Of a stretch of DNA of 64,000 bases, positions 1 to 64,000 are shown piece by piece. This DNA comes from Lentimicrobiaceae bacterium (GTDB lineage Bacteria > Bacteroidota > Bacteroidia > Bacteroidales > F082), in the NCBI GenBank assembly GCA_002708315.1, contig PANC01000017.1, positions 7,512-71,511 of the forward strand, given 5' to 3'. Position 1 is the first letter of the stretch. Every line of letters begins with the position of its first letter. A program made the translations under genes and the position numbers. The notes beneath the pieces are model-generated. The model saw nothing but the letters and a program-made list of their open reading frames with translations. It had not been told where the DNA came from and made no database searches.

Positions 1-1497
1 AATGTTACACAGACAGAAGTTTTTATTGTAAAAAGCCCAAATAATGAGGATTTATTATTTTCTTCTTGTAACACACTCACATTTATACCATTTTTTGTAA
101 GTGAGGGGGTATATGTGTCAGAAAACCAAGGCTACAATTGGGTTGGATCTGACAGTTGTAATGGAAGTCCCATAGATTTTCATGGTGGGGATCCTGGAAT
201 TGCAATTGATAAGAATAATCGGTTTATTCTTACTCGCCTGGGAAGAACGCCATTTACTGGATTATATGCTCACTATTCATATGATAAAGGTAAGACATGG
301 TCTCAGCAGGTACCTATTTCCACTGATGATCTTGAAAGAGCTGCCATAGCCTCCGATATAAATAGTAATAGTTCATACTATGGGAACACATATGCATCAT
401 GGGTAAAATTTGCATTCCCATTTCCTATGATGTTTTCAAGAGTGGGTTCTGATCTTGAACAATGGTTAGAGCCAATTCAAATAAATCAACCTGAAAATAG
501 AAGTGCAGGAGGAGATATTGTTGTTGGAACAAGCGGTAATATATATACATGCTGGGCTGGAGTAGCTGATGAATCTCCCTTTAAAGAGGTACATGTTGGA
601 TTTGCAATTTCAGAAGATGGTGGTTACGATTGGAATGTTAATGAGAAAATTTTTATTATCAATGGCATAACAGGGCTTCTTCCCGAAAAGGGAAACATAA
701 GAGTAAATGGCCTTCCTAATATGGCGATTGATAATACTGATGGTTTACGTAGCGGATGGTTATATATAGTTACAGGCCAAAAGGATTTATTACCAGCGGG
801 TACAGATCCAGATATTATATTGAATATTTCTACCGATGGAGGATTAACTTGGTCTGATGGAATAAGAGTTAATCAGGATGCAATAAACAATGGAAAAACT
901 CAATATTTCCCCACTATACATGTAGATAACTATGGAGCAGTTAATATAATATTTTATGATGATAGAAATACATCAATTGATTCCACAGGAGTTTATTTGG
1001 CAAGGTCTGAAGATGGTGGAAGTACTTGGAGGGAATTTGAAATAAGTGACCATAATTTTGCTCCTTCTGCCATAGGTGGTTTGGGTCAAGGTTATCAAGG
1101 GGATAATATTGACATGACATCTACAGAGGATGCTCTGTTACCAGTGTGGATGGATAATTCAACAGGTATATATCAAATATGGTCAACACGAATTTATATA
1201 TCTGATATTGATATAATAAATACCAATAGTGATAAGAATGGTATTATGATATATCCAAATCCTTCAGGTGATATAATAAACATCAAATTTGATTCACATG
1301 TAATGGAGGATGTTTATTTAAAAATATTGGATTTAGATGGTAATATGGTTAAAGGTCTTACCATTCAAAATTCTAATGCTGCAAATAATACCATTTCACT
1401 ATCATTAAAGGATTTAATGATAGAAGATGGCGCATATCTTATCAATTTAGAAACAGGTAGTATGTCCATTACAAAAAAACTGATTCTATCTAAATAG
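1..1497 (+). CDS. BNR/Asp-box (sialidase-fold) propeller protein with T9SS C-terminal sorting domain; 5' end lies outside the window
   Basis: The frame of the listed 115..1497 ORF stays open back to base 1 with no stop. The listed GTG start would leave no signal peptide, although the C-terminus is a T9SS type-A sorting domain (IMIYPNPSGDIINIKF ... KKLILSK). Four Asp-box motifs are present: YDKGKTWS, SEDGGYDWN, STDGGLTWS, SEDGGSTWR. Confidence 0.75.
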   Translation, partial: NVTQTEVFIVKSPNNEDLLFSSCNTLTFIPFFVSEGVYVSENQGYNWVGSDSCNGSPIDFHGGDPGIAIDKNNRFILTRLGRTPFTGLYAHYSYDKGKTWSQQVPISTDDLERAAIASDINSNSSYYGNTYASWVKFAFPFPMMFSRVGSDLEQWLEPIQINQPENRSAGGDIVVGTSGNIYTCWAGVADESPFKEVHVGFAISEDGGYDWNVNEKIFIINGITGLLPEKGNIRVNGLPNMAIDNTDGLRSGWLYIVTGQKDLLPAGTDPDIILNISTDGGLTWSDGIRVNQDAINNGKTQYFPTIHVDNYGAVNIIFYDDRNTSIDSTGVYLARSEDGGSTWREFEISDHNFAPSAIGGLGQGYQGDNIDMTSTEDALLPVWMDNSTGIYQIWSTRIYISDIDIINTNSDKNGIMIYPNPSGDIINIKFDSHVMEDVYLKILDLDGNMVKGLTIQNSNAANNTISLSLKDLMIEDGAYLINLETGSMSITKKLILSK

Positions 1498-2841
1498 TAC
1501 TGCTTTTTTTGTTTCGGATAAGCCGTAATGGGTGCTAATATTATAATTGTAAATACCATTAGCCATGTTACTTCCGTCTATGGTGAAACCGTATTCATCA
1601 CCTGAAATAAAATTAGGTTCTTTTTCTAATAATAACTTACCATTACTATCATAAAAGTGTAAAACAGGTAAATTTATGGGGCTAGTATTTTTAAGAACCC
1701 TAATTTTAATGGTGGTGTTTTGCGAGAAAGGATTTGGAAAGTTTTGGGATAAAATAAATTTTTTATTATCAGATAATAAATTACCAACTCCAACGGGAAT
1801 TGAAGGATTAAAAGCTAGGAAAGCTCCATCCCTGCCAATAGCATAGCCATGACTTTCGTCGGGAAAATCAACTTTGAATATTGATGTGTTATCAGGAGTA
1901 GGTGTAGACGTCCATGTTAAACCCGCATCCATTGTAAAAACAAAGCTTCTCTCTGGACCCAGTGGGGCCCATCCTTCCATGGAGTCAACAAAATCAATGT
2001 CATATGCAATTCCTTGGACTCCAATTTCATCGTATTCCCAAGAAAACCCTCCATCATATGTATTCATAAACCCTGCTCCGTAGCCAAAATCGGGATCACC
2101 TCCAGAACCAATGATTCGAAGTGAGTCAAATGGATAGATACCATGCACTTCATCTGCCGGAGCATAATCTGTACTAATTGCTTTCCAATCAACACCAGAA
2201 TTATCAGTAATCCATATTACCCCTGCTATATCAAATATACCACCGGATGCATATCCATATTTTTGGTTGTAGAACGTTATGTTTAATACTGGAAAAAAGG
2301 CCAAAGTACTTGTGTCTATGCTTGCTTGGTTCCATGTTTGACCTCCATCAATGGTGTTTACAATCGCATGAGGAGTTCCGCCCATCCACCCATTTAGGCT
2401 GTCATGATAATAAATACTTGTAATAAATATATTATCTTCGGGATACCTACTTACAGTCCATGTTTCCCCACCGTCGCTGGTGCTTAGCAGATCAGTTCCA
2501 TAGGGCAAAATGGTAAAATTGTGTGCTGATGCAAATCCAATATCATTGGAAATAAAAAATACTGTTTTGATATTATTGGTGGTATTACTTTGTTGGATTT
2601 CCCAAGAACTACCACCATCGTAGGTATGTATAATGATACCCGAGTCTCCAACACACCATCCTGTTATGCTATCTGTAAAGTGTATATCATTTAAATTTAC
2701 AGAAACAGCTATTTCCATACGTTCCCAAGTTCCTTGTCCATAACATATACTAATTAGACCTAAAGAAAATACCAAAAAATAATTTCTCACTAGCCTGGGT
2801 ACGGTCTGTAAATTATTTATCTCAATTATTTTAATTATCAT
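1486..2841 (-). CDS. Asp-box/BNR beta-propeller protein (Ycf48/sortilin-like) with T9SS C-terminal sorting domain
   Basis: ATG at 2841 and a hydrophobic N-terminal signal (FLVFSLGLISICYGQ). Six SxDxGxxW-type boxes are present: YDGGSSWE, SDGGETWT, IDGGQTWN, DNSGVDWK, YDGGFSWE, MDAGLTWT. The C-terminal part has NFPNPFSQNTTIKI ... KKAVLFR, typical of a T9SS CTD. Confidence 0.8.
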   Translation of the reverse strand: MIIKIIEINNLQTVPRLVRNYFLVFSLGLISICYGQGTWERMEIAVSVNLNDIHFTDSITGWCVGDSGIIIHTYDGGSSWEIQQSNTTNNIKTVFFISNDIGFASAHNFTILPYGTDLLSTSDGGETWTVSRYPEDNIFITSIYYHDSLNGWMGGTPHAIVNTIDGGQTWNQASIDTSTLAFFPVLNITFYNQKYGYASGGIFDIAGVIWITDNSGVDWKAISTDYAPADEVHGIYPFDSLRIIGSGGDPDFGYGAGFMNTYDGGFSWEYDEIGVQGIAYDIDFVDSMEGWAPLGPERSFVFTMDAGLTWTSTPTPDNTSIFKVDFPDESHGYAIGRDGAFLAFNPSIPVGVGNLLSDNKKFILSQNFPNPFSQNTTIKIRVLKNTSPINLPVLHFYDSNGKLLLEKEPNFISGDEYGFTIDGSNMANGIYNYNISTHYGLSETKKAVLFR

Positions 2842-2885
2842 ATAAAAGCCTGGTTATAAGTTAATGAAATGTGTTGGGTTAAAAC

Positions 2886-3215
2886 TTAATAAATAGTATC
2901 TGAGGGCATCCAAAAATAATCTGCAAAGTTCATTACCTTATTTCCATTAATTTCAACACCTTCATTTGCAAGTAATTCAGACATTATAAATTCTCCTCCA
3001 AAATGATGTTTACCTGTGAGAAGACCATTTCTGTTTACCACTCTATGTGCTGGAAGGTTAATAGGCCTAGATTTTGATTTATTTAGTGCCCAGCCTACCA
3101 TTCTTGCAGAACCTCTGCTCCCTGCGAATTCTGCGATTGCGCCATAGGTAGTAACCCTACCTTTGGGTATCTTAGATACAATTTCGTATACTTTTTCATA
3201 GAAATTTTGCTTCAT
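2886..3215 (-). CDS. Alkyltransferase-like (ATL) protein: MGMT DNA-binding domain with the nucleophilic Cys replaced by Ala
   Basis: 109 aa, a single domain. It has TYGAIAEFAG and SARMVGWAL (helix-turn-helix/Arg-finger region of O6-alkylguanine transferases). The active-site pentapeptide reads PAHRV instead of PCHRV. Confidence 0.8.
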   Translation of the reverse strand: MKQNFYEKVYEIVSKIPKGRVTTYGAIAEFAGSRGSARMVGWALNKSKSRPINLPAHRVVNRNGLLTGKHHFGGEFIMSELLANEGVEINGNKVMNFADYFWMPSDTIY

Positions 3216-3335
3216 TTATAATTTATCACATAGATAGTGTTGTAAAATTAGAAAAATAAAATTTAATAATACAATAACTCATTTAAGTTGTTGAATAAAT
3301 ATTTTACGATATGGATAAAACACACAAATCATTTG

Positions 3336-3343
3336 TAGATTTG
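3336..3343 (+). promoter_or_regulatory. Bacteroidota-type -7 promoter box TAnnTTTG (TAGATTTG)
   Basis: Exact match to TAnnTTTG, 22 nt upstream of the ATG at 3366. Confidence 0.5.
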
Positions 3344-3365
3344 TCAAAAAGATGAATAAACTATT

Positions 3366-4406
3366 ATGAATAAACTATCATTTTACTCACTTTTAATAGT
3401 GGCATTAGTATGCATAATTGGGTGCGATAATAAAACAAATACTTCCTTAGATATTGCATTTTACAATGTTGAAAACCTATTTGATACAATAGATAACATT
3501 AATGTTTCAGATGAAAAATATCTTCCAGAAAGTGAAGTTCCATGGACTAAGGATAGGTATTCTCATAAGCTTGATAATATTTCTCGTGTGATGAAAACCA
3601 TAGATTCAAATGGGTTTCCTGATTTGTTTGGCATATGTGAGGTTGAAAATTTGGGTGTGATTGAAGACTTAATAGCACATCCTGATATGAGTATTGCCAA
3701 TTATAGAGTTATTCATAAGGATAGCCCCGATGAAAGAGGCATAGATGTTGCATTATTATATAAGCCTGAAATATACACACCAATATATAAGCAATTTATC
3801 CAACCCGAATTGTGGAGTACAAAAGATTCTATTAAAACAATAAATAGAACGCGAGACATACTATACTCTAAAGGATTAGTTAACAAGTCTGATACCTTGC
3901 ATTTATTTATAAATCATTGGGTTTCACGTTGGGGAGGTCAAGCTAAGACGGAACCACAAAGAATCCAAATTGCTTTGATAATAAAAAGCTTTTGCGATTC
4001 AATTCTAAAAGCAGATTCACACGCAAATATTATAATAGCTGGTGATTTAAATGATAACCCAACGGATACTAGTGTGTATAAGGTCTTGAGTGCCAAAGAG
4101 GTTGATTCAAATCCGAATCCAGAAAACCTTTACAACCTATCCATAAATCAGTTTTTAAATGGGAAAGGATCGCTGTATTATAAAAGTTGGGATATGTTCG
4201 ATCAAATAATAGTTTCTGGATCAATGCTAAGCGATGGTAATAATTTACAAGTGATGGAGGCGGACCAACTTATTTATAAGGAAAGCTGGATGCTTTATCA
4301 ACCAAAAAAAGGACCAGCAAGACCCTCTAGAACATCAAGTGGTAAAAACTATTACGGTGGCTTCAGTGATCACTTGCCTGTTATGGTAAGTATACAGATT
4401 AACTAA
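3366..4406 (+). CDS. Endonuclease/exonuclease/phosphatase (EEP) family lipoprotein
   Basis: Lipoprotein signal with lipobox (LVCIIGC). The translation shows an N-terminal FYNVENLFD, an internal CEVEN, a later GDLND and a C-terminal SDHLPV, the catalytic signature set of the EEP fold. Confidence 0.8.
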   Translation: MNKLSFYSLLIVALVCIIGCDNKTNTSLDIAFYNVENLFDTIDNINVSDEKYLPESEVPWTKDRYSHKLDNISRVMKTIDSNGFPDLFGICEVENLGVIEDLIAHPDMSIANYRVIHKDSPDERGIDVALLYKPEIYTPIYKQFIQPELWSTKDSIKTINRTRDILYSKGLVNKSDTLHLFINHWVSRWGGQAKTEPQRIQIALIIKSFCDSILKADSHANIIIAGDLNDNPTDTSVYKVLSAKEVDSNPNPENLYNLSINQFLNGKGSLYYKSWDMFDQIIVSGSMLSDGNNLQVMEADQLIYKESWMLYQPKKGPARPSRTSSGKNYYGGFSDHLPVMVSIQIN

Positions 4407-4409
4407 TAG

Positions 4410-4916
4410 CTATTTATTTATCGCATTTTTAAATTCGGAGCTGTCAATTGAAATTTTTGGTGTTGCACGTTTATCATAGTCTATATCATAGTCAAACTCG
4501 CCATTCTCATCATAAAATTTCCAGATGCCAGATTTTTGTGCCTTGTTAAACTTACCTATATAATAAAGGTTTCCGTTTGAATGGTATGTTATGGTTTTAC
4601 CTTGCCTTACACCATCAGAGTAATCACCTTCACTCCAAAGTTTACCATCTCGATAATATGCTTTCCAATTTCCATCACGTTTTTCATTTTTACTCAACGC
4701 ACCTTCTTTGAGCTTATTACCATCCTCATAATATTCCCATTCATACACAGCAGCTCTTTTGCCATCGATTATTTTATATTCACGCTCTATTTCAGCAGTT
4801 CCATTGGTATACCTACTGATGATTTCTTTGCCTTCAATGTTTTTTTTCTTCTCTTCATTATTAACGCATGAGATAGTTACTAAGCCAATTATTGCAAATA
4901 ATAATAATTTTTTCAT
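4410..4916 (-). CDS. MORN-variant repeat (YwqK-like) lipoprotein
   Basis: Lipobox (LVTISC). Repeated G-x-W-x-x-Y-x-x-G-K-L motifs are present (GNWKAYYRDGKLWSEGDY, GKTITYHSNGNLYYIGKF, GIWKFYDENGE). Confidence 0.7.
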   Translation of the reverse strand: MKKLLLFAIIGLVTISCVNNEEKKKNIEGKEIISRYTNGTAEIEREYKIIDGKRAAVYEWEYYEDGNKLKEGALSKNEKRDGNWKAYYRDGKLWSEGDYSDGVRQGKTITYHSNGNLYYIGKFNKAQKSGIWKFYDENGEFDYDIDYDKRATPKISIDSSEFKNAINK

Positions 4917-4926
4917 TTTCTTTTTG

Positions 4927-6276
4927 TTATCTGTTAAATGTTAATCTTTCTCCAAGCTTTTCATCATTAAACACGCCATTGTCATAAACTTTGTTCCCAT
5001 TAACAAATGTCGCTTTAATCTTTGATTTAAATGTCTGACCTTCCATTGGAGACCATCCGCATTTATAAAGTATATTGGATTTAGTCACCGTATGAGGGTT
5101 GTTTAGGTCCAATAGTGTTAAATCTGCTTTATATCCTTTTCTAATGAACCCTCTTTTTTCAATGTTAAATATAATTGATGGATTATGACACATCTTTTCA
5201 ACTATTTTTTCAAGAGTAAATACTCCATTGTGATACATCTCCAGCATTGCTGGTAATGCATGCTGTACCATAGGGCCGCCACTGGGGGCCTTGAAATATG
5301 GTCTTTGTTTTTCTTCTAAAGAGTGAGGGGCATGGTCAGTTGCGATAACGTCTATTTTATCGTTGTGTAAAGCATAAATAAGGGCTTCTCTATCGGATTC
5401 TGATTTAATTGCAGGATTCCATTTAATGAAATTCCCTTTTTTATCATAATCTTTATCAGAAAACCATAGATGATGAATACATGCCTCTGCAGTGATTTTT
5501 TTCTCACTTAATGGAATGTTATTTGAAAATAGTTCCATTTCTTTGGCTGTTGTAAGGTGCAGAACATGCAGTCTTGTGCCATGCTTTTTTGCAAGTGACA
5601 CAGCTTTTGATGATGAAAGGTAGCATGCTTCTGATGATCTTATCTCAGGATGAAGTTTTGTGGCTATACTGTCACCATATTTTTCATAATATTCTGTCGT
5701 ATTTCTTTTAATGGTTTCTTCATCTTCGCAGTGCACCGCAACAAGTATGGGTGCATTACTAAAAATACCTTCAAGGGTATTATTGTTATCAACCAACATA
5801 TTACCCGTGGAAGATCCCATAAATATCTTAATCCCACATACGTTATTTGGATTTGTTTTGACTACTTCGCTTAGGTTGTCATTTGACGCTCCCATATAGA
5901 AGCTATAATTAGCAATAGATAGGGTGGAAGCATGGTCATATTTGTTTTGAAGGATTTCTTGTGTTAAGCAGTTGGGAATCGTATTAGGCATATCCATAAA
6001 ACTGGTAATGCCTCCAGCAACTGCCGCTCTGCTCTCAGTGTATATATCTCCTTTGTATGTTATCCCTGGATCACGAAAATGAACTTGGTCATCGATTACA
6101 CCTGGTATTAGATAAAGTCCCTTGGCATCTATTATTTCAAAATCAGAATTATTATTATTTAATGATTGCTCTTTGATCTCATGAATTAAATCATTAACTA
6201 TTACCACATCACCGAGGAACACCTTTCCTTCATTTACAATTTTAGCTCCCTTAATGATTCTTTTTACGGTATTCAT
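4927..6276 (-). CDS. pyrC: Dihydroorotase (cyclic amidohydrolase superfamily)
   Basis: 449 aa. It has PGVIDDQVHFRDPG (metal-binding HxH-type region), VHCED and VIATDHAPH motifs. This length class is typical of Bacteroidota DHOase. Allantoinase or dihydropyrimidinase cannot be fully excluded without a search. Confidence 0.7.
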   Translation of the reverse strand: MNTVKRIIKGAKIVNEGKVFLGDVVIVNDLIHEIKEQSLNNNNSDFEIIDAKGLYLIPGVIDDQVHFRDPGITYKGDIYTESRAAVAGGITSFMDMPNTIPNCLTQEILQNKYDHASTLSIANYSFYMGASNDNLSEVVKTNPNNVCGIKIFMGSSTGNMLVDNNNTLEGIFSNAPILVAVHCEDEETIKRNTTEYYEKYGDSIATKLHPEIRSSEACYLSSSKAVSLAKKHGTRLHVLHLTTAKEMELFSNNIPLSEKKITAEACIHHLWFSDKDYDKKGNFIKWNPAIKSESDREALIYALHNDKIDVIATDHAPHSLEEKQRPYFKAPSGGPMVQHALPAMLEMYHNGVFTLEKIVEKMCHNPSIIFNIEKRGFIRKGYKADLTLLDLNNPHTVTKSNILYKCGWSPMEGQTFKSKIKATFVNGNKVYDNGVFNDEKLGERLTFNR

Positions 6277-6315
6277 TGTAATTGTCTGATTTTAAGATTT
6301 GATAAAATAAGCAGA

Positions 6316-7059
6316 TTAAAAAGTTTTGAGGGGCTTAATTTTACCTACAATATTTCTGAATCTCAAATCTAGGACCCCAAAAATAGCTTCTCTAAATATA
6401 CTTTTATTCATTTTCGATGTTCCCTCTGTGCGATCAGTAAAAATGATAGGAACCTCAACAATATTAAAACCTAGTTTATGAGCTGTGTATTTCATTTCAA
6501 TTTGAAATGCGTAACCTACAAATTTAATGCTATCAAGATCAATGGATTCAAGAACACGACGAGTCCAACACATAAAACCTGCAGTTGTGTCCATTATTTT
6601 TAGGCCTGTTACCATACGAACGTAGGTAGATGCGTAATATGACATAAGAACACGACCCATGGGCCAGTTTACTACATTAACTCCTCTAATATACCGCGAA
6701 CCTATAACAACATCAGCTCCGCCTTTCGCTGCAGCTTCATACAACCTGCTTAAATCATCAGGATTATGAGAAAAATCCGCGTCCATTTCAAAAATATATT
6801 CGTATTCATGGTCAAGGCCCCACTTGAATCCTTCAATGTAAGCAGTTCCTAAACCAAGTTTCCCCTTTCTTTCCATTATGAACAGCCTTTTGTCAAATTC
6901 TTTCATTAATTCCTTGACAATTGAAGCGGTGCCGTCGGGGCTATTATCTTCAACAACTAAAACATTGAATTCTTTTTCAAGGCTAAAAACTTTGCGTATA
7001 ATACCCTCAATATTTTCCTTTTCATTATATGTTGGTATAATTACAAGACTGTCATTCAT
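6316..7059 (-). CDS. GT2 polyprenol-phosphate mannosyltransferase-like glycosyltransferase (Dpm1/PpmA-like)
   Basis: The listed start at 7083 is a TTG that overlaps the predicted promoter box. The ATG at 7059 gives MNDSLVIIPTYNEKENI, and VVEDNSPDGT and EMDADFSH (DxD) motifs follow. Confidence 0.7.
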   Translation of the reverse strand: MNDSLVIIPTYNEKENIEGIIRKVFSLEKEFNVLVVEDNSPDGTASIVKELMKEFDKRLFIMERKGKLGLGTAYIEGFKWGLDHEYEYIFEMDADFSHNPDDLSRLYEAAAKGGADVVIGSRYIRGVNVVNWPMGRVLMSYYASTYVRMVTGLKIMDTTAGFMCWTRRVLESIDLDSIKFVGYAFQIEMKYTAHKLGFNIVEVPIIFTDRTEGTSKMNKSIFREAIFGVLDLRFRNIVGKIKPLKTF

Positions 7060-7080
7060 AACAATTGATATTATTTTTTG

Positions 7081-7088
7081 CAAAAATA
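7081..7088 (-). promoter_or_regulatory. -7 promoter box TAnnTTTG (TATTTTTG on the minus strand)
   Basis: The plus strand reads CAAAAATA. The box lies 22 nt upstream of the ATG at 7059. Confidence 0.5.
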
Positions 7089-7257
7089 GTCTAAACTTCT
7101 TATTAATATAACTTTATTGCAACGAAAGTATGCTGTTATTAGTGTTAAATATCACATATTTTATATGAAGATTGGCAATGAGAAGTACTTATGTAAATCA
7201 AATTAATGTAAAATCTCAATTTAGCATAAATTACATGATCATCATCAACTTCTTTTT

Positions 7258-7265
7258 TACATTTG
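7258..7265 (+). promoter_or_regulatory. -7 promoter box TAnnTTTG (TACATTTG)
   Basis: 23 nt upstream of the ade ATG at 7289, and divergent from the box at 7081-7088. Confidence 0.5.
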
Positions 7266-7288
7266 TATATTAATTAATCTCCTAAACT

Positions 7289-8929
7289 ATGGATTCAAAA
7301 GAGAACTTTCAGATTTCGGGTAACATAATTGACATAAGGTCATGTGATATATTTAAAGGAACTATTTATGTAGAAGATGGATTAATAGTAGATATAAAAA
7401 AACATCACGTAGATGGGAATAATTATATAATGCCTGGCTTAATTGATTCACATATTCATATTGAAAGCTCAATGTTGATTCCCTCAGAGTTTGCGAAGTT
7501 AGCAGTTATTCATGGAACTGTAGCAACTGTTAGCGACCCTCATGAGATTGCAAATGTACTGGGCATTGATGGTATAAAGTACATGATACAAAATGGAAAT
7601 AAAGTTCCTTTCAAGTTTTATTTTGGAGCCTCATCATGTGTTCCTGCTACTCCCTTTGAAACAAGTGGTTATGAGTTTAAGGAAGAAGAAATGCTAGAGC
7701 TATTAGCAATGGACGAAATAAAATATCTTTCCGAAATGATGAACTTTCCAGGAGTAATTAATCGTGACCCATGGGAAATGAGAAAAATAGAAATAGCAAA
7801 AAGCTTTAACAAACCAATTGATGGTCATGCTCCCGGTGTAACAGGAGAGGATGCTAAAAAGTATGCTGAAGTTGGAATTACCACTGATCACGAGTGTTTT
7901 ACAATGGAAGAAGCTTTAGATAAAATCAAATATGGAATGAATATTCAGATAAGAGAGGGGAGTGCCGCCAAAAATTTTGAAGCCCTCATAGGTCTGATGG
8001 ATGATTATGATGATCGAATTCTGTTTTGTTCTGATGATAAGCATCCCGATGATTTGCTAAAAGGTCATATAAATGAAATGGTAGTAAGAGCAATATCAAA
8101 GGGTTATGACCCTATAAAGGTATTGCGAAGTGTTATTCTTAATCCAATTAAGCATTATGGTCTTGATGTTGGAACTCTTCAAATTGGTGATCCAGCTGAT
8201 ATGATAGTGGTTGATAATCTAACCGATTTTAATATTCTTAGAACATACATTGATGGCATTCTTGTTGCCGAAAAAGGAATCTCTAATATCGATTCAGTTC
8301 CTGAGAATCATCCCAATAAATTCAATGCTAAACCCATCACTCCTTCTCAACTACATGTAAAACCTGAAGGAGATAAGTTATGTGTGATTGAAGCATATGA
8401 TGGTCAATTAATAACGGGTTTTGTTACTCATAACTACAAAGTTATAGATAATAATGTGGTAAGTGATGTAGATAATGACATACTTAAGCTAGTGGTTTTA
8501 AATAGGTATAATGATGCTAAGCCAGCCATAGCATTTATTAAAAACTTTAATCTTAAAGCGGGCGCTATTGCTTCAAGCGTTGCCCATGATAGTCATAATA
8601 TTATTGCTGTTGGTACTAGTGATGAAGAAATAGCCGCTGCAATAAACCTTGTCATAAAGGAAGAAGGAGGAATATCCTTTGTCGATGGTGATGATACTAA
8701 GATTATTCCATTGCCAGTTGCCGGCCTTATGTCAACACTAGATGGTGGACAAATTGCTGCTAGTTACTCACTTATAGACGATGCAGTTCACAAGGCTGGT
8801 TCAACATTAAGGGCTCCCTATATGACACTCTCATTTATGGCATTGTTAGTAATTCCAGAATTGAAATTGAGTGATAAAGGTCTTTTTGATGGAAACAAAT
8901 TCCAATTTACTAATTTATTCAACTCTTAG
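7289..8929 (+). CDS. ade: Adenine deaminase
   Basis: 546 aa. It has PGLIDSHIHIESSM (HxH metal site), DGHAPG and TDHE motifs and the two-domain length typical of adenine deaminase. Confidence 0.8.
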   Translation: MDSKENFQISGNIIDIRSCDIFKGTIYVEDGLIVDIKKHHVDGNNYIMPGLIDSHIHIESSMLIPSEFAKLAVIHGTVATVSDPHEIANVLGIDGIKYMIQNGNKVPFKFYFGASSCVPATPFETSGYEFKEEEMLELLAMDEIKYLSEMMNFPGVINRDPWEMRKIEIAKSFNKPIDGHAPGVTGEDAKKYAEVGITTDHECFTMEEALDKIKYGMNIQIREGSAAKNFEALIGLMDDYDDRILFCSDDKHPDDLLKGHINEMVVRAISKGYDPIKVLRSVILNPIKHYGLDVGTLQIGDPADMIVVDNLTDFNILRTYIDGILVAEKGISNIDSVPENHPNKFNAKPITPSQLHVKPEGDKLCVIEAYDGQLITGFVTHNYKVIDNNVVSDVDNDILKLVVLNRYNDAKPAIAFIKNFNLKAGAIASSVAHDSHNIIAVGTSDEEIAAAINLVIKEEGGISFVDGDDTKIIPLPVAGLMSTLDGGQIAASYSLIDDAVHKAGSTLRAPYMTLSFMALLVIPELKLSDKGLFDGNKFQFTNLFNS

Positions 8930-9106
8930 AACAAATCTAGCTAACCCTCAACATTGAAAAGCGTCAGCATCATATCATCTAAATAGATAAAAAAATAAAG
9001 GAGTATTAATTTCATAAAGAGATGGAAAGAATATCCATTGCTCACTCCAAAGTATAATATTAGCAGAAATAATAGATTGTGTGAATAGGTCCAATGAGCT
9101 TTAGTA

Positions 9107-10870
9107 TCAGAATTTCCATTCTTCTGCAATTTCCCAATTAGCTCTTATTTTTATTTCCTTGGGAAAATATTGAACTTTTTCAGGCTGTAGATCTTTTGTT
9201 AGATCTCCTGGGTCCCATTTATGATTATTATTATCATCAAAGATAATTTTGAATTGAACCGTTTGAGGTTTTATATAATTATATGTTATGGTAGTGTCAT
9301 TCGAAAAATAAGCCTCATTTAAAATTTCCTCCTTTTCATTCAGCATTTGAATTATATAATTTTGCTTCTCATGGGGGAATAATTTTAGTGTAAGAAACCC
9401 GTAATCACTTGTTGGTAATGTTTTAAAACGAATCTCAATTTCTTTGGAATGAATATTATTCCAACTAGTAAAAGCTGAGTCAGGGAAAGATATGTAGTAT
9501 TTTGTTTCCTCTTCCACTTTAAAAGGGATTTCTATGGTTCTTCGAATGCTATCAACAAATATTATTTCAGGATTTAAAATAGTATCCGCATTAATCACAA
9601 GTATGGATGAATCAACATTATTAAACTTTATCATTGGCTGATTAAAGGTGATTTGTAGTTTACCATCGGGCTCCAATGTACTGGAGGAAATATTAGATTT
9701 CCAACTTAAAAATTCCTTCTTACCTTCTTCTTTTTCCCTAACTCTAGCTGATTTCTTCGATGGATCTAGTTTTAAATATGCTATGCCAAGAGTATCACCA
9801 TATTCTTTTATTAGCAGTTCAAGAGAATCTATGGTAGGGTTATTTAAGTACCATACTAGTGTATCTGAGTTTGCAGAATATTCAGAAAGAATAAGTGAGT
9901 CACTTAATTGATATTTGAGCTTCTTAAAAGTAACATTGTTTGCAGGTTGTGAAAATGAAAATAATATTTTGTTTTTTGCAGGAACTACTGCCTTTAATAG
10001 CCTCTGTATTGTATCCTTAGATGTAAACATATATAAATCAATACCATATTTTTCAATAAAAAGGCTGTCTGTGGTAAATGATTTTTCTTTTTTAAAACTA
10101 TTAGTATCAAGTGTCGCTATATCGCTGCTATCGCTATTAATGGTGTCTAATGATATGGTAGGAATAAATATGGGGTGTATTAATGAATCTAGGAATGCTA
10201 TTTCTTCAACAGGCTGATCAAAGAAAAAGTTACTATTCTTATCATTTAGTCCAAAAGCGAAGAAATAATTATTCGATAAACCTGAAAACCGAAACTTGCC
10301 ATTTTTATCAGTTTTACTGAGGTAGTATGGTGGTATTAAATATGGTAATGAATCAAACTCAATGGTGTCATTGTTGTCCTTGTATAAGCCAACATATGCG
10401 CCTTCAACTGGTTCTAGGTTAAATGCATTTATAACTTTACCAAAAATACTCAAGGAATCAACAAATTTACCCGTCGAAAATATATAAATATAGTTACTCA
10501 GGGGGTTCTTTTCCGTTATGTCTGTTATAGCATCACCAAAATACACTGAGTAAGTAGTGTTGGGCATTAATTCCTCGTTAAACTTTACCTGAATGCTCTT
10601 CCCCTTTATTTTAAAGTCAGGCATTTTTGCCATTGGTGGCGAAATTAAAGCAGACTGTTGGATATTTTCAAGAGAAATAAATTCGTTGAATTTGATTATA
10701 AATTCATTGCCGATAAAATTGGCACTACCATTTGCGGGGTTGGTTTCAATCACAGTGGGAGCGGTTTCATCCTTGGGCCCACCTCCGGGAGGAGTTATTG
10801 AGTTGGCACAATTGTTCATAGCAATTGCAAGTAGCAGTATTGCTGATAAATGTAATACTCTTTTTAGCAT
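9107..10870 (-). CDS. Ig-like (SbsA/Big_5-type) domain lipoprotein
   Basis: Lipobox (IAMNNC). DETAPTVIETNPANGSANF follows, typical of the SbsA-type Ig-like domain start. The remainder is not recognised. Confidence 0.6.
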   Translation of the reverse strand: MLKRVLHLSAILLLAIAMNNCANSITPPGGGPKDETAPTVIETNPANGSANFIGNEFIIKFNEFISLENIQQSALISPPMAKMPDFKIKGKSIQVKFNEELMPNTTYSVYFGDAITDITEKNPLSNYIYIFSTGKFVDSLSIFGKVINAFNLEPVEGAYVGLYKDNNDTIEFDSLPYLIPPYYLSKTDKNGKFRFSGLSNNYFFAFGLNDKNSNFFFDQPVEEIAFLDSLIHPIFIPTISLDTINSDSSDIATLDTNSFKKEKSFTTDSLFIEKYGIDLYMFTSKDTIQRLLKAVVPAKNKILFSFSQPANNVTFKKLKYQLSDSLILSEYSANSDTLVWYLNNPTIDSLELLIKEYGDTLGIAYLKLDPSKKSARVREKEEGKKEFLSWKSNISSSTLEPDGKLQITFNQPMIKFNNVDSSILVINADTILNPEIIFVDSIRRTIEIPFKVEEETKYYISFPDSAFTSWNNIHSKEIEIRFKTLPTSDYGFLTLKLFPHEKQNYIIQMLNEKEEILNEAYFSNDTTITYNYIKPQTVQFKIIFDDNNNHKWDPGDLTKDLQPEKVQYFPKEIKIRANWEIAEEWKF

Positions 10871-10914
10871 TTGATATTTTATACTTGCAAAGATGCAAAT
10901 TATTGCAATTGATA

Positions 10915-11532
10915 TTAAATACTCTTACCTATACTTCTAATTAAATATCCTTTATCAATAAAATGTCTTAAAAATTTTGGTAAAGCATATTTTAAATTCC
11001 TTTGTGATTTTTCACTATCGTGGAAAACTATAATTGATCCTGATTTTGTATGTTTTATGGAGTTTCTAAGGCACCTTTCCATGCTAACATTAGAGTCGAA
11101 ATCATATGTTAGAATAGACCACATGATAATTCTATAATTATCCCTTAATAATTTAATTTGTGAAGGAGTAATCCTGCCATATGGTGGTCTGAAATAATTA
11201 GAATCTATATGTTCATGAGCCTTCAAAATATTGTTTAAATACTGATCGTCTTTTGTTGTCCATCCATTTAAGTGATTGTGGGTATGATTACCAACGTCAT
11301 TTCCATTCTCTATGATTGAATCAAAAACCTTGGGGTATTTGCAAACGTTTTCGCCAACACAGAAAAAAGTAGCGCTAGAACTGTGTTCTTTCAAACAGTC
11401 TAGTACCCATGTTGTTATGTGCGGATGGGGTCCATCATCTAGGGTAAGAAAGATTTCTTTAGCTGTAGTTTTTAAGTTCCAGGTTAAATCTGGGAAAATA
11501 TATTCCAGTATGAAAGGGCTATTTACAATCAT
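10915..11532 (-). CDS. Polysaccharide deacetylase (NodB homology) family protein
   Basis: LTLDDGPHP, ATFFCVG and HTHNH motifs are present. The listed start at 11574 is a TTG, so the ATG at 11532 (MIVNSPF...) is preferred. Confidence 0.75.
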   Translation of the reverse strand: MIVNSPFILEYIFPDLTWNLKTTAKEIFLTLDDGPHPHITTWVLDCLKEHSSSATFFCVGENVCKYPKVFDSIIENGNDVGNHTHNHLNGWTTKDDQYLNNILKAHEHIDSNYFRPPYGRITPSQIKLLRDNYRIIMWSILTYDFDSNVSMERCLRNSIKHTKSGSIIVFHDSEKSQRNLKYALPKFLRHFIDKGYLIRSIGKSI

Positions 11533-11667
11533 GTGGTAACAAAAATAACATAGAGAATGGTTTGTAGAGCACAATTTCTTAATTTTGTTGAAAAATATGC
11601 AGGTCTATACACCTTGATTATTCAGGACATGCTATTTATAGTAGTTTATCATCCAAATAGAATAAAA

Positions 11668-12414
11668 ATGAAGAGATTAGTTCTTGTAAGACATGGGCAA
11701 AGTGAATGGAATAAGCAAAACAGATTTACTGGATGGAAAGATGTTACTTTATCTGACCAAGGAATCAAAGAAGCTAAAAAAGCAGGTCAGACATTGAAGA
11801 AAGAGGGGTTTGAGTTTAAACTGGCATATACATCTTATCTAACAAGGGCTATTAAAACTTTATGGTTAATTCTTGAAGAAATGGACATGATGTGGATTGA
11901 GGAAAGAAAGAGCTGGCGTTTAAATGAAAAACATTATGGCGCTCTTCAAGGACTCAACAAAATGGAAACTTCAGATAAGTATGGTACAGATATGGTGCTC
12001 TTATGGCGCAGAAGTTTTGCGACACCACCTGAGCCTTTGATGACAGATGATGAACGAAACCCTAAATTAGAAGCAAGATATGCTGATTTAACGCCAGATG
12101 AGCTTCCAATGACAGAATCATTAAAAGAAGTAATAGATAGACTTATTCCTTATTGGGAAACAGAAATTAAACCTGCATTGCATGAGAATAAGGACTTGCT
12201 GATTACAGCACATGGTAATAGTCTAAGAGCTCTTGTTATGCACATTAAGAATATGAGTAAAGAAGAAATTCTAGGCTTCAATATACCTACTGGTGTTCCT
12301 TATGTGTTTGAATTTGATGATGATCTTAATTTTGTTAAGGATTACTTTATTGGTGATCCAGAAGAGATAAAAGCATTGATGGAGAAAGTTGCTAATCAGG
12401 CAAAGGCAAAGTAA
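11668..12414 (+). CDS. gpmA: 2,3-bisphosphoglycerate-dependent phosphoglycerate mutase
   Basis: The ATG at 11668 gives MKRLVLVRHGQSEWN (catalytic RHG motif at the usual position). ERHYG-like NEKHYGALQG and AHGNSLRAL follow. The 37 codons upstream in the ORF track are an artefact. Confidence 0.9.
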   Translation: MKRLVLVRHGQSEWNKQNRFTGWKDVTLSDQGIKEAKKAGQTLKKEGFEFKLAYTSYLTRAIKTLWLILEEMDMMWIEERKSWRLNEKHYGALQGLNKMETSDKYGTDMVLLWRRSFATPPEPLMTDDERNPKLEARYADLTPDELPMTESLKEVIDRLIPYWETEIKPALHENKDLLITAHGNSLRALVMHIKNMSKEEILGFNIPTGVPYVFEFDDDLNFVKDYFIGDPEEIKALMEKVANQAKAK

Positions 12415-12446
12415 TACAAGTTCTTTTGTCCAAATAATATTTTTAA

Positions 12447-13178
12447 ATGATTAAGAAGTGGGTAATCCCAGATATACATGGTTGTTTTAGAACACTAGAA
12501 ACTCTTGTTGAAAATCATATAGTGCCCAACAAAAATGACCTAATGGTATTTTTGGGAGATTATATTGACAGGGGTCCTGATAGCAAAAAGGTAATAGACT
12601 ACATAATGAATCTTCAAAGCAATGAGTATAATATTGTTGCCCTGAAGGGAAACCATGAAGATTATTGTGTAAAAGCCTATAATGCTGATAAAAATAAAAA
12701 AAGCTTTCTAGGATTAAAGTCAAAAACAAAAATTCAGAAAGAATGGGAAATGCATGGGGGAAAACAAACCCTTGTTAGTTTCAATGCTGAATCACCAGGA
12801 GATATACCAGAGAATTACATTCGATGGATGGATGAATTACCCTATTATTATGAGCTGGATAATTACATTATTGTTCACGCAGGCCTAAACTTTAAAGAAG
12901 ACGATCCCTATTCAGATAAACATTCAATGCTATGGATTCGCGATTTTCAGGTAGAGGAACATAAGATAAATAATAAAAAAATTATTCATGGACATGTTCC
13001 CGTAAACCTTGAGTTCATAGATTTAGCAATTAACAATAATGATTACAAATTTATTGATTTGGATAACGGGGTTTATTTTGATGACAGAGTAGGTTATGGA
13101 AATTTAATTGCTTTGGAACTAACCTCTATGAAGTATTCTATACAATCACTAATGGATGATGTTAGATATGGTAAATAG
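12447..13178 (+). CDS. Metallophosphoesterase (PPP/ApaH-like Ser/Thr phosphatase family)
   Basis: It has DIHGC, GDYIDRGPDS, GNHE, VHAG and HGH, the full calcineurin-like phosphoesterase motif set. Confidence 0.75.
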   Translation: MIKKWVIPDIHGCFRTLETLVENHIVPNKNDLMVFLGDYIDRGPDSKKVIDYIMNLQSNEYNIVALKGNHEDYCVKAYNADKNKKSFLGLKSKTKIQKEWEMHGGKQTLVSFNAESPGDIPENYIRWMDELPYYYELDNYIIVHAGLNFKEDDPYSDKHSMLWIRDFQVEEHKINNKKIIHGHVPVNLEFIDLAINNNDYKFIDLDNGVYFDDRVGYGNLIALELTSMKYSIQSLMDDVRYGK

Positions 13179-13193
13179 ATATAATATATTTCA

Positions 13194-13449
13194 ATGAAAA
13201 GAGCTTTAACAGGCATTATTCTTGCAGGAGTTGCCAGTCGGAGAATGGTCTGAGATAAATGACTTGTCTCTTACAAGGGTAAAATTCTCATTGAATACTC
13301 CATAGAAAATATAAAAGGTGTTTGTGATACTATCATAATTAGTTCAAACAAATTAAGGGAATATAACAATTTGCAGTACCCTAGTAATTAAAGATTTTAC
13401 CGATCCAATAAGACCCTTTGGCGGGATATATTCCTGCCTTTTAGCATAA
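13194..13449 (+). pseudogene. Decayed MobA-like nucleotidyltransferase (molybdenum cofactor guanylyltransferase family) fragment
   Basis: My translation gives MKRALTGIILAGVASRRMV*DK*LVSYKGKILIEYSIENIKGVCDTIIISSNKLREYNNLQ. After a frame shift near 13380 it continues VIKDFTDPIRPFGGIYSCLLA*. The LAGGxSxRMG-like and GP(L)GGI-like motifs are recognisable. There are two in-frame stops and one frameshift, and only about 85 of the roughly 190 expected residues remain. Confidence 0.65.
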
Positions 13450-13488
13450 CTAGAGATATTTATTGAAGTTTTTTGCGTAATTCAAAAT

Positions 13489-13698
13489 TTATCTATTTAT
13501 TTCTTCTGAAAAGTATTTCACGTAATAATTTTCTCTTTCCAATTTGGTCATTCCAATACTTTTTTCCATGAAAATATTTCTATTTATCCTGCTTTTAAAT
13601 ATCCATATGCAGACACTATCCTTACTGTGATATATGGCTTTTAGCTCATCATCAATCTTACATATTTCTTCAGGAATTGTTGCTTTAATACATATCAT
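13489..13698 (-). CDS. Hypothetical small protein (doubtful)
   Basis: This is the only ORF in the gap downstream of the cysteate-synthase-like gene, on the same strand. It starts at the ATG at 13698, or at a TTG at 13749 that overlaps the upstream stop. No recognisable motif. Confidence 0.3.
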   Translation of the reverse strand: MICIKATIPEEICKIDDELKAIYHSKDSVCIWIFKSRINRNIFMEKSIGMTKLERENYYVKYFSEEINR

Positions 13699-13742
13699 AA
13701 TTGATAAATTAAAAATATTGGTAAGTATTATTGATATTGGGC

Positions 13743-15032
13743 TTACCAATAAAGGGCATTTAATTTTTTCTTGACATCTTCTTCTTTTGGATCCATATCA
13801 AACACTAAAGATGGTTTTAAATAGAAAAGTTCACTCTCATCTTTGAATCTCTGCTCTCCTCCTCCTGTTATATTTAGCATTATAATGCTTTCTTCAGATA
13901 TGGTTTTATTTTTTACTTCATTTATCAATGTTGCAGTTGCCACAGCTGCAGCAGGATGTATATCTATACCTTCAGTTTTTTCAAATAATATGGCTGCCTC
14001 TTTGGCTTCTTCATTTGTTGATAATAATACATCACCACCAGCATCTTTCATAGCATCAAATAGACCTCCAATAATACCATATGGAGGCTTTCTGTTGGAG
14101 AGTACTTTTGCATCTATTATTTCTACTTGTTTTCTTGCTTCATCATCATTAAATGGCAGCATTTCTCTTGATTTTGCCTTCCAGGCATCATATATGGGTT
14201 TAAATGGATAATTTTGACTAACCATTAACTTCATCTTACGATTACCAAACCTTCCATCCTCAATAAACCTCAAGTTTGCCTCCCAGGCTGCAATTGCACC
14301 TGTTCCGCTTCCTATTGCTTGAAAATAATATTCTGGAATCTCTCCTATTGTTGTGGTTGCAGATAACATGGTTGTTCCCATACCATCTCTGCGTGCTACA
14401 TTTTTCGCACCTCCCTCTGCATAAAACTTACTCATCTTGCATGCAATATTTGAAAGATGAATTGCATCAAAATAATCACTTCCACTTTTACTACAAATAA
14501 GTTTAACACAGTCATTTAATGGTTTATCAAACCATAGTGCGTTGATATTGTCTTCGGGAACACTTAGTAGTATTGGTATATTGTTTTCAGAACAAACCTG
14601 CGCAAATGCTCTTGCCGTATTTCCAGCTGATGCAACAACAAGTATTCTTGTTTCATTTCCACTCATTCTGCCACATACACTAAAGGCTTCTGTTTCTTTA
14701 AAAGAGCATGTTTTCATTGTGGCACCAATTTCTGGCCAGTATCCACTAAATGTAATGTATAGGTTATTTAACTTAAGATATTTTGCCAAACCTATACTCT
14801 TGTATGTTATTGGAGAGCTCGAACCCATCAATGCTCTTTTAATTGGGAGCCAATCTGAGAATTTATATAATCCGTTGCTATTGTCTTTTAAATTTAGTTG
14901 TGGGTTATCATATATTGCCCTTATTAAAGAAGCAGTATCTTCATTTTCAGGATCTAAATCCCAACCCTTATCTTTAAAAACATTACCAGTTGCAACCGAC
15001 ATCAGGTTATAGGCTGTATGTACGTCAATCAT
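13743..15032 (-). CDS. Threonine-synthase-like PLP (fold type II) enzyme, probable cysteate synthase
   Basis: It has a TCSFKE PLP-lysine motif, ASAGNTARAF, and the glycine loop AIGSGTGAIAAW. The approximately 430-aa length and overall layout match my recollection of the cysteate synthase family (methanogen CoM pathway; bacterial CapA of capnine synthesis). This was not verified by search. Confidence 0.6.
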   Translation of the reverse strand: MIDVHTAYNLMSVATGNVFKDKGWDLDPENEDTASLIRAIYDNPQLNLKDNSNGLYKFSDWLPIKRALMGSSSPITYKSIGLAKYLKLNNLYITFSGYWPEIGATMKTCSFKETEAFSVCGRMSGNETRILVVASAGNTARAFAQVCSENNIPILLSVPEDNINALWFDKPLNDCVKLICSKSGSDYFDAIHLSNIACKMSKFYAEGGAKNVARRDGMGTTMLSATTTIGEIPEYYFQAIGSGTGAIAAWEANLRFIEDGRFGNRKMKLMVSQNYPFKPIYDAWKAKSREMLPFNDDEARKQVEIIDAKVLSNRKPPYGIIGGLFDAMKDAGGDVLLSTNEEAKEAAILFEKTEGIDIHPAAAVATATLINEVKNKTISEESIIMLNITGGGEQRFKDESELFYLKPSLVFDMDPKEEDVKKKLNALYW

Positions 15033-15053
15033 TTAATTGAAATTTATGCTTCG

Positions 15054-15061
15054 CAAAGATA
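15054..15061 (-). promoter_or_regulatory. -7 promoter box TAnnTTTG (TATCTTTG on the minus strand)
   Basis: The plus strand reads CAAAGATA. The box lies 22 nt upstream of the ATG at 15032. Confidence 0.5.
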
Positions 15062-15131
15062 AGAATTCAGAATACAGAAGTATTTGTAAAACTAATTTTT
15101 TAACCTTTTTAGGGAAATAATTAATTAAGGA

Positions 15132-16538
15132 TTACATGAATGGTGTTGATTCAACGTCTTTTAACCCGAATATATCCTCCAAACTAAGCTGAGGTCTTGA
15201 ATCATCATGCTCAAATACTAAATTGTGATATTGGATATTGCTGCCATAGGACCATATACCTGCAATTGGGTTCTTTGTTTGTTTGAGAGTTCTTATGAAC
15301 TTCTTTTTAAGAATTTTTTCATTGTACAATTCATGCCAATTTATGGATATTTCTTTATCCATTGTTTCTTGATTCATTAAGTCATGATTCCAAACAACTT
15401 CACCAAAATGATAATGTTGCCAGTCTTGTGGAAAGTTGTTAAATTTAATCTTTCCATCTTCTTGCATTCTATTGAATAAACGAGTCCCAGGTAATGGTGT
15501 TAGAACTGTTGCCTGCACGGAATCTATAGCTGCATTATTAATATACTTTGTTCGTGCTTTCATGGTTTCAGGAGTGTCTGTTTCCAAGCCATAAATAAAT
15601 GCTCCTAATACGGCAATACCATACTTGTGTATTTTATTGAAAACTATTTCGTAGCTGTCTATTTTCAGCATTTTAGCATTCAATCGCTTATTCATATCTT
15701 GAAGTTGATCAATACGCTCCGATTCGATGCCCAATAATACCATTCTGCAGCCTGCTTTTGCTGCTAATTCTATTACTTCTTCATTATCAGCAAAATTCAT
15801 GGAGGCTGAGCAGAACCATTCTATTTTTATTCCCCTTTCAATTATACCATTACAAAATTCTATCGTTCTTTTTTGTGCTCGCTTTCCATATCCAATTAGG
15901 TTATCATCAACAAAATAAACCATGCTATGGTTAATTGTTTCTAGTTCATCTAAAACGTCTTCTATGGGTCTGTATCTATATGAATTTCCGTTAAAACTAG
16001 GAACAGAGCAGAACTCACAATTCATAGGGCACCCTCGGGATGTTTGAACACTAGAGAATTTATAATCCTTGTGAAATATTTCATGCTTAGGTCTAACCAT
16101 TTCCTCCATTGGTAATAGCTTACCCGTATACTGGTTTTTCATTTTCCCTTTGGTAAAGTCTTCCAAAAGTGTTTTCCATACACTTTCCACTTCTCCTACT
16201 ACAACTGCACTGACAATTTTTTTTGCTTCCTCTGGCATCATTGAAGCATGTATACCTCCAAGAACTGTTGGAGTGCCTTTTTCTTCATAAATGGTTGCAA
16301 TTTCATATGCACGTGTAACACTTGAGGTTAGGGCAGTAATGCCAACTAAGTCAGCATCTATATATTCAAAACTATCAAAATTCTCATCTATTAATTCAAC
16401 TTCCCAGTCATCTGGAGTTAGGGTTGCAATTATGCCCAACCCCAGTGGTGGATAGATTACTTGTCTATGTATAACTAGTCCTTTAGTGCTGGTATTAAGA
16501 GGGTTAACCAACACAAGCTTCTTTTTTTGTTTTGTCAT
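15132..16538 (-). CDS. B12-binding-domain radical SAM protein
   Basis: The N-terminal part has a Rossmann-like B12-binding layout (LGLGIIATL ... GGIHAS). A CPMNCEFC (CxxxCxxC) radical SAM cluster motif sits in SRGCPMNCEFCSV. Confidence 0.8.
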   Translation of the reverse strand: MTKQKKKLVLVNPLNTSTKGLVIHRQVIYPPLGLGIIATLTPDDWEVELIDENFDSFEYIDADLVGITALTSSVTRAYEIATIYEEKGTPTVLGGIHASMMPEEAKKIVSAVVVGEVESVWKTLLEDFTKGKMKNQYTGKLLPMEEMVRPKHEIFHKDYKFSSVQTSRGCPMNCEFCSVPSFNGNSYRYRPIEDVLDELETINHSMVYFVDDNLIGYGKRAQKRTIEFCNGIIERGIKIEWFCSASMNFADNEEVIELAAKAGCRMVLLGIESERIDQLQDMNKRLNAKMLKIDSYEIVFNKIHKYGIAVLGAFIYGLETDTPETMKARTKYINNAAIDSVQATVLTPLPGTRLFNRMQEDGKIKFNNFPQDWQHYHFGEVVWNHDLMNQETMDKEISINWHELYNEKILKKKFIRTLKQTKNPIAGIWSYGSNIQYHNLVFEHDDSRPQLSLEDIFGLKDVESTPFM

Positions 16539-16557
16539 AATACGGTTCTTTATTTAA

Positions 16558-16565
16558 CAAATATA
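16558..16565 (-). promoter_or_regulatory. -7 promoter box TAnnTTTG (TATATTTG on the minus strand)
   Basis: The plus strand reads CAAATATA. The box lies 20 nt upstream of the ATG at 16538. Confidence 0.5.
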
Positions 16566-16689
16566 TAACATCTCTGAACATGTAAGATAACAAACAAGAA
16601 TTTGTCAGCTAATCATAATTGTAATTAGCTATTGACTAATCACTATTTTATGACATTAAAAAAATTATTTATCTGTGCTAGATTAATAA

Positions 16690-16697
16690 TATATTTG
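16690..16697 (+). promoter_or_regulatory. -7 promoter box TAnnTTTG (TATATTTG)
   Basis: 29 nt upstream of the ATG at 16727. Confidence 0.5.
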
Positions 16698-16726
16698 GGA
16701 ATTGAAATCAAATATCTACAATTATT

Positions 16727-19183
16727 ATGCACAAAACAAACTTTAGTTTAAGGCGGTTGAATATTATCCTGATAATATTTCTTCTTTTCTCAGGGCATCT
16801 TAATTCTCAGAATAAGAATTCCTCAGATACATTAAAAAAGTCAATTGAAGTAATAAATACATCTGAGATACCCATAAAATCTGGAGATATAATAATTGAA
16901 TATCAACGAATCCAAGAATCGGCAGTTTCAACATTGGAAATAGAAAATAGGGCGCAACAAACGGATTCAATACTTTCCATAATTGATAGCTTAATGATTT
17001 TGGATAGAACAATAGATCTTGGATTAGAAACAACGAGGTTTTTGAGTAATAGAATGGTTTTTTGGAGAAACTTTGCTGATTATCTTAATAAGGAGAAAAA
17101 GTCACTTACCAAAGTATTACATGTTATTTCCGATTTTGAAGATGAAGTTGAAAAGGATATCATAGTATGGAAGAATACCGAAGATAAATTAGTAAAAGAT
17201 GAAAATCAGTCAACTTTGTTATTTAGAGTTGTCGATGTTTTGAAAATTTTAGACTCGGCTAAGTATATTTTGAAAGTTAAGAGTGAAGATTTATTAATTA
17301 TTCTCAATAATACTGCCGAAAGGAGTATAAAGGTTGAAGAATTTATTAATGATCTTGACAAGGCTTACTCAAACAAGAAAAGTGAAATATTTGTGAGAAA
17401 TGAACCATCCATTTTTACAATAGACTATAAAGATCCCGATACAAGATCATTAATAAAACCTTTAAAAAATTTCTATAACACTGAGTTTACAGAACTGGTT
17501 TTATTTTTGAAGAAAGATATTTTCGAAGGAATTTTACAACTTCTTTTATTGATCGGCTTAATATTCATTTTCAATGAAATTAAATTCAAAATTTTAAAAA
17601 CGGATATAATAGTTGACTCTATATATAGCAGAATGTTATTTAAGATTATGTCTAGGAGTGTTAGCGCTGCCATAATAATAGGGGTATTTGCAAACTTTAT
17701 AATTTTTAAAGATCGACCAGAATTATTTAAAGATATTTTAGTTCTAATAATTAGTGTTCCAATAATAGTAATAGCGCGTACAATTGTTCCTCGGGGATTC
17801 TATAAATATACTTACTTATTTGGTATTGTAATTATACTAAGTATGGTATATTTTATATTTCCTACAGACAATATGTATTTTATGATATTGATGCTTCTCA
17901 TAGCTTTGATAGAAATGTATGTGCTCTACAAACTAACAGTTTATTTTTATCATAATCCATATAACCAAAGGCTATATAATTTATCAATTTTTCTTATTTT
18001 ACTGGTTCATCTTGGATTCGCAGTAACGGGCTTTTTTGCCTTACTTTTAGGATCAACAACATTGGCCGAAGTTTCTTTGCGTATCCCGGTTACAAATGCA
18101 TTTAATGCATTATTGATATTTTCTATAGTTATAATCATAAATGGGTTTATAACATTTGGCGTTGAAACCAATTATGCCAAAAAGTTAAATGTTATAAGAC
18201 TCTATGGAGAGATCATAAAGCGCAGAGCTATTTCATTGGTAAATCTGATATTTTTTATTTTATGGATACAAACAATATTAAATGTTATTAATATTAAAAG
18301 AGTTGTAATAGATAGTATAACTGCATTCTTACATGATACAATAAGTATTGGATCAGCATCATTTACTCCGGGCAATATTATTATGTTCTTTTTGGTAATA
18401 TGGCTGTCTATAGTTATATCAAGAATAATTCAAATACTTCTAGAAAAGGATATACTTTACAGATTAAATCTTGCCAAAGGTATTCCCAATACAATTGCTG
18501 TAATGGTTAAATATAGTCTTGTCACCATAGGAGTATTGTTGGCTATTTCTGCTGCTGGTATGCCATTAAGCAGCTTAACTGTTCTTGCTGGAGCATTTGG
18601 TATTGGTATAGGCTTTGGGTTGCAACATATTTTTAACAATATAGTTTCTGGGTTTATTTTACTACTAGAACGACCCATACAAATTGGAGATACAGTTGAG
18701 GTCGGTCAACTTATCGGAAATGTAAAAACAATTGGTATTCGGGCAAGTTGTATAAGAACTTTTGATGGTGCTGAAGTTATTGTCCCAAATGGCCAATTAA
18801 TATCAAATGAAGTTGTGAACTGGACATTATCTGATCAGAAAAGAAGAATAGAAGTCTTTACGGGAGTTGCATACGGTTCAGATCCTCATTTGGTAAAAAA
18901 TTTGTTTGAGAAAGTACTTAAAGATCATACAGATATAATTGATGATCCTACCCCAAAAGTTTTTTTCAAAGGTTTGGGCGATAGTGCTTTGGAATTTAGG
19001 TTATTATTTTGGACATCCAACTATCACGAGTGGGTTAGAATTCAAAGTGAAGTAGTATTTGCAATACATGATGTCCTATACAAAGAGGGGATTTCAATTC
19101 CATTCCCTCAAATGGACCTTCACTTTAAGTCCATTGATAAGTCCTTTGACTTTGGAGATAAAGGAAAAGATGAAACAAAGTGA
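16727..19183 (+). CDS. Large mechanosensitive channel of the MscS family (MscK/KefA-like architecture)
   Basis: It has a signal peptide, a long coiled periplasmic domain, about 10 hydrophobic spans, and a C-terminal MscS core (GAFGIGIGFGLQHIFNNIVSGFILLLERPIQIGDTVEV ... VPNGQLISNEVVNWT). Confidence 0.85.
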   Translation: MHKTNFSLRRLNIILIIFLLFSGHLNSQNKNSSDTLKKSIEVINTSEIPIKSGDIIIEYQRIQESAVSTLEIENRAQQTDSILSIIDSLMILDRTIDLGLETTRFLSNRMVFWRNFADYLNKEKKSLTKVLHVISDFEDEVEKDIIVWKNTEDKLVKDENQSTLLFRVVDVLKILDSAKYILKVKSEDLLIILNNTAERSIKVEEFINDLDKAYSNKKSEIFVRNEPSIFTIDYKDPDTRSLIKPLKNFYNTEFTELVLFLKKDIFEGILQLLLLIGLIFIFNEIKFKILKTDIIVDSIYSRMLFKIMSRSVSAAIIIGVFANFIIFKDRPELFKDILVLIISVPIIVIARTIVPRGFYKYTYLFGIVIILSMVYFIFPTDNMYFMILMLLIALIEMYVLYKLTVYFYHNPYNQRLYNLSIFLILLVHLGFAVTGFFALLLGSTTLAEVSLRIPVTNAFNALLIFSIVIIINGFITFGVETNYAKKLNVIRLYGEIIKRRAISLVNLIFFILWIQTILNVINIKRVVIDSITAFLHDTISIGSASFTPGNIIMFFLVIWLSIVISRIIQILLEKDILYRLNLAKGIPNTIAVMVKYSLVTIGVLLAISAAGMPLSSLTVLAGAFGIGIGFGLQHIFNNIVSGFILLLERPIQIGDTVEVGQLIGNVKTIGIRASCIRTFDGAEVIVPNGQLISNEVVNWTLSDQKRRIEVFTGVAYGSDPHLVKNLFEKVLKDHTDIIDDPTPKVFFKGLGDSALEFRLLFWTSNYHEWVRIQSEVVFAIHDVLYKEGISIPFPQMDLHFKSIDKSFDFGDKGKDETK

Positions 19184-19314
19184 TTTTCAGACAATATTGA
19201 ATTATAATAAATCGTAATTATAACTTTATAGTATATTATTATAGTAGTATATTTTTATCATTTGAAATATAAAAAATAGCTTTATTTTAAAAATATGAGG
19301 GATGCTTAATTGCT

Positions 19315-19322
19315 TATATTTG
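19315..19322 (+). promoter_or_regulatory. Possible -7 promoter box TAnnTTTG (TATATTTG)
   Basis: Exact motif, but 84 nt upstream of the ATG at 19407. This implies an unusually long leader for this window. Confidence 0.35.
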
Positions 19323-19406
19323 CATCGATTTTTATTAAAAACTACGCTCACCAAGTATTAATCTACAAATCATAACAAAATAGGTAAATACTAAAAGAAA
19401 TTATAC

Positions 19407-21233
19407 ATGAAGAAACATACATTCCACATTCCTGTTATGGGAATTGGTTTTACAATAGATACTCCATTAAAAGTTTCTCATCTTGGAATAGATTCTGTGA
19501 TTTCATTAGTTGATGATATATTAATGGAAAAACTGCGCAAAATGTACAGTGAAAAATTGGAATTACCCTTTCAGGAAATATCAAATAAGGTTGAGGACTT
19601 TAGAGCAAAACGTATAACATCGTATTTAAACTTGATAAACGATTTGGTAGAAAAGAAATTCAATGAAATAAAAACTGCAGCTGTTGAGAAAAGCCATGAA
19701 GTAAAGGACTACTTTAATTTGCTGCCCGATGGTGTTGAGTTGAAGCATGAGTTTAATAGTTTAATGTCAAAACATCTTCATATTGATGAACTTAGATCTT
19801 GGGTCAATGAAAATATGAGCATGGGTAATATTGATGTTAATATTATGACAAAAATTGATAAGGAAAATTATAAAGGATTTGACAAATTACCTGTAGAATA
19901 TAATGATGCCCATGCAGCGTTGCGAGGCTTTGCATCTAGCAAGCTTAAATCATCTGTTGTATTATCTGCCGGAATGAATCCTAGACTTTACTCTTATATC
20001 CAAAACTTTGATGATTTCTTCCCAGATCAGGATGGTAATTTCAAAAAGAAAATAATACTAAAAGTTAGTGATTACAGATCAGCTATGATCCAAGGAAAAT
20101 TTTTTGCAAAAAAGGGACTTTGGGTTAGCGAATATAGAATTGAGTCAGGTTTAAATTGTGGAGGCCATGCTTTTGCTACGGATGGTTATTTATTGGGTCC
20201 AATATTACAAGAATTTAAATCAAATAGGGAAACTCTAAAGGATGAGGTTTTTGGAATATTTTGTGAATCATTAGTTAAGTTAAATAAGACTGTGCCCAAA
20301 AACTCAATTCCGTTAAGGATTACTGCTCAAGGAGGTGTTGGATCATCAGAGGAACATGAATTCCTACAAGATCAGTTTGGGATTGATTCTGTTGGTTGGG
20401 GTAGCCCTTTTCTGCTAGTTCCAGAGGTTACTAATGTGGATGAATATACCATAAGAGAATTAGCTGATGCCAGGGAAGAAGATCTTCATTTAAGTGATAT
20501 TTCTCCATTAGGAGTTCCGTTCAATAACCTTAGAGGTAATACAAAAGATATTGAAAAATATGCCTTAGTGAATAAAGGAAAACCTGGTAGTATGTGTCCT
20601 AAAAAATATCTTATTTCAAACACAGAATTTACTGACAGGGTTATATGTACAGCCTCGTATAGGTATCAAAATAAAAAAATTAAACAACTAAATAATCTGC
20701 AGCTGCCAGCTGATGACTATGCTAGAAAATATGATAAGATTGTTGAAAAATCATGTATTTGTGTTGGTTTGGGAACGGCAGCATTATTAAAAAACAAAAT
20801 AGAAACTAAGGTTGAAGGCAATGGAGTTTCTGTATGTCCTGGGCCAAACATTGCTTATTTCTCCACAATTACATCCCTAAAAACAATGGTGGATCATATA
20901 TATGGTAAAACAAATCTTATAAACAGAGTTGATAGACCTAATATGTTCGTCAAGGAATTGGGAATGTACATTGATTATCTAAAAGGAAAAATAGATGAGG
21001 CATACGAACAAAATAATATTAATGACAAATATTTAATAAAGTTTGCTAATAATCTTAAAAGTGGAATTGCATATTATCATGATATGTTTGAAGGTGCCAA
21101 AGATAGATTTGAGTCAACAAAATCTAACATAATACAGGATTTAAATCAATATTCTGAAGACTTGCATAGGTTAATATTGCAAATAGATAGCCATAGTAAT
21201 ATGAATTCTATAGCTGTAAAATTAACTAAGTAA
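19407..21233 (+). CDS. Uncharacterised conserved-looking protein, possibly an FMN-type alpha/beta-barrel oxidoreductase fold
   Basis: 608 aa with no signal peptide. IESGLNCGGHAF (aa 245-256) and ITAQGGVGS (aa 305-313) resemble the GGH and GG(I/V) motifs of the nitronate monooxygenase/FabK or glutamate-synthase FMN barrels. The Cys-containing C-terminal half is not recognised. Confidence 0.4.
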   Translation: MKKHTFHIPVMGIGFTIDTPLKVSHLGIDSVISLVDDILMEKLRKMYSEKLELPFQEISNKVEDFRAKRITSYLNLINDLVEKKFNEIKTAAVEKSHEVKDYFNLLPDGVELKHEFNSLMSKHLHIDELRSWVNENMSMGNIDVNIMTKIDKENYKGFDKLPVEYNDAHAALRGFASSKLKSSVVLSAGMNPRLYSYIQNFDDFFPDQDGNFKKKIILKVSDYRSAMIQGKFFAKKGLWVSEYRIESGLNCGGHAFATDGYLLGPILQEFKSNRETLKDEVFGIFCESLVKLNKTVPKNSIPLRITAQGGVGSSEEHEFLQDQFGIDSVGWGSPFLLVPEVTNVDEYTIRELADAREEDLHLSDISPLGVPFNNLRGNTKDIEKYALVNKGKPGSMCPKKYLISNTEFTDRVICTASYRYQNKKIKQLNNLQLPADDYARKYDKIVEKSCICVGLGTAALLKNKIETKVEGNGVSVCPGPNIAYFSTITSLKTMVDHIYGKTNLINRVDRPNMFVKELGMYIDYLKGKIDEAYEQNNINDKYLIKFANNLKSGIAYYHDMFEGAKDRFESTKSNIIQDLNQYSEDLHRLILQIDSHSNMNSIAVKLTK

Positions 21234-21258
21234 TTTTGGAGTACAAATAATATTTTTT

Positions 21259-24200
21259 TTATCCTGTTCTATAACCAATGGATTTTAATAGTGAAATAGC
21301 ATTAGTTACTGAGCTTACATTTTCAAAACGAAGAGCCAGACTTCCCTTAATTTCCTTCATTACTGCAACTTTTGGATTTGCTTGGATGAATGTAAGGATA
21401 TTACCGAAGGTTTTGGAGTGAAAGAATGGCGAATCGTGGCTCCCAGGAAAATATCCTGTCATTCTTCTATTTTTTAGGTTTAATTTTGTAAATCCTATTT
21501 CTTTTGCAATCCATCTTAGCCGTACAATATTTGTTAAATCAACAGTTTCATCTGGTAATGGACCAAATCTGTCTATTAGTTTGGAACATGTTTTTTGCAG
21601 TTTTTCTTCGTTGTCAATGTTGTCAAGTTCTTTATAAATGCTCAATCTTTCAGTAATATTTGTTATGTAATAATCAGGTATTCTTATTTCTAAGTCTGTC
21701 TCAATCTGGCAATCTGAAACAAAATTATCAGCCATTTTTCCTTTATTATAAAGATTGGCAAACTCACCCTCCTTAAGCTCAGTAATTGCCTCATCGAGTA
21801 TTTTTTGATACATCTCATAACCTATATCAGAAATAAATCCACTTTGCTCTGCTCCTAGAATATTTCCGGCCCCTCTAATATCTAAATCACGCATGGCTAT
21901 ATTAAATCCACTTCCTAAATCACCATACTCTTCAATTGCCTTGAGTCTTTTTCTTGCCTCATTGGTAAGGCTCGAAAGTGGTGGCGAAAGAAGATAGCAG
22001 AATGCTTGTTTGTTTGACCTTCCCACACGACCTCTTAGCTGATGGAGATCACTTAAACCATGGTTTTGTGCATCATTTATAATGATTGTATTTGCATTTG
22101 GAATGTCAAGACCAGATTCAACAATTGTTGTTGATAGCAGTACATCGTAATCTCCATCAATAAAATCAAGCATTATATTTTCAAGAGTCTTACCATCCAT
22201 TTGCCCATGACCTATTCCAATTCGTACCTTCGGCACAAATTTCTTAATCATATCATAAACTTCCAAAATATTTTGCACTCTGTTATGTATGAAAAAAACC
22301 TGTCCACCTCTTGATATTTCATAATTAATTGCATCACTAATAACTTCTGCACCAAATGATCTTATTTGTGTCTGAATTGGATGTCTGTTTGGTGGAGCAG
22401 TATTCATTATGCTCAAGTCACGAGCACCCATAAGAGAGAATTGTAGTGTTCGTGGAATTGGTGTTGCGGTTAGTGTGAGTGAATCTACATTAGACTTAAA
22501 TTGTTTTAACTTTTCCTTTGCTGTTACACCAAATTTTTGCTCCTCATCAACAATGAACAAGCCAAGATCTTTGAACACAATATCCTTACTAAGTATACGG
22601 TGAGTGCCTATTATTATATCTATTTTTCCGTCTTTGAGGTTTTGAAGTGTTTCTTTTTGTTGCTTTGAACTTTTAAATCTGTTTATATAGTCAATATTTA
22701 CTGGAAACTCTTCCAAGCGTTGACCGAAGGTTTTATAATGTTGCAATGCAAGAATTGTAGTTGGTACTAATACTGCAACTTGCTTGCTATCACAAACGGC
22801 TTTAAATGCTGCCCTTATTGCTATCTCGGTTTTACCAAATCCAACATCTCCACATATAAGTCGGTCCATAGGATATTCGGCTTCCATATCTTTTTTTGTG
22901 TCTATGGTTGCTTTAAGCTGATCAGGCGTATCTTCATAAATAAACGATGCCTCTAATTCATTCTGAAGATAGCTGTCAGGTGAATATTGTATACCCGATG
23001 AATTTTTTCTTTTTGCGTACAATTTAATTAGGTCACGGGCTATATCTTTTACCCTACTTTTTGCCTTATTTTTTACATTAGTCCAGGCTTTTGAACCAAG
23101 TTTATTTAAGCTTGGAGGTATGCCTTCCTTCCCCACATATTTTGAAATTCTGTGCAAGGAATGTATACTAATGTAAAGAATGTCATTATTCTTGTAGATT
23201 AGTCTAATAGCCTCCTGTTTTTTACCGTTATTATCAATTATTTGGAGGCCATCAAATTTTCCTACTCCATGATCAATATGCGTTATGTAGTCACCTGGAT
23301 TTAGATTATGCAGATCCTTAATGGATATTTCTTCTTTGCTTGTAAACCCTTCTCGCAAGGTAAACCTATGATATCTGTTAAATATTTGATGATCAGTATA
23401 GCAAAGCAGCTTTGAATCATTGTCTATGAATCCAGTACTTAAACTTTGATATACAGGGTTAAACATTATTCTAACTGCATCTGGTATTTTCTCTTGTAAG
23501 TCTTCAAATATGACGTATAATCTTTCGATTTGTTTATTGTTACCTGAAAATATAATGCATTTATATCCTTCTTTAGTTTTAACTCTTATGTCATTAATTA
23601 GAATATCAAAATTTTTATTGAATGATGGCTGGGGCTTCTGATTAAATTTTAATGGTGTAGAATTTTTAAATATTGAGAGGCTACCAAACTCAATTATAGT
23701 GAATTTGTCAAGAAGTTCCAGCGTAGCTTTACCATTAGTAAATAGTATCTCAGGTTTTATTGCATTATTATCATCTGATATTTTACCAAATCCAGTTTTT
23801 GCTTTTTCATATTCCTTGTCAAGCCTGTCCATGGTCAGGTTTATGTCTTCAAACCAAATTGCAGTTGTGGAAGGTATATATTCCATGAAATCTACACGTT
23901 TCTCAATAATCTCTCTACTCTGAATATTTGGAAGTAGAGTTATCCTATTTAAAGTTTGAACAGAAAGCTGAGTCGCTGGATCAAATGCTCTAATGGATTC
24001 TATTTCATCACCAATAAACTCAATTCTGTATGGATGCTCGTTGGAAAAAGAATGAACATCAATAATGCCACCTCTTATTGCAAATTGGCCTGGTTCAGTA
24101 ACAAAGTCAACATGTTCAAATTCCAATTCAAAAAGTAGATCACTTATAAAATCAAGAGATACCTCTTCACCTACCTTTAGCTTCATTATATTCTTTGAAA

Positions 24201-24636
24201 GAAATTTTTTTGTTATTACTTTTTCAGCAAGAGCCTGAGGGTATGTAATAATTATTGATTTCTTATCGCCAGAAATGGTCCTTTTTAATACTTCTGTTCG
24301 GGATAATTGATAATTACGATCTACATTTTCTGGCTCATATGGTTTGGAATATGATGTTGGATAAAAAAGAACTTTTCTCTGATTTAACTCTTTTCCTGTT
24401 TCTTCCAATAGGCTTTCTAGATCGTTATAGAAATATGCAGCTTGCTCTTTGTCAGGTAGCACACAAACATGTTGCTGCTTTCCTTTGGCTTGAATAATAC
24501 AGCTTATCAAAAGCGGTGTTGAAGAACCAATAATACCTTTTAGGTGAATTTTTTTATGCCCACTATCCAGGGTATTTATAAGATTAATTACTTCAGGGTT
24601 TTTAGAAAACAGGTTTATGAGGTCCGTGGGAATCAA
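21259..24636 (-). CDS. mfd: Transcription-repair coupling factor
   Basis: 1125 aa. It has a UvrB-homology N-terminal part, a CarD-like region, and superfamily-2 helicase motifs (GDVGFGKTE, DEEQKFG, TATPIPRT, QLRGRVGR). The start is a forced TTG at 24636, with an in-frame TAA two codons upstream and no ATG. Confidence 0.95.
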   Translation of the reverse strand: MIPTDLINLFSKNPEVINLINTLDSGHKKIHLKGIIGSSTPLLISCIIQAKGKQQHVCVLPDKEQAAYFYNDLESLLEETGKELNQRKVLFYPTSYSKPYEPENVDRNYQLSRTEVLKRTISGDKKSIIITYPQALAEKVITKKFLSKNIMKLKVGEEVSLDFISDLLFELEFEHVDFVTEPGQFAIRGGIIDVHSFSNEHPYRIEFIGDEIESIRAFDPATQLSVQTLNRITLLPNIQSREIIEKRVDFMEYIPSTTAIWFEDINLTMDRLDKEYEKAKTGFGKISDDNNAIKPEILFTNGKATLELLDKFTIIEFGSLSIFKNSTPLKFNQKPQPSFNKNFDILINDIRVKTKEGYKCIIFSGNNKQIERLYVIFEDLQEKIPDAVRIMFNPVYQSLSTGFIDNDSKLLCYTDHQIFNRYHRFTLREGFTSKEEISIKDLHNLNPGDYITHIDHGVGKFDGLQIIDNNGKKQEAIRLIYKNNDILYISIHSLHRISKYVGKEGIPPSLNKLGSKAWTNVKNKAKSRVKDIARDLIKLYAKRKNSSGIQYSPDSYLQNELEASFIYEDTPDQLKATIDTKKDMEAEYPMDRLICGDVGFGKTEIAIRAAFKAVCDSKQVAVLVPTTILALQHYKTFGQRLEEFPVNIDYINRFKSSKQQKETLQNLKDGKIDIIIGTHRILSKDIVFKDLGLFIVDEEQKFGVTAKEKLKQFKSNVDSLTLTATPIPRTLQFSLMGARDLSIMNTAPPNRHPIQTQIRSFGAEVISDAINYEISRGGQVFFIHNRVQNILEVYDMIKKFVPKVRIGIGHGQMDGKTLENIMLDFIDGDYDVLLSTTIVESGLDIPNANTIIINDAQNHGLSDLHQLRGRVGRSNKQAFCYLLSPPLSSLTNEARKRLKAIEEYGDLGSGFNIAMRDLDIRGAGNILGAEQSGFISDIGYEMYQKILDEAITELKEGEFANLYNKGKMADNFVSDCQIETDLEIRIPDYYITNITERLSIYKELDNIDNEEKLQKTCSKLIDRFGPLPDETVDLTNIVRLRWIAKEIGFTKLNLKNRRMTGYFPGSHDSPFFHSKTFGNILTFIQANPKVAVMKEIKGSLALRFENVSSVTNAISLLKSIGYRTG

Positions 24637-24671
24637 CTTTTATGCTGAGGTTTTGAATTATTTAATTGGCG

Positions 24672-24679
24672 CAAATTTA
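24672..24679 (-). promoter_or_regulatory. -7 promoter box TAnnTTTG (TAAATTTG on the minus strand)
   Basis: The plus strand reads CAAATTTA. The box lies 36 nt upstream of the mfd TTG start. Confidence 0.4.
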
Positions 24680-24763
24680 ATTAAAATGATAAACTGGATT
24701 TGGTAATCAATGTTTTTACTTATAATGAATTTCATAATAATTTTTGAATATAATAGTTATTTA

Positions 24764-24771
24764 TAATTTTG
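24764..24771 (+). promoter_or_regulatory. -7 promoter box TAnnTTTG (TAATTTTG)
   Basis: 31 nt upstream of the ATG at 24803. Confidence 0.45.
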
Positions 24772-24802
24772 CAGCGATTTTTAAATATAACCCAAAATTA
24801 CT

Positions 24803-26785
24803 ATGGAGAAGTTTACCTCTAGAAAATACTTAACAAAAGACCTTGAAAATCAAATTAAGTATCTGAACCTGTTAGCTGACAGGTTCCCAAATGTTCAGTC
24901 TGCTAGTACTGAAGTTATTAATCTTGAAGCAATTTTAAACCTTCCCAAAGGAACAGAACATTTTTTATCTGACATCCATGGCGAATATGAAACTTTTAGT
25001 CATGTTTTAGCCAATGCCTCAGGTGTTGTAGTCAGGAAAATTGATGAAGTATTTGGAAAAACATTAAGAAAAAAAGAGAAAACCTTATTGGCAACTCTAA
25101 TTTATTATCCAAAGCAAAAGCTGCAACTTATTTTAAAAAGTGAAGATGATATAAGTGAATGGTATGGGATTACACTTCAAAGGTTATCAAAAGTTGCAAG
25201 AGCGGCAGCTTCAAAATACACCAGATCTAAGGTGAGAAAGGCTATGCCACATGATTTTGCTTATATAATAGATGAGCTTCTTAATGAGAGTGGAGAAGGT
25301 AAAGAAGAGTATTTTGAAAGTATTATTAATTCTATAATCTATATTGATAGAGCAGAAGCATTTATTGTTGCCATATGTGAATTTATTCAACGCTTATTAG
25401 TTGATAGACTGCATATAATAGGAGATATCTTCGATAGAGGTCCACATCCAGAAAAAGTAATGGATAGACTCATTAAATATCATGCGGTGGATATACAGTG
25501 GGGTAATCATGATATTGTGTGGATGGGTGCCGCATCAGGTAATATGGCTCTTATAGCAAATGTTATAAGAATATCTTTAAGATACAATAACCTAGATACA
25601 CTCGAGGATGTTTACGGTATTAATATGTTACCACTTGCTAGATTTGCGATGAAAGAGTATTCCAATGATTCGTGTGACTTATTTTCAATAAAAGGTGAAG
25701 CAAAACATTCGGATATACAATTATTAAAACAGATGCAAAAGTCCATTGCAATAATTCAGTTTAAGCTTGAAGGACAAACTGTAAAAAGAAACCCTAGTTT
25801 TTGTATGGATGATAGGCTAGTACTTGATAATATTGATTTCAAATCAGGTAAAATAGACATCGATGGTGAAAAGCATGATTTATTGGATAAAAACTTTCCT
25901 ACAATCAATCCCAATAATCCATACGAATTAAGCGATGAAGAGCAAGAGGTGATGGATAAATTAAGATCTAACTTTTTGAACAGTCAAAGGTTGCAGTATC
26001 ATATTGACTTTTTGTTTACATCTGGAAGTATGTATCTTACCTACAATTCAAACCTTCTATATCATGGCTGTATCCCAATGAATTTAGATGGAGATTTTGA
26101 AAAATTTGAAATTGAGGGGAAAGTATATCATGGAAAACAACTTTGTGATCATTTTGATCGTGTTGCCAGAAAAGGCTACTTTCATAGGAATACTAAAGCC
26201 GAAGATAATGCAAGTATAGATTATATGTGGTATCTATGGTGTGGACCACTTTCACCATTATTTGGGAAAAATAAAATGGCAACCTTCGAAAGATACTTTC
26301 TTGAGGAAACATCTACTCACAAGGAAGGTCGAAATGCGTATTATGATCTAGCATATAAGGAGGAACAATATTGTGATAAGATTCTTTCAGAGTTTGGATT
26401 AGAGCCTAGGGATTCACATATTGTAAATGGCCATGTGCCCGTAAAGGTTAAGAAAGGAGAAAGCCCCATAAAAGCAAATGGTAAGTTATTTGTTATTGAT
26501 GGTGGAATGTCCGTGCCTTATCAAAAAGTAACAGGTGTTTCTGGCTACACTTTAATTTACAATTCATATGGCCTTGTATTGGTTGAGCACAAGGAGTTTA
26601 CATCAAAAGCAAATGCAATTCAAGAGGAAAAAGATATTATTTCTAACAGAGTCTTTATAGAAGGAGGTGCAATTCGCAAACGAGTTAGTGATACTGATGT
26701 CGGTGAGGAATTAAGAATCCAAATTAATGACTTAAAAATGTTACTTGCGGCATTTAAAAAAGGACTTATCAAAGAAAAACGTTAA
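24803..26785 (+). CDS. fbp: Fructose-1,6-bisphosphatase, class 3
   Basis: 660 aa. It has metallophosphoesterase motifs in class-3 FBPase order (SDIHGEYETF, GDIFDRGPHP, GNHD, NGHVP). The length is typical of class 3. Confidence 0.85.
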   Translation: MEKFTSRKYLTKDLENQIKYLNLLADRFPNVQSASTEVINLEAILNLPKGTEHFLSDIHGEYETFSHVLANASGVVVRKIDEVFGKTLRKKEKTLLATLIYYPKQKLQLILKSEDDISEWYGITLQRLSKVARAAASKYTRSKVRKAMPHDFAYIIDELLNESGEGKEEYFESIINSIIYIDRAEAFIVAICEFIQRLLVDRLHIIGDIFDRGPHPEKVMDRLIKYHAVDIQWGNHDIVWMGAASGNMALIANVIRISLRYNNLDTLEDVYGINMLPLARFAMKEYSNDSCDLFSIKGEAKHSDIQLLKQMQKSIAIIQFKLEGQTVKRNPSFCMDDRLVLDNIDFKSGKIDIDGEKHDLLDKNFPTINPNNPYELSDEEQEVMDKLRSNFLNSQRLQYHIDFLFTSGSMYLTYNSNLLYHGCIPMNLDGDFEKFEIEGKVYHGKQLCDHFDRVARKGYFHRNTKAEDNASIDYMWYLWCGPLSPLFGKNKMATFERYFLEETSTHKEGRNAYYDLAYKEEQYCDKILSEFGLEPRDSHIVNGHVPVKVKKGESPIKANGKLFVIDGGMSVPYQKVTGVSGYTLIYNSYGLVLVEHKEFTSKANAIQEEKDIISNRVFIEGGAIRKRVSDTDVGEELRIQINDLKMLLAAFKKGLIKEKR

Positions 26786-26864
26786 AAGGGTAAATCATTT
26801 TACTAGAAATATTATTTTTATCTTTATCAATTCTGTTTAAAATACGATTGATTTGAGGAGAGTA

Positions 26865-28112
26865 ATGAAATTTGGAGGAGCATTGATGAGTGATGCTCAA
26901 GGTATTGTAAAGGTAGGCCAACTTGTAGAAAAGTATAGTCCTGATCCTCTTGTAATAGTTGTATCTGCAATGGGAAAAATAACAAACAGTCTAGAAAACC
27001 TCCATGCCAACTATAAGAATAAACATAAATCAGAAAAATTATTCTTAGATATTAAAGATTACCATCTAAACCTTATTAATAAGCTTTTTCCGGAAGGGAA
27101 TGATGAACTGAATAAAGCCCTAAGTTCTATTTTCAATAAATTATTGGATTCTACTAATGAAACATATGAAAACATCTATGAGGCATATGACAGTATAGTT
27201 TCAATGGGTGAAGAAATATCCAGTTGTATTGTTTATTATTATTTGTTGAGTATGGGTATAAGTGTAAGGCTAATTAATGCTAAAAGTTTGATTACAACAA
27301 ATAGCAATTATACGGATGCGGATGTTCATTGGGAGTATACACAGAAATCCATAGAAACAAGTATTAATCCCATGTTAGAGGCTTCAGATGTGGTTGTAAC
27401 ACAAGGGTTTATCGGATCTGATATTTTTGGAAAGCCAACTACCTTGGGTCGTGAGGGTTCTGATTTTACAGCAGCTATATTTGGTAATATTATTAATGCA
27501 GATGAGGTTACTATATGGAAAAATGTACCTGGACTAATGAATTCTGACCCTGCAAGATTTGATGATTCAGAGAAGATTGAAAACATTTCTTACCATGAAG
27601 CAATTGAACTAGCCTATTATGGTGCTTCTGTAATTCATCCAAAAACCATACAACCACTGAAGCAGAAGAATATACCTTTGCTTGTGAGACCTTATTATGA
27701 TTCAAGCCTTATGCCTACAATAATTAACAATAATACTTCCAATGATTCAAGTACTCATAGTGTTATAGTAAAGGATGAACAGATTTTGATGTCCATAAGT
27801 ACACGAAACCTTTCTTTTATTGCTGAGGATAACTTAAAACAGATTTTCTCAGCATTTAGTAGAAATAGAATTCACATCAATATGATGCAAAATTCTGCTG
27901 TTAGTTTTTCTGTATCATTCACTAAAGAAAATGATAAATTAAAAGCTATAATTGGTGATTTATCTATGTTTAACCTAAAATATAATTCGGGTTTGCAGCT
28001 AATAACGATTAGGCATTATACCGATGAACTTATAAATAAGCACGTAATTAATAAAAAAGTTTATTTGCTTCAAAAAAGTAGAGTTACAGTACAGATTTTA
28101 TTATCGAAATAA
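26865..28112 (+). CDS. lysC: Aspartate kinase (monofunctional, with C-terminal ACT region)
   Basis: The ATG at 26865 gives MKFGGALMSD ... VVSAMGKITN. GREGSDFTAA and YYGASVIHPKT follow. The listed start at 26853 is a TTG four codons upstream. Confidence 0.85.
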   Translation: MKFGGALMSDAQGIVKVGQLVEKYSPDPLVIVVSAMGKITNSLENLHANYKNKHKSEKLFLDIKDYHLNLINKLFPEGNDELNKALSSIFNKLLDSTNETYENIYEAYDSIVSMGEEISSCIVYYYLLSMGISVRLINAKSLITTNSNYTDADVHWEYTQKSIETSINPMLEASDVVVTQGFIGSDIFGKPTTLGREGSDFTAAIFGNIINADEVTIWKNVPGLMNSDPARFDDSEKIENISYHEAIELAYYGASVIHPKTIQPLKQKNIPLLVRPYYDSSLMPTIINNNTSNDSSTHSVIVKDEQILMSISTRNLSFIAEDNLKQIFSAFSRNRIHINMMQNSAVSFSVSFTKENDKLKAIIGDLSMFNLKYNSGLQLITIRHYTDELINKHVINKKVYLLQKSRVTVQILLSK

Positions 28113-28520
28113 AATATTTTGTAAATTTTCCATTCACTTTAAGATTATTGGCCAAAGGTTTAGATGTTACTTTAATATACAATGGGTTTATGTTTATAAA
28201 TTGATGAGATTAAGATATAAATCGTTTGCGGAATTTTATTCGAATCATTCTTAGGGCGGTTGATATGCCATATACAATCACACAAATTATATCATAGTTT
28301 CATTTTGTTCATCATCGATTTATGGCTGTAAACACCATATCTACAGACTAATAACCTATATACTGCACTCTTAATGTCACATATATGGCTGACATATTAT
28401 TAATTGACTTACAATGTATGGACAAGATATTATGGATATTTAATAATTGTTGAATTCTAAAAACATGTTTAAGATTTTAAACTTAATGATTTTATTTACT
28501 TATAATTGAAGTGCAATATT

Positions 28521-28528
28521 TATCTTTG
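28521..28528 (+). promoter_or_regulatory. -7 promoter box TAnnTTTG (TATCTTTG)
   Basis: 32 nt upstream of the ATG at 28561. Confidence 0.5.
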
Positions 28529-28560
28529 TACCGGATTTTAAAATTTGAAAATTTAGTTAG

Positions 28561-29778
28561 ATGAAAGAATCAATTGCGATATTATGTGGTGGTGGTCCTG
28601 CACCAGGAATTAACTCTGTAATAAGCTCAGTATCACTAGTGTTTTTGAGATCAGGATATGAAGTTATAGGTATTCATGAAGGCTATAAGGGTTTGTTTTC
28701 AGATGATCCAAACACCATTGATATAGACTTTAATTTTGCAGATGATATCCATAAGCAGGGAGGGTCTGCGCTTCAGATGAGCAGACATAAACCCAAAGCC
28801 AATGAATTTTCTACCAAATTCTTCATGGATCATAACGTTAAATTGTTGGTGACAATTGGTGGGGATGATACTGCTTCAACTGCAAATCGAATATCTAAAT
28901 ATTTGAAGTCCAATGACGTAAATATACAGAATATCCATGTGCCTAAGACTATCGATAATGATTTGCCACTACCTCCAGGAATTCCAACTTTTGGATATCA
29001 TAGTGCAAAACAGGAAGGAGTAAGAATATCACAAACTATCTATGAAGATGCAAGAACAAGTGGTAATTGGTTTGTATTATCAGCAATGGGACGTGAAGCT
29101 GGCCACCTTGCATTTGGAATTGGAGCAGCTTGTCATTTCCCTATGATTATAATACCAGAGATGTTTGATAAAGTGGAGGTTACTTTTGACAAAATTATAA
29201 ATCTGGTTATTTCAGCAATTGTCAAAAGAAAAATTGAAGGTGTTGACTATGGAGTGGCTATAATTAGTGAGGGAGTGTTCCATTTTATGAGTGATGAAGA
29301 AATTAAAAATTCTGGAATTAATTTCTCATATGATGATCATGGTCATCCCGAATTAGGTAATGTCAGCAAGGCTCATATATTCAATGTTTTACTGCAGGAT
29401 AAGCTAACTGAGATGGGATTAAATGTTAAAAGTAGGCCAGTGGAATTAGGTTATGAGCTTCGTTGTGTTCAACCAACTGCATATGACCTTATGTACTGTG
29501 GAATGCTTGGTTTTGGCGTTAAGAAATTATTCGATGAAGGAAGAACGGGATGCATGGTAACTGCCAACCCAGTTGGAGAAATAAATCCATTATATCTCGA
29601 TGATGTTGCTGACGAATCTGGAAAGGTACAGCCTCGGTTAGTTGATATTAATGGTGATAAGGCAAAAATGGTTTATAACCAGGGACTTCAATTTGTTGAA
29701 CCAGGTGATTACGAGTCAGCAAAAAAGTTTGTTACCAATCCTCAAGAATTGGACTTTAGAGCTATACTAGGTTGGTAA
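28561..29778 (+). CDS. pfp: Pyrophosphate-dependent 6-phosphofructokinase (diphosphate--fructose-6-phosphate 1-phosphotransferase)
   Basis: It has the PFK fold (GGGPAPGIN). The two phosphoryl-donor discriminators are in the PPi state: IGGDDTAS (Asp instead of the Gly of GGDGS) and PKTIDND (Lys instead of the Gly of PGTIDND). Confidence 0.8.
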   Translation: MKESIAILCGGGPAPGINSVISSVSLVFLRSGYEVIGIHEGYKGLFSDDPNTIDIDFNFADDIHKQGGSALQMSRHKPKANEFSTKFFMDHNVKLLVTIGGDDTASTANRISKYLKSNDVNIQNIHVPKTIDNDLPLPPGIPTFGYHSAKQEGVRISQTIYEDARTSGNWFVLSAMGREAGHLAFGIGAACHFPMIIIPEMFDKVEVTFDKIINLVISAIVKRKIEGVDYGVAIISEGVFHFMSDEEIKNSGINFSYDDHGHPELGNVSKAHIFNVLLQDKLTEMGLNVKSRPVELGYELRCVQPTAYDLMYCGMLGFGVKKLFDEGRTGCMVTANPVGEINPLYLDDVADESGKVQPRLVDINGDKAKMVYNQGLQFVEPGDYESAKKFVTNPQELDFRAILGW

Positions 29779-29779
29779 G

Positions 29780-30241
29780 CTATAGTTTCTTCTCAAGTTT
29801 CTCAATTTCTTTATTTCCAGACATTAGTGGCATTATTATAGTAGTATCACTTTTTAGCATGAATTCTGACTTTCTAAATGTAGGAGGTGATTTGGGTTTG
29901 TGATGGTAATCGGAAACGCAAACGGGTTCTATGGGAATACCAAAAATACCAGTATCTAATTTTTTATTATTGTTCAGATCTTGAAAACCAGCGGCAGCAT
30001 AAATGCCTGCATGCTTAATGTTAAAAGTTAATTTTATAGTTTTTGTTTTTGGAATAACTATTACTGAATCAATGGCATGTGACTTGTTTTTAAAGTCTTT
30101 CTTACTATCATAAATACCAACATATAACCTGGTGTCATAGGAATTTATATTTTCAATTTCCAGTGTAAGGGTGATATTATCTTGAGCAAGAATATAATTG
30201 GAAGATATTGATAATATGAGTATTAATGCGAAATTCTTCAT
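29780..30241 (-). CDS. DUF2141 family secreted protein
   Basis: It has a signal peptide and GIYAAAGFQDLNNNKKLDTGIFGIPIEP, which matches the characteristic DUF2141 core (G-x-YA ... D-x-N-x-N-x-KLD ... GIP-x-E). Confidence 0.7.
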   Translation of the reverse strand: MKNFALILILSISSNYILAQDNITLTLEIENINSYDTRLYVGIYDSKKDFKNKSHAIDSVIVIPKTKTIKLTFNIKHAGIYAAAGFQDLNNNKKLDTGIFGIPIEPVCVSDYHHKPKSPPTFRKSEFMLKSDTTIIMPLMSGNKEIEKLEKKL

Positions 30242-30251
30242 GGCAATTTTT

Positions 30252-31541
30252 TTAACGATTATCTATGAACACTTTTGGTTTCCGAGAGTCATTTGTGAAA
30301 TGTAATTTTACTATTTCTTGTGGACTATGAAATTCTATTTCTGGAGCTACTCTCAACTTAGCCCGAAAATTATCTTTTATATTTTTCTCATTATCTGATT
30401 TATGAGATAATGAACCTATTTTAATCAAAAGTTCATCAATGCCTAATTCATTTGATGAAACTTCAACGATGTAATTATCTATGTAATCAATTTCGTTCAA
30501 TATATCATATATGGCAGGAGGATATATGGTTGTGCCTTTTAGTTTTATCATTTGCTGCTTTCTTCCAATTACAGGCCCTAATCTCATTGTGGTCCTTCCA
30601 CATTTACATGGTTCTGTGTGATGATAGCACATATCCCCAGTTTTGAATCTTAATAAAGGCATCCCTTCCACACCAATTGTAGTTATTGTAACCTCTCCGG
30701 CTTCTCCTTCGGAAACAGGGTTATTATTCTCGTCTAAAAATTCAACTATTATCATCTCAGGATGATGGTGCCCTCCTTTACCTTCTGAACATTCTGTAAA
30801 TGCAGTTCCCATTTCTGTGGAAGCGTATGTAGAATAAAGCTTTAAATCCCATTCTTTAGTTATTTTCCTCCCCAATTGATTTAAAGTAAAATCAGGATTT
30901 CTTATGGGTTCTCCAATGCAAATTGCTTTCTTTATACTTGTTCCATTAAGACTAATATTGTTATTTAATGCATATGTAATTAATTTGGGAATAAAGGATG
31001 GTACTGTTACAAATCCAGTTGGATTGAACCTTCTAATGGATTCAAATTGCATTTTCTGAAGGCCTGGACCAGTTCTAATTATACCCGCACCTAGTTTTCG
31101 TAATCCCATAAAATAAGCCATGCCAGCCATAAATCTTTTGTCTAGTGTAACCAATAGCTGATATATGTCTTCTTTGGTAGTATCAGCGCATAAAAATGAA
31201 ATATATTCATTGTAAGCTAATCTCTCCAAATCGCCGTTGGTCATTGCAAATATTACTGGTTCGCCAAGAGTGCCCGAAGTAGTTATATAATCAATAACCT
31301 TATCTTTTTCTACGCATAAGAAATCATGATTATGTTTCTGCAAATCGTTTTTTGTAGTTACAGGAATTCTAGTGAGGTCACCTAGAGTCTTTATCGTGTT
31401 TAAATTAATACTATTATCATCAAATAATCTTCTATAAAAGTTGGAATTACTATTTAAATAGCCTAAAATATTTGGAAGTTGACTTTCTTGAAATTTTATA
31501 ATTTCTTCCTTACTTTTTGTTTCAATTTTTGGAATACTCAT
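30252..31541 (-). CDS. PaaK/coenzyme-F390-synthetase-like adenylate-forming enzyme (acyl/aryl-CoA ligase family)
   Basis: It has TTSGTLGEPV (P-loop-like A3 motif), YASTEMG (A5) and RFKTGDM (A8-like). The 429-aa short-form architecture resembles phenylacetate-CoA ligase. Confidence 0.75.
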   Translation of the reverse strand: MSIPKIETKSKEEIIKFQESQLPNILGYLNSNSNFYRRLFDDNSINLNTIKTLGDLTRIPVTTKNDLQKHNHDFLCVEKDKVIDYITTSGTLGEPVIFAMTNGDLERLAYNEYISFLCADTTKEDIYQLLVTLDKRFMAGMAYFMGLRKLGAGIIRTGPGLQKMQFESIRRFNPTGFVTVPSFIPKLITYALNNNISLNGTSIKKAICIGEPIRNPDFTLNQLGRKITKEWDLKLYSTYASTEMGTAFTECSEGKGGHHHPEMIIVEFLDENNNPVSEGEAGEVTITTIGVEGMPLLRFKTGDMCYHHTEPCKCGRTTMRLGPVIGRKQQMIKLKGTTIYPPAIYDILNEIDYIDNYIVEVSSNELGIDELLIKIGSLSHKSDNEKNIKDNFRAKLRVAPEIEFHSPQEIVKLHFTNDSRKPKVFIDNR

Positions 31542-31546
31542 ATTAA

Positions 31547-33247
31547 TTACCTTACTTTTGATTCTAGTTCTGTAATTTTATACTTAACATTATCAGCAGC
31601 TGTGGTGTTTTCAAATTCTTTTGAAAGAGAAAGTTTATAATAATCCAAGGCTCTATCATAATCCTTTATATCATAAAAATAATTAGCTGCTAGAACATAT
31701 CCTTGATAGTAATCTGGATTTACCGATATAAATTCGTTGATGAGATTATCATTATTCTTAATATCAGTTCCATTATTTAAATTATCAATCAATACTTTTT
31801 TAAGCTTTCTAAATTTATTTATACTTGCCAATTCATTATTTATGGTTAATGAATCTGCATTTATTATTCTAACGGAATCATAAATTACTTCCCCTATTCC
31901 TCTCAAATCTGTTTTAGAAAACACATTATCAACATTATAGTTAAGAAAAGCTCCAAATTGATAATCTGTTGTAGATACCCAAAAATCATGTTGGAGGGGT
32001 TGAAATATTATACTATGATGTGAAATAAACTGAGCCATTGCTTTTTCATTTCCAATGCCTATACTTGTATCATCAATTCCATTATAGTCTCTCAAAATTG
32101 ATGCAGCATTCTCATAAGTAATTGTATCATGTTTACTCACTAATTCCAATGCTCTATTTTGTCTATAAACTGATGCAGACTGCTCAATATATTCTTGATT
32201 ATTGGGTTCATTTTTAAATTTATCACTCTGAAAATGATTTGAACAGATTAGTAAATCTTCTTTTGGGTAAAAGGTATCAAATTCTCCTGGTGATTTCTCA
32301 ATTATGATAGCATTATTATCTTCGGCTGACCCAACTAATATTGATTCTGAAACAAATGTCTCTCTTTTTCTTGCAATTGCAATTGCTTCATTAATATTAC
32401 CTGCGTATTGAAGAATCTCACGAGCAAGTAGTGATATTGGCATTTTTGCTTTAGTCGGCATATCAGACTTAGCTGCATTTATTGTAACAGTTAAGCCCTT
32501 TTTATTTATTCCAGAGACAACACCAATCATACTTGCCCAAGTTACATAAGCAAATTCATGACCACTATCAGGTTTAATAAAAGCGACAATTTTATTTTCA
32601 GCAAATTCATCATTAATGTAAAAATCAAAATTTCGGCCAATTATGAGGGAGCTATCATTAAATCCAAGATTTGCACCAAACGAAGTGCAGCCCACAAGTG
32701 CAAGGTTCTGCAATGCATGACCAATGTCGTGAGCTCCATGATAATTTAGCATTCTTTCATACTTAGTTCCAATGTACTCGTAATTATCTGTCGCACTAAA
32801 AGAGACACCATATATTTCTTCAATGTATTCCGGAGGCACATATTTATGCATATCACGGTTAAACCATGCAATAAAGTATTTTAAAAATCTTAAATACCCT
32901 TTGGAAGGAACTAGAGTATTTATTTGATCCACAAATGAGTCCTCTTGTTGTTTTATAAGTTCCTTTGTTAGTTTACCATTTATAACTCCAATCTCGAAAG
33001 GATTTCCTTCTAAATACATCTCCCATAGCCCAAAAGCATTTTTTCTAAGCCATGAATTACCAACAATAAAATAATTGCTATCATATATTTCACGTTCTAA
33101 ATCAAGCACTTCCATATTATCTATATTGGGAGGGCTTATAGTTGTCATAAGATTAAATATTATTGTGATTGTTACCACTACAATAACAAGCAAAATGGAA
33201 ATATTTCTAAGTTTTATCAAATACTTATATTTCTTGTTAGGTTTCAT
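31547..33247 (-). CDS. Membrane-anchored C45-family Ntn enzyme (acyl-CoA:6-APA acyltransferase-like) with C-terminal TPR-like region
   Basis: It has an N-terminal positively charged stretch plus one TM span. A putative self-processing/nucleophile site LVG-CTSF is present (Cys187, codon 32687-32689), followed by IGRNFDF. The C-terminal ~80 aa are TPR-like (YYQGYVLAANYFYDIKDYDRALDYYKLSL). Confidence 0.6.
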   Translation of the reverse strand: MKPNKKYKYLIKLRNISILLVIVVVTITIIFNLMTTISPPNIDNMEVLDLEREIYDSNYFIVGNSWLRKNAFGLWEMYLEGNPFEIGVINGKLTKELIKQQEDSFVDQINTLVPSKGYLRFLKYFIAWFNRDMHKYVPPEYIEEIYGVSFSATDNYEYIGTKYERMLNYHGAHDIGHALQNLALVGCTSFGANLGFNDSSLIIGRNFDFYINDEFAENKIVAFIKPDSGHEFAYVTWASMIGVVSGINKKGLTVTINAAKSDMPTKAKMPISLLAREILQYAGNINEAIAIARKRETFVSESILVGSAEDNNAIIIEKSPGEFDTFYPKEDLLICSNHFQSDKFKNEPNNQEYIEQSASVYRQNRALELVSKHDTITYENAASILRDYNGIDDTSIGIGNEKAMAQFISHHSIIFQPLQHDFWVSTTDYQFGAFLNYNVDNVFSKTDLRGIGEVIYDSVRIINADSLTINNELASINKFRKLKKVLIDNLNNGTDIKNNDNLINEFISVNPDYYQGYVLAANYFYDIKDYDRALDYYKLSLSKEFENTTAADNVKYKITELESKVR

Positions 33248-34739
33248 CTAAATTGATCTCCTTAATAAGATTTGCAGTGCCAAAAAACTCACCACATGTA
33301 ATAATTGCGCTTAGGCTAACGCCTAATACTCCATGGAGGTTCAGATTTTGTCCGGTGAAAAATAAATTATCAAGTTTAGTTTTTGTATGAATATAAGAAC
33401 CCAATGGATTTTTGTGGTCTCTTAAGGTTCCATACATTGACCCCTTTGGTGAACCAAGATAATCTAGATAAGTTAATGGAGTTGAAATGTAGTAACTATC
33501 AATACTTTCTTTTAATTCTGGAAATTGTTTAGAAGCAAGTTCAATTAGTTTTTTTGCCTTATCCTCCTTAAATTCTTTGTAATCAGCTCCTCTCTTTTTT
33601 GAGTCTAAATCTTTCCACTTTGCTACTTCTTCAAATTCCATATGAGTAAGTAAACCAATACATTTAGCATACTTACCTCCATCGTGTGGAACACTGTAAT
33701 GCATAAAATAATGTTCAGGCCAGGTAACCGAATTATAATTAGATGCATACCAAACATCATCACCTTTGTAATAATTGTAGTTATGATTACGATATTTAAA
33801 GCAATTATCCTTTAAAACTAAATTGATAGCAAATGCAGAAAGAGTATTTTCTTTTCTGTTCATTCTGTTCCTAAAAGATTTCTTGATTCCACCATCAGGT
33901 ATAAGGCTCATTGTGGTAGAAGGATGGACGTTGGATATGAAATTTTTTGCTGTAAATACATCTCCGTTAATTGTTTTCACAGATTTTACCAAATCATCTG
34001 CCGTATCAATACCTATAACTGCGCTATTTGTTATAACCTTGCCACCATTGGCAATTATCTGAGATACTAATTTTTCTGAGATTTGCGAGCTACGACCTAC
34101 TATTCTATATGCACTGGATATATAATGGTTGTTGATAAGTGCATGAACATATAAGGGAGATTTACTCTTAACACCTCCATAAACAAAATTTAGAGCGGAT
34201 AATACTTGCTGTAACTTTTTGTTGGTTGTTAATGACTGAATAAATTCCCAGGTATTTATTTTGTGGTATTCATTAATATTTATTTCATTATTACCATTTG
34301 CATGTAATAAGTTAACTTCTTGTAAGTCAATAACTTTGTGAATTTCTTCAATATAATTATCAATGGCAACTTCTTCGTCAGGAAAATAATCAATCATCTT
34401 TTTTCTAAAGCTATCCCAGCCAATTGGAAACTCGTATTCATAACCTCCAATATTAAATACATCAAAACACGCATCATCTAGCCTTTGGTAAGCTATATCA
34501 TCAAGCAGACCGAAATAGCTAAAAATTTTATGAAGAGGTTGTCCCTTATCCAAGCCTCCAAGATAATGTAATCCTGTACTAAAATTATATCCTTTACGAT
34601 TGTATGATTGCAAGGAACCTCCATATTGATAATTCTTTTCAAGAACCAAAACCTTCATTCCATGTTTTGCCATTAAGGCGCCACAGAGCAGTCCACCCAA
34701 TCCACTACCTAATATTATGGAGTCGTATTGATAGCTCAA
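33237..34739 (-). CDS. NAD(P)/FAD-dependent oxidoreductase (phytoene-desaturase/CrtI-like family)
   Basis: It has the dinucleotide fold DSIILGSGLGGLLCGALMAKHGMKVLVLEKNYQYGG. The start is a forced TTG that overlaps the upstream TGA (TTGA at 34736-34739). Confidence 0.75.
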   Translation of the reverse strand: MSYQYDSIILGSGLGGLLCGALMAKHGMKVLVLEKNYQYGGSLQSYNRKGYNFSTGLHYLGGLDKGQPLHKIFSYFGLLDDIAYQRLDDACFDVFNIGGYEYEFPIGWDSFRKKMIDYFPDEEVAIDNYIEEIHKVIDLQEVNLLHANGNNEININEYHKINTWEFIQSLTTNKKLQQVLSALNFVYGGVKSKSPLYVHALINNHYISSAYRIVGRSSQISEKLVSQIIANGGKVITNSAVIGIDTADDLVKSVKTINGDVFTAKNFISNVHPSTTMSLIPDGGIKKSFRNRMNRKENTLSAFAINLVLKDNCFKYRNHNYNYYKGDDVWYASNYNSVTWPEHYFMHYSVPHDGGKYAKCIGLLTHMEFEEVAKWKDLDSKKRGADYKEFKEDKAKKLIELASKQFPELKESIDSYYISTPLTYLDYLGSPKGSMYGTLRDHKNPLGSYIHTKTKLDNLFFTGQNLNLHGVLGVSLSAIITCGEFFGTANLIKEINLDET

Positions 34740-37700
34740 TTCTTTTGGGATTTAATTATATAAATAATATTTGATGTTCTTTTTGTATTATCAATAACAT
34801 CCATCTTCATATTTCTATGGGTTACTATTTTTTCAATTTTTAACTTAGAGGTAAATTCTAGTTTATTGTCATATTTGTTAAACCCTAATCTTGTGGAGAA
34901 AAATTCAGTTACAATAGTTCCAATGTGTCTGCTTGTCATATCTTTATCAGCATCCCTTATAATAATCATACCATTTTCATTTAAGCTACTTATGCATGAA
35001 TCTATTATCAGCTCTTGCTTATCAGTGGGAAGATAATGGAGAACATCATTTAGTATGAATACGTCAGATTTATTGAGGACTAAGTTAGTTATATCTGCTG
35101 AAATAAAAGTAACATTATCTGATTTTACTGCACAGTTCTTTGCAGTAGCAATTTTATTATAATCATAATCTACTCCAGTGATAACTCTATCATTGGACAT
35201 CAACCCAAGTAAAAGACTTAAATAACCATAGCCACAACCTAGATCACTTACTACTGAGGTATTAGGAATTAAATCATTAAATAATTTATAATCATCTTCA
35301 AGATTGATTTTTATTTTTGTATACCATTCTAATACTGGTCCTTTGTAAATGAAATTATTTTTTATAAAGTTGCTGAAATAATTTGGTGTCTCTAAGTATC
35401 TAGCAACTTCGTGGTATTCATTCTCAAAGTACTTCTTGATGTTTTTTGCTTGATCTCTTGGTGTGACTCCAAAGGCGTGTTCATTAACCCTAATTCGCGG
35501 AAGAAATTTAGTTACTATTTCAGCTCTTTTAAGAAAAAATTCACTTTTCTTTAGGGCTTCCTTTTGCCCATAAATAATAATTGGTAATATTTCTAAATCC
35601 AATTCGGATGCAAGCTGAAAAGCTCCCTTATGAAATCTTTTTAACTTATTACCTTCTGATCTGTGTCCTTCGGGAAAAATAACAACGGAGTACCCTTCAT
35701 CTGTTTGTTTTTTAACCTGCTCTAGCATATAATCAAAATCACCATCTACTTCAATGAAGCCAGCATACCTTAGTGCACGACCGTAAATAGGGCTTGAAAA
35801 ATTTCTTGGGTTTGTTAGTGCAACAACACGCCAGTTTAGTAACATCATTAACATTACATCAACATGGCTTTGGTGATTTGCAATAATAATAGAAGGCTTA
35901 ATATAATCTTCACCAGTTGTGTTAATAATTGTCTTCTTAGACATAAAATTCATGTATATCATTAACCATGTTAGATACCTGAATACTTTGTGAAGTAGAA
36001 CTTTCTTCTTTGATCTTTTTATTGGCACAAATTCAAATAGAATAGTAATAAGAGAAAGTATTATAGAACCTGAAACAAATACCAGAAGTGCCCATATTGA
36101 GAATATTAAATCTATAAAAGTTATCGGTCTGTTTCGTTTACCATTCTTATTGTATACTAGCCATCGAAAAATTATGGGTAATAATGAAAAGGTTACTATT
36201 ATTACAGACATAATTCCAATAATTGACATTATTGCTATTGATCTTAATGCTGGATGTTGTGCAAATATCAATACTCCCACACCAGCTATTGTAGTGATCC
36301 CAGATAGAATTATGGATACTTTATAATGCGTTAATTCTTCCTTACCAGTTTTGAATTCCAATAATAGTCCTCTCATTATAAATATGCTATAGTCTATGCC
36401 AAGGCCAAATATAAATGTAAGAATAATTACATTGAAAATATTAAAATCTATTCCTAATATGCCCATAATCCCAACTGTCCAAATCCAGCTTACAATTATT
36501 GGAATCATTGTTATAATGGCAAGTTCGATTCTACCGTAGGCAATTAGAAGAATTAAAAATACTAGTGATAGTGATATGGTTACTAATTTGTTAAAGTTGT
36601 TATTGAGGATTGTTACAAATTCACTGGTTATAAGCCTTTTGTCAATAATCCAAACATGATCCATATCATCAAATTGATTGTAAACAGCATTTATGTCTGT
36701 ATTTAAATTATTAACCTTTATAATATTTATAATTGCACAAAGAGAGTCTTTTTCAATTAAAAAATTTTCAATGAAGAGATCATAAATAATTTTAGAGTCT
36801 TCTATAGTTATTGTATGATAATCTTTTTTAAGAAGTTCAAAAAAATCATCAAATGCGTTTTCTCTAAAGCCTGACTTTGTAGCGCATGAATCTATTATTA
36901 TTTTTAGGTTTTGAGATTTATTTACCCAATAATTATTCCATTTATCAATCGCATTATTTTGGTCATTTTGTGATGGGAATATTTTATTAATTACTGAAGC
37001 CCCTTTTATTAAACCATTAGCTTCAAGTTCATAAATTATTTTCCCAACTTCAGCATTTCTTTCAAGTGCTTTTTGTGAGTCTTTGCCCGTTGTAACTATG
37101 TAAATAGTTTTTTTGCTAAGGCTTGTTATAGCATTAATTCTTTTCTCTGTTTCAGCAAGCTGATCACTCATGTAGTTGTTTTTCATCATATCTGCATCAA
37201 AACCTACATTACTTGATGTTATGAAAAGAATTATTGTAATGATTACTATGATGTATTTCAAATATTTACCTCTGGAGTAATCATACTTTGCAATAGTATC
37301 TATGATTGATAAGTTACTCTTACGCTTATCTTTTGACTTACCCAATAAATGTGGCATAACAACCAATGAAAATATTGCTGCACTTATTATACTAATAGCT
37401 GCGAATAGACCTAGATCATTTAGGGCTGCGGAATTAACAAAATATAATGACAAGAAAGCAGAAGCAGTTGTCAAACTACTTAAAATAATGGATCCTGATA
37501 AATTATTTAGAATTGTTGTTTTTGACACTCCTTCTCGAAAATGAGAATATATATGTAGTGAGTAATCTATACATATTCCCAAAAGTACAGCCCCAATACC
37601 CAATGAAATGGCGCTTACCTCTCCTTTAATAAGATATAAGACTGCAAGTGAAACAATTGCACCAAATATAGCAGGCATAAATATTATTATGAATGCTCTC

Positions 37701-38578
37701 TTACTTCTAAAGAAAAATGTGATAACTATAATCAATAGTATTATGGCAATACTAACGGTTATTATAATATCACTCTTTATTTGTCTAGCATTACCAAGTG
37801 CAACCAAGGCATTACCAAAGTAATCAACATTAAATTGATTATTAAATTTTTGGTTTAATGCCTCAATGGTCATATCAATATTATAAAATAGCACTTCATT
37901 TTCTGCTGTTTTATTGCTTGATGCAGGTGTCAGAAGAAAAATTATACTCCTTTTATCTTTGGTAATAAAGTATTTGCCATATGTTAGGAAATTGTCATCA
38001 GAATTTACAGTTTTAAGTTTGTTAAGTACAATTGGCGTCAGGTGCAAAGGATCTGCGGAAATCATAGCTTTTGTGGCAAAAGATACAGGCCCTATTAGGT
38101 TAGTGTAATTGCTTCTGATGGTTTTACTTACGTTCAATGGATTTATTATGGTATCAATAATATCATAGTCGGAATCCGAAAGAAATATGGGCAGATTTGA
38201 ACTTAATAGGTCATATACTTCCATCATCTCATCTTTTGATGGAGCATAATCAATTGTTTTTATCAAATTCGGTACATACCTTGAATAAATGGAGTCGGTT
38301 AAATTATCGGCAAACTCGGAGAGTAATTTGGCATTGACCTGAGAGGTATCATTTAAGCTTATACTAAATACAATTTTATCGAGTAGTTTGGAGTTAGAAT
38401 AAACAAAGTTCACATGGTTTAATTTCTTATTATCGGGAAGAATTTTAGTAATATCTTCAGAAAGTGAGATCTTTGAGGCAAGAATACCACATAGCACAAT
38501 AATCACTATTAACAGAGACAGTGATTTTAATCTGTTATTCCTGATTAGATTATATATACCAACAAAAAAACTGTTCAT
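34736..38578 (-). CDS. Trifunctional fusion: MMPL/RND-type exporter + PlsC-type lysophospholipid acyltransferase + class I SAM methyltransferase
   Basis: 1280 aa. Two 5-6-TM bundles each carry a G-x-x-IDYS motif (GICIDYSLH aa 334-342, GLGIDYSIF aa 725-733) and are separated by soluble loops (aa 1-810). The acyltransferase HX4D motif is NHQSHVD (aa 901-907, nt 35858-35878) and FPEGHRS is at aa 968-974. Methyltransferase motif I is VSDLGCGYG (aa 1110-1118, nt 35225-35251). Confidence 0.8.
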   Translation of the reverse strand: MNSFFVGIYNLIRNNRLKSLSLLIVIIVLCGILASKISLSEDITKILPDNKKLNHVNFVYSNSKLLDKIVFSISLNDTSQVNAKLLSEFADNLTDSIYSRYVPNLIKTIDYAPSKDEMMEVYDLLSSNLPIFLSDSDYDIIDTIINPLNVSKTIRSNYTNLIGPVSFATKAMISADPLHLTPIVLNKLKTVNSDDNFLTYGKYFITKDKRSIIFLLTPASSNKTAENEVLFYNIDMTIEALNQKFNNQFNVDYFGNALVALGNARQIKSDIIITVSIAIILLIIVITFFFRSKRAFIIIFMPAIFGAIVSLAVLYLIKGEVSAISLGIGAVLLGICIDYSLHIYSHFREGVSKTTILNNLSGSIILSSLTTASAFLSLYFVNSAALNDLGLFAAISIISAAIFSLVVMPHLLGKSKDKRKSNLSIIDTIAKYDYSRGKYLKYIIVIITIILFITSSNVGFDADMMKNNYMSDQLAETEKRINAITSLSKKTIYIVTTGKDSQKALERNAEVGKIIYELEANGLIKGASVINKIFPSQNDQNNAIDKWNNYWVNKSQNLKIIIDSCATKSGFRENAFDDFFELLKKDYHTITIEDSKIIYDLFIENFLIEKDSLCAIINIIKVNNLNTDINAVYNQFDDMDHVWIIDKRLITSEFVTILNNNFNKLVTISLSLVFLILLIAYGRIELAIITMIPIIVSWIWTVGIMGILGIDFNIFNVIILTFIFGLGIDYSIFIMRGLLLEFKTGKEELTHYKVSIILSGITTIAGVGVLIFAQHPALRSIAIMSIIGIMSVIIVTFSLLPIIFRWLVYNKNGKRNRPITFIDLIFSIWALLVFVSGSIILSLITILFEFVPIKRSKKKVLLHKVFRYLTWLMIYMNFMSKKTIINTTGEDYIKPSIIIANHQSHVDVMLMMLLNWRVVALTNPRNFSSPIYGRALRYAGFIEVDGDFDYMLEQVKKQTDEGYSVVIFPEGHRSEGNKLKRFHKGAFQLASELDLEILPIIIYGQKEALKKSEFFLKRAEIVTKFLPRIRVNEHAFGVTPRDQAKNIKKYFENEYHEVARYLETPNYFSNFIKNNFIYKGPVLEWYTKIKINLEDDYKLFNDLIPNTSVVSDLGCGYGYLSLLLGLMSNDRVITGVDYDYNKIATAKNCAVKSDNVTFISADITNLVLNKSDVFILNDVLHYLPTDKQELIIDSCISSLNENGMIIIRDADKDMTSRHIGTIVTEFFSTRLGFNKYDNKLEFTSKLKIEKIVTHRNMKMDVIDNTKRTSNIIYIIKSQKN

Positions 38579-39789
38579 TTATTTTCTTTAAGGCCCGAGG
38601 TAACTTTTATGATAGTCCACGAAATCAAAAAAGAAAGAATACCCAATGATAACCCAAGAAGAAGACTTCCGAATATATATTGTATAATGCTGTACCCAAA
38701 CTCTTTAAGGGTTTTATAAAACTCTCCATCAACTATCTGTTGTTTTAAATAATAGATAGTATCAATAGTAAACTCTTGTGGGTTATCAAAGAACAGACTT
38801 CCAAATTGATAGCTAAAATATATAATAAATGGTATGGCAGGAGGTAGACTAATATTTGAAAATATTAGTACAATTATTTTATTCAGCCTGAATATATGAG
38901 CCAAAAAAGCAGCTACTATCATTTGAAAACCCCATATGGGAGCAATGCCCATAAATATGCCGAACCCGATTGCCATACTGATCTTTTGTGGATTTTCATT
39001 ATGTAGCATAATTTGTTCTCGTACAACCTTAGTGAACTTGTTTCGAGTAATATATCGAAAGGATTTTATGGGTAAGACCATTAAAAATGTAATTAAAACA
39101 AGAACTGTATTTAGTAAGCTTATTCTCATAAAATCTCTGAATGGTCTAAAGTGGGTAATCCTGTTCTCGGGTGATGCATAATATACTTTTACTGGTATTG
39201 GAATAATGTTTATCTCTTTCCAAGCGGATCTAACAAGTATTTCAATTTCAAACTCAAAACCAGTGGTTACAAATTTCGTGTTTTTATAATACTTGATTGG
39301 ATATATTCTGAATCCCGACTGAGTGTCAGGTAATCTTTTATTCGTTTCTGCCCAGAACCAAAAATTTGAGAACTTATTGGCAAATGTATTCTTTGATGGC
39401 ATTCCATCTGCATTAATATTTCTAGAACCAATTATAAGAGCATCTGGATTGTGGGTTAATGCATTAAACATCTTAGGAATATCATCAGGATAATGTTGTC
39501 CGTCTGAGTCTATGGTCATCGCATATTCAAAACCAAGAGATAAGGCTTCAGCAATTCCTGTTTTTATGGCTGCACCTTTGCCTTTATTTAATGAAAATGT
39601 AATAATTCTAAGACAAGAAACAGAACTTAATAATTCCGCTGTGGAATCAGTAGATCCATCGTTCACTATGATAATGTTATTCGAGTATTTTTGGACTTCA
39701 CCTATAACATCTATTAGTGTATTAGCATTATTATATGTAGGTATAATAACACATATTTTTGAAATTAAATTATTTACAACGTCCTCCAA
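38575..39789 (-). CDS. GT2 glycosyltransferase fused to a DUF2062-type polytopic membrane domain
   Basis: The GT-A motifs are CVIIPTYNN, VNDGSTDST and TIDSDGQH (DxD). The C-terminal ~150 aa have 3-4 TM spans resembling DUF2062. The start is a forced TTG at 39789, and the stop overlaps the next start (ATGA). Confidence 0.7.
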   Translation of the reverse strand: MEDVVNNLISKICVIIPTYNNANTLIDVIGEVQKYSNNIIIVNDGSTDSTAELLSSVSCLRIITFSLNKGKGAAIKTGIAEALSLGFEYAMTIDSDGQHYPDDIPKMFNALTHNPDALIIGSRNINADGMPSKNTFANKFSNFWFWAETNKRLPDTQSGFRIYPIKYYKNTKFVTTGFEFEIEILVRSAWKEINIIPIPVKVYYASPENRITHFRPFRDFMRISLLNTVLVLITFLMVLPIKSFRYITRNKFTKVVREQIMLHNENPQKISMAIGFGIFMGIAPIWGFQMIVAAFLAHIFRLNKIIVLIFSNISLPPAIPFIIYFSYQFGSLFFDNPQEFTIDTIYYLKQQIVDGEFYKTLKEFGYSIIQYIFGSLLLGLSLGILSFLISWTIIKVTSGLKENK

Positions 39790-39807
39790 TTTTGATTACA
39801 TATTGGT

Positions 39808-40803
39808 TTAATCATAATATGATTTACTATCTATTAACTGATTTTTATCATTCTTGTATAGCGCATAATTAAAACCAGGTTTTAGACAATAGGCTCCTGT
39901 TTCCCCTGCTTTATTCATTGCAATAAAACCTATTTGATATGAGAGGTGGTCAGGAACTTTTTTCACTATTCTAATAACAGCTTCTTCAACAGCCTGCTGA
40001 GGAGTTTTTCCATTTCTCATTAACTCAACAACTAAAAATGAACCTACGGTTTTCATTACTAGCTCTCCCATACCTGTTGCAGTTGCACCACCAACTTCAT
40101 TGTCAACAAACAATCCTGCACCAATAATAGGAGAATCTCCCACTCTACCTCTTTGCTTGAAACCTAACCCACTTGTTGTGCAAGCTCCAGCCATATCACC
40201 CTTGGCATCGATGGCAAGGAGTCCAATTGTATCATGGTAATGGTTTGGAGCATTCTCCCAATTTATAGCAGGATTATAATCTCTTTTTTTAATTTCTTTT
40301 TCCCAGGCCTTCTTAGCCTTTTCGGTCAAAAGATTTTCTCTTTTGAAGCCATTTTTAATAGCAAAATCTTGTGCTCCTTGTCCTGATAGCATAACGTGCG
40401 GCGTACTATCCATTATTAACCTTGCTACTGATATGGGGTGCACAATATCCTCCAAAAAGCATACTGAACCAGCATTTCCATCTGGACCCATTATTGAAGC
40501 ATCAAGAGTAACCACACCTTCTATATCAGGTAATCCCCCCCGCCCAACACTCATATTTTCGGGATCTGCTTCGGGTATCCAAACACCTTGTTCAACTGCG
40601 TCAACAATACTCCCTCCATTATTGAGTACCTTGATGACTGCCTCATTTGATTCAAGTCCGTGGTTCCATGTTGATATAACAACTGGTTTGTTTGATACTG
40701 AAGGGATTTTTGAATTTAATGATGCCGACTTTAGTACTCCAGGAATCAATGTAAGAGCACCAGCAACACTTGTTTGCTCTAGAAATTTCCTTCTATTAAT
40801 CAT
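39808..40803 (-). CDS. Glycosylasparaginase / isoaspartyl peptidase (asparaginase-2 Ntn hydrolase) with TAT-type signal
   Basis: It has the NRRKFLEQTSVAGALTL twin-arginine signal, an HDTIG autoprocessing Thr, and GAGLFVDNEVGGATATGMGE, which closely resembles the flavobacterial glycosylasparaginase signature. Confidence 0.75.
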   Translation of the reverse strand: MINRRKFLEQTSVAGALTLIPGVLKSASLNSKIPSVSNKPVVISTWNHGLESNEAVIKVLNNGGSIVDAVEQGVWIPEADPENMSVGRGGLPDIEGVVTLDASIMGPDGNAGSVCFLEDIVHPISVARLIMDSTPHVMLSGQGAQDFAIKNGFKRENLLTEKAKKAWEKEIKKRDYNPAINWENAPNHYHDTIGLLAIDAKGDMAGACTTSGLGFKQRGRVGDSPIIGAGLFVDNEVGGATATGMGELVMKTVGSFLVVELMRNGKTPQQAVEEAVIRIVKKVPDHLSYQIGFIAMNKAGETGAYCLKPGFNYALYKNDKNQLIDSKSYYD

Positions 40804-40833
40804 GATTTTAGAATTGAAATAGTTAAATGCAAT

Positions 40834-42195
40834 TTATGAAATATTTTTTGGTTTATAACCCCTAATACCATAGAATGCAATATAAATATAGCTAGCAACA
40901 GGTACTATAAATGATATATGAACACCATATCCATCTGCAATCATACCCATTATTAGTGGAAGCAGTGCGCCACCAAGTATCATCATAACTAATAATGATG
41001 ATCCCTGACTTGTATATTTACCCAGACCAGATATTGCAAGTGTAAAAATATTAGACCACATTATTGAATTGAATAATCCTATACCTATTATTGTCCATAA
41101 TGCTATTTCTCCTGTCGTAGACAAAGCGATGGCAAGAAAAATAATATTGATAAATGCAAATATGTACAGAGTTCTATTTGGAAGAGATTTCCCAATGAAG
41201 AATCCCATGAGATTCAAAATGAGAAAAACAAGGTAAATATTTGCTGATGCAAAACTGGTTGTCAATCCTATTATTACATATGCTGCAATAGAAATTAAAG
41301 GCATTGAGATATATTTTTTTAGGTTATTTGTATCACTTAGTGATATTGCTCCCAGAAACCTTCCAATCATTTGTCCTCCCCAATATATTGAAACATAAAT
41401 ACTTGCTTCTGCTGCATTAATACCTGCTATTTCAGGAAGAGTTATGTAGCTTATTAGCATACTACCAATACTTACTTCACCACCAACATACATGAATATG
41501 GCAATCATCCCAAATACGAGCTGAGGATATTTGAGAGCCTGAAACCCTGGTTTAACCTCATCTGGGTTGGTAAACCTTGGAAGTGGTGTTTTTGAAATGG
41601 CAAACGCCATAATCATAAAAATAAGAGCAAATACTAAATACGGCACTTTAACTGCATCTGCTCCCGTTGAACCTTTGAAGAAAATAAAAACCAAGTAGCC
41701 TCCAAGAATAGGAGCAACGGTTGTTCCTAAAGAGTTGAAACCTTGAGCTAAATTTAATCTGGATGAGGCTGAGTCAGGACTACCTAAAATTGCAACATAA
41801 GGATTTGCAGCTATTTGCAGAAGTGTGAAGCCAAGCCCCATTATAAAAAGGGCGGATAGGAAAAACCCATACATATGAAATTGTGCAGCGGGATAAAATA
41901 GTAAAGCTCCAATACCCGAAACTATTAGCCCTATTATAATTCCTTTCTTATAGCCAATTTTATTTATGGGGTCGCCCTTGTAAACAGAAATAATAAAGTA
42001 GATAACAGAACCTATAAAATAGGAAGTGAAAAATGCAAATTGAATTAGCATTGCTTTTGTATGTGTCAATGTAAAAGCATCCTGCAAATAGGGGATAAGA
42101 ATATCATTAAGTGCAGTCATAAATCCCCACATAAAAAATAGGAATGTTAGACCAACAAATGCTCTTCTGTATATGTTTGCACTATTGTCGCTCAT
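40834..42195 (-). CDS. Sugar MFS transporter (FucP/GluP-like, fucose or glucose/galactose:H+ symporter family)
   Basis: 453 aa with 12 predicted TM spans. The N-terminal FFMWGFMTALNDILIP motif is typical of the FucP/GluP subfamily. Confidence 0.7.
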   Translation of the reverse strand: MSDNSANIYRRAFVGLTFLFFMWGFMTALNDILIPYLQDAFTLTHTKAMLIQFAFFTSYFIGSVIYFIISVYKGDPINKIGYKKGIIIGLIVSGIGALLFYPAAQFHMYGFFLSALFIMGLGFTLLQIAANPYVAILGSPDSASSRLNLAQGFNSLGTTVAPILGGYLVFIFFKGSTGADAVKVPYLVFALIFMIMAFAISKTPLPRFTNPDEVKPGFQALKYPQLVFGMIAIFMYVGGEVSIGSMLISYITLPEIAGINAAEASIYVSIYWGGQMIGRFLGAISLSDTNNLKKYISMPLISIAAYVIIGLTTSFASANIYLVFLILNLMGFFIGKSLPNRTLYIFAFINIIFLAIALSTTGEIALWTIIGIGLFNSIMWSNIFTLAISGLGKYTSQGSSLLVMMILGGALLPLIMGMIADGYGVHISFIVPVASYIYIAFYGIRGYKPKNIS

Positions 42196-42222
42196 ATTAG
42201 AGTATTATTTTAGATGTCTTCT

Positions 42223-42681
42223 TTAGTTGTTTAGTAAATTTTTAATGATTGTTGACACTGTTCTGTTATCAGCTTTTCCAGCCAATTGTTTTGAGGCTAT
42301 TCCCATTACCTTACCCATATCTTTCATTGTTGATGCTTCTGCTTCTGTAATAATATTCTGAATTAGAGCTTTTATTTCGTCTTCTGACAATTGTTCTGGA
42401 AGATAATTTTCAATGATTTCAGACTGAAATAATTCAACTTCAGCCAAATCATCTCTGCCTTGATTTTTATATATTTCGGCTGACTCCTTGCGTTGCTTCA
42501 CAAGCTTTTGCAATACTTTTAATTCAACTTCCTTAGGTATTTCAGCTCCACCTATTCCTACTCCTGTTTTCTCCATCAGAAGAGCAGATTTTATAGCTCT
42601 AAGGGATTCAAGTTTTGGTTTATTGCGATTAAGCATCGCTTTTTTAATATCATTGTTTATCAATATCTCTAAACTCATCAT
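42223..42681 (-). CDS. GatB/YqeY domain protein
   Basis: 152 aa. Its LESLRAIKSALL ... QRKESAEIYKNQGRDDLAEVELFQSEIIENYLP region matches the YqeY family pattern. Confidence 0.8.
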   Translation of the reverse strand: MMSLEILINNDIKKAMLNRNKPKLESLRAIKSALLMEKTGVGIGGAEIPKEVELKVLQKLVKQRKESAEIYKNQGRDDLAEVELFQSEIIENYLPEQLSEDEIKALIQNIITEAEASTMKDMGKVMGIASKQLAGKADNRTVSTIIKNLLNN

Positions 42682-42694
42682 TATATAGTTTATG

Positions 42695-42702
42695 CAAATA
42701 TA
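42695..42702 (-). promoter_or_regulatory. -7 promoter box TAnnTTTG (TATATTTG on the minus strand)
   Basis: The plus strand reads CAAATATA. The box lies 14-17 nt upstream of the tandem ATGs at 42681 and 42678, so the leader would be very short. Confidence 0.4.
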
Positions 42703-42882
42703 ATTATAGTTATGTGTGTCTCATTATTTTCTTAATAATACAATGATTTTTTGGAAATTATATTATTGCAACGAACTTGCAATAGTAGAGATAGTGACAT
42801 TAAAAATTTAGAATACTTAACCTTATGCTTTGACTCTAATTATAAGCCATAAAATTCTTCAAATATTGATCTAGTAATTTTA

Positions 42883-44448
42883 CTAATCTACATTGTCATG
42901 AAGGAATGAATTATCTGATTTAATTATTGGTTGATTTTTTGAATCTTCACCAAGTGTATATCGTGACACAACAGATTCTGAAGAATGGTCCTTTTCATCA
43001 AGTTCAACATTTTTCCTAACATAAGCAGGCTGATTTTCAAGCTCACTCATTTTCTCCTGAGAACGGAGGTTTATACTTAGATCCTTAAGTTTATTAACCC
43101 TTTCCTGAGCATTTTTGTTGATACCATCCTCATTTCCTTCTTCCTTTGGCTGCTCTTTGGTTTCGATTTCTTCTTTTTTTGATGATACGGTGTGTCCAAT
43201 ACTAAGATAATTTTCCTCCGTTTTTTTTATCAAGGAAGACGTGTCTTTTAATATTTTCGTTGATGATGACTTTGGTATTATTTCTTCTACTTTATCCAAC
43301 GAATGCACAACTTTTGACTCCTCATGTTTAGCATCAACAACTATTTCTGTAGCTTTTGGAGTAACTTTAATAATTTCTGTTATTACTTCTTTATTTTTTT
43401 CTTCATCTGCTGATTCAACTGGAGAAATTGGCTTTTCCTTGCCCTTATCTCCTACTATACCCACTGTTGTTTTTACGGGTTCTGGATCTTTTCTAACTGC
43501 ATCAAATCCTGTAGCAATAATAGTTATACCTACTTTATTTCCGAGTGTTTCATCTTTTCCAACACCCCAAATAGTTTCTGCACCATCTCCACTTTCACTT
43601 TGGACAAAATTTGTAATTTCTGTTATTTCATCCATTGTAATATCATCCGTACCCGCAGTTATATATAGAAGTATATCTGTTGCACCTACAATTTCATTAT
43701 CGTTGAGTAGTGGTGAATTCATTGCTTCTTCGATGGCTTTTGCTGCCCTGTCTTCGCCTTCGGCAGTAGCGGAACCCATAATGGCTTTTCCGCTATCTTT
43801 TATAACTGTGCGTACATCTTCAAAATCTACATTAACATAGCCAGGCACTGTAATTAGCTCTGCTATACCTTTTGCTGCAGATGTAAGAACATTATCGGCT
43901 TGCGCAAATGCTTCACCCAAAACAAGGTTTCCAAACTGCTCGCGCAATTTATCATTGCTTATAACTAGTAGTGCGTCAACATGTTTTTTGATTTCACTTA
44001 TCCCTAATTCAGCCTGTTGCTTTCTTCTTCTTCCTTCAAAACCAAATGGTAGAGTAACTATACCTACCGTAAGTATATCCATCTCTCTGGCAAGTTTTGC
44101 AATCACTGGTGCCGCACCAGTTCCGGTTCCACCACCCATTCCGGCAGTGATAAATACCATCTGTGTGTACTCATCATCAAGTAACTCTCTGATTTTATCT
44201 ATGGAGCTTTCGGCTGATTCCTTGCCAACTTTGGGGTTGGCTCCAGCACCTAATCCACCACTGTCACCTATCTCTATTTTGATTGGCACAGGACTTGATT
44301 CAAGTGCCTGTAAATCAGTGTTACAAACGGCAAATTCAACTCCTTTTATTCCTTGTTTAAACATGTGGTTTACAGCGTTGGAGCCACCTCCACCAACGCC
44401 TAATACCTTGATGATTGAAGGATGCTGCTTAGGTTCAAATGTAATCAT
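42883..44448 (-). CDS. ftsZ: Cell division GTPase FtsZ (long C-terminal tail)
   Basis: It has GVGGGGSNAVNHM and the tubulin signature GGGTGTGAAP. The core ends near aa 320 and is followed by an approximately 200-aa E/K-rich linker and tail. Confidence 0.97.
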   Translation of the reverse strand: MITFEPKQHPSIIKVLGVGGGGSNAVNHMFKQGIKGVEFAVCNTDLQALESSPVPIKIEIGDSGGLGAGANPKVGKESAESSIDKIRELLDDEYTQMVFITAGMGGGTGTGAAPVIAKLAREMDILTVGIVTLPFGFEGRRRKQQAELGISEIKKHVDALLVISNDKLREQFGNLVLGEAFAQADNVLTSAAKGIAELITVPGYVNVDFEDVRTVIKDSGKAIMGSATAEGEDRAAKAIEEAMNSPLLNDNEIVGATDILLYITAGTDDITMDEITEITNFVQSESGDGAETIWGVGKDETLGNKVGITIIATGFDAVRKDPEPVKTTVGIVGDKGKEKPISPVESADEEKNKEVITEIIKVTPKATEIVVDAKHEESKVVHSLDKVEEIIPKSSSTKILKDTSSLIKKTEENYLSIGHTVSSKKEEIETKEQPKEEGNEDGINKNAQERVNKLKDLSINLRSQEKMSELENQPAYVRKNVELDEKDHSSESVVSRYTLGEDSKNQPIIKSDNSFLHDNVD

Positions 44449-44549
44449 ATCAGTTATTTTGATTTGGAATAATTAAAATTAATCTATTTGAAAAGGTTGA
44501 TAATTGAAGTTAGCTAGTAGTTTTTAACAAAATAAAGTTAATTGCGACA

Positions 44550-45866
44550 TTACTCAGAAGTGTCATTTTCAAACCAATTCTTAAGTGATTGAAGAAACCT
44601 TGATGGACCGGATTCTCCATCACCATCCTTGCTTCTTTTATCACGTTTTTTTGCTTTATCGTTTCCTGAGCTATTGTCATCTGAATTTAAGTTACCCTCT
44701 CTAACGTTTGCTATGTCAAAACGAATAATACCCTCAATAACAAGTCCAATACCAGTAGCATACATTGGACTTGCCATTTCTTCAATCACATCCTTGGCAA
44801 GATGTTCATTTGGGTATCCAATACGAGTTGCCATGCCAGTTGTAAATTCAGCCAATTGATCAATATGTTTTAGCTGTGATCCACCACCTGTCATTACGAT
44901 GCCAGCAATTAGTTTTTTTTCAAACCCCGAGTTCTTAATCTCAAAAAATACTTGGTCAATAATTTCTTCCATCCGTGCTTGGATTATTGACGCCAAATTT
45001 TTCAAGGTAATTTCCTTTGGAGGTCTGCCACGCAAACCTGGAATAGCAACAACTTCATCATCTCTGTTTTCACTAGCAAGAGCCGAACCAAACTTTACCT
45101 TTAATTCCTCGGCATGTTTCTTAATTATGGTACAACCTTCCTTTACATCCTCAGTTACAATATCACCACCAAAAGGGATCACTGCCGAATGTCGTATGAT
45201 ACTATCTTGGAATATGGCGATATCGGTTGTTCCTCCCCCAATATCAACCAACACGACACCTGCTTCTTTTTCTTCCTCGCTCAATACCGCTTCAGCTGAA
45301 GCGATTGGCTCAAGGATGAGATTAACCATCTCTAGGTCTGCTTTTTTTATACACTTATAGATGTTCTTGGCAGAGGCTGTTTGTGCTATAATAATATGAA
45401 AATTAGCCTCCAGATTGTTGCCAAGCATTCCAACAGGTTCCCTTATGCCACTTTCGTTGTCAATTATGTAATCCTGAGGTATAACATCTATTATTTCTTC
45501 TCCAGGAGCCATACTTAGTTTATACATATTTTGTGTAAGACTATCTATCTCTTGTATAGTAATCTCTTTATCTTCATCATCTCTTATGATGCTTCCCCTG
45601 TGTTGATGACTTTTGATATGCTGACCAGCAATGCCTACATTCACGTATTTAATGGCAACTCCTGATTTCTCTTCAGCCATTTGTACAGCTTTTTTTATGG
45701 ATTGTACAGTGTTTTCAATGTTGGCCACAACTCCACGTTTAACTCCAATGGACTCAGTTTTTCCGTAACCCATAATATCAATTTTACCAAATTCATTTTT
45801 TGTCCCTACTATACAAGCAATTTTAGTAGTTCCTATGTCCAGTCCGACGATAATTTCAGATTCCAT
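44550..45866 (-). CDS. ftsA: Cell division protein FtsA
   Basis: It has an actin-like ATPase fold (GLDIGTTKIACIV, VDIGGGTTDIAIF, GGGSQL) and sits between ftsQ and ftsZ. Confidence 0.95.
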   Translation of the reverse strand: MESEIIVGLDIGTTKIACIVGTKNEFGKIDIMGYGKTESIGVKRGVVANIENTVQSIKKAVQMAEEKSGVAIKYVNVGIAGQHIKSHQHRGSIIRDDEDKEITIQEIDSLTQNMYKLSMAPGEEIIDVIPQDYIIDNESGIREPVGMLGNNLEANFHIIIAQTASAKNIYKCIKKADLEMVNLILEPIASAEAVLSEEEKEAGVVLVDIGGGTTDIAIFQDSIIRHSAVIPFGGDIVTEDVKEGCTIIKKHAEELKVKFGSALASENRDDEVVAIPGLRGRPPKEITLKNLASIIQARMEEIIDQVFFEIKNSGFEKKLIAGIVMTGGGSQLKHIDQLAEFTTGMATRIGYPNEHLAKDVIEEMASPMYATGIGLVIEGIIRFDIANVREGNLNSDDNSSGNDKAKKRDKRSKDGDGESGPSRFLQSLKNWFENDTSE

Positions 45867-45870
45867 ACGA

Positions 45871-46644
45871 TTATTTTTTAGTGCAAACTATTTGATCTTT
45901 ATATTTTAGATTTATTGTTCTATACTTATTCCAACCCTCTGTCACTAAGTTTTTCTTGTAATATGATGTGAGGTTTTCTATTTTTTGTTTTATATTGTCT
46001 GTTTTACCAAGTTTTATTATATGATTTCCGAGCATTGGTATCAAATCATATTCACCTATACTATTCACATATACCTGCCCTATCTGAGATTTTAGTAATT
46101 CATTTTTTAAGATGAGATTATTTATATGAAATACATTATTTAGAGGAGTATTGATATAAATGCTATCATAGATATTACTGCTTAATTTAATATTCATATC
46201 ACCAATATAACCACTTGCTATAATTACTCTAGGCGTGTAACGATTACTTAATGGAATGAAGTTACCATGTTTGTCCACATATAAACTTTTTCCGTCAGTG
46301 TCATAAATCCTAATAACTGGAACTTTTTCAGAAACATTTATTAAAAGTTTGCCATCCAGTGTCATATAGCTATCAACATGTTCTATATGAGGGTTTACAA
46401 TTAGTAGCTCCTCTATGCTCTCTATCTCTGCTTCCCTCAATGTTAGGGTTTGGATACTATCGATATTCCCCAACTCACTAAGAATAATGTCTGAAGAAAG
46501 AAAACCTATTTCTGTTGGTCGATATATATTTACTGTAATATCTTTTACCCAGATATCAGTATTCTCATGTTTTATTAGGACTGTAAGCGAAACTAATCCC
46601 ATTACAGCAAGGATAAATAGCACTATTTTAAATATTCTTAGCAT
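45871..46644 (-). CDS. ftsQ: Cell division protein FtsQ/DivIB-like
   Basis: It has a single N-terminal TM span followed by a POTRA-like region, and sits in the conserved dcw position between murC and ftsA. Confidence 0.7.
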   Translation of the reverse strand: MLRIFKIVLFILAVMGLVSLTVLIKHENTDIWVKDITVNIYRPTEIGFLSSDIILSELGNIDSIQTLTLREAEIESIEELLIVNPHIEHVDSYMTLDGKLLINVSEKVPVIRIYDTDGKSLYVDKHGNFIPLSNRYTPRVIIASGYIGDMNIKLSSNIYDSIYINTPLNNVFHINNLILKNELLKSQIGQVYVNSIGEYDLIPMLGNHIIKLGKTDNIKQKIENLTSYYKKNLVTEGWNKYRTINLKYKDQIVCTKK

Positions 46645-46647
46645 ATC

Positions 46648-48000
46648 TTAGTTTAAAAATAGCGTTTCGATTTCTTGGACCATTGTTCCTATATCTCCTG
46701 CACCCATTGTTATCAAAATCTCTGGTTTATTTGCTTTTAAAAATTGTATTACCTCATTTCTTTTTGAAACTGTACAATTTTTATTTGACATTTTATTTTT
46801 TATTAAACTTGAACTAACTCCTTTTATTGGTTGTTCCCTGGCTGGATAAATAGGTAATAATAATACCTCATCTAATTTGGAAAGTTCATTGGCAAATTCC
46901 TTTGCAAAATCATTTGTTCTGCTGTAAAGGTGTGGTTGGAATACTCCTGTTATTTTCTTTCCAGGGTATAGTTCTTTTATGGTTTTGATGGTGTATTTTA
47001 TTTCCTCTGGATGATGCGCATAATCATCTATATAGATTATATCACTTGATTCAACTCGGTAATCCATTCTTCTTTCCACACCTTTAAATGATTCAATACC
47101 AGATTTAATATCATCACCTGATAACCCGGTAAGATATCCAATTGACGATGCGGCAAGAGTATTCATTATATTATGTATTCCAGGAACTTGAATTCTTACC
47201 TCTGGAATCAATAATCCTTCAACCTTAATATCTATGTGGTATTTTCCATTTTTTATTTTAATATTTGTGGCAGTTGCATTGGTATCTGAATTTACTGCAT
47301 AACTCATTTTTTCGCATGATAATTTATCAAATGGACCTACCGATAAATTGTGTATTAGAGTTCCGTTTTCTTTTATACGCTGTCCAAATTCAAAAAATGT
47401 TGATTTTATATCATTGTGATCATTATAAATGTCCAAATGATCTTCATCAGTTGACGATATAACAGCTATTAAGGGATTCAGTTTAAGTAATGATCTATCA
47501 TACTCATCAGCTTCAACCAACAGATAGTTCGAGTTTTCGGATAGTATTAGATTAGAGTTGTAATTTCTACAGATGCCTCCAACAAATGCTGATACATTTA
47601 AACCAGCGCTCTTTAACATATGCGCAGTTAGGGCTGTTATACTTGTTTTACCATGAGTTCCTGCTATGGCAATGGTTCTAAACTGTTCAGTTATGAGACT
47701 TAAGAATTCCGATCTCTTGAAAATGGGTGTTTTTCTATTTCGAAAATATTTAAGCTCAATATTATTTTTTGGTATTGCAGGTGTGTAGATAACATAATCA
47801 ACGTTTTCTGGAATCATACTTGTGTTTTCTTCAAAGTGTAAAAGCATGCCTTCTTCTATTAATTCATCCGTTAGGTTTGTTGGTTGTGCATCATAACCAT
47901 AAACCACCGCCCCAAGATGTTTGCACCATCTTGCAAGTGCGCTCATACCTATTCCCCCAAGACCAATAAAGTACAATATGTCTCCACTTTTAATTGTCAT
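46648..48000 (-). CDS. murC: UDP-N-acetylmuramate--L-alanine ligase
   Basis: The ATG at 48000 gives MTIKSGDILYFIGLGGIGMSALA, and GTHGKTS follows. The 15 extra codons in the ORF track run into murG and are unlikely to be translated. Confidence 0.9.
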   Translation of the reverse strand: MTIKSGDILYFIGLGGIGMSALARWCKHLGAVVYGYDAQPTNLTDELIEEGMLLHFEENTSMIPENVDYVIYTPAIPKNNIELKYFRNRKTPIFKRSEFLSLITEQFRTIAIAGTHGKTSITALTAHMLKSAGLNVSAFVGGICRNYNSNLILSENSNYLLVEADEYDRSLLKLNPLIAVISSTDEDHLDIYNDHNDIKSTFFEFGQRIKENGTLIHNLSVGPFDKLSCEKMSYAVNSDTNATATNIKIKNGKYHIDIKVEGLLIPEVRIQVPGIHNIMNTLAASSIGYLTGLSGDDIKSGIESFKGVERRMDYRVESSDIIYIDDYAHHPEEIKYTIKTIKELYPGKKITGVFQPHLYSRTNDFAKEFANELSKLDEVLLLPIYPAREQPIKGVSSSLIKNKMSNKNCTVSKRNEVIQFLKANKPEILITMGAGDIGTMVQEIETLFLN

Positions 48001-49093
48001 CTCCAATAAGTTTAATAACCTCGTCAGCAATATCAGAGGCGGCATTTGTATAGCTAAAAGAATCTAGATTATTAATTATTTCATCTTGCAACTCACTATC
48101 TTTAACAAGGTTTTCTAATACAACAGGTAGCTTACTAATACTATGATTTTCCTCTATTAATAGTCCTGCATTTCCTTCAACTAGCGACATTGCATTCTTT
48201 GTTTGATGATCTTCTGCAGCCGAAGGCAATGGTATAAAAATTGCAGGTTTTTTTGAAGCTATTATTTCTGCAATGGCAATTGCTCCAGCTCTAGAAATGA
48301 TAAAATCACATGCAGAGTATGCCATATCCATCCTGTGTATGAATTTCCTAGCTTGAACATTTTTATATTTTGTGGTATTTTTAACTATTGTATCAAAAGA
48401 ACTATTGCCTGTTTGCCATATCAATTGAATATCCATATCTAGGATAGTTTTAATATTATACAAAATTGCCTCATTTATTTTCTGAGCTCCCTGACTTCCT
48501 CCTATTATTAGTAATGTGTTTTTATCTGAGTCTAGTCCAAAAAAGTTTAATGCTTCTTCTTTATTTATCTTATTTAGAATTTCTTTTCGGATTGGGTTTC
48601 CAGTTATTTTTAACTTATCTGGTGGAAAGAATTTTTCCATATCAGAATATGATACGCAAACCGTAGATGCATTTTTTGCAAGTAATTTATTTGTTATCCC
48701 AGGAAATGCATTTTGCTCATGAATGAGAGTTGGTATCTTCGATTTGGATGCACAATATAACAATGGCCCACTAGCATATCCACCTGTTCCAATTACTACA
48801 TTAGGTCTAAATTTGTATATGATACTTTTTGCTTTCAATAAACTTAATATTAGCTTAAATGGAAATAGTAAATTTTTTATTGTTAACCTCCTTTGTAGAC
48901 CACTTATCCATAATCCTTTTATTTGATAACCTGCCATAGGGACTTTCTCCATCTCCATGCGCCCTTTTGCACCTACGAACTGAATTTCTATATCATTTAT
49001 CTTCGATTTAAGTTCATTAGCTATTGCTATTGCTGGAAATATATGACCCCCAGTTCCACCACCACTTATGAGTATTTTGGTGCTTTTACTCAT
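47990..49093 (-). CDS. murG: Undecaprenyldiphospho-muramoylpentapeptide beta-N-acetylglucosaminyltransferase
   Basis: It has ISGGGTGGHIFPA. The ATG at 49093 (MSKSTK...) is preferred over the listed TTG at 49102. It overlaps the ftsW stop by 8 nt. Confidence 0.9.
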   Translation of the reverse strand: MSKSTKILISGGGTGGHIFPAIAIANELKSKINDIEIQFVGAKGRMEMEKVPMAGYQIKGLWISGLQRRLTIKNLLFPFKLILSLLKAKSIIYKFRPNVVIGTGGYASGPLLYCASKSKIPTLIHEQNAFPGITNKLLAKNASTVCVSYSDMEKFFPPDKLKITGNPIRKEILNKINKEEALNFFGLDSDKNTLLIIGGSQGAQKINEAILYNIKTILDMDIQLIWQTGNSSFDTIVKNTTKYKNVQARKFIHRMDMAYSACDFIISRAGAIAIAEIIASKKPAIFIPLPSAAEDHQTKNAMSLVEGNAGLLIEENHSISKLPVVLENLVKDSELQDEIINNLDSFSYTNAASDIADEVIKLIGDDN

Positions 49094-50249
49094 AAGCTTC
49101 AACAGGAGTTAAATTATCTTCATCTTTCTTATCCAATTCTTTGCTAACGCTCAATATTATGCCAATTGCCAAACTAGTAAACCATATTGAAGTACCACCC
49201 ATACTTACAAGTGGTAATGGTTGTCCTGTTGTTGGTAGTAATCCTACAGCTACTCCCATATTAATCATTGCCTGAAATACCAGACTAAATGCCACACCAA
49301 TAACAAGGAATGACCCAAAGGTACCTGGTGCTCGAGTCACAATCTTAACAGACCTAAATAGAAGGACTAAGTATAGCAGAACAACTATAATACCACCCAC
49401 CAATCCATATTCTTCAACAATAATTGCAAATATAAAATCCGAGTAAGGATGAGGAAGAAAATTTCTTTGAGTGCTATTTCCTGGCATTTTTCCTATAATA
49501 CCTCCCGTTGCAATAGCAATCTTCGCTTGCTCAATTTGATAGCTGTCGCCATCACTTTTATCTGCAAAGTCGATTATTCTTGTTTTCCAAGTACCCAATC
49601 TGCCTTGTTGACCTTCTGGTAATGAGTATAATATACCAATGCCTACCGTAGCAGCAAGAATACCAATTCCCAGCATGCTTGCTATGTAAGTAAATTTTAC
49701 TCTTCCAATAAATATTAATACCAGGGATGTAGTAAATAAAAGAGCCGCTGTGGATAAATTGTCCCAGAATATTAATCCTGTAACCAGTAAAACTGGAAAA
49801 ATTATTGGAACAAAGGCAGATTTGAAATCATTTATTTGATCTTGTTTTTTAGTAAGCATTCTAGCCAGATAAATAATCAGAGTTATTTTAGCTAAGTCGG
49901 ATGTTTGAAATGTTAAACCAAATGGTAATGGTAAAACTCTGCGTGCTTCATTAAGGTTTAATCCAAAAAATAGCGTTATAAAAAGTAGCGGAATCGCGAT
50001 GTACAAAGCAATTTGAAAAATACGTGAATAATATGTGTATTTAACAATGTGGGCTAGGTACATAAGAACTAGTCCCAGGAACAGGATTAAACCATGCTTC
50101 AGCATATAGTATTCAGTATTACCACCTTGATATTTATACGCAAGAGTTCCAGTTGAGCTATATACCGCTAGGAATGACATCATAGACAGTAGAAATACGA
50201 TTGCCCATATTACTTTATCACCTTTTATATTTCTAAGCGAAAAACCCAT
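49086..50249 (-). CDS. ftsW: FtsW/RodA/SpoVE (SEDS) family peptidoglycan polymerase, dcw copy
   Basis: It has about 10 TM spans and the C-terminal GLLPTTGQPLPLVSMGGTS SEDS signature, in the dcw position. Confidence 0.9.
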   Translation of the reverse strand: MGFSLRNIKGDKVIWAIVFLLSMMSFLAVYSSTGTLAYKYQGGNTEYYMLKHGLILFLGLVLMYLAHIVKYTYYSRIFQIALYIAIPLLFITLFFGLNLNEARRVLPLPFGLTFQTSDLAKITLIIYLARMLTKKQDQINDFKSAFVPIIFPVLLVTGLIFWDNLSTAALLFTTSLVLIFIGRVKFTYIASMLGIGILAATVGIGILYSLPEGQQGRLGTWKTRIIDFADKSDGDSYQIEQAKIAIATGGIIGKMPGNSTQRNFLPHPYSDFIFAIIVEEYGLVGGIIVVLLYLVLLFRSVKIVTRAPGTFGSFLVIGVAFSLVFQAMINMGVAVGLLPTTGQPLPLVSMGGTSIWFTSLAIGIILSVSKELDKKDEDNLTPVEAYE

Positions 50250-50252
50250 TGG

Positions 50253-51599
50253 TTATAATTCTTTTACTGCTTTTTTAAATTGATTACCTCTGTCTTCATA
50301 ATTCTCAAATAGGTCGAAACTAGCACATGAAGGTGATAGTAAAACTACATCTTCCTTTGCGGCAAACTCATATGCTTTTCTTACGGCATCCGAAGTATTA
50401 TTTGTGTCTACAATTATGTCTACAATGTTTCCAAAAGTATCATGAATTGGTGCGTTATTATCACCTAGGCAAACAATAGCTTTTACTTTACTTTTAACAA
50501 GATCAATCAAAATAGAATAATCATTACCCTTATCTTGGCCACCAGCAATCCATATGATCGGCTTGTCATAGTACTCCAATGCATACCAGGTTGCATTTAC
50601 ATTTGTTGCTTTAGAATCGTTTATGAAACTTATGCCATGGACGCTGGAAACATATTCAAGTCGATGAGCAACATTATGAAAATCTGAAAGACACTGTTTT
50701 AGAGTTTCTCTTCTTATATCCATCAACTTTGCTGCAACACCTGCGGCCATTGAGTTGTAGACGTTATGCTTACCTTGTAATGCCAATTGTTCTAAAGTCA
50801 TATTAATACTGGTTTTATTATCAATGATTTCTATTTCGTTATTTTTTAAAAATGCGCCTTGATTTCTATTATTTTCCATTAAGCTTATTGGATAGAGTTG
50901 CGATGGGATGTTCCCCTCTGAAACTCTGTTGGCAATAACCTTATCGTCGATGTTAAAGATCAAGGCATCCTCTTTTGATTGATTTTGAAAGATTCTAAAC
51001 TTAGATTCTGCATATTTTTCAAAGCTGAAGTTGTACCTGTCAAGGTGGTCTGGGGTTATGTTTAATAATATTGCAATGTTTGCTTTGGTGTTAAACATAC
51101 CGTCAAGCTGAAAGCTGCTTATCTCAAGAACATAGTAGTCGTAGTCATAATTTGCTACCTGCTTTGCAAAGCTTTCACCCAAATTACCACCCACACCAAC
51201 ATTCAACCCTGCAGTTTTTAGCATATGAAAAATCAACAATGTTGTAGTTGTTTTACCATTGGATCCTGTTATCATAATAAGCTTAGCATTAGTATACCTT
51301 GCAGCAAATTCTATTTCAGAAATTATAGGAATTTCATTTTTTGCAAGGCTTATCACGATTGGTATATCATCTGGAATACCTGGGCTCTTGATGACTTCTT
51401 TAGCTTCCATAATAAGCTCCTCAGAATGTCCTAGCTCCTCAAAATCAATTTCATTATTTATAAGAACGTCTTTATAATTATTGGATATCTTTCCGTTATC
51501 ACTAACAAATACAGATACCTTATTTTTTTTGGCTAGAATAGCAGCTCCAACGCCACTTTCTCCAGCTCCAAGTACAACTATTTGGTAATGTGTATTCAT
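50253..51599 (-). CDS. murD: UDP-N-acetylmuramoylalanine--D-glutamate ligase
   Basis: It has VLGAGESGVGAA and GSNGKTTT, in the dcw position between mraY and ftsW. Confidence 0.9.
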   Translation of the reverse strand: MNTHYQIVVLGAGESGVGAAILAKKNKVSVFVSDNGKISNNYKDVLINNEIDFEELGHSEELIMEAKEVIKSPGIPDDIPIVISLAKNEIPIISEIEFAARYTNAKLIMITGSNGKTTTTLLIFHMLKTAGLNVGVGGNLGESFAKQVANYDYDYYVLEISSFQLDGMFNTKANIAILLNITPDHLDRYNFSFEKYAESKFRIFQNQSKEDALIFNIDDKVIANRVSEGNIPSQLYPISLMENNRNQGAFLKNNEIEIIDNKTSINMTLEQLALQGKHNVYNSMAAGVAAKLMDIRRETLKQCLSDFHNVAHRLEYVSSVHGISFINDSKATNVNATWYALEYYDKPIIWIAGGQDKGNDYSILIDLVKSKVKAIVCLGDNNAPIHDTFGNIVDIIVDTNNTSDAVRKAYEFAAKEDVVLLSPSCASFDLFENYEDRGNQFKKAVKEL

Positions 51600-51611
51600 T
51601 TGTTTTTTTCA

Positions 51612-52850
51612 TTACCTAAGTTTGAGAGTTATTATTGTTAATACCGCTAGAAAAATTCCAACTATTAAGAACCGCTGAACAATTTTTGGCTCTGGATATC
51701 CAAGTTTTTGAAAATGATGATGAAGGGGCGACATTTTAAATACCCTAATTCCCTCACCATACTTTTTTCTAGTATGTTTGAAATAAGTTACCTGAATGAT
51801 TACTGATAGACTCTCTGCTAGAAAAATTCCACATAATATGGGGATCAATAATTCCTTTCGGATTATTATTGCAAACACTGCTATAATACCACCTATTGCT
51901 AAGCTACCTGTGTCACCCATGAATACCTGGGCAGGATAAGTGTTGTACCACAAGAAGCCTACGGTAGCGCCCACAAATGCACTTATGAATATGGTAAGCT
52001 CTCCAGCGTTTGGGAGATACATAATATTAAGATAGTCTGCAAAGATTATATTACCAGACACCCATGCGAGCAGGCCAAGAGTAAGTCCAATAACTGCTGA
52101 CGTGCCCGTAGCAAGACCATCCATTCCATCCGTTAGGTTTGCTCCATTTGAGACAGCTACAATAATGAAAATGACTATTGGTATAAATATTAGAAATGCC
52201 CATTTTTTGTATCCTGAACCAAGCCAACTCAATAAGCTTGAATATTCAAATTCATTGTTTTTAAAAAAAGGAATAGTGGTTTTAGTAGATCTTTCCTCTG
52301 TTATGGAAAACTTTGAAGTTGTCTGATCATCGCCTATGGTTGTAACTATTTGTGATTCTACAGGTGCTTTTTCACGAACAACAATGTCAGTATTAAAATA
52401 CATAACAAGACCTACAATCAGCCCTAGTATTACCTGACCTATTACCTTATATTTACCCTTTAGCCCTTGCTTATTCCTTTTAAATACTTTTATATAGTCA
52501 TCAGCAAATCCAATTCCTCCAAGCCATACAGTTGTAAATATCATTAGCAGTATGTATATGTTTTCCAACTTTGCGAATAGGATAACAGGCACTAAAATAG
52601 ATGTTAGGATTATGAGACCTCCCATGGTAGGTGTTCCTTGTTTTTCTAGCTGACCTTCTAGCCCCAAGTCTCGAATGGTTTCGCCCACTTGCCTCTTGTT
52701 AAGGAATGATATCCACCTTCTTCCAAAAAACAGACTTATAATTAGCGATGTGATTATGGCCATTGCAGATCTGAATGACAAATATTCGAAAACACCGGCT
52801 CCGGGAAAGTTAAATGCTGCATCAAGATATTTGAATAAGTAATAAAGCAT
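51612..52850 (-). CDS. mraY: Phospho-N-acetylmuramoyl-pentapeptide transferase
   Basis: It has [30 protein letters not shown] and SPLHHH motifs. Confidence 0.95.
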
Positions 52851-52854
52851 ATTA

Positions 52855-54312
52855 TCAGTTATTTTCCATTAGTTCAGTAATTACTTGTTTATCATCAAAA
52901 GGATATCTAATACCACTAATCTCTTGGTACTTTTCATGTCCCTTACCCGCGATTAGAATAATATCGCCTGGCCTAGCTATATTAAAAGCCGTCCTTATGG
53001 CCTCCTTCCTATCAGTAATCATCATGGTTGTATTCTTTTTTGCGGGATCAATACCTATTTTCATATCATTTAATATGTCTTTAGGATTTTCATTGCGTGG
53101 ATTATCTGAAGTAAGAATAACCCTTGTGCTAAGTAACGATGCTACATTTGCCATAATAGGGCGCTTTGTTTTATCGCGATTTCCACCTGCCCCAACAACA
53201 GTTATTAATTCTTCATTTTGAGTTCTTATGGAGTTGATAGTTTTAAGTACATTTTCCAAGGCATCTGGAGTATGAGCATAATCTATGATTGCAATTATTC
53301 CAGTTTGTGATTTTATTAAATCAAATCTTCCTTCGGCTCCTTTTAGTTTACTGAGGCTTATTAGCACTTCATTTTTCTCCTGATTCAGGAGCATTGCAGT
53401 GGCATAAACCGCAAGCAGATTGTAAGCGTTAAAGTTTCCAGGTATTAAAGAATAAACATCTTCTCCATCAATCTTTAGCATCATACCCTCAAACCCATTC
53501 TCAATAATCTTACCCTTGAATTTTGCAATACTTTTAATGCCATAGGTGTATTTGGATGACTTAGTATTTTGTAACATCACAGACCCGTTCTTATCATCCG
53601 AGTTTGTAAGTGAAAATGCATCTGCTGATAAGGAATCAAAGAAATACTTCTTGGCGTTAATATAAGCTTTGAAAGATCCATGATAATCCAAGTGCTCATG
53701 TGTAATATTTGTAAATAATCCTCCTGAAAACCTAATGCCTGAAATTCTTTGTTGAGCCACTGCGTGAGAGCTAACCTCCATAAAAGCGTATTCACATCCT
53801 GCATCTACCATTTTTGCCAAAAGGCTATTCAATGATATTGAATCAGGAGTAGTATGGGTGCTTTCTAAAATAGTATCGTTTATGACATTATGAATAGTTG
53901 AAATAAGCCCTACCCCATATCCTAAGTCTTTGAACAATTGGTACAATAGTGTAGCTATAGTTGTTTTACCATTGGTACCTGTAATCCCAACTAATTGTAT
54001 TTTTTCAGTAGGGTTATCATAGAAATTAGCACTTATGAAACCAAGTGCTTTGGCACTATTTTTAGATACGGCATATGTTACAGCCTCATTAATATTCATT
54101 GGTAATTCATTGCATACTACAGCAATAGCTCCATTGGAAATGGCCATTTCAATAAAGTCATGCCCATCAACCTGAGTGCCCTTTACAGCTATAAAAAGAG
54201 ATCCTTTTATAACCTTCCTAGAGTCAAACTCAATGGTAGATATATTAATATCTATTGATCCATTTATCTCAGTTATTCCACTACGGTATAATATGTCCTG
54301 AAGTTTTTTCAA
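52855..54312 (-). CDS. murE: UDP-N-acetylmuramoyl-L-alanyl-D-glutamate--2,6-diaminopimelate ligase
   Basis: It has GTNGKTT and the DNPR motif (TSDNPRNE), which is diagnostic of meso-DAP-adding MurE. The start is a forced TTG at 54312, five codons after an in-frame TAA. Confidence 0.9.
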
Positions 54313-54317
54313 ATTAT

Positions 54318-56429
54318 TTAATAGTTACCGAGTTGTAGATATATATTAGTGTTTTCTCCTATTTTTTTTCCAGCCCTTATTGACTGTTTTTTAACTTTTC
54401 CTCTTCCAGAAATATTTGTACTAATACCCATATTTTCCAAAAGAAATACAGCATCCTTAGCATTCATGCCGATTACATTTGGGATCCTATTATCACTGAA
54501 TACTATTTCTGTTATGTAATTTTCATTATTATCTTTTTTTGCCCATACTCCTGTTATGGGAAGGTTTACATCAGTTTCTATATTTAGAGAAGTGTAAATA
54601 GACTCTAGGTCATTTAGCCAAATTGCTTTTTTTGGTATTGGAATAATTAGGCTATCTGATGGCAAATCAGAATTATATTCATCGGCAACAATTGTGGAGT
54701 ATAAAACATCTGCGATTTCTCTAAAAACAGGTGCTGCAACGCTTCCTCCGTAATATTTTCCAGCACTTGGATTGTTAACAACAACTATCATTGAATACTT
54801 TGGATTATCTGCTGGAAAATATCCCACAAATGAAGCATTATAGTTGCGCTTGTTGTATTTACCTCCGGTTGCAATCTGTGCTGTTCCCGTTTTGCCTGCA
54901 GCCTTGTATGGACTGTTCTTAAAAACCCTCTTTGCGGTTCCTCTTTCAACAACCCCTTCCAATAGTGACTTTGCAGAATCTATTGTTTGTTTGGATGCAA
55001 GTTGGTCGTTAATTATTACAGTCTCAAACTCCTCAATAATTGCACCACCCTCTTTTATGGATGTCACAAGCATTGGCTTTACCATTGTACCATCATTGGC
55101 AACAGCATTGTAGTATGTAAGAGTCTGCATTGGTGTGACCATAAGCTCATAGCCTATTGACATCCATGGCAATGAAGTGCCATACCAGAATTTTTTATTT
55201 GAGGGGTGTTTGATTAATGGTTTACCTTCTCCTTTTATCCTAAAACCAAGAGGTTCGTTTATGGAAAAGGAGTAAAGCCTGTCGATATAATCTGAGGGAT
55301 TTTCCTTGTAAGAGTTATAGATTATTCTCGAAATACCAACATTTGACGAATGTTCAAAAGCATCTCTCACTGTAACCCTACCATTTCCAATTTTGTGCAC
55401 ATCTTTCATTTCACGATTATAGTATCTAGTATATCCCTCGCCTGTTACAAGACTATCCGTCAGCTTCACCTTTTCATCCTCTAAAGCTGCTAGTATAGAT
55501 GCAAGTTTAAATGTGGAACCAGGCTCAATACTTTCTCCTATTGCATAATTGTATGTTTCCTTGTATTTTAAATCAGAGCTGTCATATCTGAGGTTAGCAA
55601 TGGCGATAATATGTCCAGTATTAACTTCCATTACCACAGCGCAGCCTTGGAAAGCTCTATGTTTTAGTAGCTCCGCCAGTAATGATGACGTGGCTACATC
55701 TTGGATGTGAACATCTATGGTTGAAACTATATCTAGTCCATCTTTAGGTTCTACTTCATTTTCATCATGAATAGGTATCCAGTCACCATGGTTAATACGA
55801 CGCATAACCATTTTACCATTTTTACCAGTTAGGATGCTTGTGTATGCTCCTTCCATGCCAACAAAAAGGTTTTCTTTTTGATTAACATAGCCAATGGTTC
55901 TCGCAGCTAATTCATTATAAGGCTTCGCCCTTTTTGTTTTTTGAATTGCAATAAGCCCTCCCTTGTATTTCCCAAGTCTGAGTATGGGAAGGTTTTTGAT
56001 ATTTGTCAATTGATCATAGTTTGCTCGACGGGTAATTAGAAAATATCTGTTCCCATTGTTTCTTGCTTTAACAAGATTTTGTTTGATTTTCGATATGGGT
56101 TTGTTTAAGATAAATGCTAATCCATTTGCAATAGAATCAATTTTGCTTTTAAATAATTTGTCAGATATGTGAGGAGATGAAACATCAAAGCGGACTTCAA
56201 ATATTGGAACTGATGTGGCTAGAAGACTGCCATTTTTATCAAGAATATTACCACGTGATGCTTCCAAGTCAAAAACCTTTAGCTCTTGATTTTGAGCTTT
56301 TGCACTTAACTTTGGACCCTCCTCTATTTGTATGTATAATATTTTAGCAACAATAGCGAATGCAAAGACCAATACACAGAAATATACCAAGTAAACACGC
56401 CATAATATGTCTTTCTTTGGATCTGTCAT
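54318..56429 (-). CDS. ftsI: Class B penicillin-binding protein (FtsI/PBP3-like) with C-terminal PASTA domain
   Basis: It has an N-terminal TM span, the transpeptidase motifs STFK, SSN and KTGT, and a C-terminal ~65-aa PASTA-like domain (IPNVIGMNAKDAVFLLENMGI...). Confidence 0.9.
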   Translation of the reverse strand: MTDPKKDILWRVYLVYFCVLVFAFAIVAKILYIQIEEGPKLSAKAQNQELKVFDLEASRGNILDKNGSLLATSVPIFEVRFDVSSPHISDKLFKSKIDSIANGLAFILNKPISKIKQNLVKARNNGNRYFLITRRANYDQLTNIKNLPILRLGKYKGGLIAIQKTKRAKPYNELAARTIGYVNQKENLFVGMEGAYTSILTGKNGKMVMRRINHGDWIPIHDENEVEPKDGLDIVSTIDVHIQDVATSSLLAELLKHRAFQGCAVVMEVNTGHIIAIANLRYDSSDLKYKETYNYAIGESIEPGSTFKLASILAALEDEKVKLTDSLVTGEGYTRYYNREMKDVHKIGNGRVTVRDAFEHSSNVGISRIIYNSYKENPSDYIDRLYSFSINEPLGFRIKGEGKPLIKHPSNKKFWYGTSLPWMSIGYELMVTPMQTLTYYNAVANDGTMVKPMLVTSIKEGGAIIEEFETVIINDQLASKQTIDSAKSLLEGVVERGTAKRVFKNSPYKAAGKTGTAQIATGGKYNKRNYNASFVGYFPADNPKYSMIVVVNNPSAGKYYGGSVAAPVFREIADVLYSTIVADEYNSDLPSDSLIIPIPKKAIWLNDLESIYTSLNIETDVNLPITGVWAKKDNNENYITEIVFSDNRIPNVIGMNAKDAVFLLENMGISTNISGRGKVKKQSIRAGKKIGENTNIYLQLGNY

Positions 56430-56812
56430 TTTACATTTATGGTTTTTACTGGTTGTTTGTTTTTCTTAATTCCTTTTTTTTCTAATTTTCCAGCTATCTG
56501 TGATTGCTTTTCTATGTGCATCAGCTGAGTTTTAACGTGTATGTATTGATATCTCAGCTCTTTTAATTCTTTTCTAAGCTTATTTATTTCACGAATGTTA
56601 TTTTCAGCGTAATAATTATTTGCTATGTATATAAATGCCAGAAATGATAGAAAGATTAGGTAGCGAAAGAATTTGAAGGTACCAGTTGATATTATTGAGC
56701 CACCAAGTACATTCTTCAATGCATCTCCTACTTTACTATCCTTAAAAACAGTTTTTGCAGACTGCTTCTTTTTTTCGGATGCATTAATTATTTTATTTGA
56801 TTTTGGTGACAT
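56426..56812 (-). CDS. ftsL: FtsL-like cell division protein
   Basis: 128 aa, bitopic (FRYLIFLSFLAFIYIANNYYA), followed by a coiled-coil heptad region. It sits in the conserved slot between rsmH and ftsI, with 4-nt and 1-nt overlaps with its neighbours. Confidence 0.7.
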   Translation of the reverse strand: MSPKSNKIINASEKKKQSAKTVFKDSKVGDALKNVLGGSIISTGTFKFFRYLIFLSFLAFIYIANNYYAENNIREINKLRKELKELRYQYIHVKTQLMHIEKQSQIAGKLEKKGIKKNKQPVKTINVK

Positions 56813-57705
56813 TATAGTTTCTCTGCTATTCTTAGTTTGGCGCTTCGCGCTCTATTATTTTCATTTATTTCCAACTCCTGAGGCATAATGGGTTTGCGTG
56901 TTATCTGTTTGTATTCAACAATGGGATTTCCATAAAAATCTTTCTCTATTTTACCATCGAAATTCCCAGACTTTATGAAATTTTTCACAAGCCTATCTTC
57001 AAGGGAATGGTAGGAAATAACTACAAGACGACCTCCTGACTTTAGTGATTCTGTTGCTTGCGTTAATAGAGACTTTAAAACATCTATCTCATTATTTACC
57101 TCAATTCTAAGAGCTTGAAAAAGCTGTGCAAGGAATTTATTCTTCTTATGCTGCGGGAAGCATCCAGATACTGCATCAATCAAATCGCTAGTAGTAGAAA
57201 TTTTATTATTGTTTCTATATTTTATTATGCCCTTGACAAAACATTTGTAATTATTTATTTCACCATAATTCTTCAATACCTCTGTGATATCTAATTCAGA
57301 ATATGTGTTTAAAATATCTGAAGCTGTTTTTGTTTGATTTTGATTCATTCTCATGTCAAGTGGTGCTTCAAAACGGGTTGAAAAGCCACGTTCAGGAACA
57401 TCAAACTGATGTGATGATACACCTAGGTCAGCTAATATGCCATCAACTTTTGTGGCATCGTGTAATCTCAGAAAATTCTTTAGAAACTGAAAGTTATGAT
57501 TTATGAGAGTGAATTTTGCATCCTCTAATTTATTGATAACAGAATCATTGTCCTGATCGAATGCAATTAATTTTCCATCTATAATGAATTTGAATATCTC
57601 CTTGGAATGTCCACCACCGCCATATGTAACATCAACATAGGTCCCCGAAGGGTTAATATTAAGTCCTGATATACACTCGTTTAATAAAACAGGATTGTGA
57701 TACAT
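56812..57705 (-). CDS. rsmH: 16S rRNA (cytosine1402-N4)-methyltransferase
   Basis: It has MYHNPVLLNE, DVTYGGGGHS, DLGVSSHQ and SYHSLEDR motifs. Confidence 0.95.
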   Translation of the reverse strand: MYHNPVLLNECISGLNINPSGTYVDVTYGGGGHSKEIFKFIIDGKLIAFDQDNDSVINKLEDAKFTLINHNFQFLKNFLRLHDATKVDGILADLGVSSHQFDVPERGFSTRFEAPLDMRMNQNQTKTASDILNTYSELDITEVLKNYGEINNYKCFVKGIIKYRNNNKISTTSDLIDAVSGCFPQHKKNKFLAQLFQALRIEVNNEIDVLKSLLTQATESLKSGGRLVVISYHSLEDRLVKNFIKSGNFDGKIEKDFYGNPIVEYKQITRKPIMPQELEINENNRARSAKLRIAEKL

Positions 57706-57710
57706 TTTTT

Positions 57711-58169
57711 CTATTCAGTTTCAAATTCGCCCATTACCTCTTCTGCCAAGTCGGCAAAATCATCTGGATTATAATCCACGGCAACTTCATATGCCGACTT
57801 GTCCCAGATTTCGATACGATTTACAACTGATGTTAGTACTATTTCTTTGGTGATACTGCTGTAGGATATTAGATCCTTAGGGATTAGCAATCTTCCGGTA
57901 CCATCAAGTTCAAGAGGTTTAACACCTGCCATAAACTTCGTAGCAAATTCTGCGTTTTTCTTTTTGAACATATTCAATTTGTTAACTAATAATGACTCTT
58001 CCCTCCAGTTTTCCATCGGGAATAATTCAAGACATTGTTTGAATATGCTTCTTTTAATCACCATACCTTGCTTAACAGCCTCTCCAAGCTGCCCTTTGAA
58101 CTGCACAGGGAACATGAATCTTCCCTTTGAGTCCACTTTACATTCGTATGTGCCTAGTATGTTAACCAT
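57711..58169 (-). CDS. mraZ: Transcriptional regulator MraZ
   Basis: 152 aa. It has a duplicated SpoVT/AbrB-like module with DSKGRFMFP and DGTGRLLIP (the two DxxxR motifs) and is the first gene of the dcw cluster. Confidence 0.95.
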   Translation of the reverse strand: MVNILGTYECKVDSKGRFMFPVQFKGQLGEAVKQGMVIKRSIFKQCLELFPMENWREESLLVNKLNMFKKKNAEFATKFMAGVKPLELDGTGRLLIPKDLISYSSITKEIVLTSVVNRIEIWDKSAYEVAVDYNPDDFADLAEEVMGEFETE

Positions 58170-58192
58170 TATAAAAACTCAGAATTATGGTT

Positions 58193-58200
58193 CAAATTTA
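58193..58200 (-). promoter_or_regulatory. -7 promoter box TAnnTTTG (TAAATTTG on the minus strand) for mraZ/dcw
   Basis: The plus strand reads CAAATTTA. The box lies 24 nt upstream of the mraZ ATG at 58169. Confidence 0.55.
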
Positions 58201-58208
58201 AAAACTAT

Positions 58209-58246
58209 TTTACCACAATATTGCATAATTTACCACCTTTTACCAC
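58209..58246 (-). promoter_or_regulatory. Putative MraZ operator: three direct GTGGTAAA repeats in helical phase
   Basis: The plus strand reads TTTACCAC at 58209-58216, 58229-58236 and 58239-58246, with centre spacings of 20 and 10 bp. The repeats lie immediately upstream of the -7 box and 40-77 nt upstream of mraZ. Confidence 0.65.
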
Positions 58247-58442
58247 TTTGTTGATAAAAGGTTACGTTATTAACAATAAAAAATAATGTGATATACATAC
58301 TAAATACTTATAATGAGATATTTAATATTGATATTATGAGGGATATTCACAATTGTTAACAATGTCAATACATGTAAATTGTTAATAACTCACAATTGAG
58401 GAAAAATGGTTGATTATTAGGAAGGAGATTATGGTGAATAGA

Positions 58443-59927
58443 TTAATTTCTTAGCCTTTGTATTCCTTGTTTAGCTTTTCCGCGTATACTGTTGCGATAC
58501 TCAATGAAATCCATATCACTGCAAAGCTTATAATATGTAAGTGCATTTATCGTATCACCCTCAATCTCGTATATATTACCTAGTTTAAGAGCTGAATTTC
58601 CAGCGTAGTAATTTGGTAGTCCATTACCAAGGTATATTGTCTGTATGTACTTTAACTTGGCTTTCTCATTATTATTTAATGCATGAGATATTCTAGCACT
58701 CCTATAATGGAATTCTGTAATATCTAAAGTATTTAGATCCTTAATGGAGATAAGATTGATTATTGAATCTGCTCTATAATAATATCCACCATCAAACAAA
58801 AGCCTTGCTTTTAAAAGATTAATATTTGGAATAGATTTATCAAATGAAATTTCTTGAGCTCTTTTATCAGCATCTAAATCCATAGTTCCTATATTTCTTA
58901 TGGCGGCGATTTTGCTTAAGTATTTTGCTGTATCGCCATTTAATAGGCTGCACCAAGCTATTTTAAGCTGGGCATCTTTCATATAATTGACACCAGAAAA
59001 ATTATTTCTAAATATTTCAAGACTTTGTTCTGAATTTGATAAATCAAGTCTTCTAAGATAGCACTCACCCTTTAGGTAGTCCATGTAATAAAACGGGAAG
59101 TAATTATATTTGTAGTCAATTCTGTTAAACATTTTCAATGCATTATCATTTTCTCCATTTTTCATGAGTATATTTATTGCCAGATAGGATAGCAATAGGT
59201 TGTTATTTGCTTTTTCTTCAATTTTGGATAATATATAGCTAGCCAAGTTAGGATCTGGCGAAAGACTTAACTCAACCATCCCTTTATAAAAAATAATCTC
59301 ATTTGATAAGAAGTTAAATGAAGGGTTGGAATTAGATTGCTCAAGGGCATATTCCAATTCAATTTTACCTTCGGATACTGTTCCCTTAATCGAAACCAGG
59401 TTAAGAAGCCATTGGTATGAATCTGGAACAATTCCTATCATTATGTGAAGAACACCTAAACTGATTTTATTTGGGAAGAATGTGGGAAAATCCTTATCAT
59501 TTTCGCTTACTAACCTATATGATTTATTAAGTTGGATAATACCTGTGATATAATTTTGAAAACGTAAATTTACAGTTGCCCACTGAAGATAAATATTTCC
59601 AAGAAAATATTTTTTAAACCTAGAGCTATCATCTAATTTATTAATCAGTCGGATTGTTTCATCAACTTTATTTTCAATTGAATTGAAGTACACCTCGTCT
59701 TCACTTAAAGTCACTTTTAGAAAATCAATATAATTATCCAGATAGTTAACAAGTAAATTATCTGGGTTTTGCCTTCTTTCCAGGGCAATTTTTTCTTTAG
59801 CATCATCAAATCTTAGTGATAGTATATCTGTATAGGCTAATTTGCAATTATCATTAATTACTACTGATTGAGCATTAATAATAACACTACTAATTATTAT
59901 GATAATTGTTAATAGTAGGCGAGTCAT
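58443..59927 (-). CDS. Secreted TPR-like repeat protein (function unknown)
   Basis: It has a signal peptide (LLLTIIIIISSVIINAQS) and helical repeat-like composition, with TPR-like segments near the C-terminus (YYAGNSALKLGNIYEIEGDTINALTYYKLC). Confidence 0.55.
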   Translation of the reverse strand: MTRLLLTIIIIISSVIINAQSVVINDNCKLAYTDILSLRFDDAKEKIALERRQNPDNLLVNYLDNYIDFLKVTLSEDEVYFNSIENKVDETIRLINKLDDSSRFKKYFLGNIYLQWATVNLRFQNYITGIIQLNKSYRLVSENDKDFPTFFPNKISLGVLHIMIGIVPDSYQWLLNLVSIKGTVSEGKIELEYALEQSNSNPSFNFLSNEIIFYKGMVELSLSPDPNLASYILSKIEEKANNNLLLSYLAINILMKNGENDNALKMFNRIDYKYNYFPFYYMDYLKGECYLRRLDLSNSEQSLEIFRNNFSGVNYMKDAQLKIAWCSLLNGDTAKYLSKIAAIRNIGTMDLDADKRAQEISFDKSIPNINLLKARLLFDGGYYYRADSIINLISIKDLNTLDITEFHYRSARISHALNNNEKAKLKYIQTIYLGNGLPNYYAGNSALKLGNIYEIEGDTINALTYYKLCSDMDFIEYRNSIRGKAKQGIQRLRN

Positions 59928-59943
59928 ACTAAATGTAAAAGTA

Positions 59944-59974
59944 CAAAAAAAGGGGCATTATTATTTGCCCCTTT
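59944..59974 (-). terminator. Intrinsic (rho-independent) terminator downstream of the zinc-ribbon gene
   Basis: On the minus strand there is a perfect 9-bp stem, AAAGGGGCA / TGCCCCTTT (59949-59957 pairing with 59966-59974), with an 8-nt loop. A T-run follows (plus-strand A-run 59945-59951). It is the only GC-rich hairpin of this quality that I saw in the intergenic space. Confidence 0.7.
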
Positions 59975-59996
59975 AAGATAAGTAATATGATTTTAA

Positions 59997-60776
59997 TTAC
60001 TTAGTCATCTTTTCTGCCACCAGTTCGGTTACTTCATTATCAACGAGAATGCGACCACAATAATCACAAAAGATAATTTTCTTGTGAACCCTTATATCTA
60101 ATTGGTGCTGAGGAGGTATTTTGTTAAAACATCCACCGCATGCATCTCTTTCTATTTGAACAACAGCAAGACCATTTCGTGCATTTGATCTTATTCTTTT
60201 GTATGCAGATAATAGTCTGTCTTCTATGAATTTTTCATTTTCTGCTGACATATTGGTGAGCTTTTCTTCCTCTATTAGCCGTTCTTCAACAATATCTTTT
60301 AATTCTTTATTTTTTTCTTCAAGGTCAATGCGTTTATCCTTGAGTTTTTCATCTGCCTTTTCTGTTTCAGTTAAATGCAATTCAATCTTGTATTTTAATT
60401 CAACAATCTTTTTTTCAGCATGCTCTATTTCAAGATTTTGAAATTCAAGCTCCTTGGTTAGTGAGTCGTACTCACGGTTGTTACGCACATTCATTTGTTG
60501 CTCCTTATATTTTGTAATAAGGGCTTGACTATCTTTGATTACACCTTTTTGCTCTTCGATGGAATTCTTATAATCCTCTTCTTCTTTGTGAAAGTTTGCA
60601 ATACGAGTTTCTAATCCTGCGATTTCATCTTCTAAATCTTCGACTTCCAGAGGCAGTTCACCTCTTACAATTTTGATTTTATCAACCTGTGAGTCGATTT
60701 GTTGCAGGGTGTAAAGTGCTATCAGTTTTTGCTCTACACTCACTTCCTCATTTTTTGTCGCTTTTTTTCCAGCCAT
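59997..60776 (-). CDS. COG1579-type coiled-coil protein with C-terminal C4 zinc ribbon (DUF164-like)
   Basis: A long E/K-rich coiled coil is followed by CGGC-x17-CDYCGRIL. It sits immediately downstream of a NIF3 gene, which is the conserved pairing. Confidence 0.75.
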   Translation of the reverse strand: MAGKKATKNEEVSVEQKLIALYTLQQIDSQVDKIKIVRGELPLEVEDLEDEIAGLETRIANFHKEEEDYKNSIEEQKGVIKDSQALITKYKEQQMNVRNNREYDSLTKELEFQNLEIEHAEKKIVELKYKIELHLTETEKADEKLKDKRIDLEEKNKELKDIVEERLIEEEKLTNMSAENEKFIEDRLLSAYKRIRSNARNGLAVVQIERDACGGCFNKIPPQHQLDIRVHKKIIFCDYCGRILVDNEVTELVAEKMTK

Positions 60777-60797
60777 AGTAATCTTATTTTCAATTTA

Positions 60798-61892
60798 TTA
60801 CAAAAATGAAATGGGGTTAACATTCATTTTTGAAATTTGGAGGGCAAAATTAGGAAATTTTTTCTTTAAATACGCATAAATTAATTCTTTTACAGGATGT
60901 TCTGTTTCAAAGTGCCCTGCATCGGCAATTGTCATTTCCCCTAAATACTCAAAATAGTCATGATATTTAATATCTGCGGTTATGAATAAATCTGCATTTT
61001 TTCGGGCTGCCTCGGGTATCAGAAAGCTTCCGCTGCCCCCACATATTGCAACCTTCTTAATTGGTTTGTCAACAAGCTTATTGTGTTTTATATAGCTACA
61101 TCCCAATGTTGTCTTTACCAATTTAAGGTATTCTTTTATATTAGTTTCTTTTTTTAGCTCACCAATCATACCACTGCCAATGCTACTATTTGTATTGGTT
61201 AATTTATATATGTCATGCGCAACTTCTTCATAAGGATGAGCTTTAATCATAGCACTTATTACGTTGGCTAAATTATAATCTTCAACGATTACTTCAAGTC
61301 GGTATTCATCTTCTTGATGCAAGCTATTTTCAGAACCAACAAAAGGATTACTTCCTTCCAATGCTCTGAAAGAGCCTTTACCATCGGTAATAAAACTGCA
61401 GTTATCGTAGTTCCCAATGCTTCCAGCTCCATTATTAAACATGGCACTTCGAACAGCCTCAATATGATCCTTAGGGCAAAAGACTACCACTTTTGATAGG
61501 CCTTCTTTTTTGGGCGAAAGAATTTGCGTATTAATTAACTTAAGCTTTTCTGATAGTATACCATTGATTCCACCTAATACATTATCCAAATTTGTGTGTA
61601 TGGCAAACAGATTAATGTCATTTTTTATGGCTTTTATAACCAGCTTTTCTGTCATTGTATTTCCAACTAATCTTTTTAGTCCCTTGAAAATAATTGGATG
61701 ATGCGCAATTATGATATCACATTTGTTTGCAATTGCTTCTTCCACAACTTCATTTGTAACATCCAGTGTTATAAGGGCCTTGGAAACTTCTTTATCATAG
61801 GACCCAACCAATAAACCTGAGTTATCATAGCTCTCCTGAAGACATGATGGGGCTATGTTTTCAAGAAAATTTGTAATATCTTTGACTTGCAT
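60798..61892 (-). CDS. NIF3-family dinuclear-metal protein (GTP cyclohydrolase 1 type 2 homologue), long form with inserted PII-like domain
   Basis: It has IIAHHPIIFKGLKRL near the N-terminus and ADAGHFETE near the C-terminus. The 364-aa length indicates the inserted middle domain. Confidence 0.8.
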   Translation of the reverse strand: MQVKDITNFLENIAPSCLQESYDNSGLLVGSYDKEVSKALITLDVTNEVVEEAIANKCDIIIAHHPIIFKGLKRLVGNTMTEKLVIKAIKNDINLFAIHTNLDNVLGGINGILSEKLKLINTQILSPKKEGLSKVVVFCPKDHIEAVRSAMFNNGAGSIGNYDNCSFITDGKGSFRALEGSNPFVGSENSLHQEDEYRLEVIVEDYNLANVISAMIKAHPYEEVAHDIYKLTNTNSSIGSGMIGELKKETNIKEYLKLVKTTLGCSYIKHNKLVDKPIKKVAICGGSGSFLIPEAARKNADLFITADIKYHDYFEYLGEMTIADAGHFETEHPVKELIYAYLKKKFPNFALQISKMNVNPISFL

Positions 61893-62031
61893 AATAATTA
61901 GTAAAAAGTTAAAAAATTTAGCTAAAATTACTTAAATTAGCACACTTTTGTGGTGATTCTGGCATAAAAGTATACATTGAATTAGGTTTTTTGCAGTTAA
62001 AACACAAAAAAACACATAACTTTTATTGAAA

Positions 62032-63108
62032 ATGGGAATTTGGAAGTTATTGTTATTACCTATTGCAGCTCTATATGGTCTAATTATAAGAATTAGGCAT
62101 TGGATGTTCAATACAAATATATTGGAATCAGTCTCATATGATATTCCTTTAATTGGAGTTGGAAACCTCAATCTTGGTGGTACTGGCAAAACTCCAATGG
62201 TTGAATTTATTATTAGATTATTATTGAAAGAAAATAAGGTAGCTGTATTGAGCCGCGGTTATGGTAGAACTTCAAAAGGTTATTTAATTGCTGATCAATA
62301 TTCAGATCATCAAATTATAGGTGATGAACCGATGCAATACCATAACAAATTTAGAAAAGAACTTAAGGTGGCTGTTTGTGAAAATAGACGATTGGGAATT
62401 GATAATTTAATGCAGGATTTTGAGAAACTTGATGCAATTGTTCTAGATGATTCATTTCAGCACAGGTATGTTAAGCCTGGTTTATCCATTTTACTCACTG
62501 ATTTTCATAATCTCTACATGGAAGATTATTTACTTCCTGCTGGAAGCTTAAGGGATGTTGTTTCAGCAGCTAAAAGAGCAGACATAATTATCGTTACAAA
62601 AACTTTCAAGGTGCTTTCTCCCATTACACGACGGCGAATTAAAACCATTTTGAAACCAGATAGCCATCAAAGTCTTTACTTTTCTTATCTCGATTATGGC
62701 GATATGACTCCATTGCCTGGTATTGATAATGTAATAATGCCGAGTAAAATAAGTACCATAGTTTTATTTTGTGGTATTGCTAATCCATATCCTCTCCAAG
62801 AGTACCTTAGGGATTTATGTATTGACCTTCATGTGTTAGATTTTCCGGATCATCACGTTTACAAAAGGAAAGATATTGAGATGGTGATTAAAGCGTATGA
62901 AGATGCTTTCACAAGAAATAAAATTATCATAACTACGGAAAAAGATGCAATGCGTTTGATAAAATCTGAATATATTCGCGCCATGGATTCTTTACCATTG
63001 TTTTATATTCCCATTGAAGTGAAGTTGCATGGTTTAGATCAATCAAACTTCTCAAATCAAATCAAAAAGTATGTTAGAGAGAATAAAAGAAACAGTGGCT
63101 TTCATTAG
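62032..63108 (+). CDS. lpxK: Tetraacyldisaccharide 4'-kinase
   Basis: It has an N-terminal membrane helix and the P-loop VGNLNLGGTGKTPMV, followed by LSRGYG. The ATG at 62032 is preferred over the listed TTG at 62026. Confidence 0.85.
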   Translation: MGIWKLLLLPIAALYGLIIRIRHWMFNTNILESVSYDIPLIGVGNLNLGGTGKTPMVEFIIRLLLKENKVAVLSRGYGRTSKGYLIADQYSDHQIIGDEPMQYHNKFRKELKVAVCENRRLGIDNLMQDFEKLDAIVLDDSFQHRYVKPGLSILLTDFHNLYMEDYLLPAGSLRDVVSAAKRADIIIVTKTFKVLSPITRRRIKTILKPDSHQSLYFSYLDYGDMTPLPGIDNVIMPSKISTIVLFCGIANPYPLQEYLRDLCIDLHVLDFPDHHVYKRKDIEMVIKAYEDAFTRNKIIITTEKDAMRLIKSEYIRAMDSLPLFYIPIEVKLHGLDQSNFSNQIKKYVRENKRNSGFH

Positions 63109-63880
63109 TGAACGAATTGATGTTAAACCACACATTGGAATAATTCTAGGATCAGGTATTGGTGAATTAGCACATGAAATAGAATCCGAAGTTATAATTC
63201 CGTATGATACAATACCAAATTTCCCTATTTCAACTGTAAAAGGACATCATGGACAGCTAATTTTTGGCAAGCTGAATGGAGTGCAAGTAGTTGCCATGAA
63301 AGGAAGATTTCATTACTACGAAGGTTATTCCATGGATGAGGTAACACTCCCTGTTCGTGTTATGAAAATTCTTGGAATAGATTATCTATTTGTCTCCAAT
63401 GCCAGTGGAGGTGTGAACGCATCATTTGAAGTTGGAGATATTATGTTTATTACGGATCATATAAACCTCATGCCTAATCCGTTAATTGGTGAAAATATCG
63501 ATGACCATGGTCCAAGGTTTGTTGATATGAGTGAGGCCTATGATAAAAGTCTTTTAAGTGTTGCAAAAAGAATAGCTCGTCATAATGGTATCAATTACAA
63601 AACTGGGGTTTACGCTGGTGTTACCGGACCAACCTACGAAACTCCTGCTGAATATAAATATATAAATATCTTGGGTGCAGATGCTGTTGGAATGTCAACT
63701 GTGCCTGAAGTAATTGTTGCAAGGCATATGAAACTACCCGTATTTGCCGTTTCAGTAATATCTGATTTGGGTGTTGAGGGTAAAATAATCGAGATTTCTC
63801 ATCAGGAAGTTATAGATGCTGTTTCAAGGGTAACGCCCAAACTGATAGCTTTAATAAAAGAAATTGTAAAAGAAGTATAG
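63071..63880 (+). CDS. Purine nucleoside phosphorylase (trimeric PNP/PunA type)
   Basis: It has ILGSGIG, STVKGHHGQLIFG, GRFHYYEGY, SNASGG and GMSTVPE motifs. It overlaps the lpxK 3' end by 38 nt. Confidence 0.85.
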   Translation: MLERIKETVAFISERIDVKPHIGIILGSGIGELAHEIESEVIIPYDTIPNFPISTVKGHHGQLIFGKLNGVQVVAMKGRFHYYEGYSMDEVTLPVRVMKILGIDYLFVSNASGGVNASFEVGDIMFITDHINLMPNPLIGENIDDHGPRFVDMSEAYDKSLLSVAKRIARHNGINYKTGVYAGVTGPTYETPAEYKYINILGADAVGMSTVPEVIVARHMKLPVFAVSVISDLGVEGKIIEISHQEVIDAVSRVTPKLIALIKEIVKEV

Positions 63881-63882
63881 TT

Positions 63883-64000
63883 ATTTCAAATAAGTCAAAA
63901 ATATATTTTGCCTCTGATTTTCATTTGGGGATACCTGATCACGAAAGTAGTCTGCTTAGAGAGAAAAAATTAGTGCGATGGCTTGACATGGTTAGTAAGG
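63883..64000 (+). CDS. lpxH: UDP-2,3-diacylglucosamine diphosphatase (LpxH-like), 5' part only; start codon uncertain
   Basis: The frame reads (I)SNKSKIYFASDFHLGIPDHESSLLREKKLVRWLDMVSK, and DxH(L)G is the LpxH/metallophosphoesterase motif I. There is no ATG, GTG or TTG in frame between the upstream stop (63781) and the motif. The candidates are ATT at 63883 or ATA at 63901. The gene runs off the window. Confidence 0.6.
   Translation, partial: MSNKSKIYFASDFHLGIPDHESSLLREKKLVRWLDMVSK

Follow-up and report, generated by a model that had tools for sequence, protein, structure and literature searches.

The stretch of DNA analysed here (64,000 nucleotides, hereafter the window) belongs to a Lentimicrobiaceae bacterium and harbors, at 29780-39789, a block of six intact open reading frames (ORFs), all on the minus strand (Table 1). 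In transcription order, from FlxT to the DUF2141 gene, the junctions are -4 (ATGA), -4 (TTGA), -11, +5, and +10 nt, and the start codon of the first gene, coding for a family 2 glycosyltransferase (GT2), is TTG. An earlier reading of the letters alone (the sequence-only reading) had proposed the same ORFs, strand, coordinates, and junctions, together with domain assignments for the six proteins; the ORF listing returned all six genes, the junctions match exactly, and every domain call, including those that this reading had left to a profile search, passes a Pfam or NCBIfam threshold. The dN/dS values of the six genes, calculated against an 87% identical relative, range from 0.13 to 0.21 and resemble those of the flanking housekeeping genes; purifying selection acts on every gene of the block.

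Table 1. Features of the window discussed in the text; protein names follow the flexirubin (flx) genes.
Feature	Position	Strand	Size or basis
Bacteroidota-type -7 promoter-like motif TAnnTTTG, TATATTTG	42695..42702	-	14 nt upstream of yqeY
yqeY	42223-42681	-	Pfam/NCBIfam
gluP-type MFS sugar transporter	40834-42195	-	Pfam/NCBIfam
Glycosylasparaginase	39808-40803	-	Pfam/NCBIfam
FlxT (GT2+DUF2062)	38575..39789	-	404 aa
FlxU (MMPL + PlsC-type acyltransferase + SAM methyltransferase)	34736..38578	-	1280 aa
FlxV (CrtI/CrtD/retinol-saturase-like FAD oxidoreductase)	33237..34739	-	500 aa
FlxW (membrane-anchored C45 Ntn autoproteolytic acyltransferase/hydrolase)	31547..33247	-	566 aa
FlxY (PaaK-type aryl-acid (4-coumarate) CoA ligase)	30252..31541	-	429 aa
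DUF2141 protein, secreted (predicted signal peptide), last gene of block	29780..30241	-	153 aa

The block was previously described as bounded by housekeeping genes; pfp on one side and the dcw cluster, the MFS gene, and the glycosylasparaginase gene on the other are indeed there, but the upstream edge is no real break. The genes yqeY, MFS, glycosylasparaginase, and flxT are co-directional and lie 27, 30, and 18 nt apart, the last distance being that from the asparaginase stop to the GT2 start, and the adjacency MFS-glycosylasparaginase-FlxT-FlxU is maintained in six related loci. On the minus strand between 28 and 46.5 kb, the only TAnnTTTG motif that falls between genes and ahead of the start of one is that preceding yqeY; since the motif is not more frequent than expected by chance (8 occurrences vs. 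11.4 in shuffled sequences), it represents weak evidence. A scan for sigma-70 promoters and terminators, whose consensus is unsuited to Bacteroidota, gave counts equal to those of shuffled sequences. The short gaps and the presence of an intergenic motif only before yqeY therefore suggest that a single transcription unit may span nine genes (yqeY-MFS-glycosylasparaginase-flxTUVWY-DUF2141).

The first protein, FlxT, matches Glycos_transf_2 and DUF2062 (Pfam, 86 bits each), with four TM-like segments in the membrane DUF2062 domain, and shares 34% identity over 226 aa with ApeJ of E. coli CFT073 (E=7e-39). Its gene adjoins flxU in 55 of 62 loci and occupies the position of flxT/Fjoh_1079, its dN/dS is 0.20, and, judging from similarity, FlxT is the counterpart of ApeJ. 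According to Pfam and NCBIfam, FlxU embeds an MMPL/HAE3-type RND exporter (residues 1-855, about 15 TM-like segments), a PlsC-type acyltransferase (886-1002), and a SAM methyltransferase (1107-1211); the motifs H902-x4-D907, P969-E-G971, and G1114-C-G-x-G1118 are invariant in 25 homologues. FlxU resembles ApeM (phmmer, E=3.5e-21) and its residues 896-1007 resemble ApeD (E=1e-8), while its methyltransferase domain exhibits no similarity to ApeB at E<0.01. The N-terminal part is predicted to be a proton-driven exporter of envelope lipids.

FlxV contains the Pfam domains NAD_binding_8 and Amino_oxidase, falls below every NCBIfam carotenoid equivalog cutoff, and retrieves only generic FAD-binding proteins, without functional resolution, in a PDB sequence search; its gene (dN/dS 0.20) lies downstream of that for FlxU in 51 of 66 loci. 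FlxW (dN/dS 0.16), which occupies the same position as flxW/Fjoh_1076, matches the NCBIfam C45_proenzyme model (225.6 bits, cutoff 85) and Pfam AAT, and sequence inspection together with a hydropathy scan points to one N-terminal TM segment; the PDB search returned a weak match to the acyl-CoA:6-APA acyltransferase 2x1d and weak AAT/NAAA matches, again without functional resolution.

The most informative protein of the block is FlxY, which passes the NCBIfam equivalog NF053551 (FlxY_rubin) with 683.8 bits (cutoff 520) over its full length (6-429 / 1-424) and matches the PaaK structure 4r1l (E=6.7e-44), whereas no similarity to ApeH was detected at E<0.01. Its dN of 0.024 and dN/dS of 0.13 reveal a constraint on par with that of FtsZ and Pfp. 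Biochemical work identified the FlxY of C. pinensis as a 4-coumarate-CoA ligase (PMC3992019); by homology, the window protein is the enzyme activating the starter unit of the flexirubin pathway.

The last gene codes for a DUF2141 protein (Pfam, 78 bits; dN/dS 0.21) with a signal-peptide-like N-terminus (MKNFALILILSISSNYILAQ followed by DN) recognized by inspection and a hydropathy scan. A structure search retrieved no solved relative, and an AlphaFold model built from the single sequence had a mean pLDDT of 47.8, too low for use. DUF2141 is also linked to the carotenoid gene crtG in Sphingomonadales. The gene, absent from the published flx tables (PMC3992019), is maintained as the last of the block in six related loci and lies between the deacetylase (Deac) and LolA genes in another; it is a recurrent block member with a predicted secreted product, a new but minor point.

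None of the genes expected for chain building (KS, ACP, KR, DH, TE, tyrosine ammonia-lyase (TAL), LolA) was found in the 64 kb, in agreement with the sequence-only reading. This result relies on Pfam, applied to the sizeable ORFs other than seven in the dcw cluster (45871-54312) and an ftsL-like one (56426-56812), and on family HMMs derived from 80 related loci and run on all window ORFs of at least 40 aa at E<=10; for ftsL and ftsI (54318-56429), the assignment draws on Pfam matches precomputed for identical proteins. The LolA-like FlxQ and LolB2 (FlxR) likewise had no match in the window at E<=10, and no core gene (TAL, KS, CLF, ACP, KR, DH, TE) occurs in the 10 kb past its right end; the protein at its left end matched no database record. 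The transport partners FlxQ, FlxR, and the deacetylase FlxP may be encoded elsewhere in the genome. Two candidates were discarded: a lyase beyond the right end (locus L091, 12957-14483) is HutH (TIGR01225, 608 bits, cutoff 539) rather than the pathway TAL, scoring 353 bits with the FlxA model (cutoff 700) and sharing 32% identity with cluster TALs; and the deacetylase at 10915-11574 of the window, considered as a displaced FlxP, is a paralogue (126 bits vs. 335-419 for true FlxP). The genes darA and darB encode the dialkylresorcinol half, that is, the ester partner defining a true flexirubin; neither was noticed among the general Pfam annotations of the inspected neighbourhoods.

The analysis of 80 species-representative genomes revealed that the pathway is modular and shuffled between genomes. 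Orthologues of the window proteins, 52-74% identical, reside within complete clusters with FlxA TAL, KR, KS, and ACP. In about 20 loci the array TE-KS-CLF-ACP-KS-KS-Deac-LolA-LolB2-DH lies directly upstream of T-U-V, with W and Y following where the flank reaches. In six further loci, orthologues of the block are likewise embedded in clusters containing a type II PKS and a FlxA TAL; among these, the Marinilabiliales MAG contig CAVZLR010000005.1 (L014) exhibits the order FlxA(TAL)-KR-KS-ACP-AT-OMT-Deac-LolA-LolB2-T-U-V-W-V2-Y-x201-DUF2141, where LolB2 corresponds to NF053540. The TALs of this locus (856 bits) and of L090 (840 bits) pass the FlxA equivalog (cutoff 700). No core module is adjacent in 11 of 32 well-flanked loci. 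Scattering within a single chromosome is seen in two complete genomes of relatives: in one of 4.62 Mb, T-U (1.09-1.12 Mb) and TAL-KR-KS-ACP (3.38-3.40 Mb) are 2.3 Mb apart, and in a 4.45 Mb complete chromosome the segment V-W-Y-DUF2141, followed by pfp-AAK-FBPase-mfd at 4.13-4.15 Mb as in the dcw...pfp layout of the window, is 1.7 Mb from FlxA(840 bits)-KR-KS-ACP-AT-OMT (2.45-2.47 Mb). Related genomes also carry insertions in the block: U is separated from V by a lanthipeptide/CHAT island of about 18 kb, and an IS66 element stands ahead of DUF2141. The layout is nevertheless retained even in lineages whose FlxU identity is as low as 59%.

Based on these data, we suggest, with a probability of roughly 80%, that the locus is the detached "module D" (flxT-U-V-W-Y plus DUF2141) of a flexirubin-type aryl-polyene pigment cluster, placed between dcw and pfp. 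The order GT2, fusion exporter, flavoprotein reductase, C45 Ntn enzyme, CoA ligase is that of flxT-flxU-flxV-flxW-(flxX)-flxY in Chitinophaga pinensis (Cpin_1872-1877; Tables S4 and S5 in Schoner et al. 2014, PMC3992019) and of the Flavobacterium johnsoniae counterpart Fjoh_1079-1075, as that paper gives it (PMC3992019; McBride et al. 2009 cited therein). Since the six genes correspond to this published block plus DUF2141, the locus appears to be a known system in rearranged form rather than a new envelope-lipid system. Most likely, it represents a functional module for pigment tailoring, anchoring, and export, whose polyketide core would be located elsewhere in the genome; this placement, already envisaged in the sequence-only reading, has precedents in the two relatives' chromosomes, even though the window and the adjoining 10 kb contain no such core.

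If so, the following working might be envisaged. FlxY would activate 4-coumarate, which a FlxA TAL encoded at another site would form from tyrosine, as the equivalog match and the C. pinensis biochemistry suggest, and a type II PKS (KS, ACP, KR, DH), also encoded elsewhere and seen in the genomes of relatives, would build the aryl-polyene. The methyltransferase domain of FlxU would methylate the aryl head, and its PlsC-type domain, together with FlxT, would link the chromophore, at the inner membrane, to an anchor that is a glycero- or glycolipid, as the homology to ApeD and ApeJ suggests. More speculatively, FlxV might adjust one double bond, FlxW might transfer or release the acyl chain, e.g., onto dialkylresorcinol, the MMPL domain of FlxU might export the lipid, which might then be handled in the periplasm by secreted DUF2141 en route to the outer membrane.

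The sequence-only reading had presented the block as the best candidate for an undescribed envelope-lipid system. Taken as a self-contained system unrelated to flexirubins and aryl-polyenes (APE), this idea has nothing in its favour except that no core genes lie nearby. It appears extremely improbable and is contradicted by orthology and synteny, as the ligase clears the FlxY equivalog cutoff, the published flx genes have identical order and content, and the orthologues are embedded in canonical clusters; such embedding, which the same reading had itself named as the sign of a known system, occurs in relatives, in about 20 loci and in L014. Its further remark that the parts list resembles the accessory half of APE/flexirubin loci is, on the contrary, borne out by the FlxY equivalog, the flx gene order, and the similarity to ApeJ, ApeM, and ApeD. 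That the block is a decaying, non-functional remnant might be argued from its separation from the core, the insertions in related genomes, and a FlxU devoid of the methyltransferase domain in one locus (L020); however, six intact ORFs with overlapping junctions, dN/dS values comparable to those of the flanking housekeeping genes, conserved catalytic motifs, and the widely preserved layout make this very improbable, albeit slightly less so than an unrelated system.

A less remote, though unlikely, scenario is that the core was lost in this lineage and the block was repurposed for a non-polyene product, e.g., an aryl-acyl or ordinary fatty-acyl glycolipid, as the sequence-only reading also allowed. 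The missing core would fit, as would the purifying selection, which implies that the block does something, and the tight, conserved linkage to the MFS and glycosylasparaginase genes could hint at a different physiological context. Moreover, OY781105.1 (4,261,035 bp), the nearest complete chromosome of the window's clade to have the block intact, is absent among the 120 KS matches listed, but that listing stops at 79% identity, which renders the absence uninformative, and the chromosome sharing the layout of the window does keep FlxA-KR-KS-ACP. In addition, no protein of the block is more conserved than FlxY (74% identity to the cluster-embedded copy of L014, dN 0.024); its only known role is the priming of the polyene PKS, and it exhibits no sign of relaxed or redirected selection.

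The Lentimicrobiaceae are anaerobes, with no obvious need for an anti-oxidant pigment, which speaks against a pigment module; a literature search combining Lentimicrobium with flexirubin or aryl polyene returned nothing relevant and no pigment data for the family. We may tentatively speculate, with little confidence in the whole, that in a strict anaerobe module D works within a unit from yqeY to DUF2141 beside the division cluster, that its product is no classical flexirubin but an APE lipid (APEL)-like aryl-polyene glycolipid, or a non-polyene aryl-acyl one if the core is absent, and that DUF2141 is a hitherto unrecognised periplasmic handling factor for the pigment lipid.

[quoted passage not shown] In uncultured Bacteroidales, flexirubin-type clusters consist of four modules, often scattered over megabases, so that antiSMASH and other cluster-based miners will miss or misassign some of them. 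What is new is minor: the recurrence of DUF2141, the possible co-transcription with yqeY-MFS-glycosylasparaginase, and the presence in an anaerobic family. DUF2141, the roles of FlxV and FlxW, and the use of an aryl-polyene pigment by an anaerobe are leads worth keeping.

Compared with the flx segments of C. pinensis and F. johnsoniae, the window encodes the same five proteins in the same order, including the fusion of exporter, acyltransferase, and methyltransferase, the "retinol-reductase-like" flavoprotein, and the PaaK-type ligase. Unlike them, it adjoins no KS, ACP, DH, TE, LolA, or TAL gene, lies between dcw cluster/MFS/glycosylasparaginase and pfp, lacks flxX (holo-ACP synthase), ends in a DUF2141 gene, and belongs to an uncultured member of the Lentimicrobiaceae (anaerobic Bacteroidales), known from a MAG, rather than to an aerobic Chitinophaga or Flavobacterium. 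The L014 cluster keeps the same order (identity to the window: FlxY 74%, FlxT 60%, FlxW 57%, FlxU 52%, FlxV 46%, DUF2141 36%), but only there does FlxA-KR-KS-ACP-AT-OMT-Deac-LolA-LolB2 lie directly upstream, and a second CrtI-like gene (V2) and a 201-aa gene (x201) are missing from the window. The N-terminal 850 residues of FlxU match the HAE3 (TIGR00921) and HpnN (TIGR03480) exporters at E~1e-33; however, they score far below the equivalog cutoffs, and two cytoplasmic enzyme domains are fused on. With the APEL systems of E. coli CFT073 and Xenorhabdus doucetiae, the window shares the pairs FlxT/ApeJ, FlxU MMPL/ApeM, and FlxU acyltransferase/ApeD, the roles of the E. coli ApeJ, ApeM, and ApeD in anchoring and export being supported genetically (ApeD and ApeJ via deletion mutants), and the logic of activating an aryl starter, methylating it, anchoring the product to a glycero- or glycolipid, and exporting it by an RND pump. 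Nevertheless, three separate Ape proteins stand against one fused FlxU; the PaaK-type FlxY makes a CoA thioester, whereas the ApeH-type enzyme loads 4-HBA directly on the ACP; FlxV, FlxW, and DUF2141 have no Ape counterpart, nor ApeG, ApeL, and ApeN a counterpart in the window. On these similarities, the locus would work like an APE accessory set, yet it falls outside the ape family proper.

The block had been described in the sequence-only reading as six minus-strand ORFs with junctions of -4, -4, -11, +5 and +10 nt, and both ORFs and junctions were reproduced; the domains claimed for all six proteins were also borne out in Pfam and NCBIfam searches. The C45 enzyme, said to be membrane-anchored, has a single N-terminal TM segment, and the DUF2141 protein, said to be secreted, a signal-peptide-like N-terminus. 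The idea that these genes represent an undescribed envelope-lipid system has to be abandoned, given the FlxY equivalog match and the published flx gene order and content. Indeed, the adenylating enzyme scores 683.8 bits (cutoff 520) against the NCBIfam equivalog NF053551 ("flexirubin biosynthesis putative acyl-CoA ligase FlxY"), and the paper defining FlxY tabulates flexirubin clusters by gene, the counterpart segment of Flavobacterium johnsoniae being Fjoh_1079, 1078, 1077, 1076, 1075 (PMC3992019). The window repeats the published segment in the order of its genes as well as in their content, the unusual triple fusion not excepted; the locus is therefore the flxT-Y segment of the known cluster, minus flxX and plus a DUF2141 gene.

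Features of the window and of related loci (L-handles), with positions in the respective sequence
Feature	Locus	Position	Strand	Annotation
FlxT	window	38575-39789	-	GT2 + DUF2062 (Pfam/NCBIfam)
FlxU	window	34736-38578	-	MMPL/HAE3 exporter + PlsC-type acyltransferase (residues 886-1002) + SAM methyltransferase (1107-1211)
FlxV	window	33237-34739	-	CrtI/amine-oxidase-type flavoprotein
FlxW	window	31547-33247	-	C45 autoproteolytic proenzyme
FlxY	window	30252-31541	-	PaaK-like adenylating enzyme
DUF2141 protein	window	29780-30241	-	DUF2141 (Pfam/NCBIfam)
MFS/glycosylasparaginase pair	window	39808-42195	-	gluP-type MFS transporter
Same pair plus GH20 hexosaminidase	L005	4284-8643
-7 motif	window	42695-42702	-	TAnnTTTG
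T9SS-sorted pair	window	115-2841		BNR/sortilin-type repeats, Por_Secre_tail
Deacetylase	window	10915-11574	-
Three-gene row	window	13489-16538	-	B12-binding radical SAM enzyme (468 aa), PLP-dependent (PALP) enzyme (429 aa), overlapping 86-aa ORF
608-aa ORF	window	19407-21233	+
494-aa ORF	window	58443-59927	-
Seven dcw-cluster ORFs	window	45871-54312
ftsI	window	54318-56429
ftsL-like ORF	window	56426-56812
V2 flavoprotein	L014	17591-19195
x201	L003	18420-19025
Short FlxU (P0087, P0088)	L020	7208-10252
Lanthipeptide island	L004	13853-22424
Lanthipeptide island	L087/L088	1-6567
Lanthipeptide island	L089	1-6543
IS66-family transposase	L089	11517-12923
HutH lyase	L091	12957-14483

The window is metagenomic DNA. 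The best species-representative match of FlxU belongs to a Lentimicrobiaceae MAG (87% identical), the next homologues not exceeding 64% identity. Against this 87% relative, the six genes have dN/dS values of 0.13-0.21 (0.05-0.32 in the flanking housekeeping genes), and FlxY, with a dN of 0.024, is as constrained as FtsZ and Pfp; moreover, 25 homologues show no variation in the HX4D and PEG motifs of the acyltransferase or in the SAM GxGxG motif. The low dN/dS and the invariant motifs argue that the block is not a remnant. Its claimed delimitation by neighbouring genes fails at the upstream edge, which is no true boundary: co-directional genes continue to yqeY, with gaps of 27 nt (yqeY/MFS), 30 nt (MFS/glycosylasparaginase) and 18 nt (glycosylasparaginase/FlxT). 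Since these gaps are short and the sole intergenic Bacteroidota-type -7 motif (minus strand, 28-46.5 kb) lies 14 nt before yqeY, the transcription unit may comprise nine genes, from yqeY through DUF2141. The MFS/glycosylasparaginase pair, an N-glycan-salvage pair, is found immediately upstream of flxT also in lineages differing in wider context.

The absence of any chain-building gene from the 64 kb was confirmed, the other sizeable ORFs, apart from the seven dcw-cluster ORFs and the ftsL-like one, being housekeeping or unrelated by Pfam; ftsI and ftsL are backed by precomputed Pfam matches on identical products. Custom HMMs for KS, CLF, ACP, TE, LolA, LolB2, DH and x201, built from the 80 related loci, gave no match at E<=10 in any window ORF of at least 40 aa. 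Two candidates were discarded. The window deacetylase, whose neighbours encode a Big_5 lipoprotein and a histidine phosphatase, is a distant paralogue, reaching 126 bits with the cluster-type FlxP HMM versus 335-419 for true members; the aromatic amino-acid lyase encoded beside the genes hisS and gap, about 3 kb past the right end of the window and considered as the pathway TAL, is an ordinary HutH (TIGR01225, 608 bits), with 353 bits on the FlxA model (cutoff 700). As for other genes, the B12-binding radical SAM row, whose 86-aa ORF has no Pfam match, could form a small unit of modification or RiPP-like type. The 608-aa and 494-aa ORFs have no significant Pfam family, the former being kept beside mfd in two related loci (L001, L002). 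The sorting domains of the two convergent T9SS proteins confirm that the host belongs to Bacteroidota and has type IX secretion.

Where, then, is the core? The flanks of 80 species-representative loci, classed with reference proteins checked by Pfam and NCBIfam, revealed a pathway made of four modules: A (FlxA TAL, KR, KS, ACP, LpxL-type AT, optional OMT), B (TE, KS, CLF, ACP, KS, KS), C (deacetylase, LolA, LolB2, DH) and D (T, U, V, W, optional V2, Y, optional x201 and DUF2141). In about 20 loci B-C is followed by T-U-V, with W and Y next where the flank is long enough; the Marinilabiliales locus L014 has A-C-D with DUF2141 (74% and 52% identity to the window FlxY and FlxU), three loci (L057, L059, L060) show C, inverted A, then T-U, and L068 and L070 show inverted A then D, and D-A, respectively. 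Where FlxU is flanked by 8 kb or more on both sides, another module is adjacent in 21 of 32 loci and none in 11. The full layout ftsZ-yqeY-MFS-Aspg-T-U-V-W-Y-(x201)-DUF2141, then pfp, is found within the window's clade in the window, L003/L008, L006 (without MFS) and L020. Two further loci (L004, L063) share the upstream junction through T-U and have no adjacent V-W-Y; in the L004 genome, V-W-Y-DUF2141 and pfp resume beyond an inserted island. V2, a divergent CrtI-like flavoprotein about 22% identical to FlxV, lies between flxW and flxY in many clusters (L013, L014, L016 and many canonical loci), but not in the window's clade. Another conserved ORF, x201, has about 201 aa and no Pfam or NCBIfam match; it follows flxY in many clusters (L003, L013, L014, L016, L034, L050, L070, L075), is present in the 4.26 Mb relative and is absent from the window, L006 and L020. 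Some FlxU proteins of the clade have about 1000 aa and no methyltransferase domain, and in L020 a gap of about 800 nt lies before flxV; either the domain was lost or a frameshift is responsible.

In two relatives with complete chromosomes, the core lies elsewhere in the genome. The 4.62 Mb one, with the MFS-Aspg-T-U junction of the window, carries T-U-...-MT-Deac-LolA-LolB2 at 1.09-1.12 Mb and TAL-KR-KS-ACP-AT-OMT at 3.38-3.40 Mb; the 4.45 Mb one has the window's downstream layout V-W-Y-(IS66)-DUF2141, then pfp-AA kinase-FBPase-mfd, at 4.13-4.15 Mb, and FlxA equivalog (840 bits)-KR-KS-ACP-AT-OMT at 2.45-2.47 Mb. The two genomes are syntenic on either side of module A, which therefore occupies a conserved site of its own. 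The uninterrupted block is found in the 4.26 Mb chromosome, which is not among the KS matches listed, all with at least 79% identity. In the L004 genome the block is merely interrupted, an island of about 18 kb (lanthipeptide/sigma/CHAT) separating U and V. The island splits flxU/flxV at the same chromosomal site in several genomes of the window's clade; besides a lanthipeptide cluster of class I (N and C domains of LanB, LanC, C39-ABC exporter, small precursor ORFs), it encodes a sigma factor and a TPR-CHAT protein of 1014 aa. The IS66-family transposase of the 4.45 Mb chromosome lies in the flxY/DUF2141 interval. On the whole, the block is a known cluster segment in a new, rearranged instance, from a family that is uncultured and anaerobic; that this genome keeps the PKS core and that the end product is a true flexirubin are jointly subject to a doubt of about 15-20%. 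What is modestly new is that flexirubin-type clusters of Bacteroidales are scattered module by module, that DUF2141 recurs as a member and, possibly, that the block is co-transcribed with yqeY-MFS-glycosylasparaginase.

In Chitinophaga pinensis, FlxY acts as a 4-coumarate-CoA ligase and FlxA as a TAL (PMC3992019). In the present block, FlxY would prime the pathway; tailoring of the chromophore and its attachment to a lipid at the inner membrane would fall to FlxT and to the methyltransferase and acyltransferase domains of FlxU, whose MMPL part would export it. FlxV might modify a double bond; FlxW might transfer or release the acyl chain, Schoner et al. having proposed ligation to dialkylresorcinol (PMC3992019). 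The DUF2141 protein, for which no solved structural relative was found in the PDB, would act in the periplasm; DUF2141 also lies beside crtG in Sphingomonadales carotenoid loci, a second pigment-lipid context. For the proteobacterial APE systems, the roles proposed by the authors from deletion phenotypes are acylation of a lysophosphatidylglycerol (ApeD), addition of GalNAc and of the APE acyl group (ApeJ), methylation of the aryl head (ApeB) and export of the lipid (ApeM). FlxV, FlxW and DUF2141 have no Ape counterpart, and similarity is not detectable between FlxY and ApeH or between the FlxU methyltransferase domain and ApeB. E. coli ApeJ has a homologue in FlxT (34% identity, E=7e-39), ApeM in the exporter part of FlxU and ApeD in its acyltransferase part.
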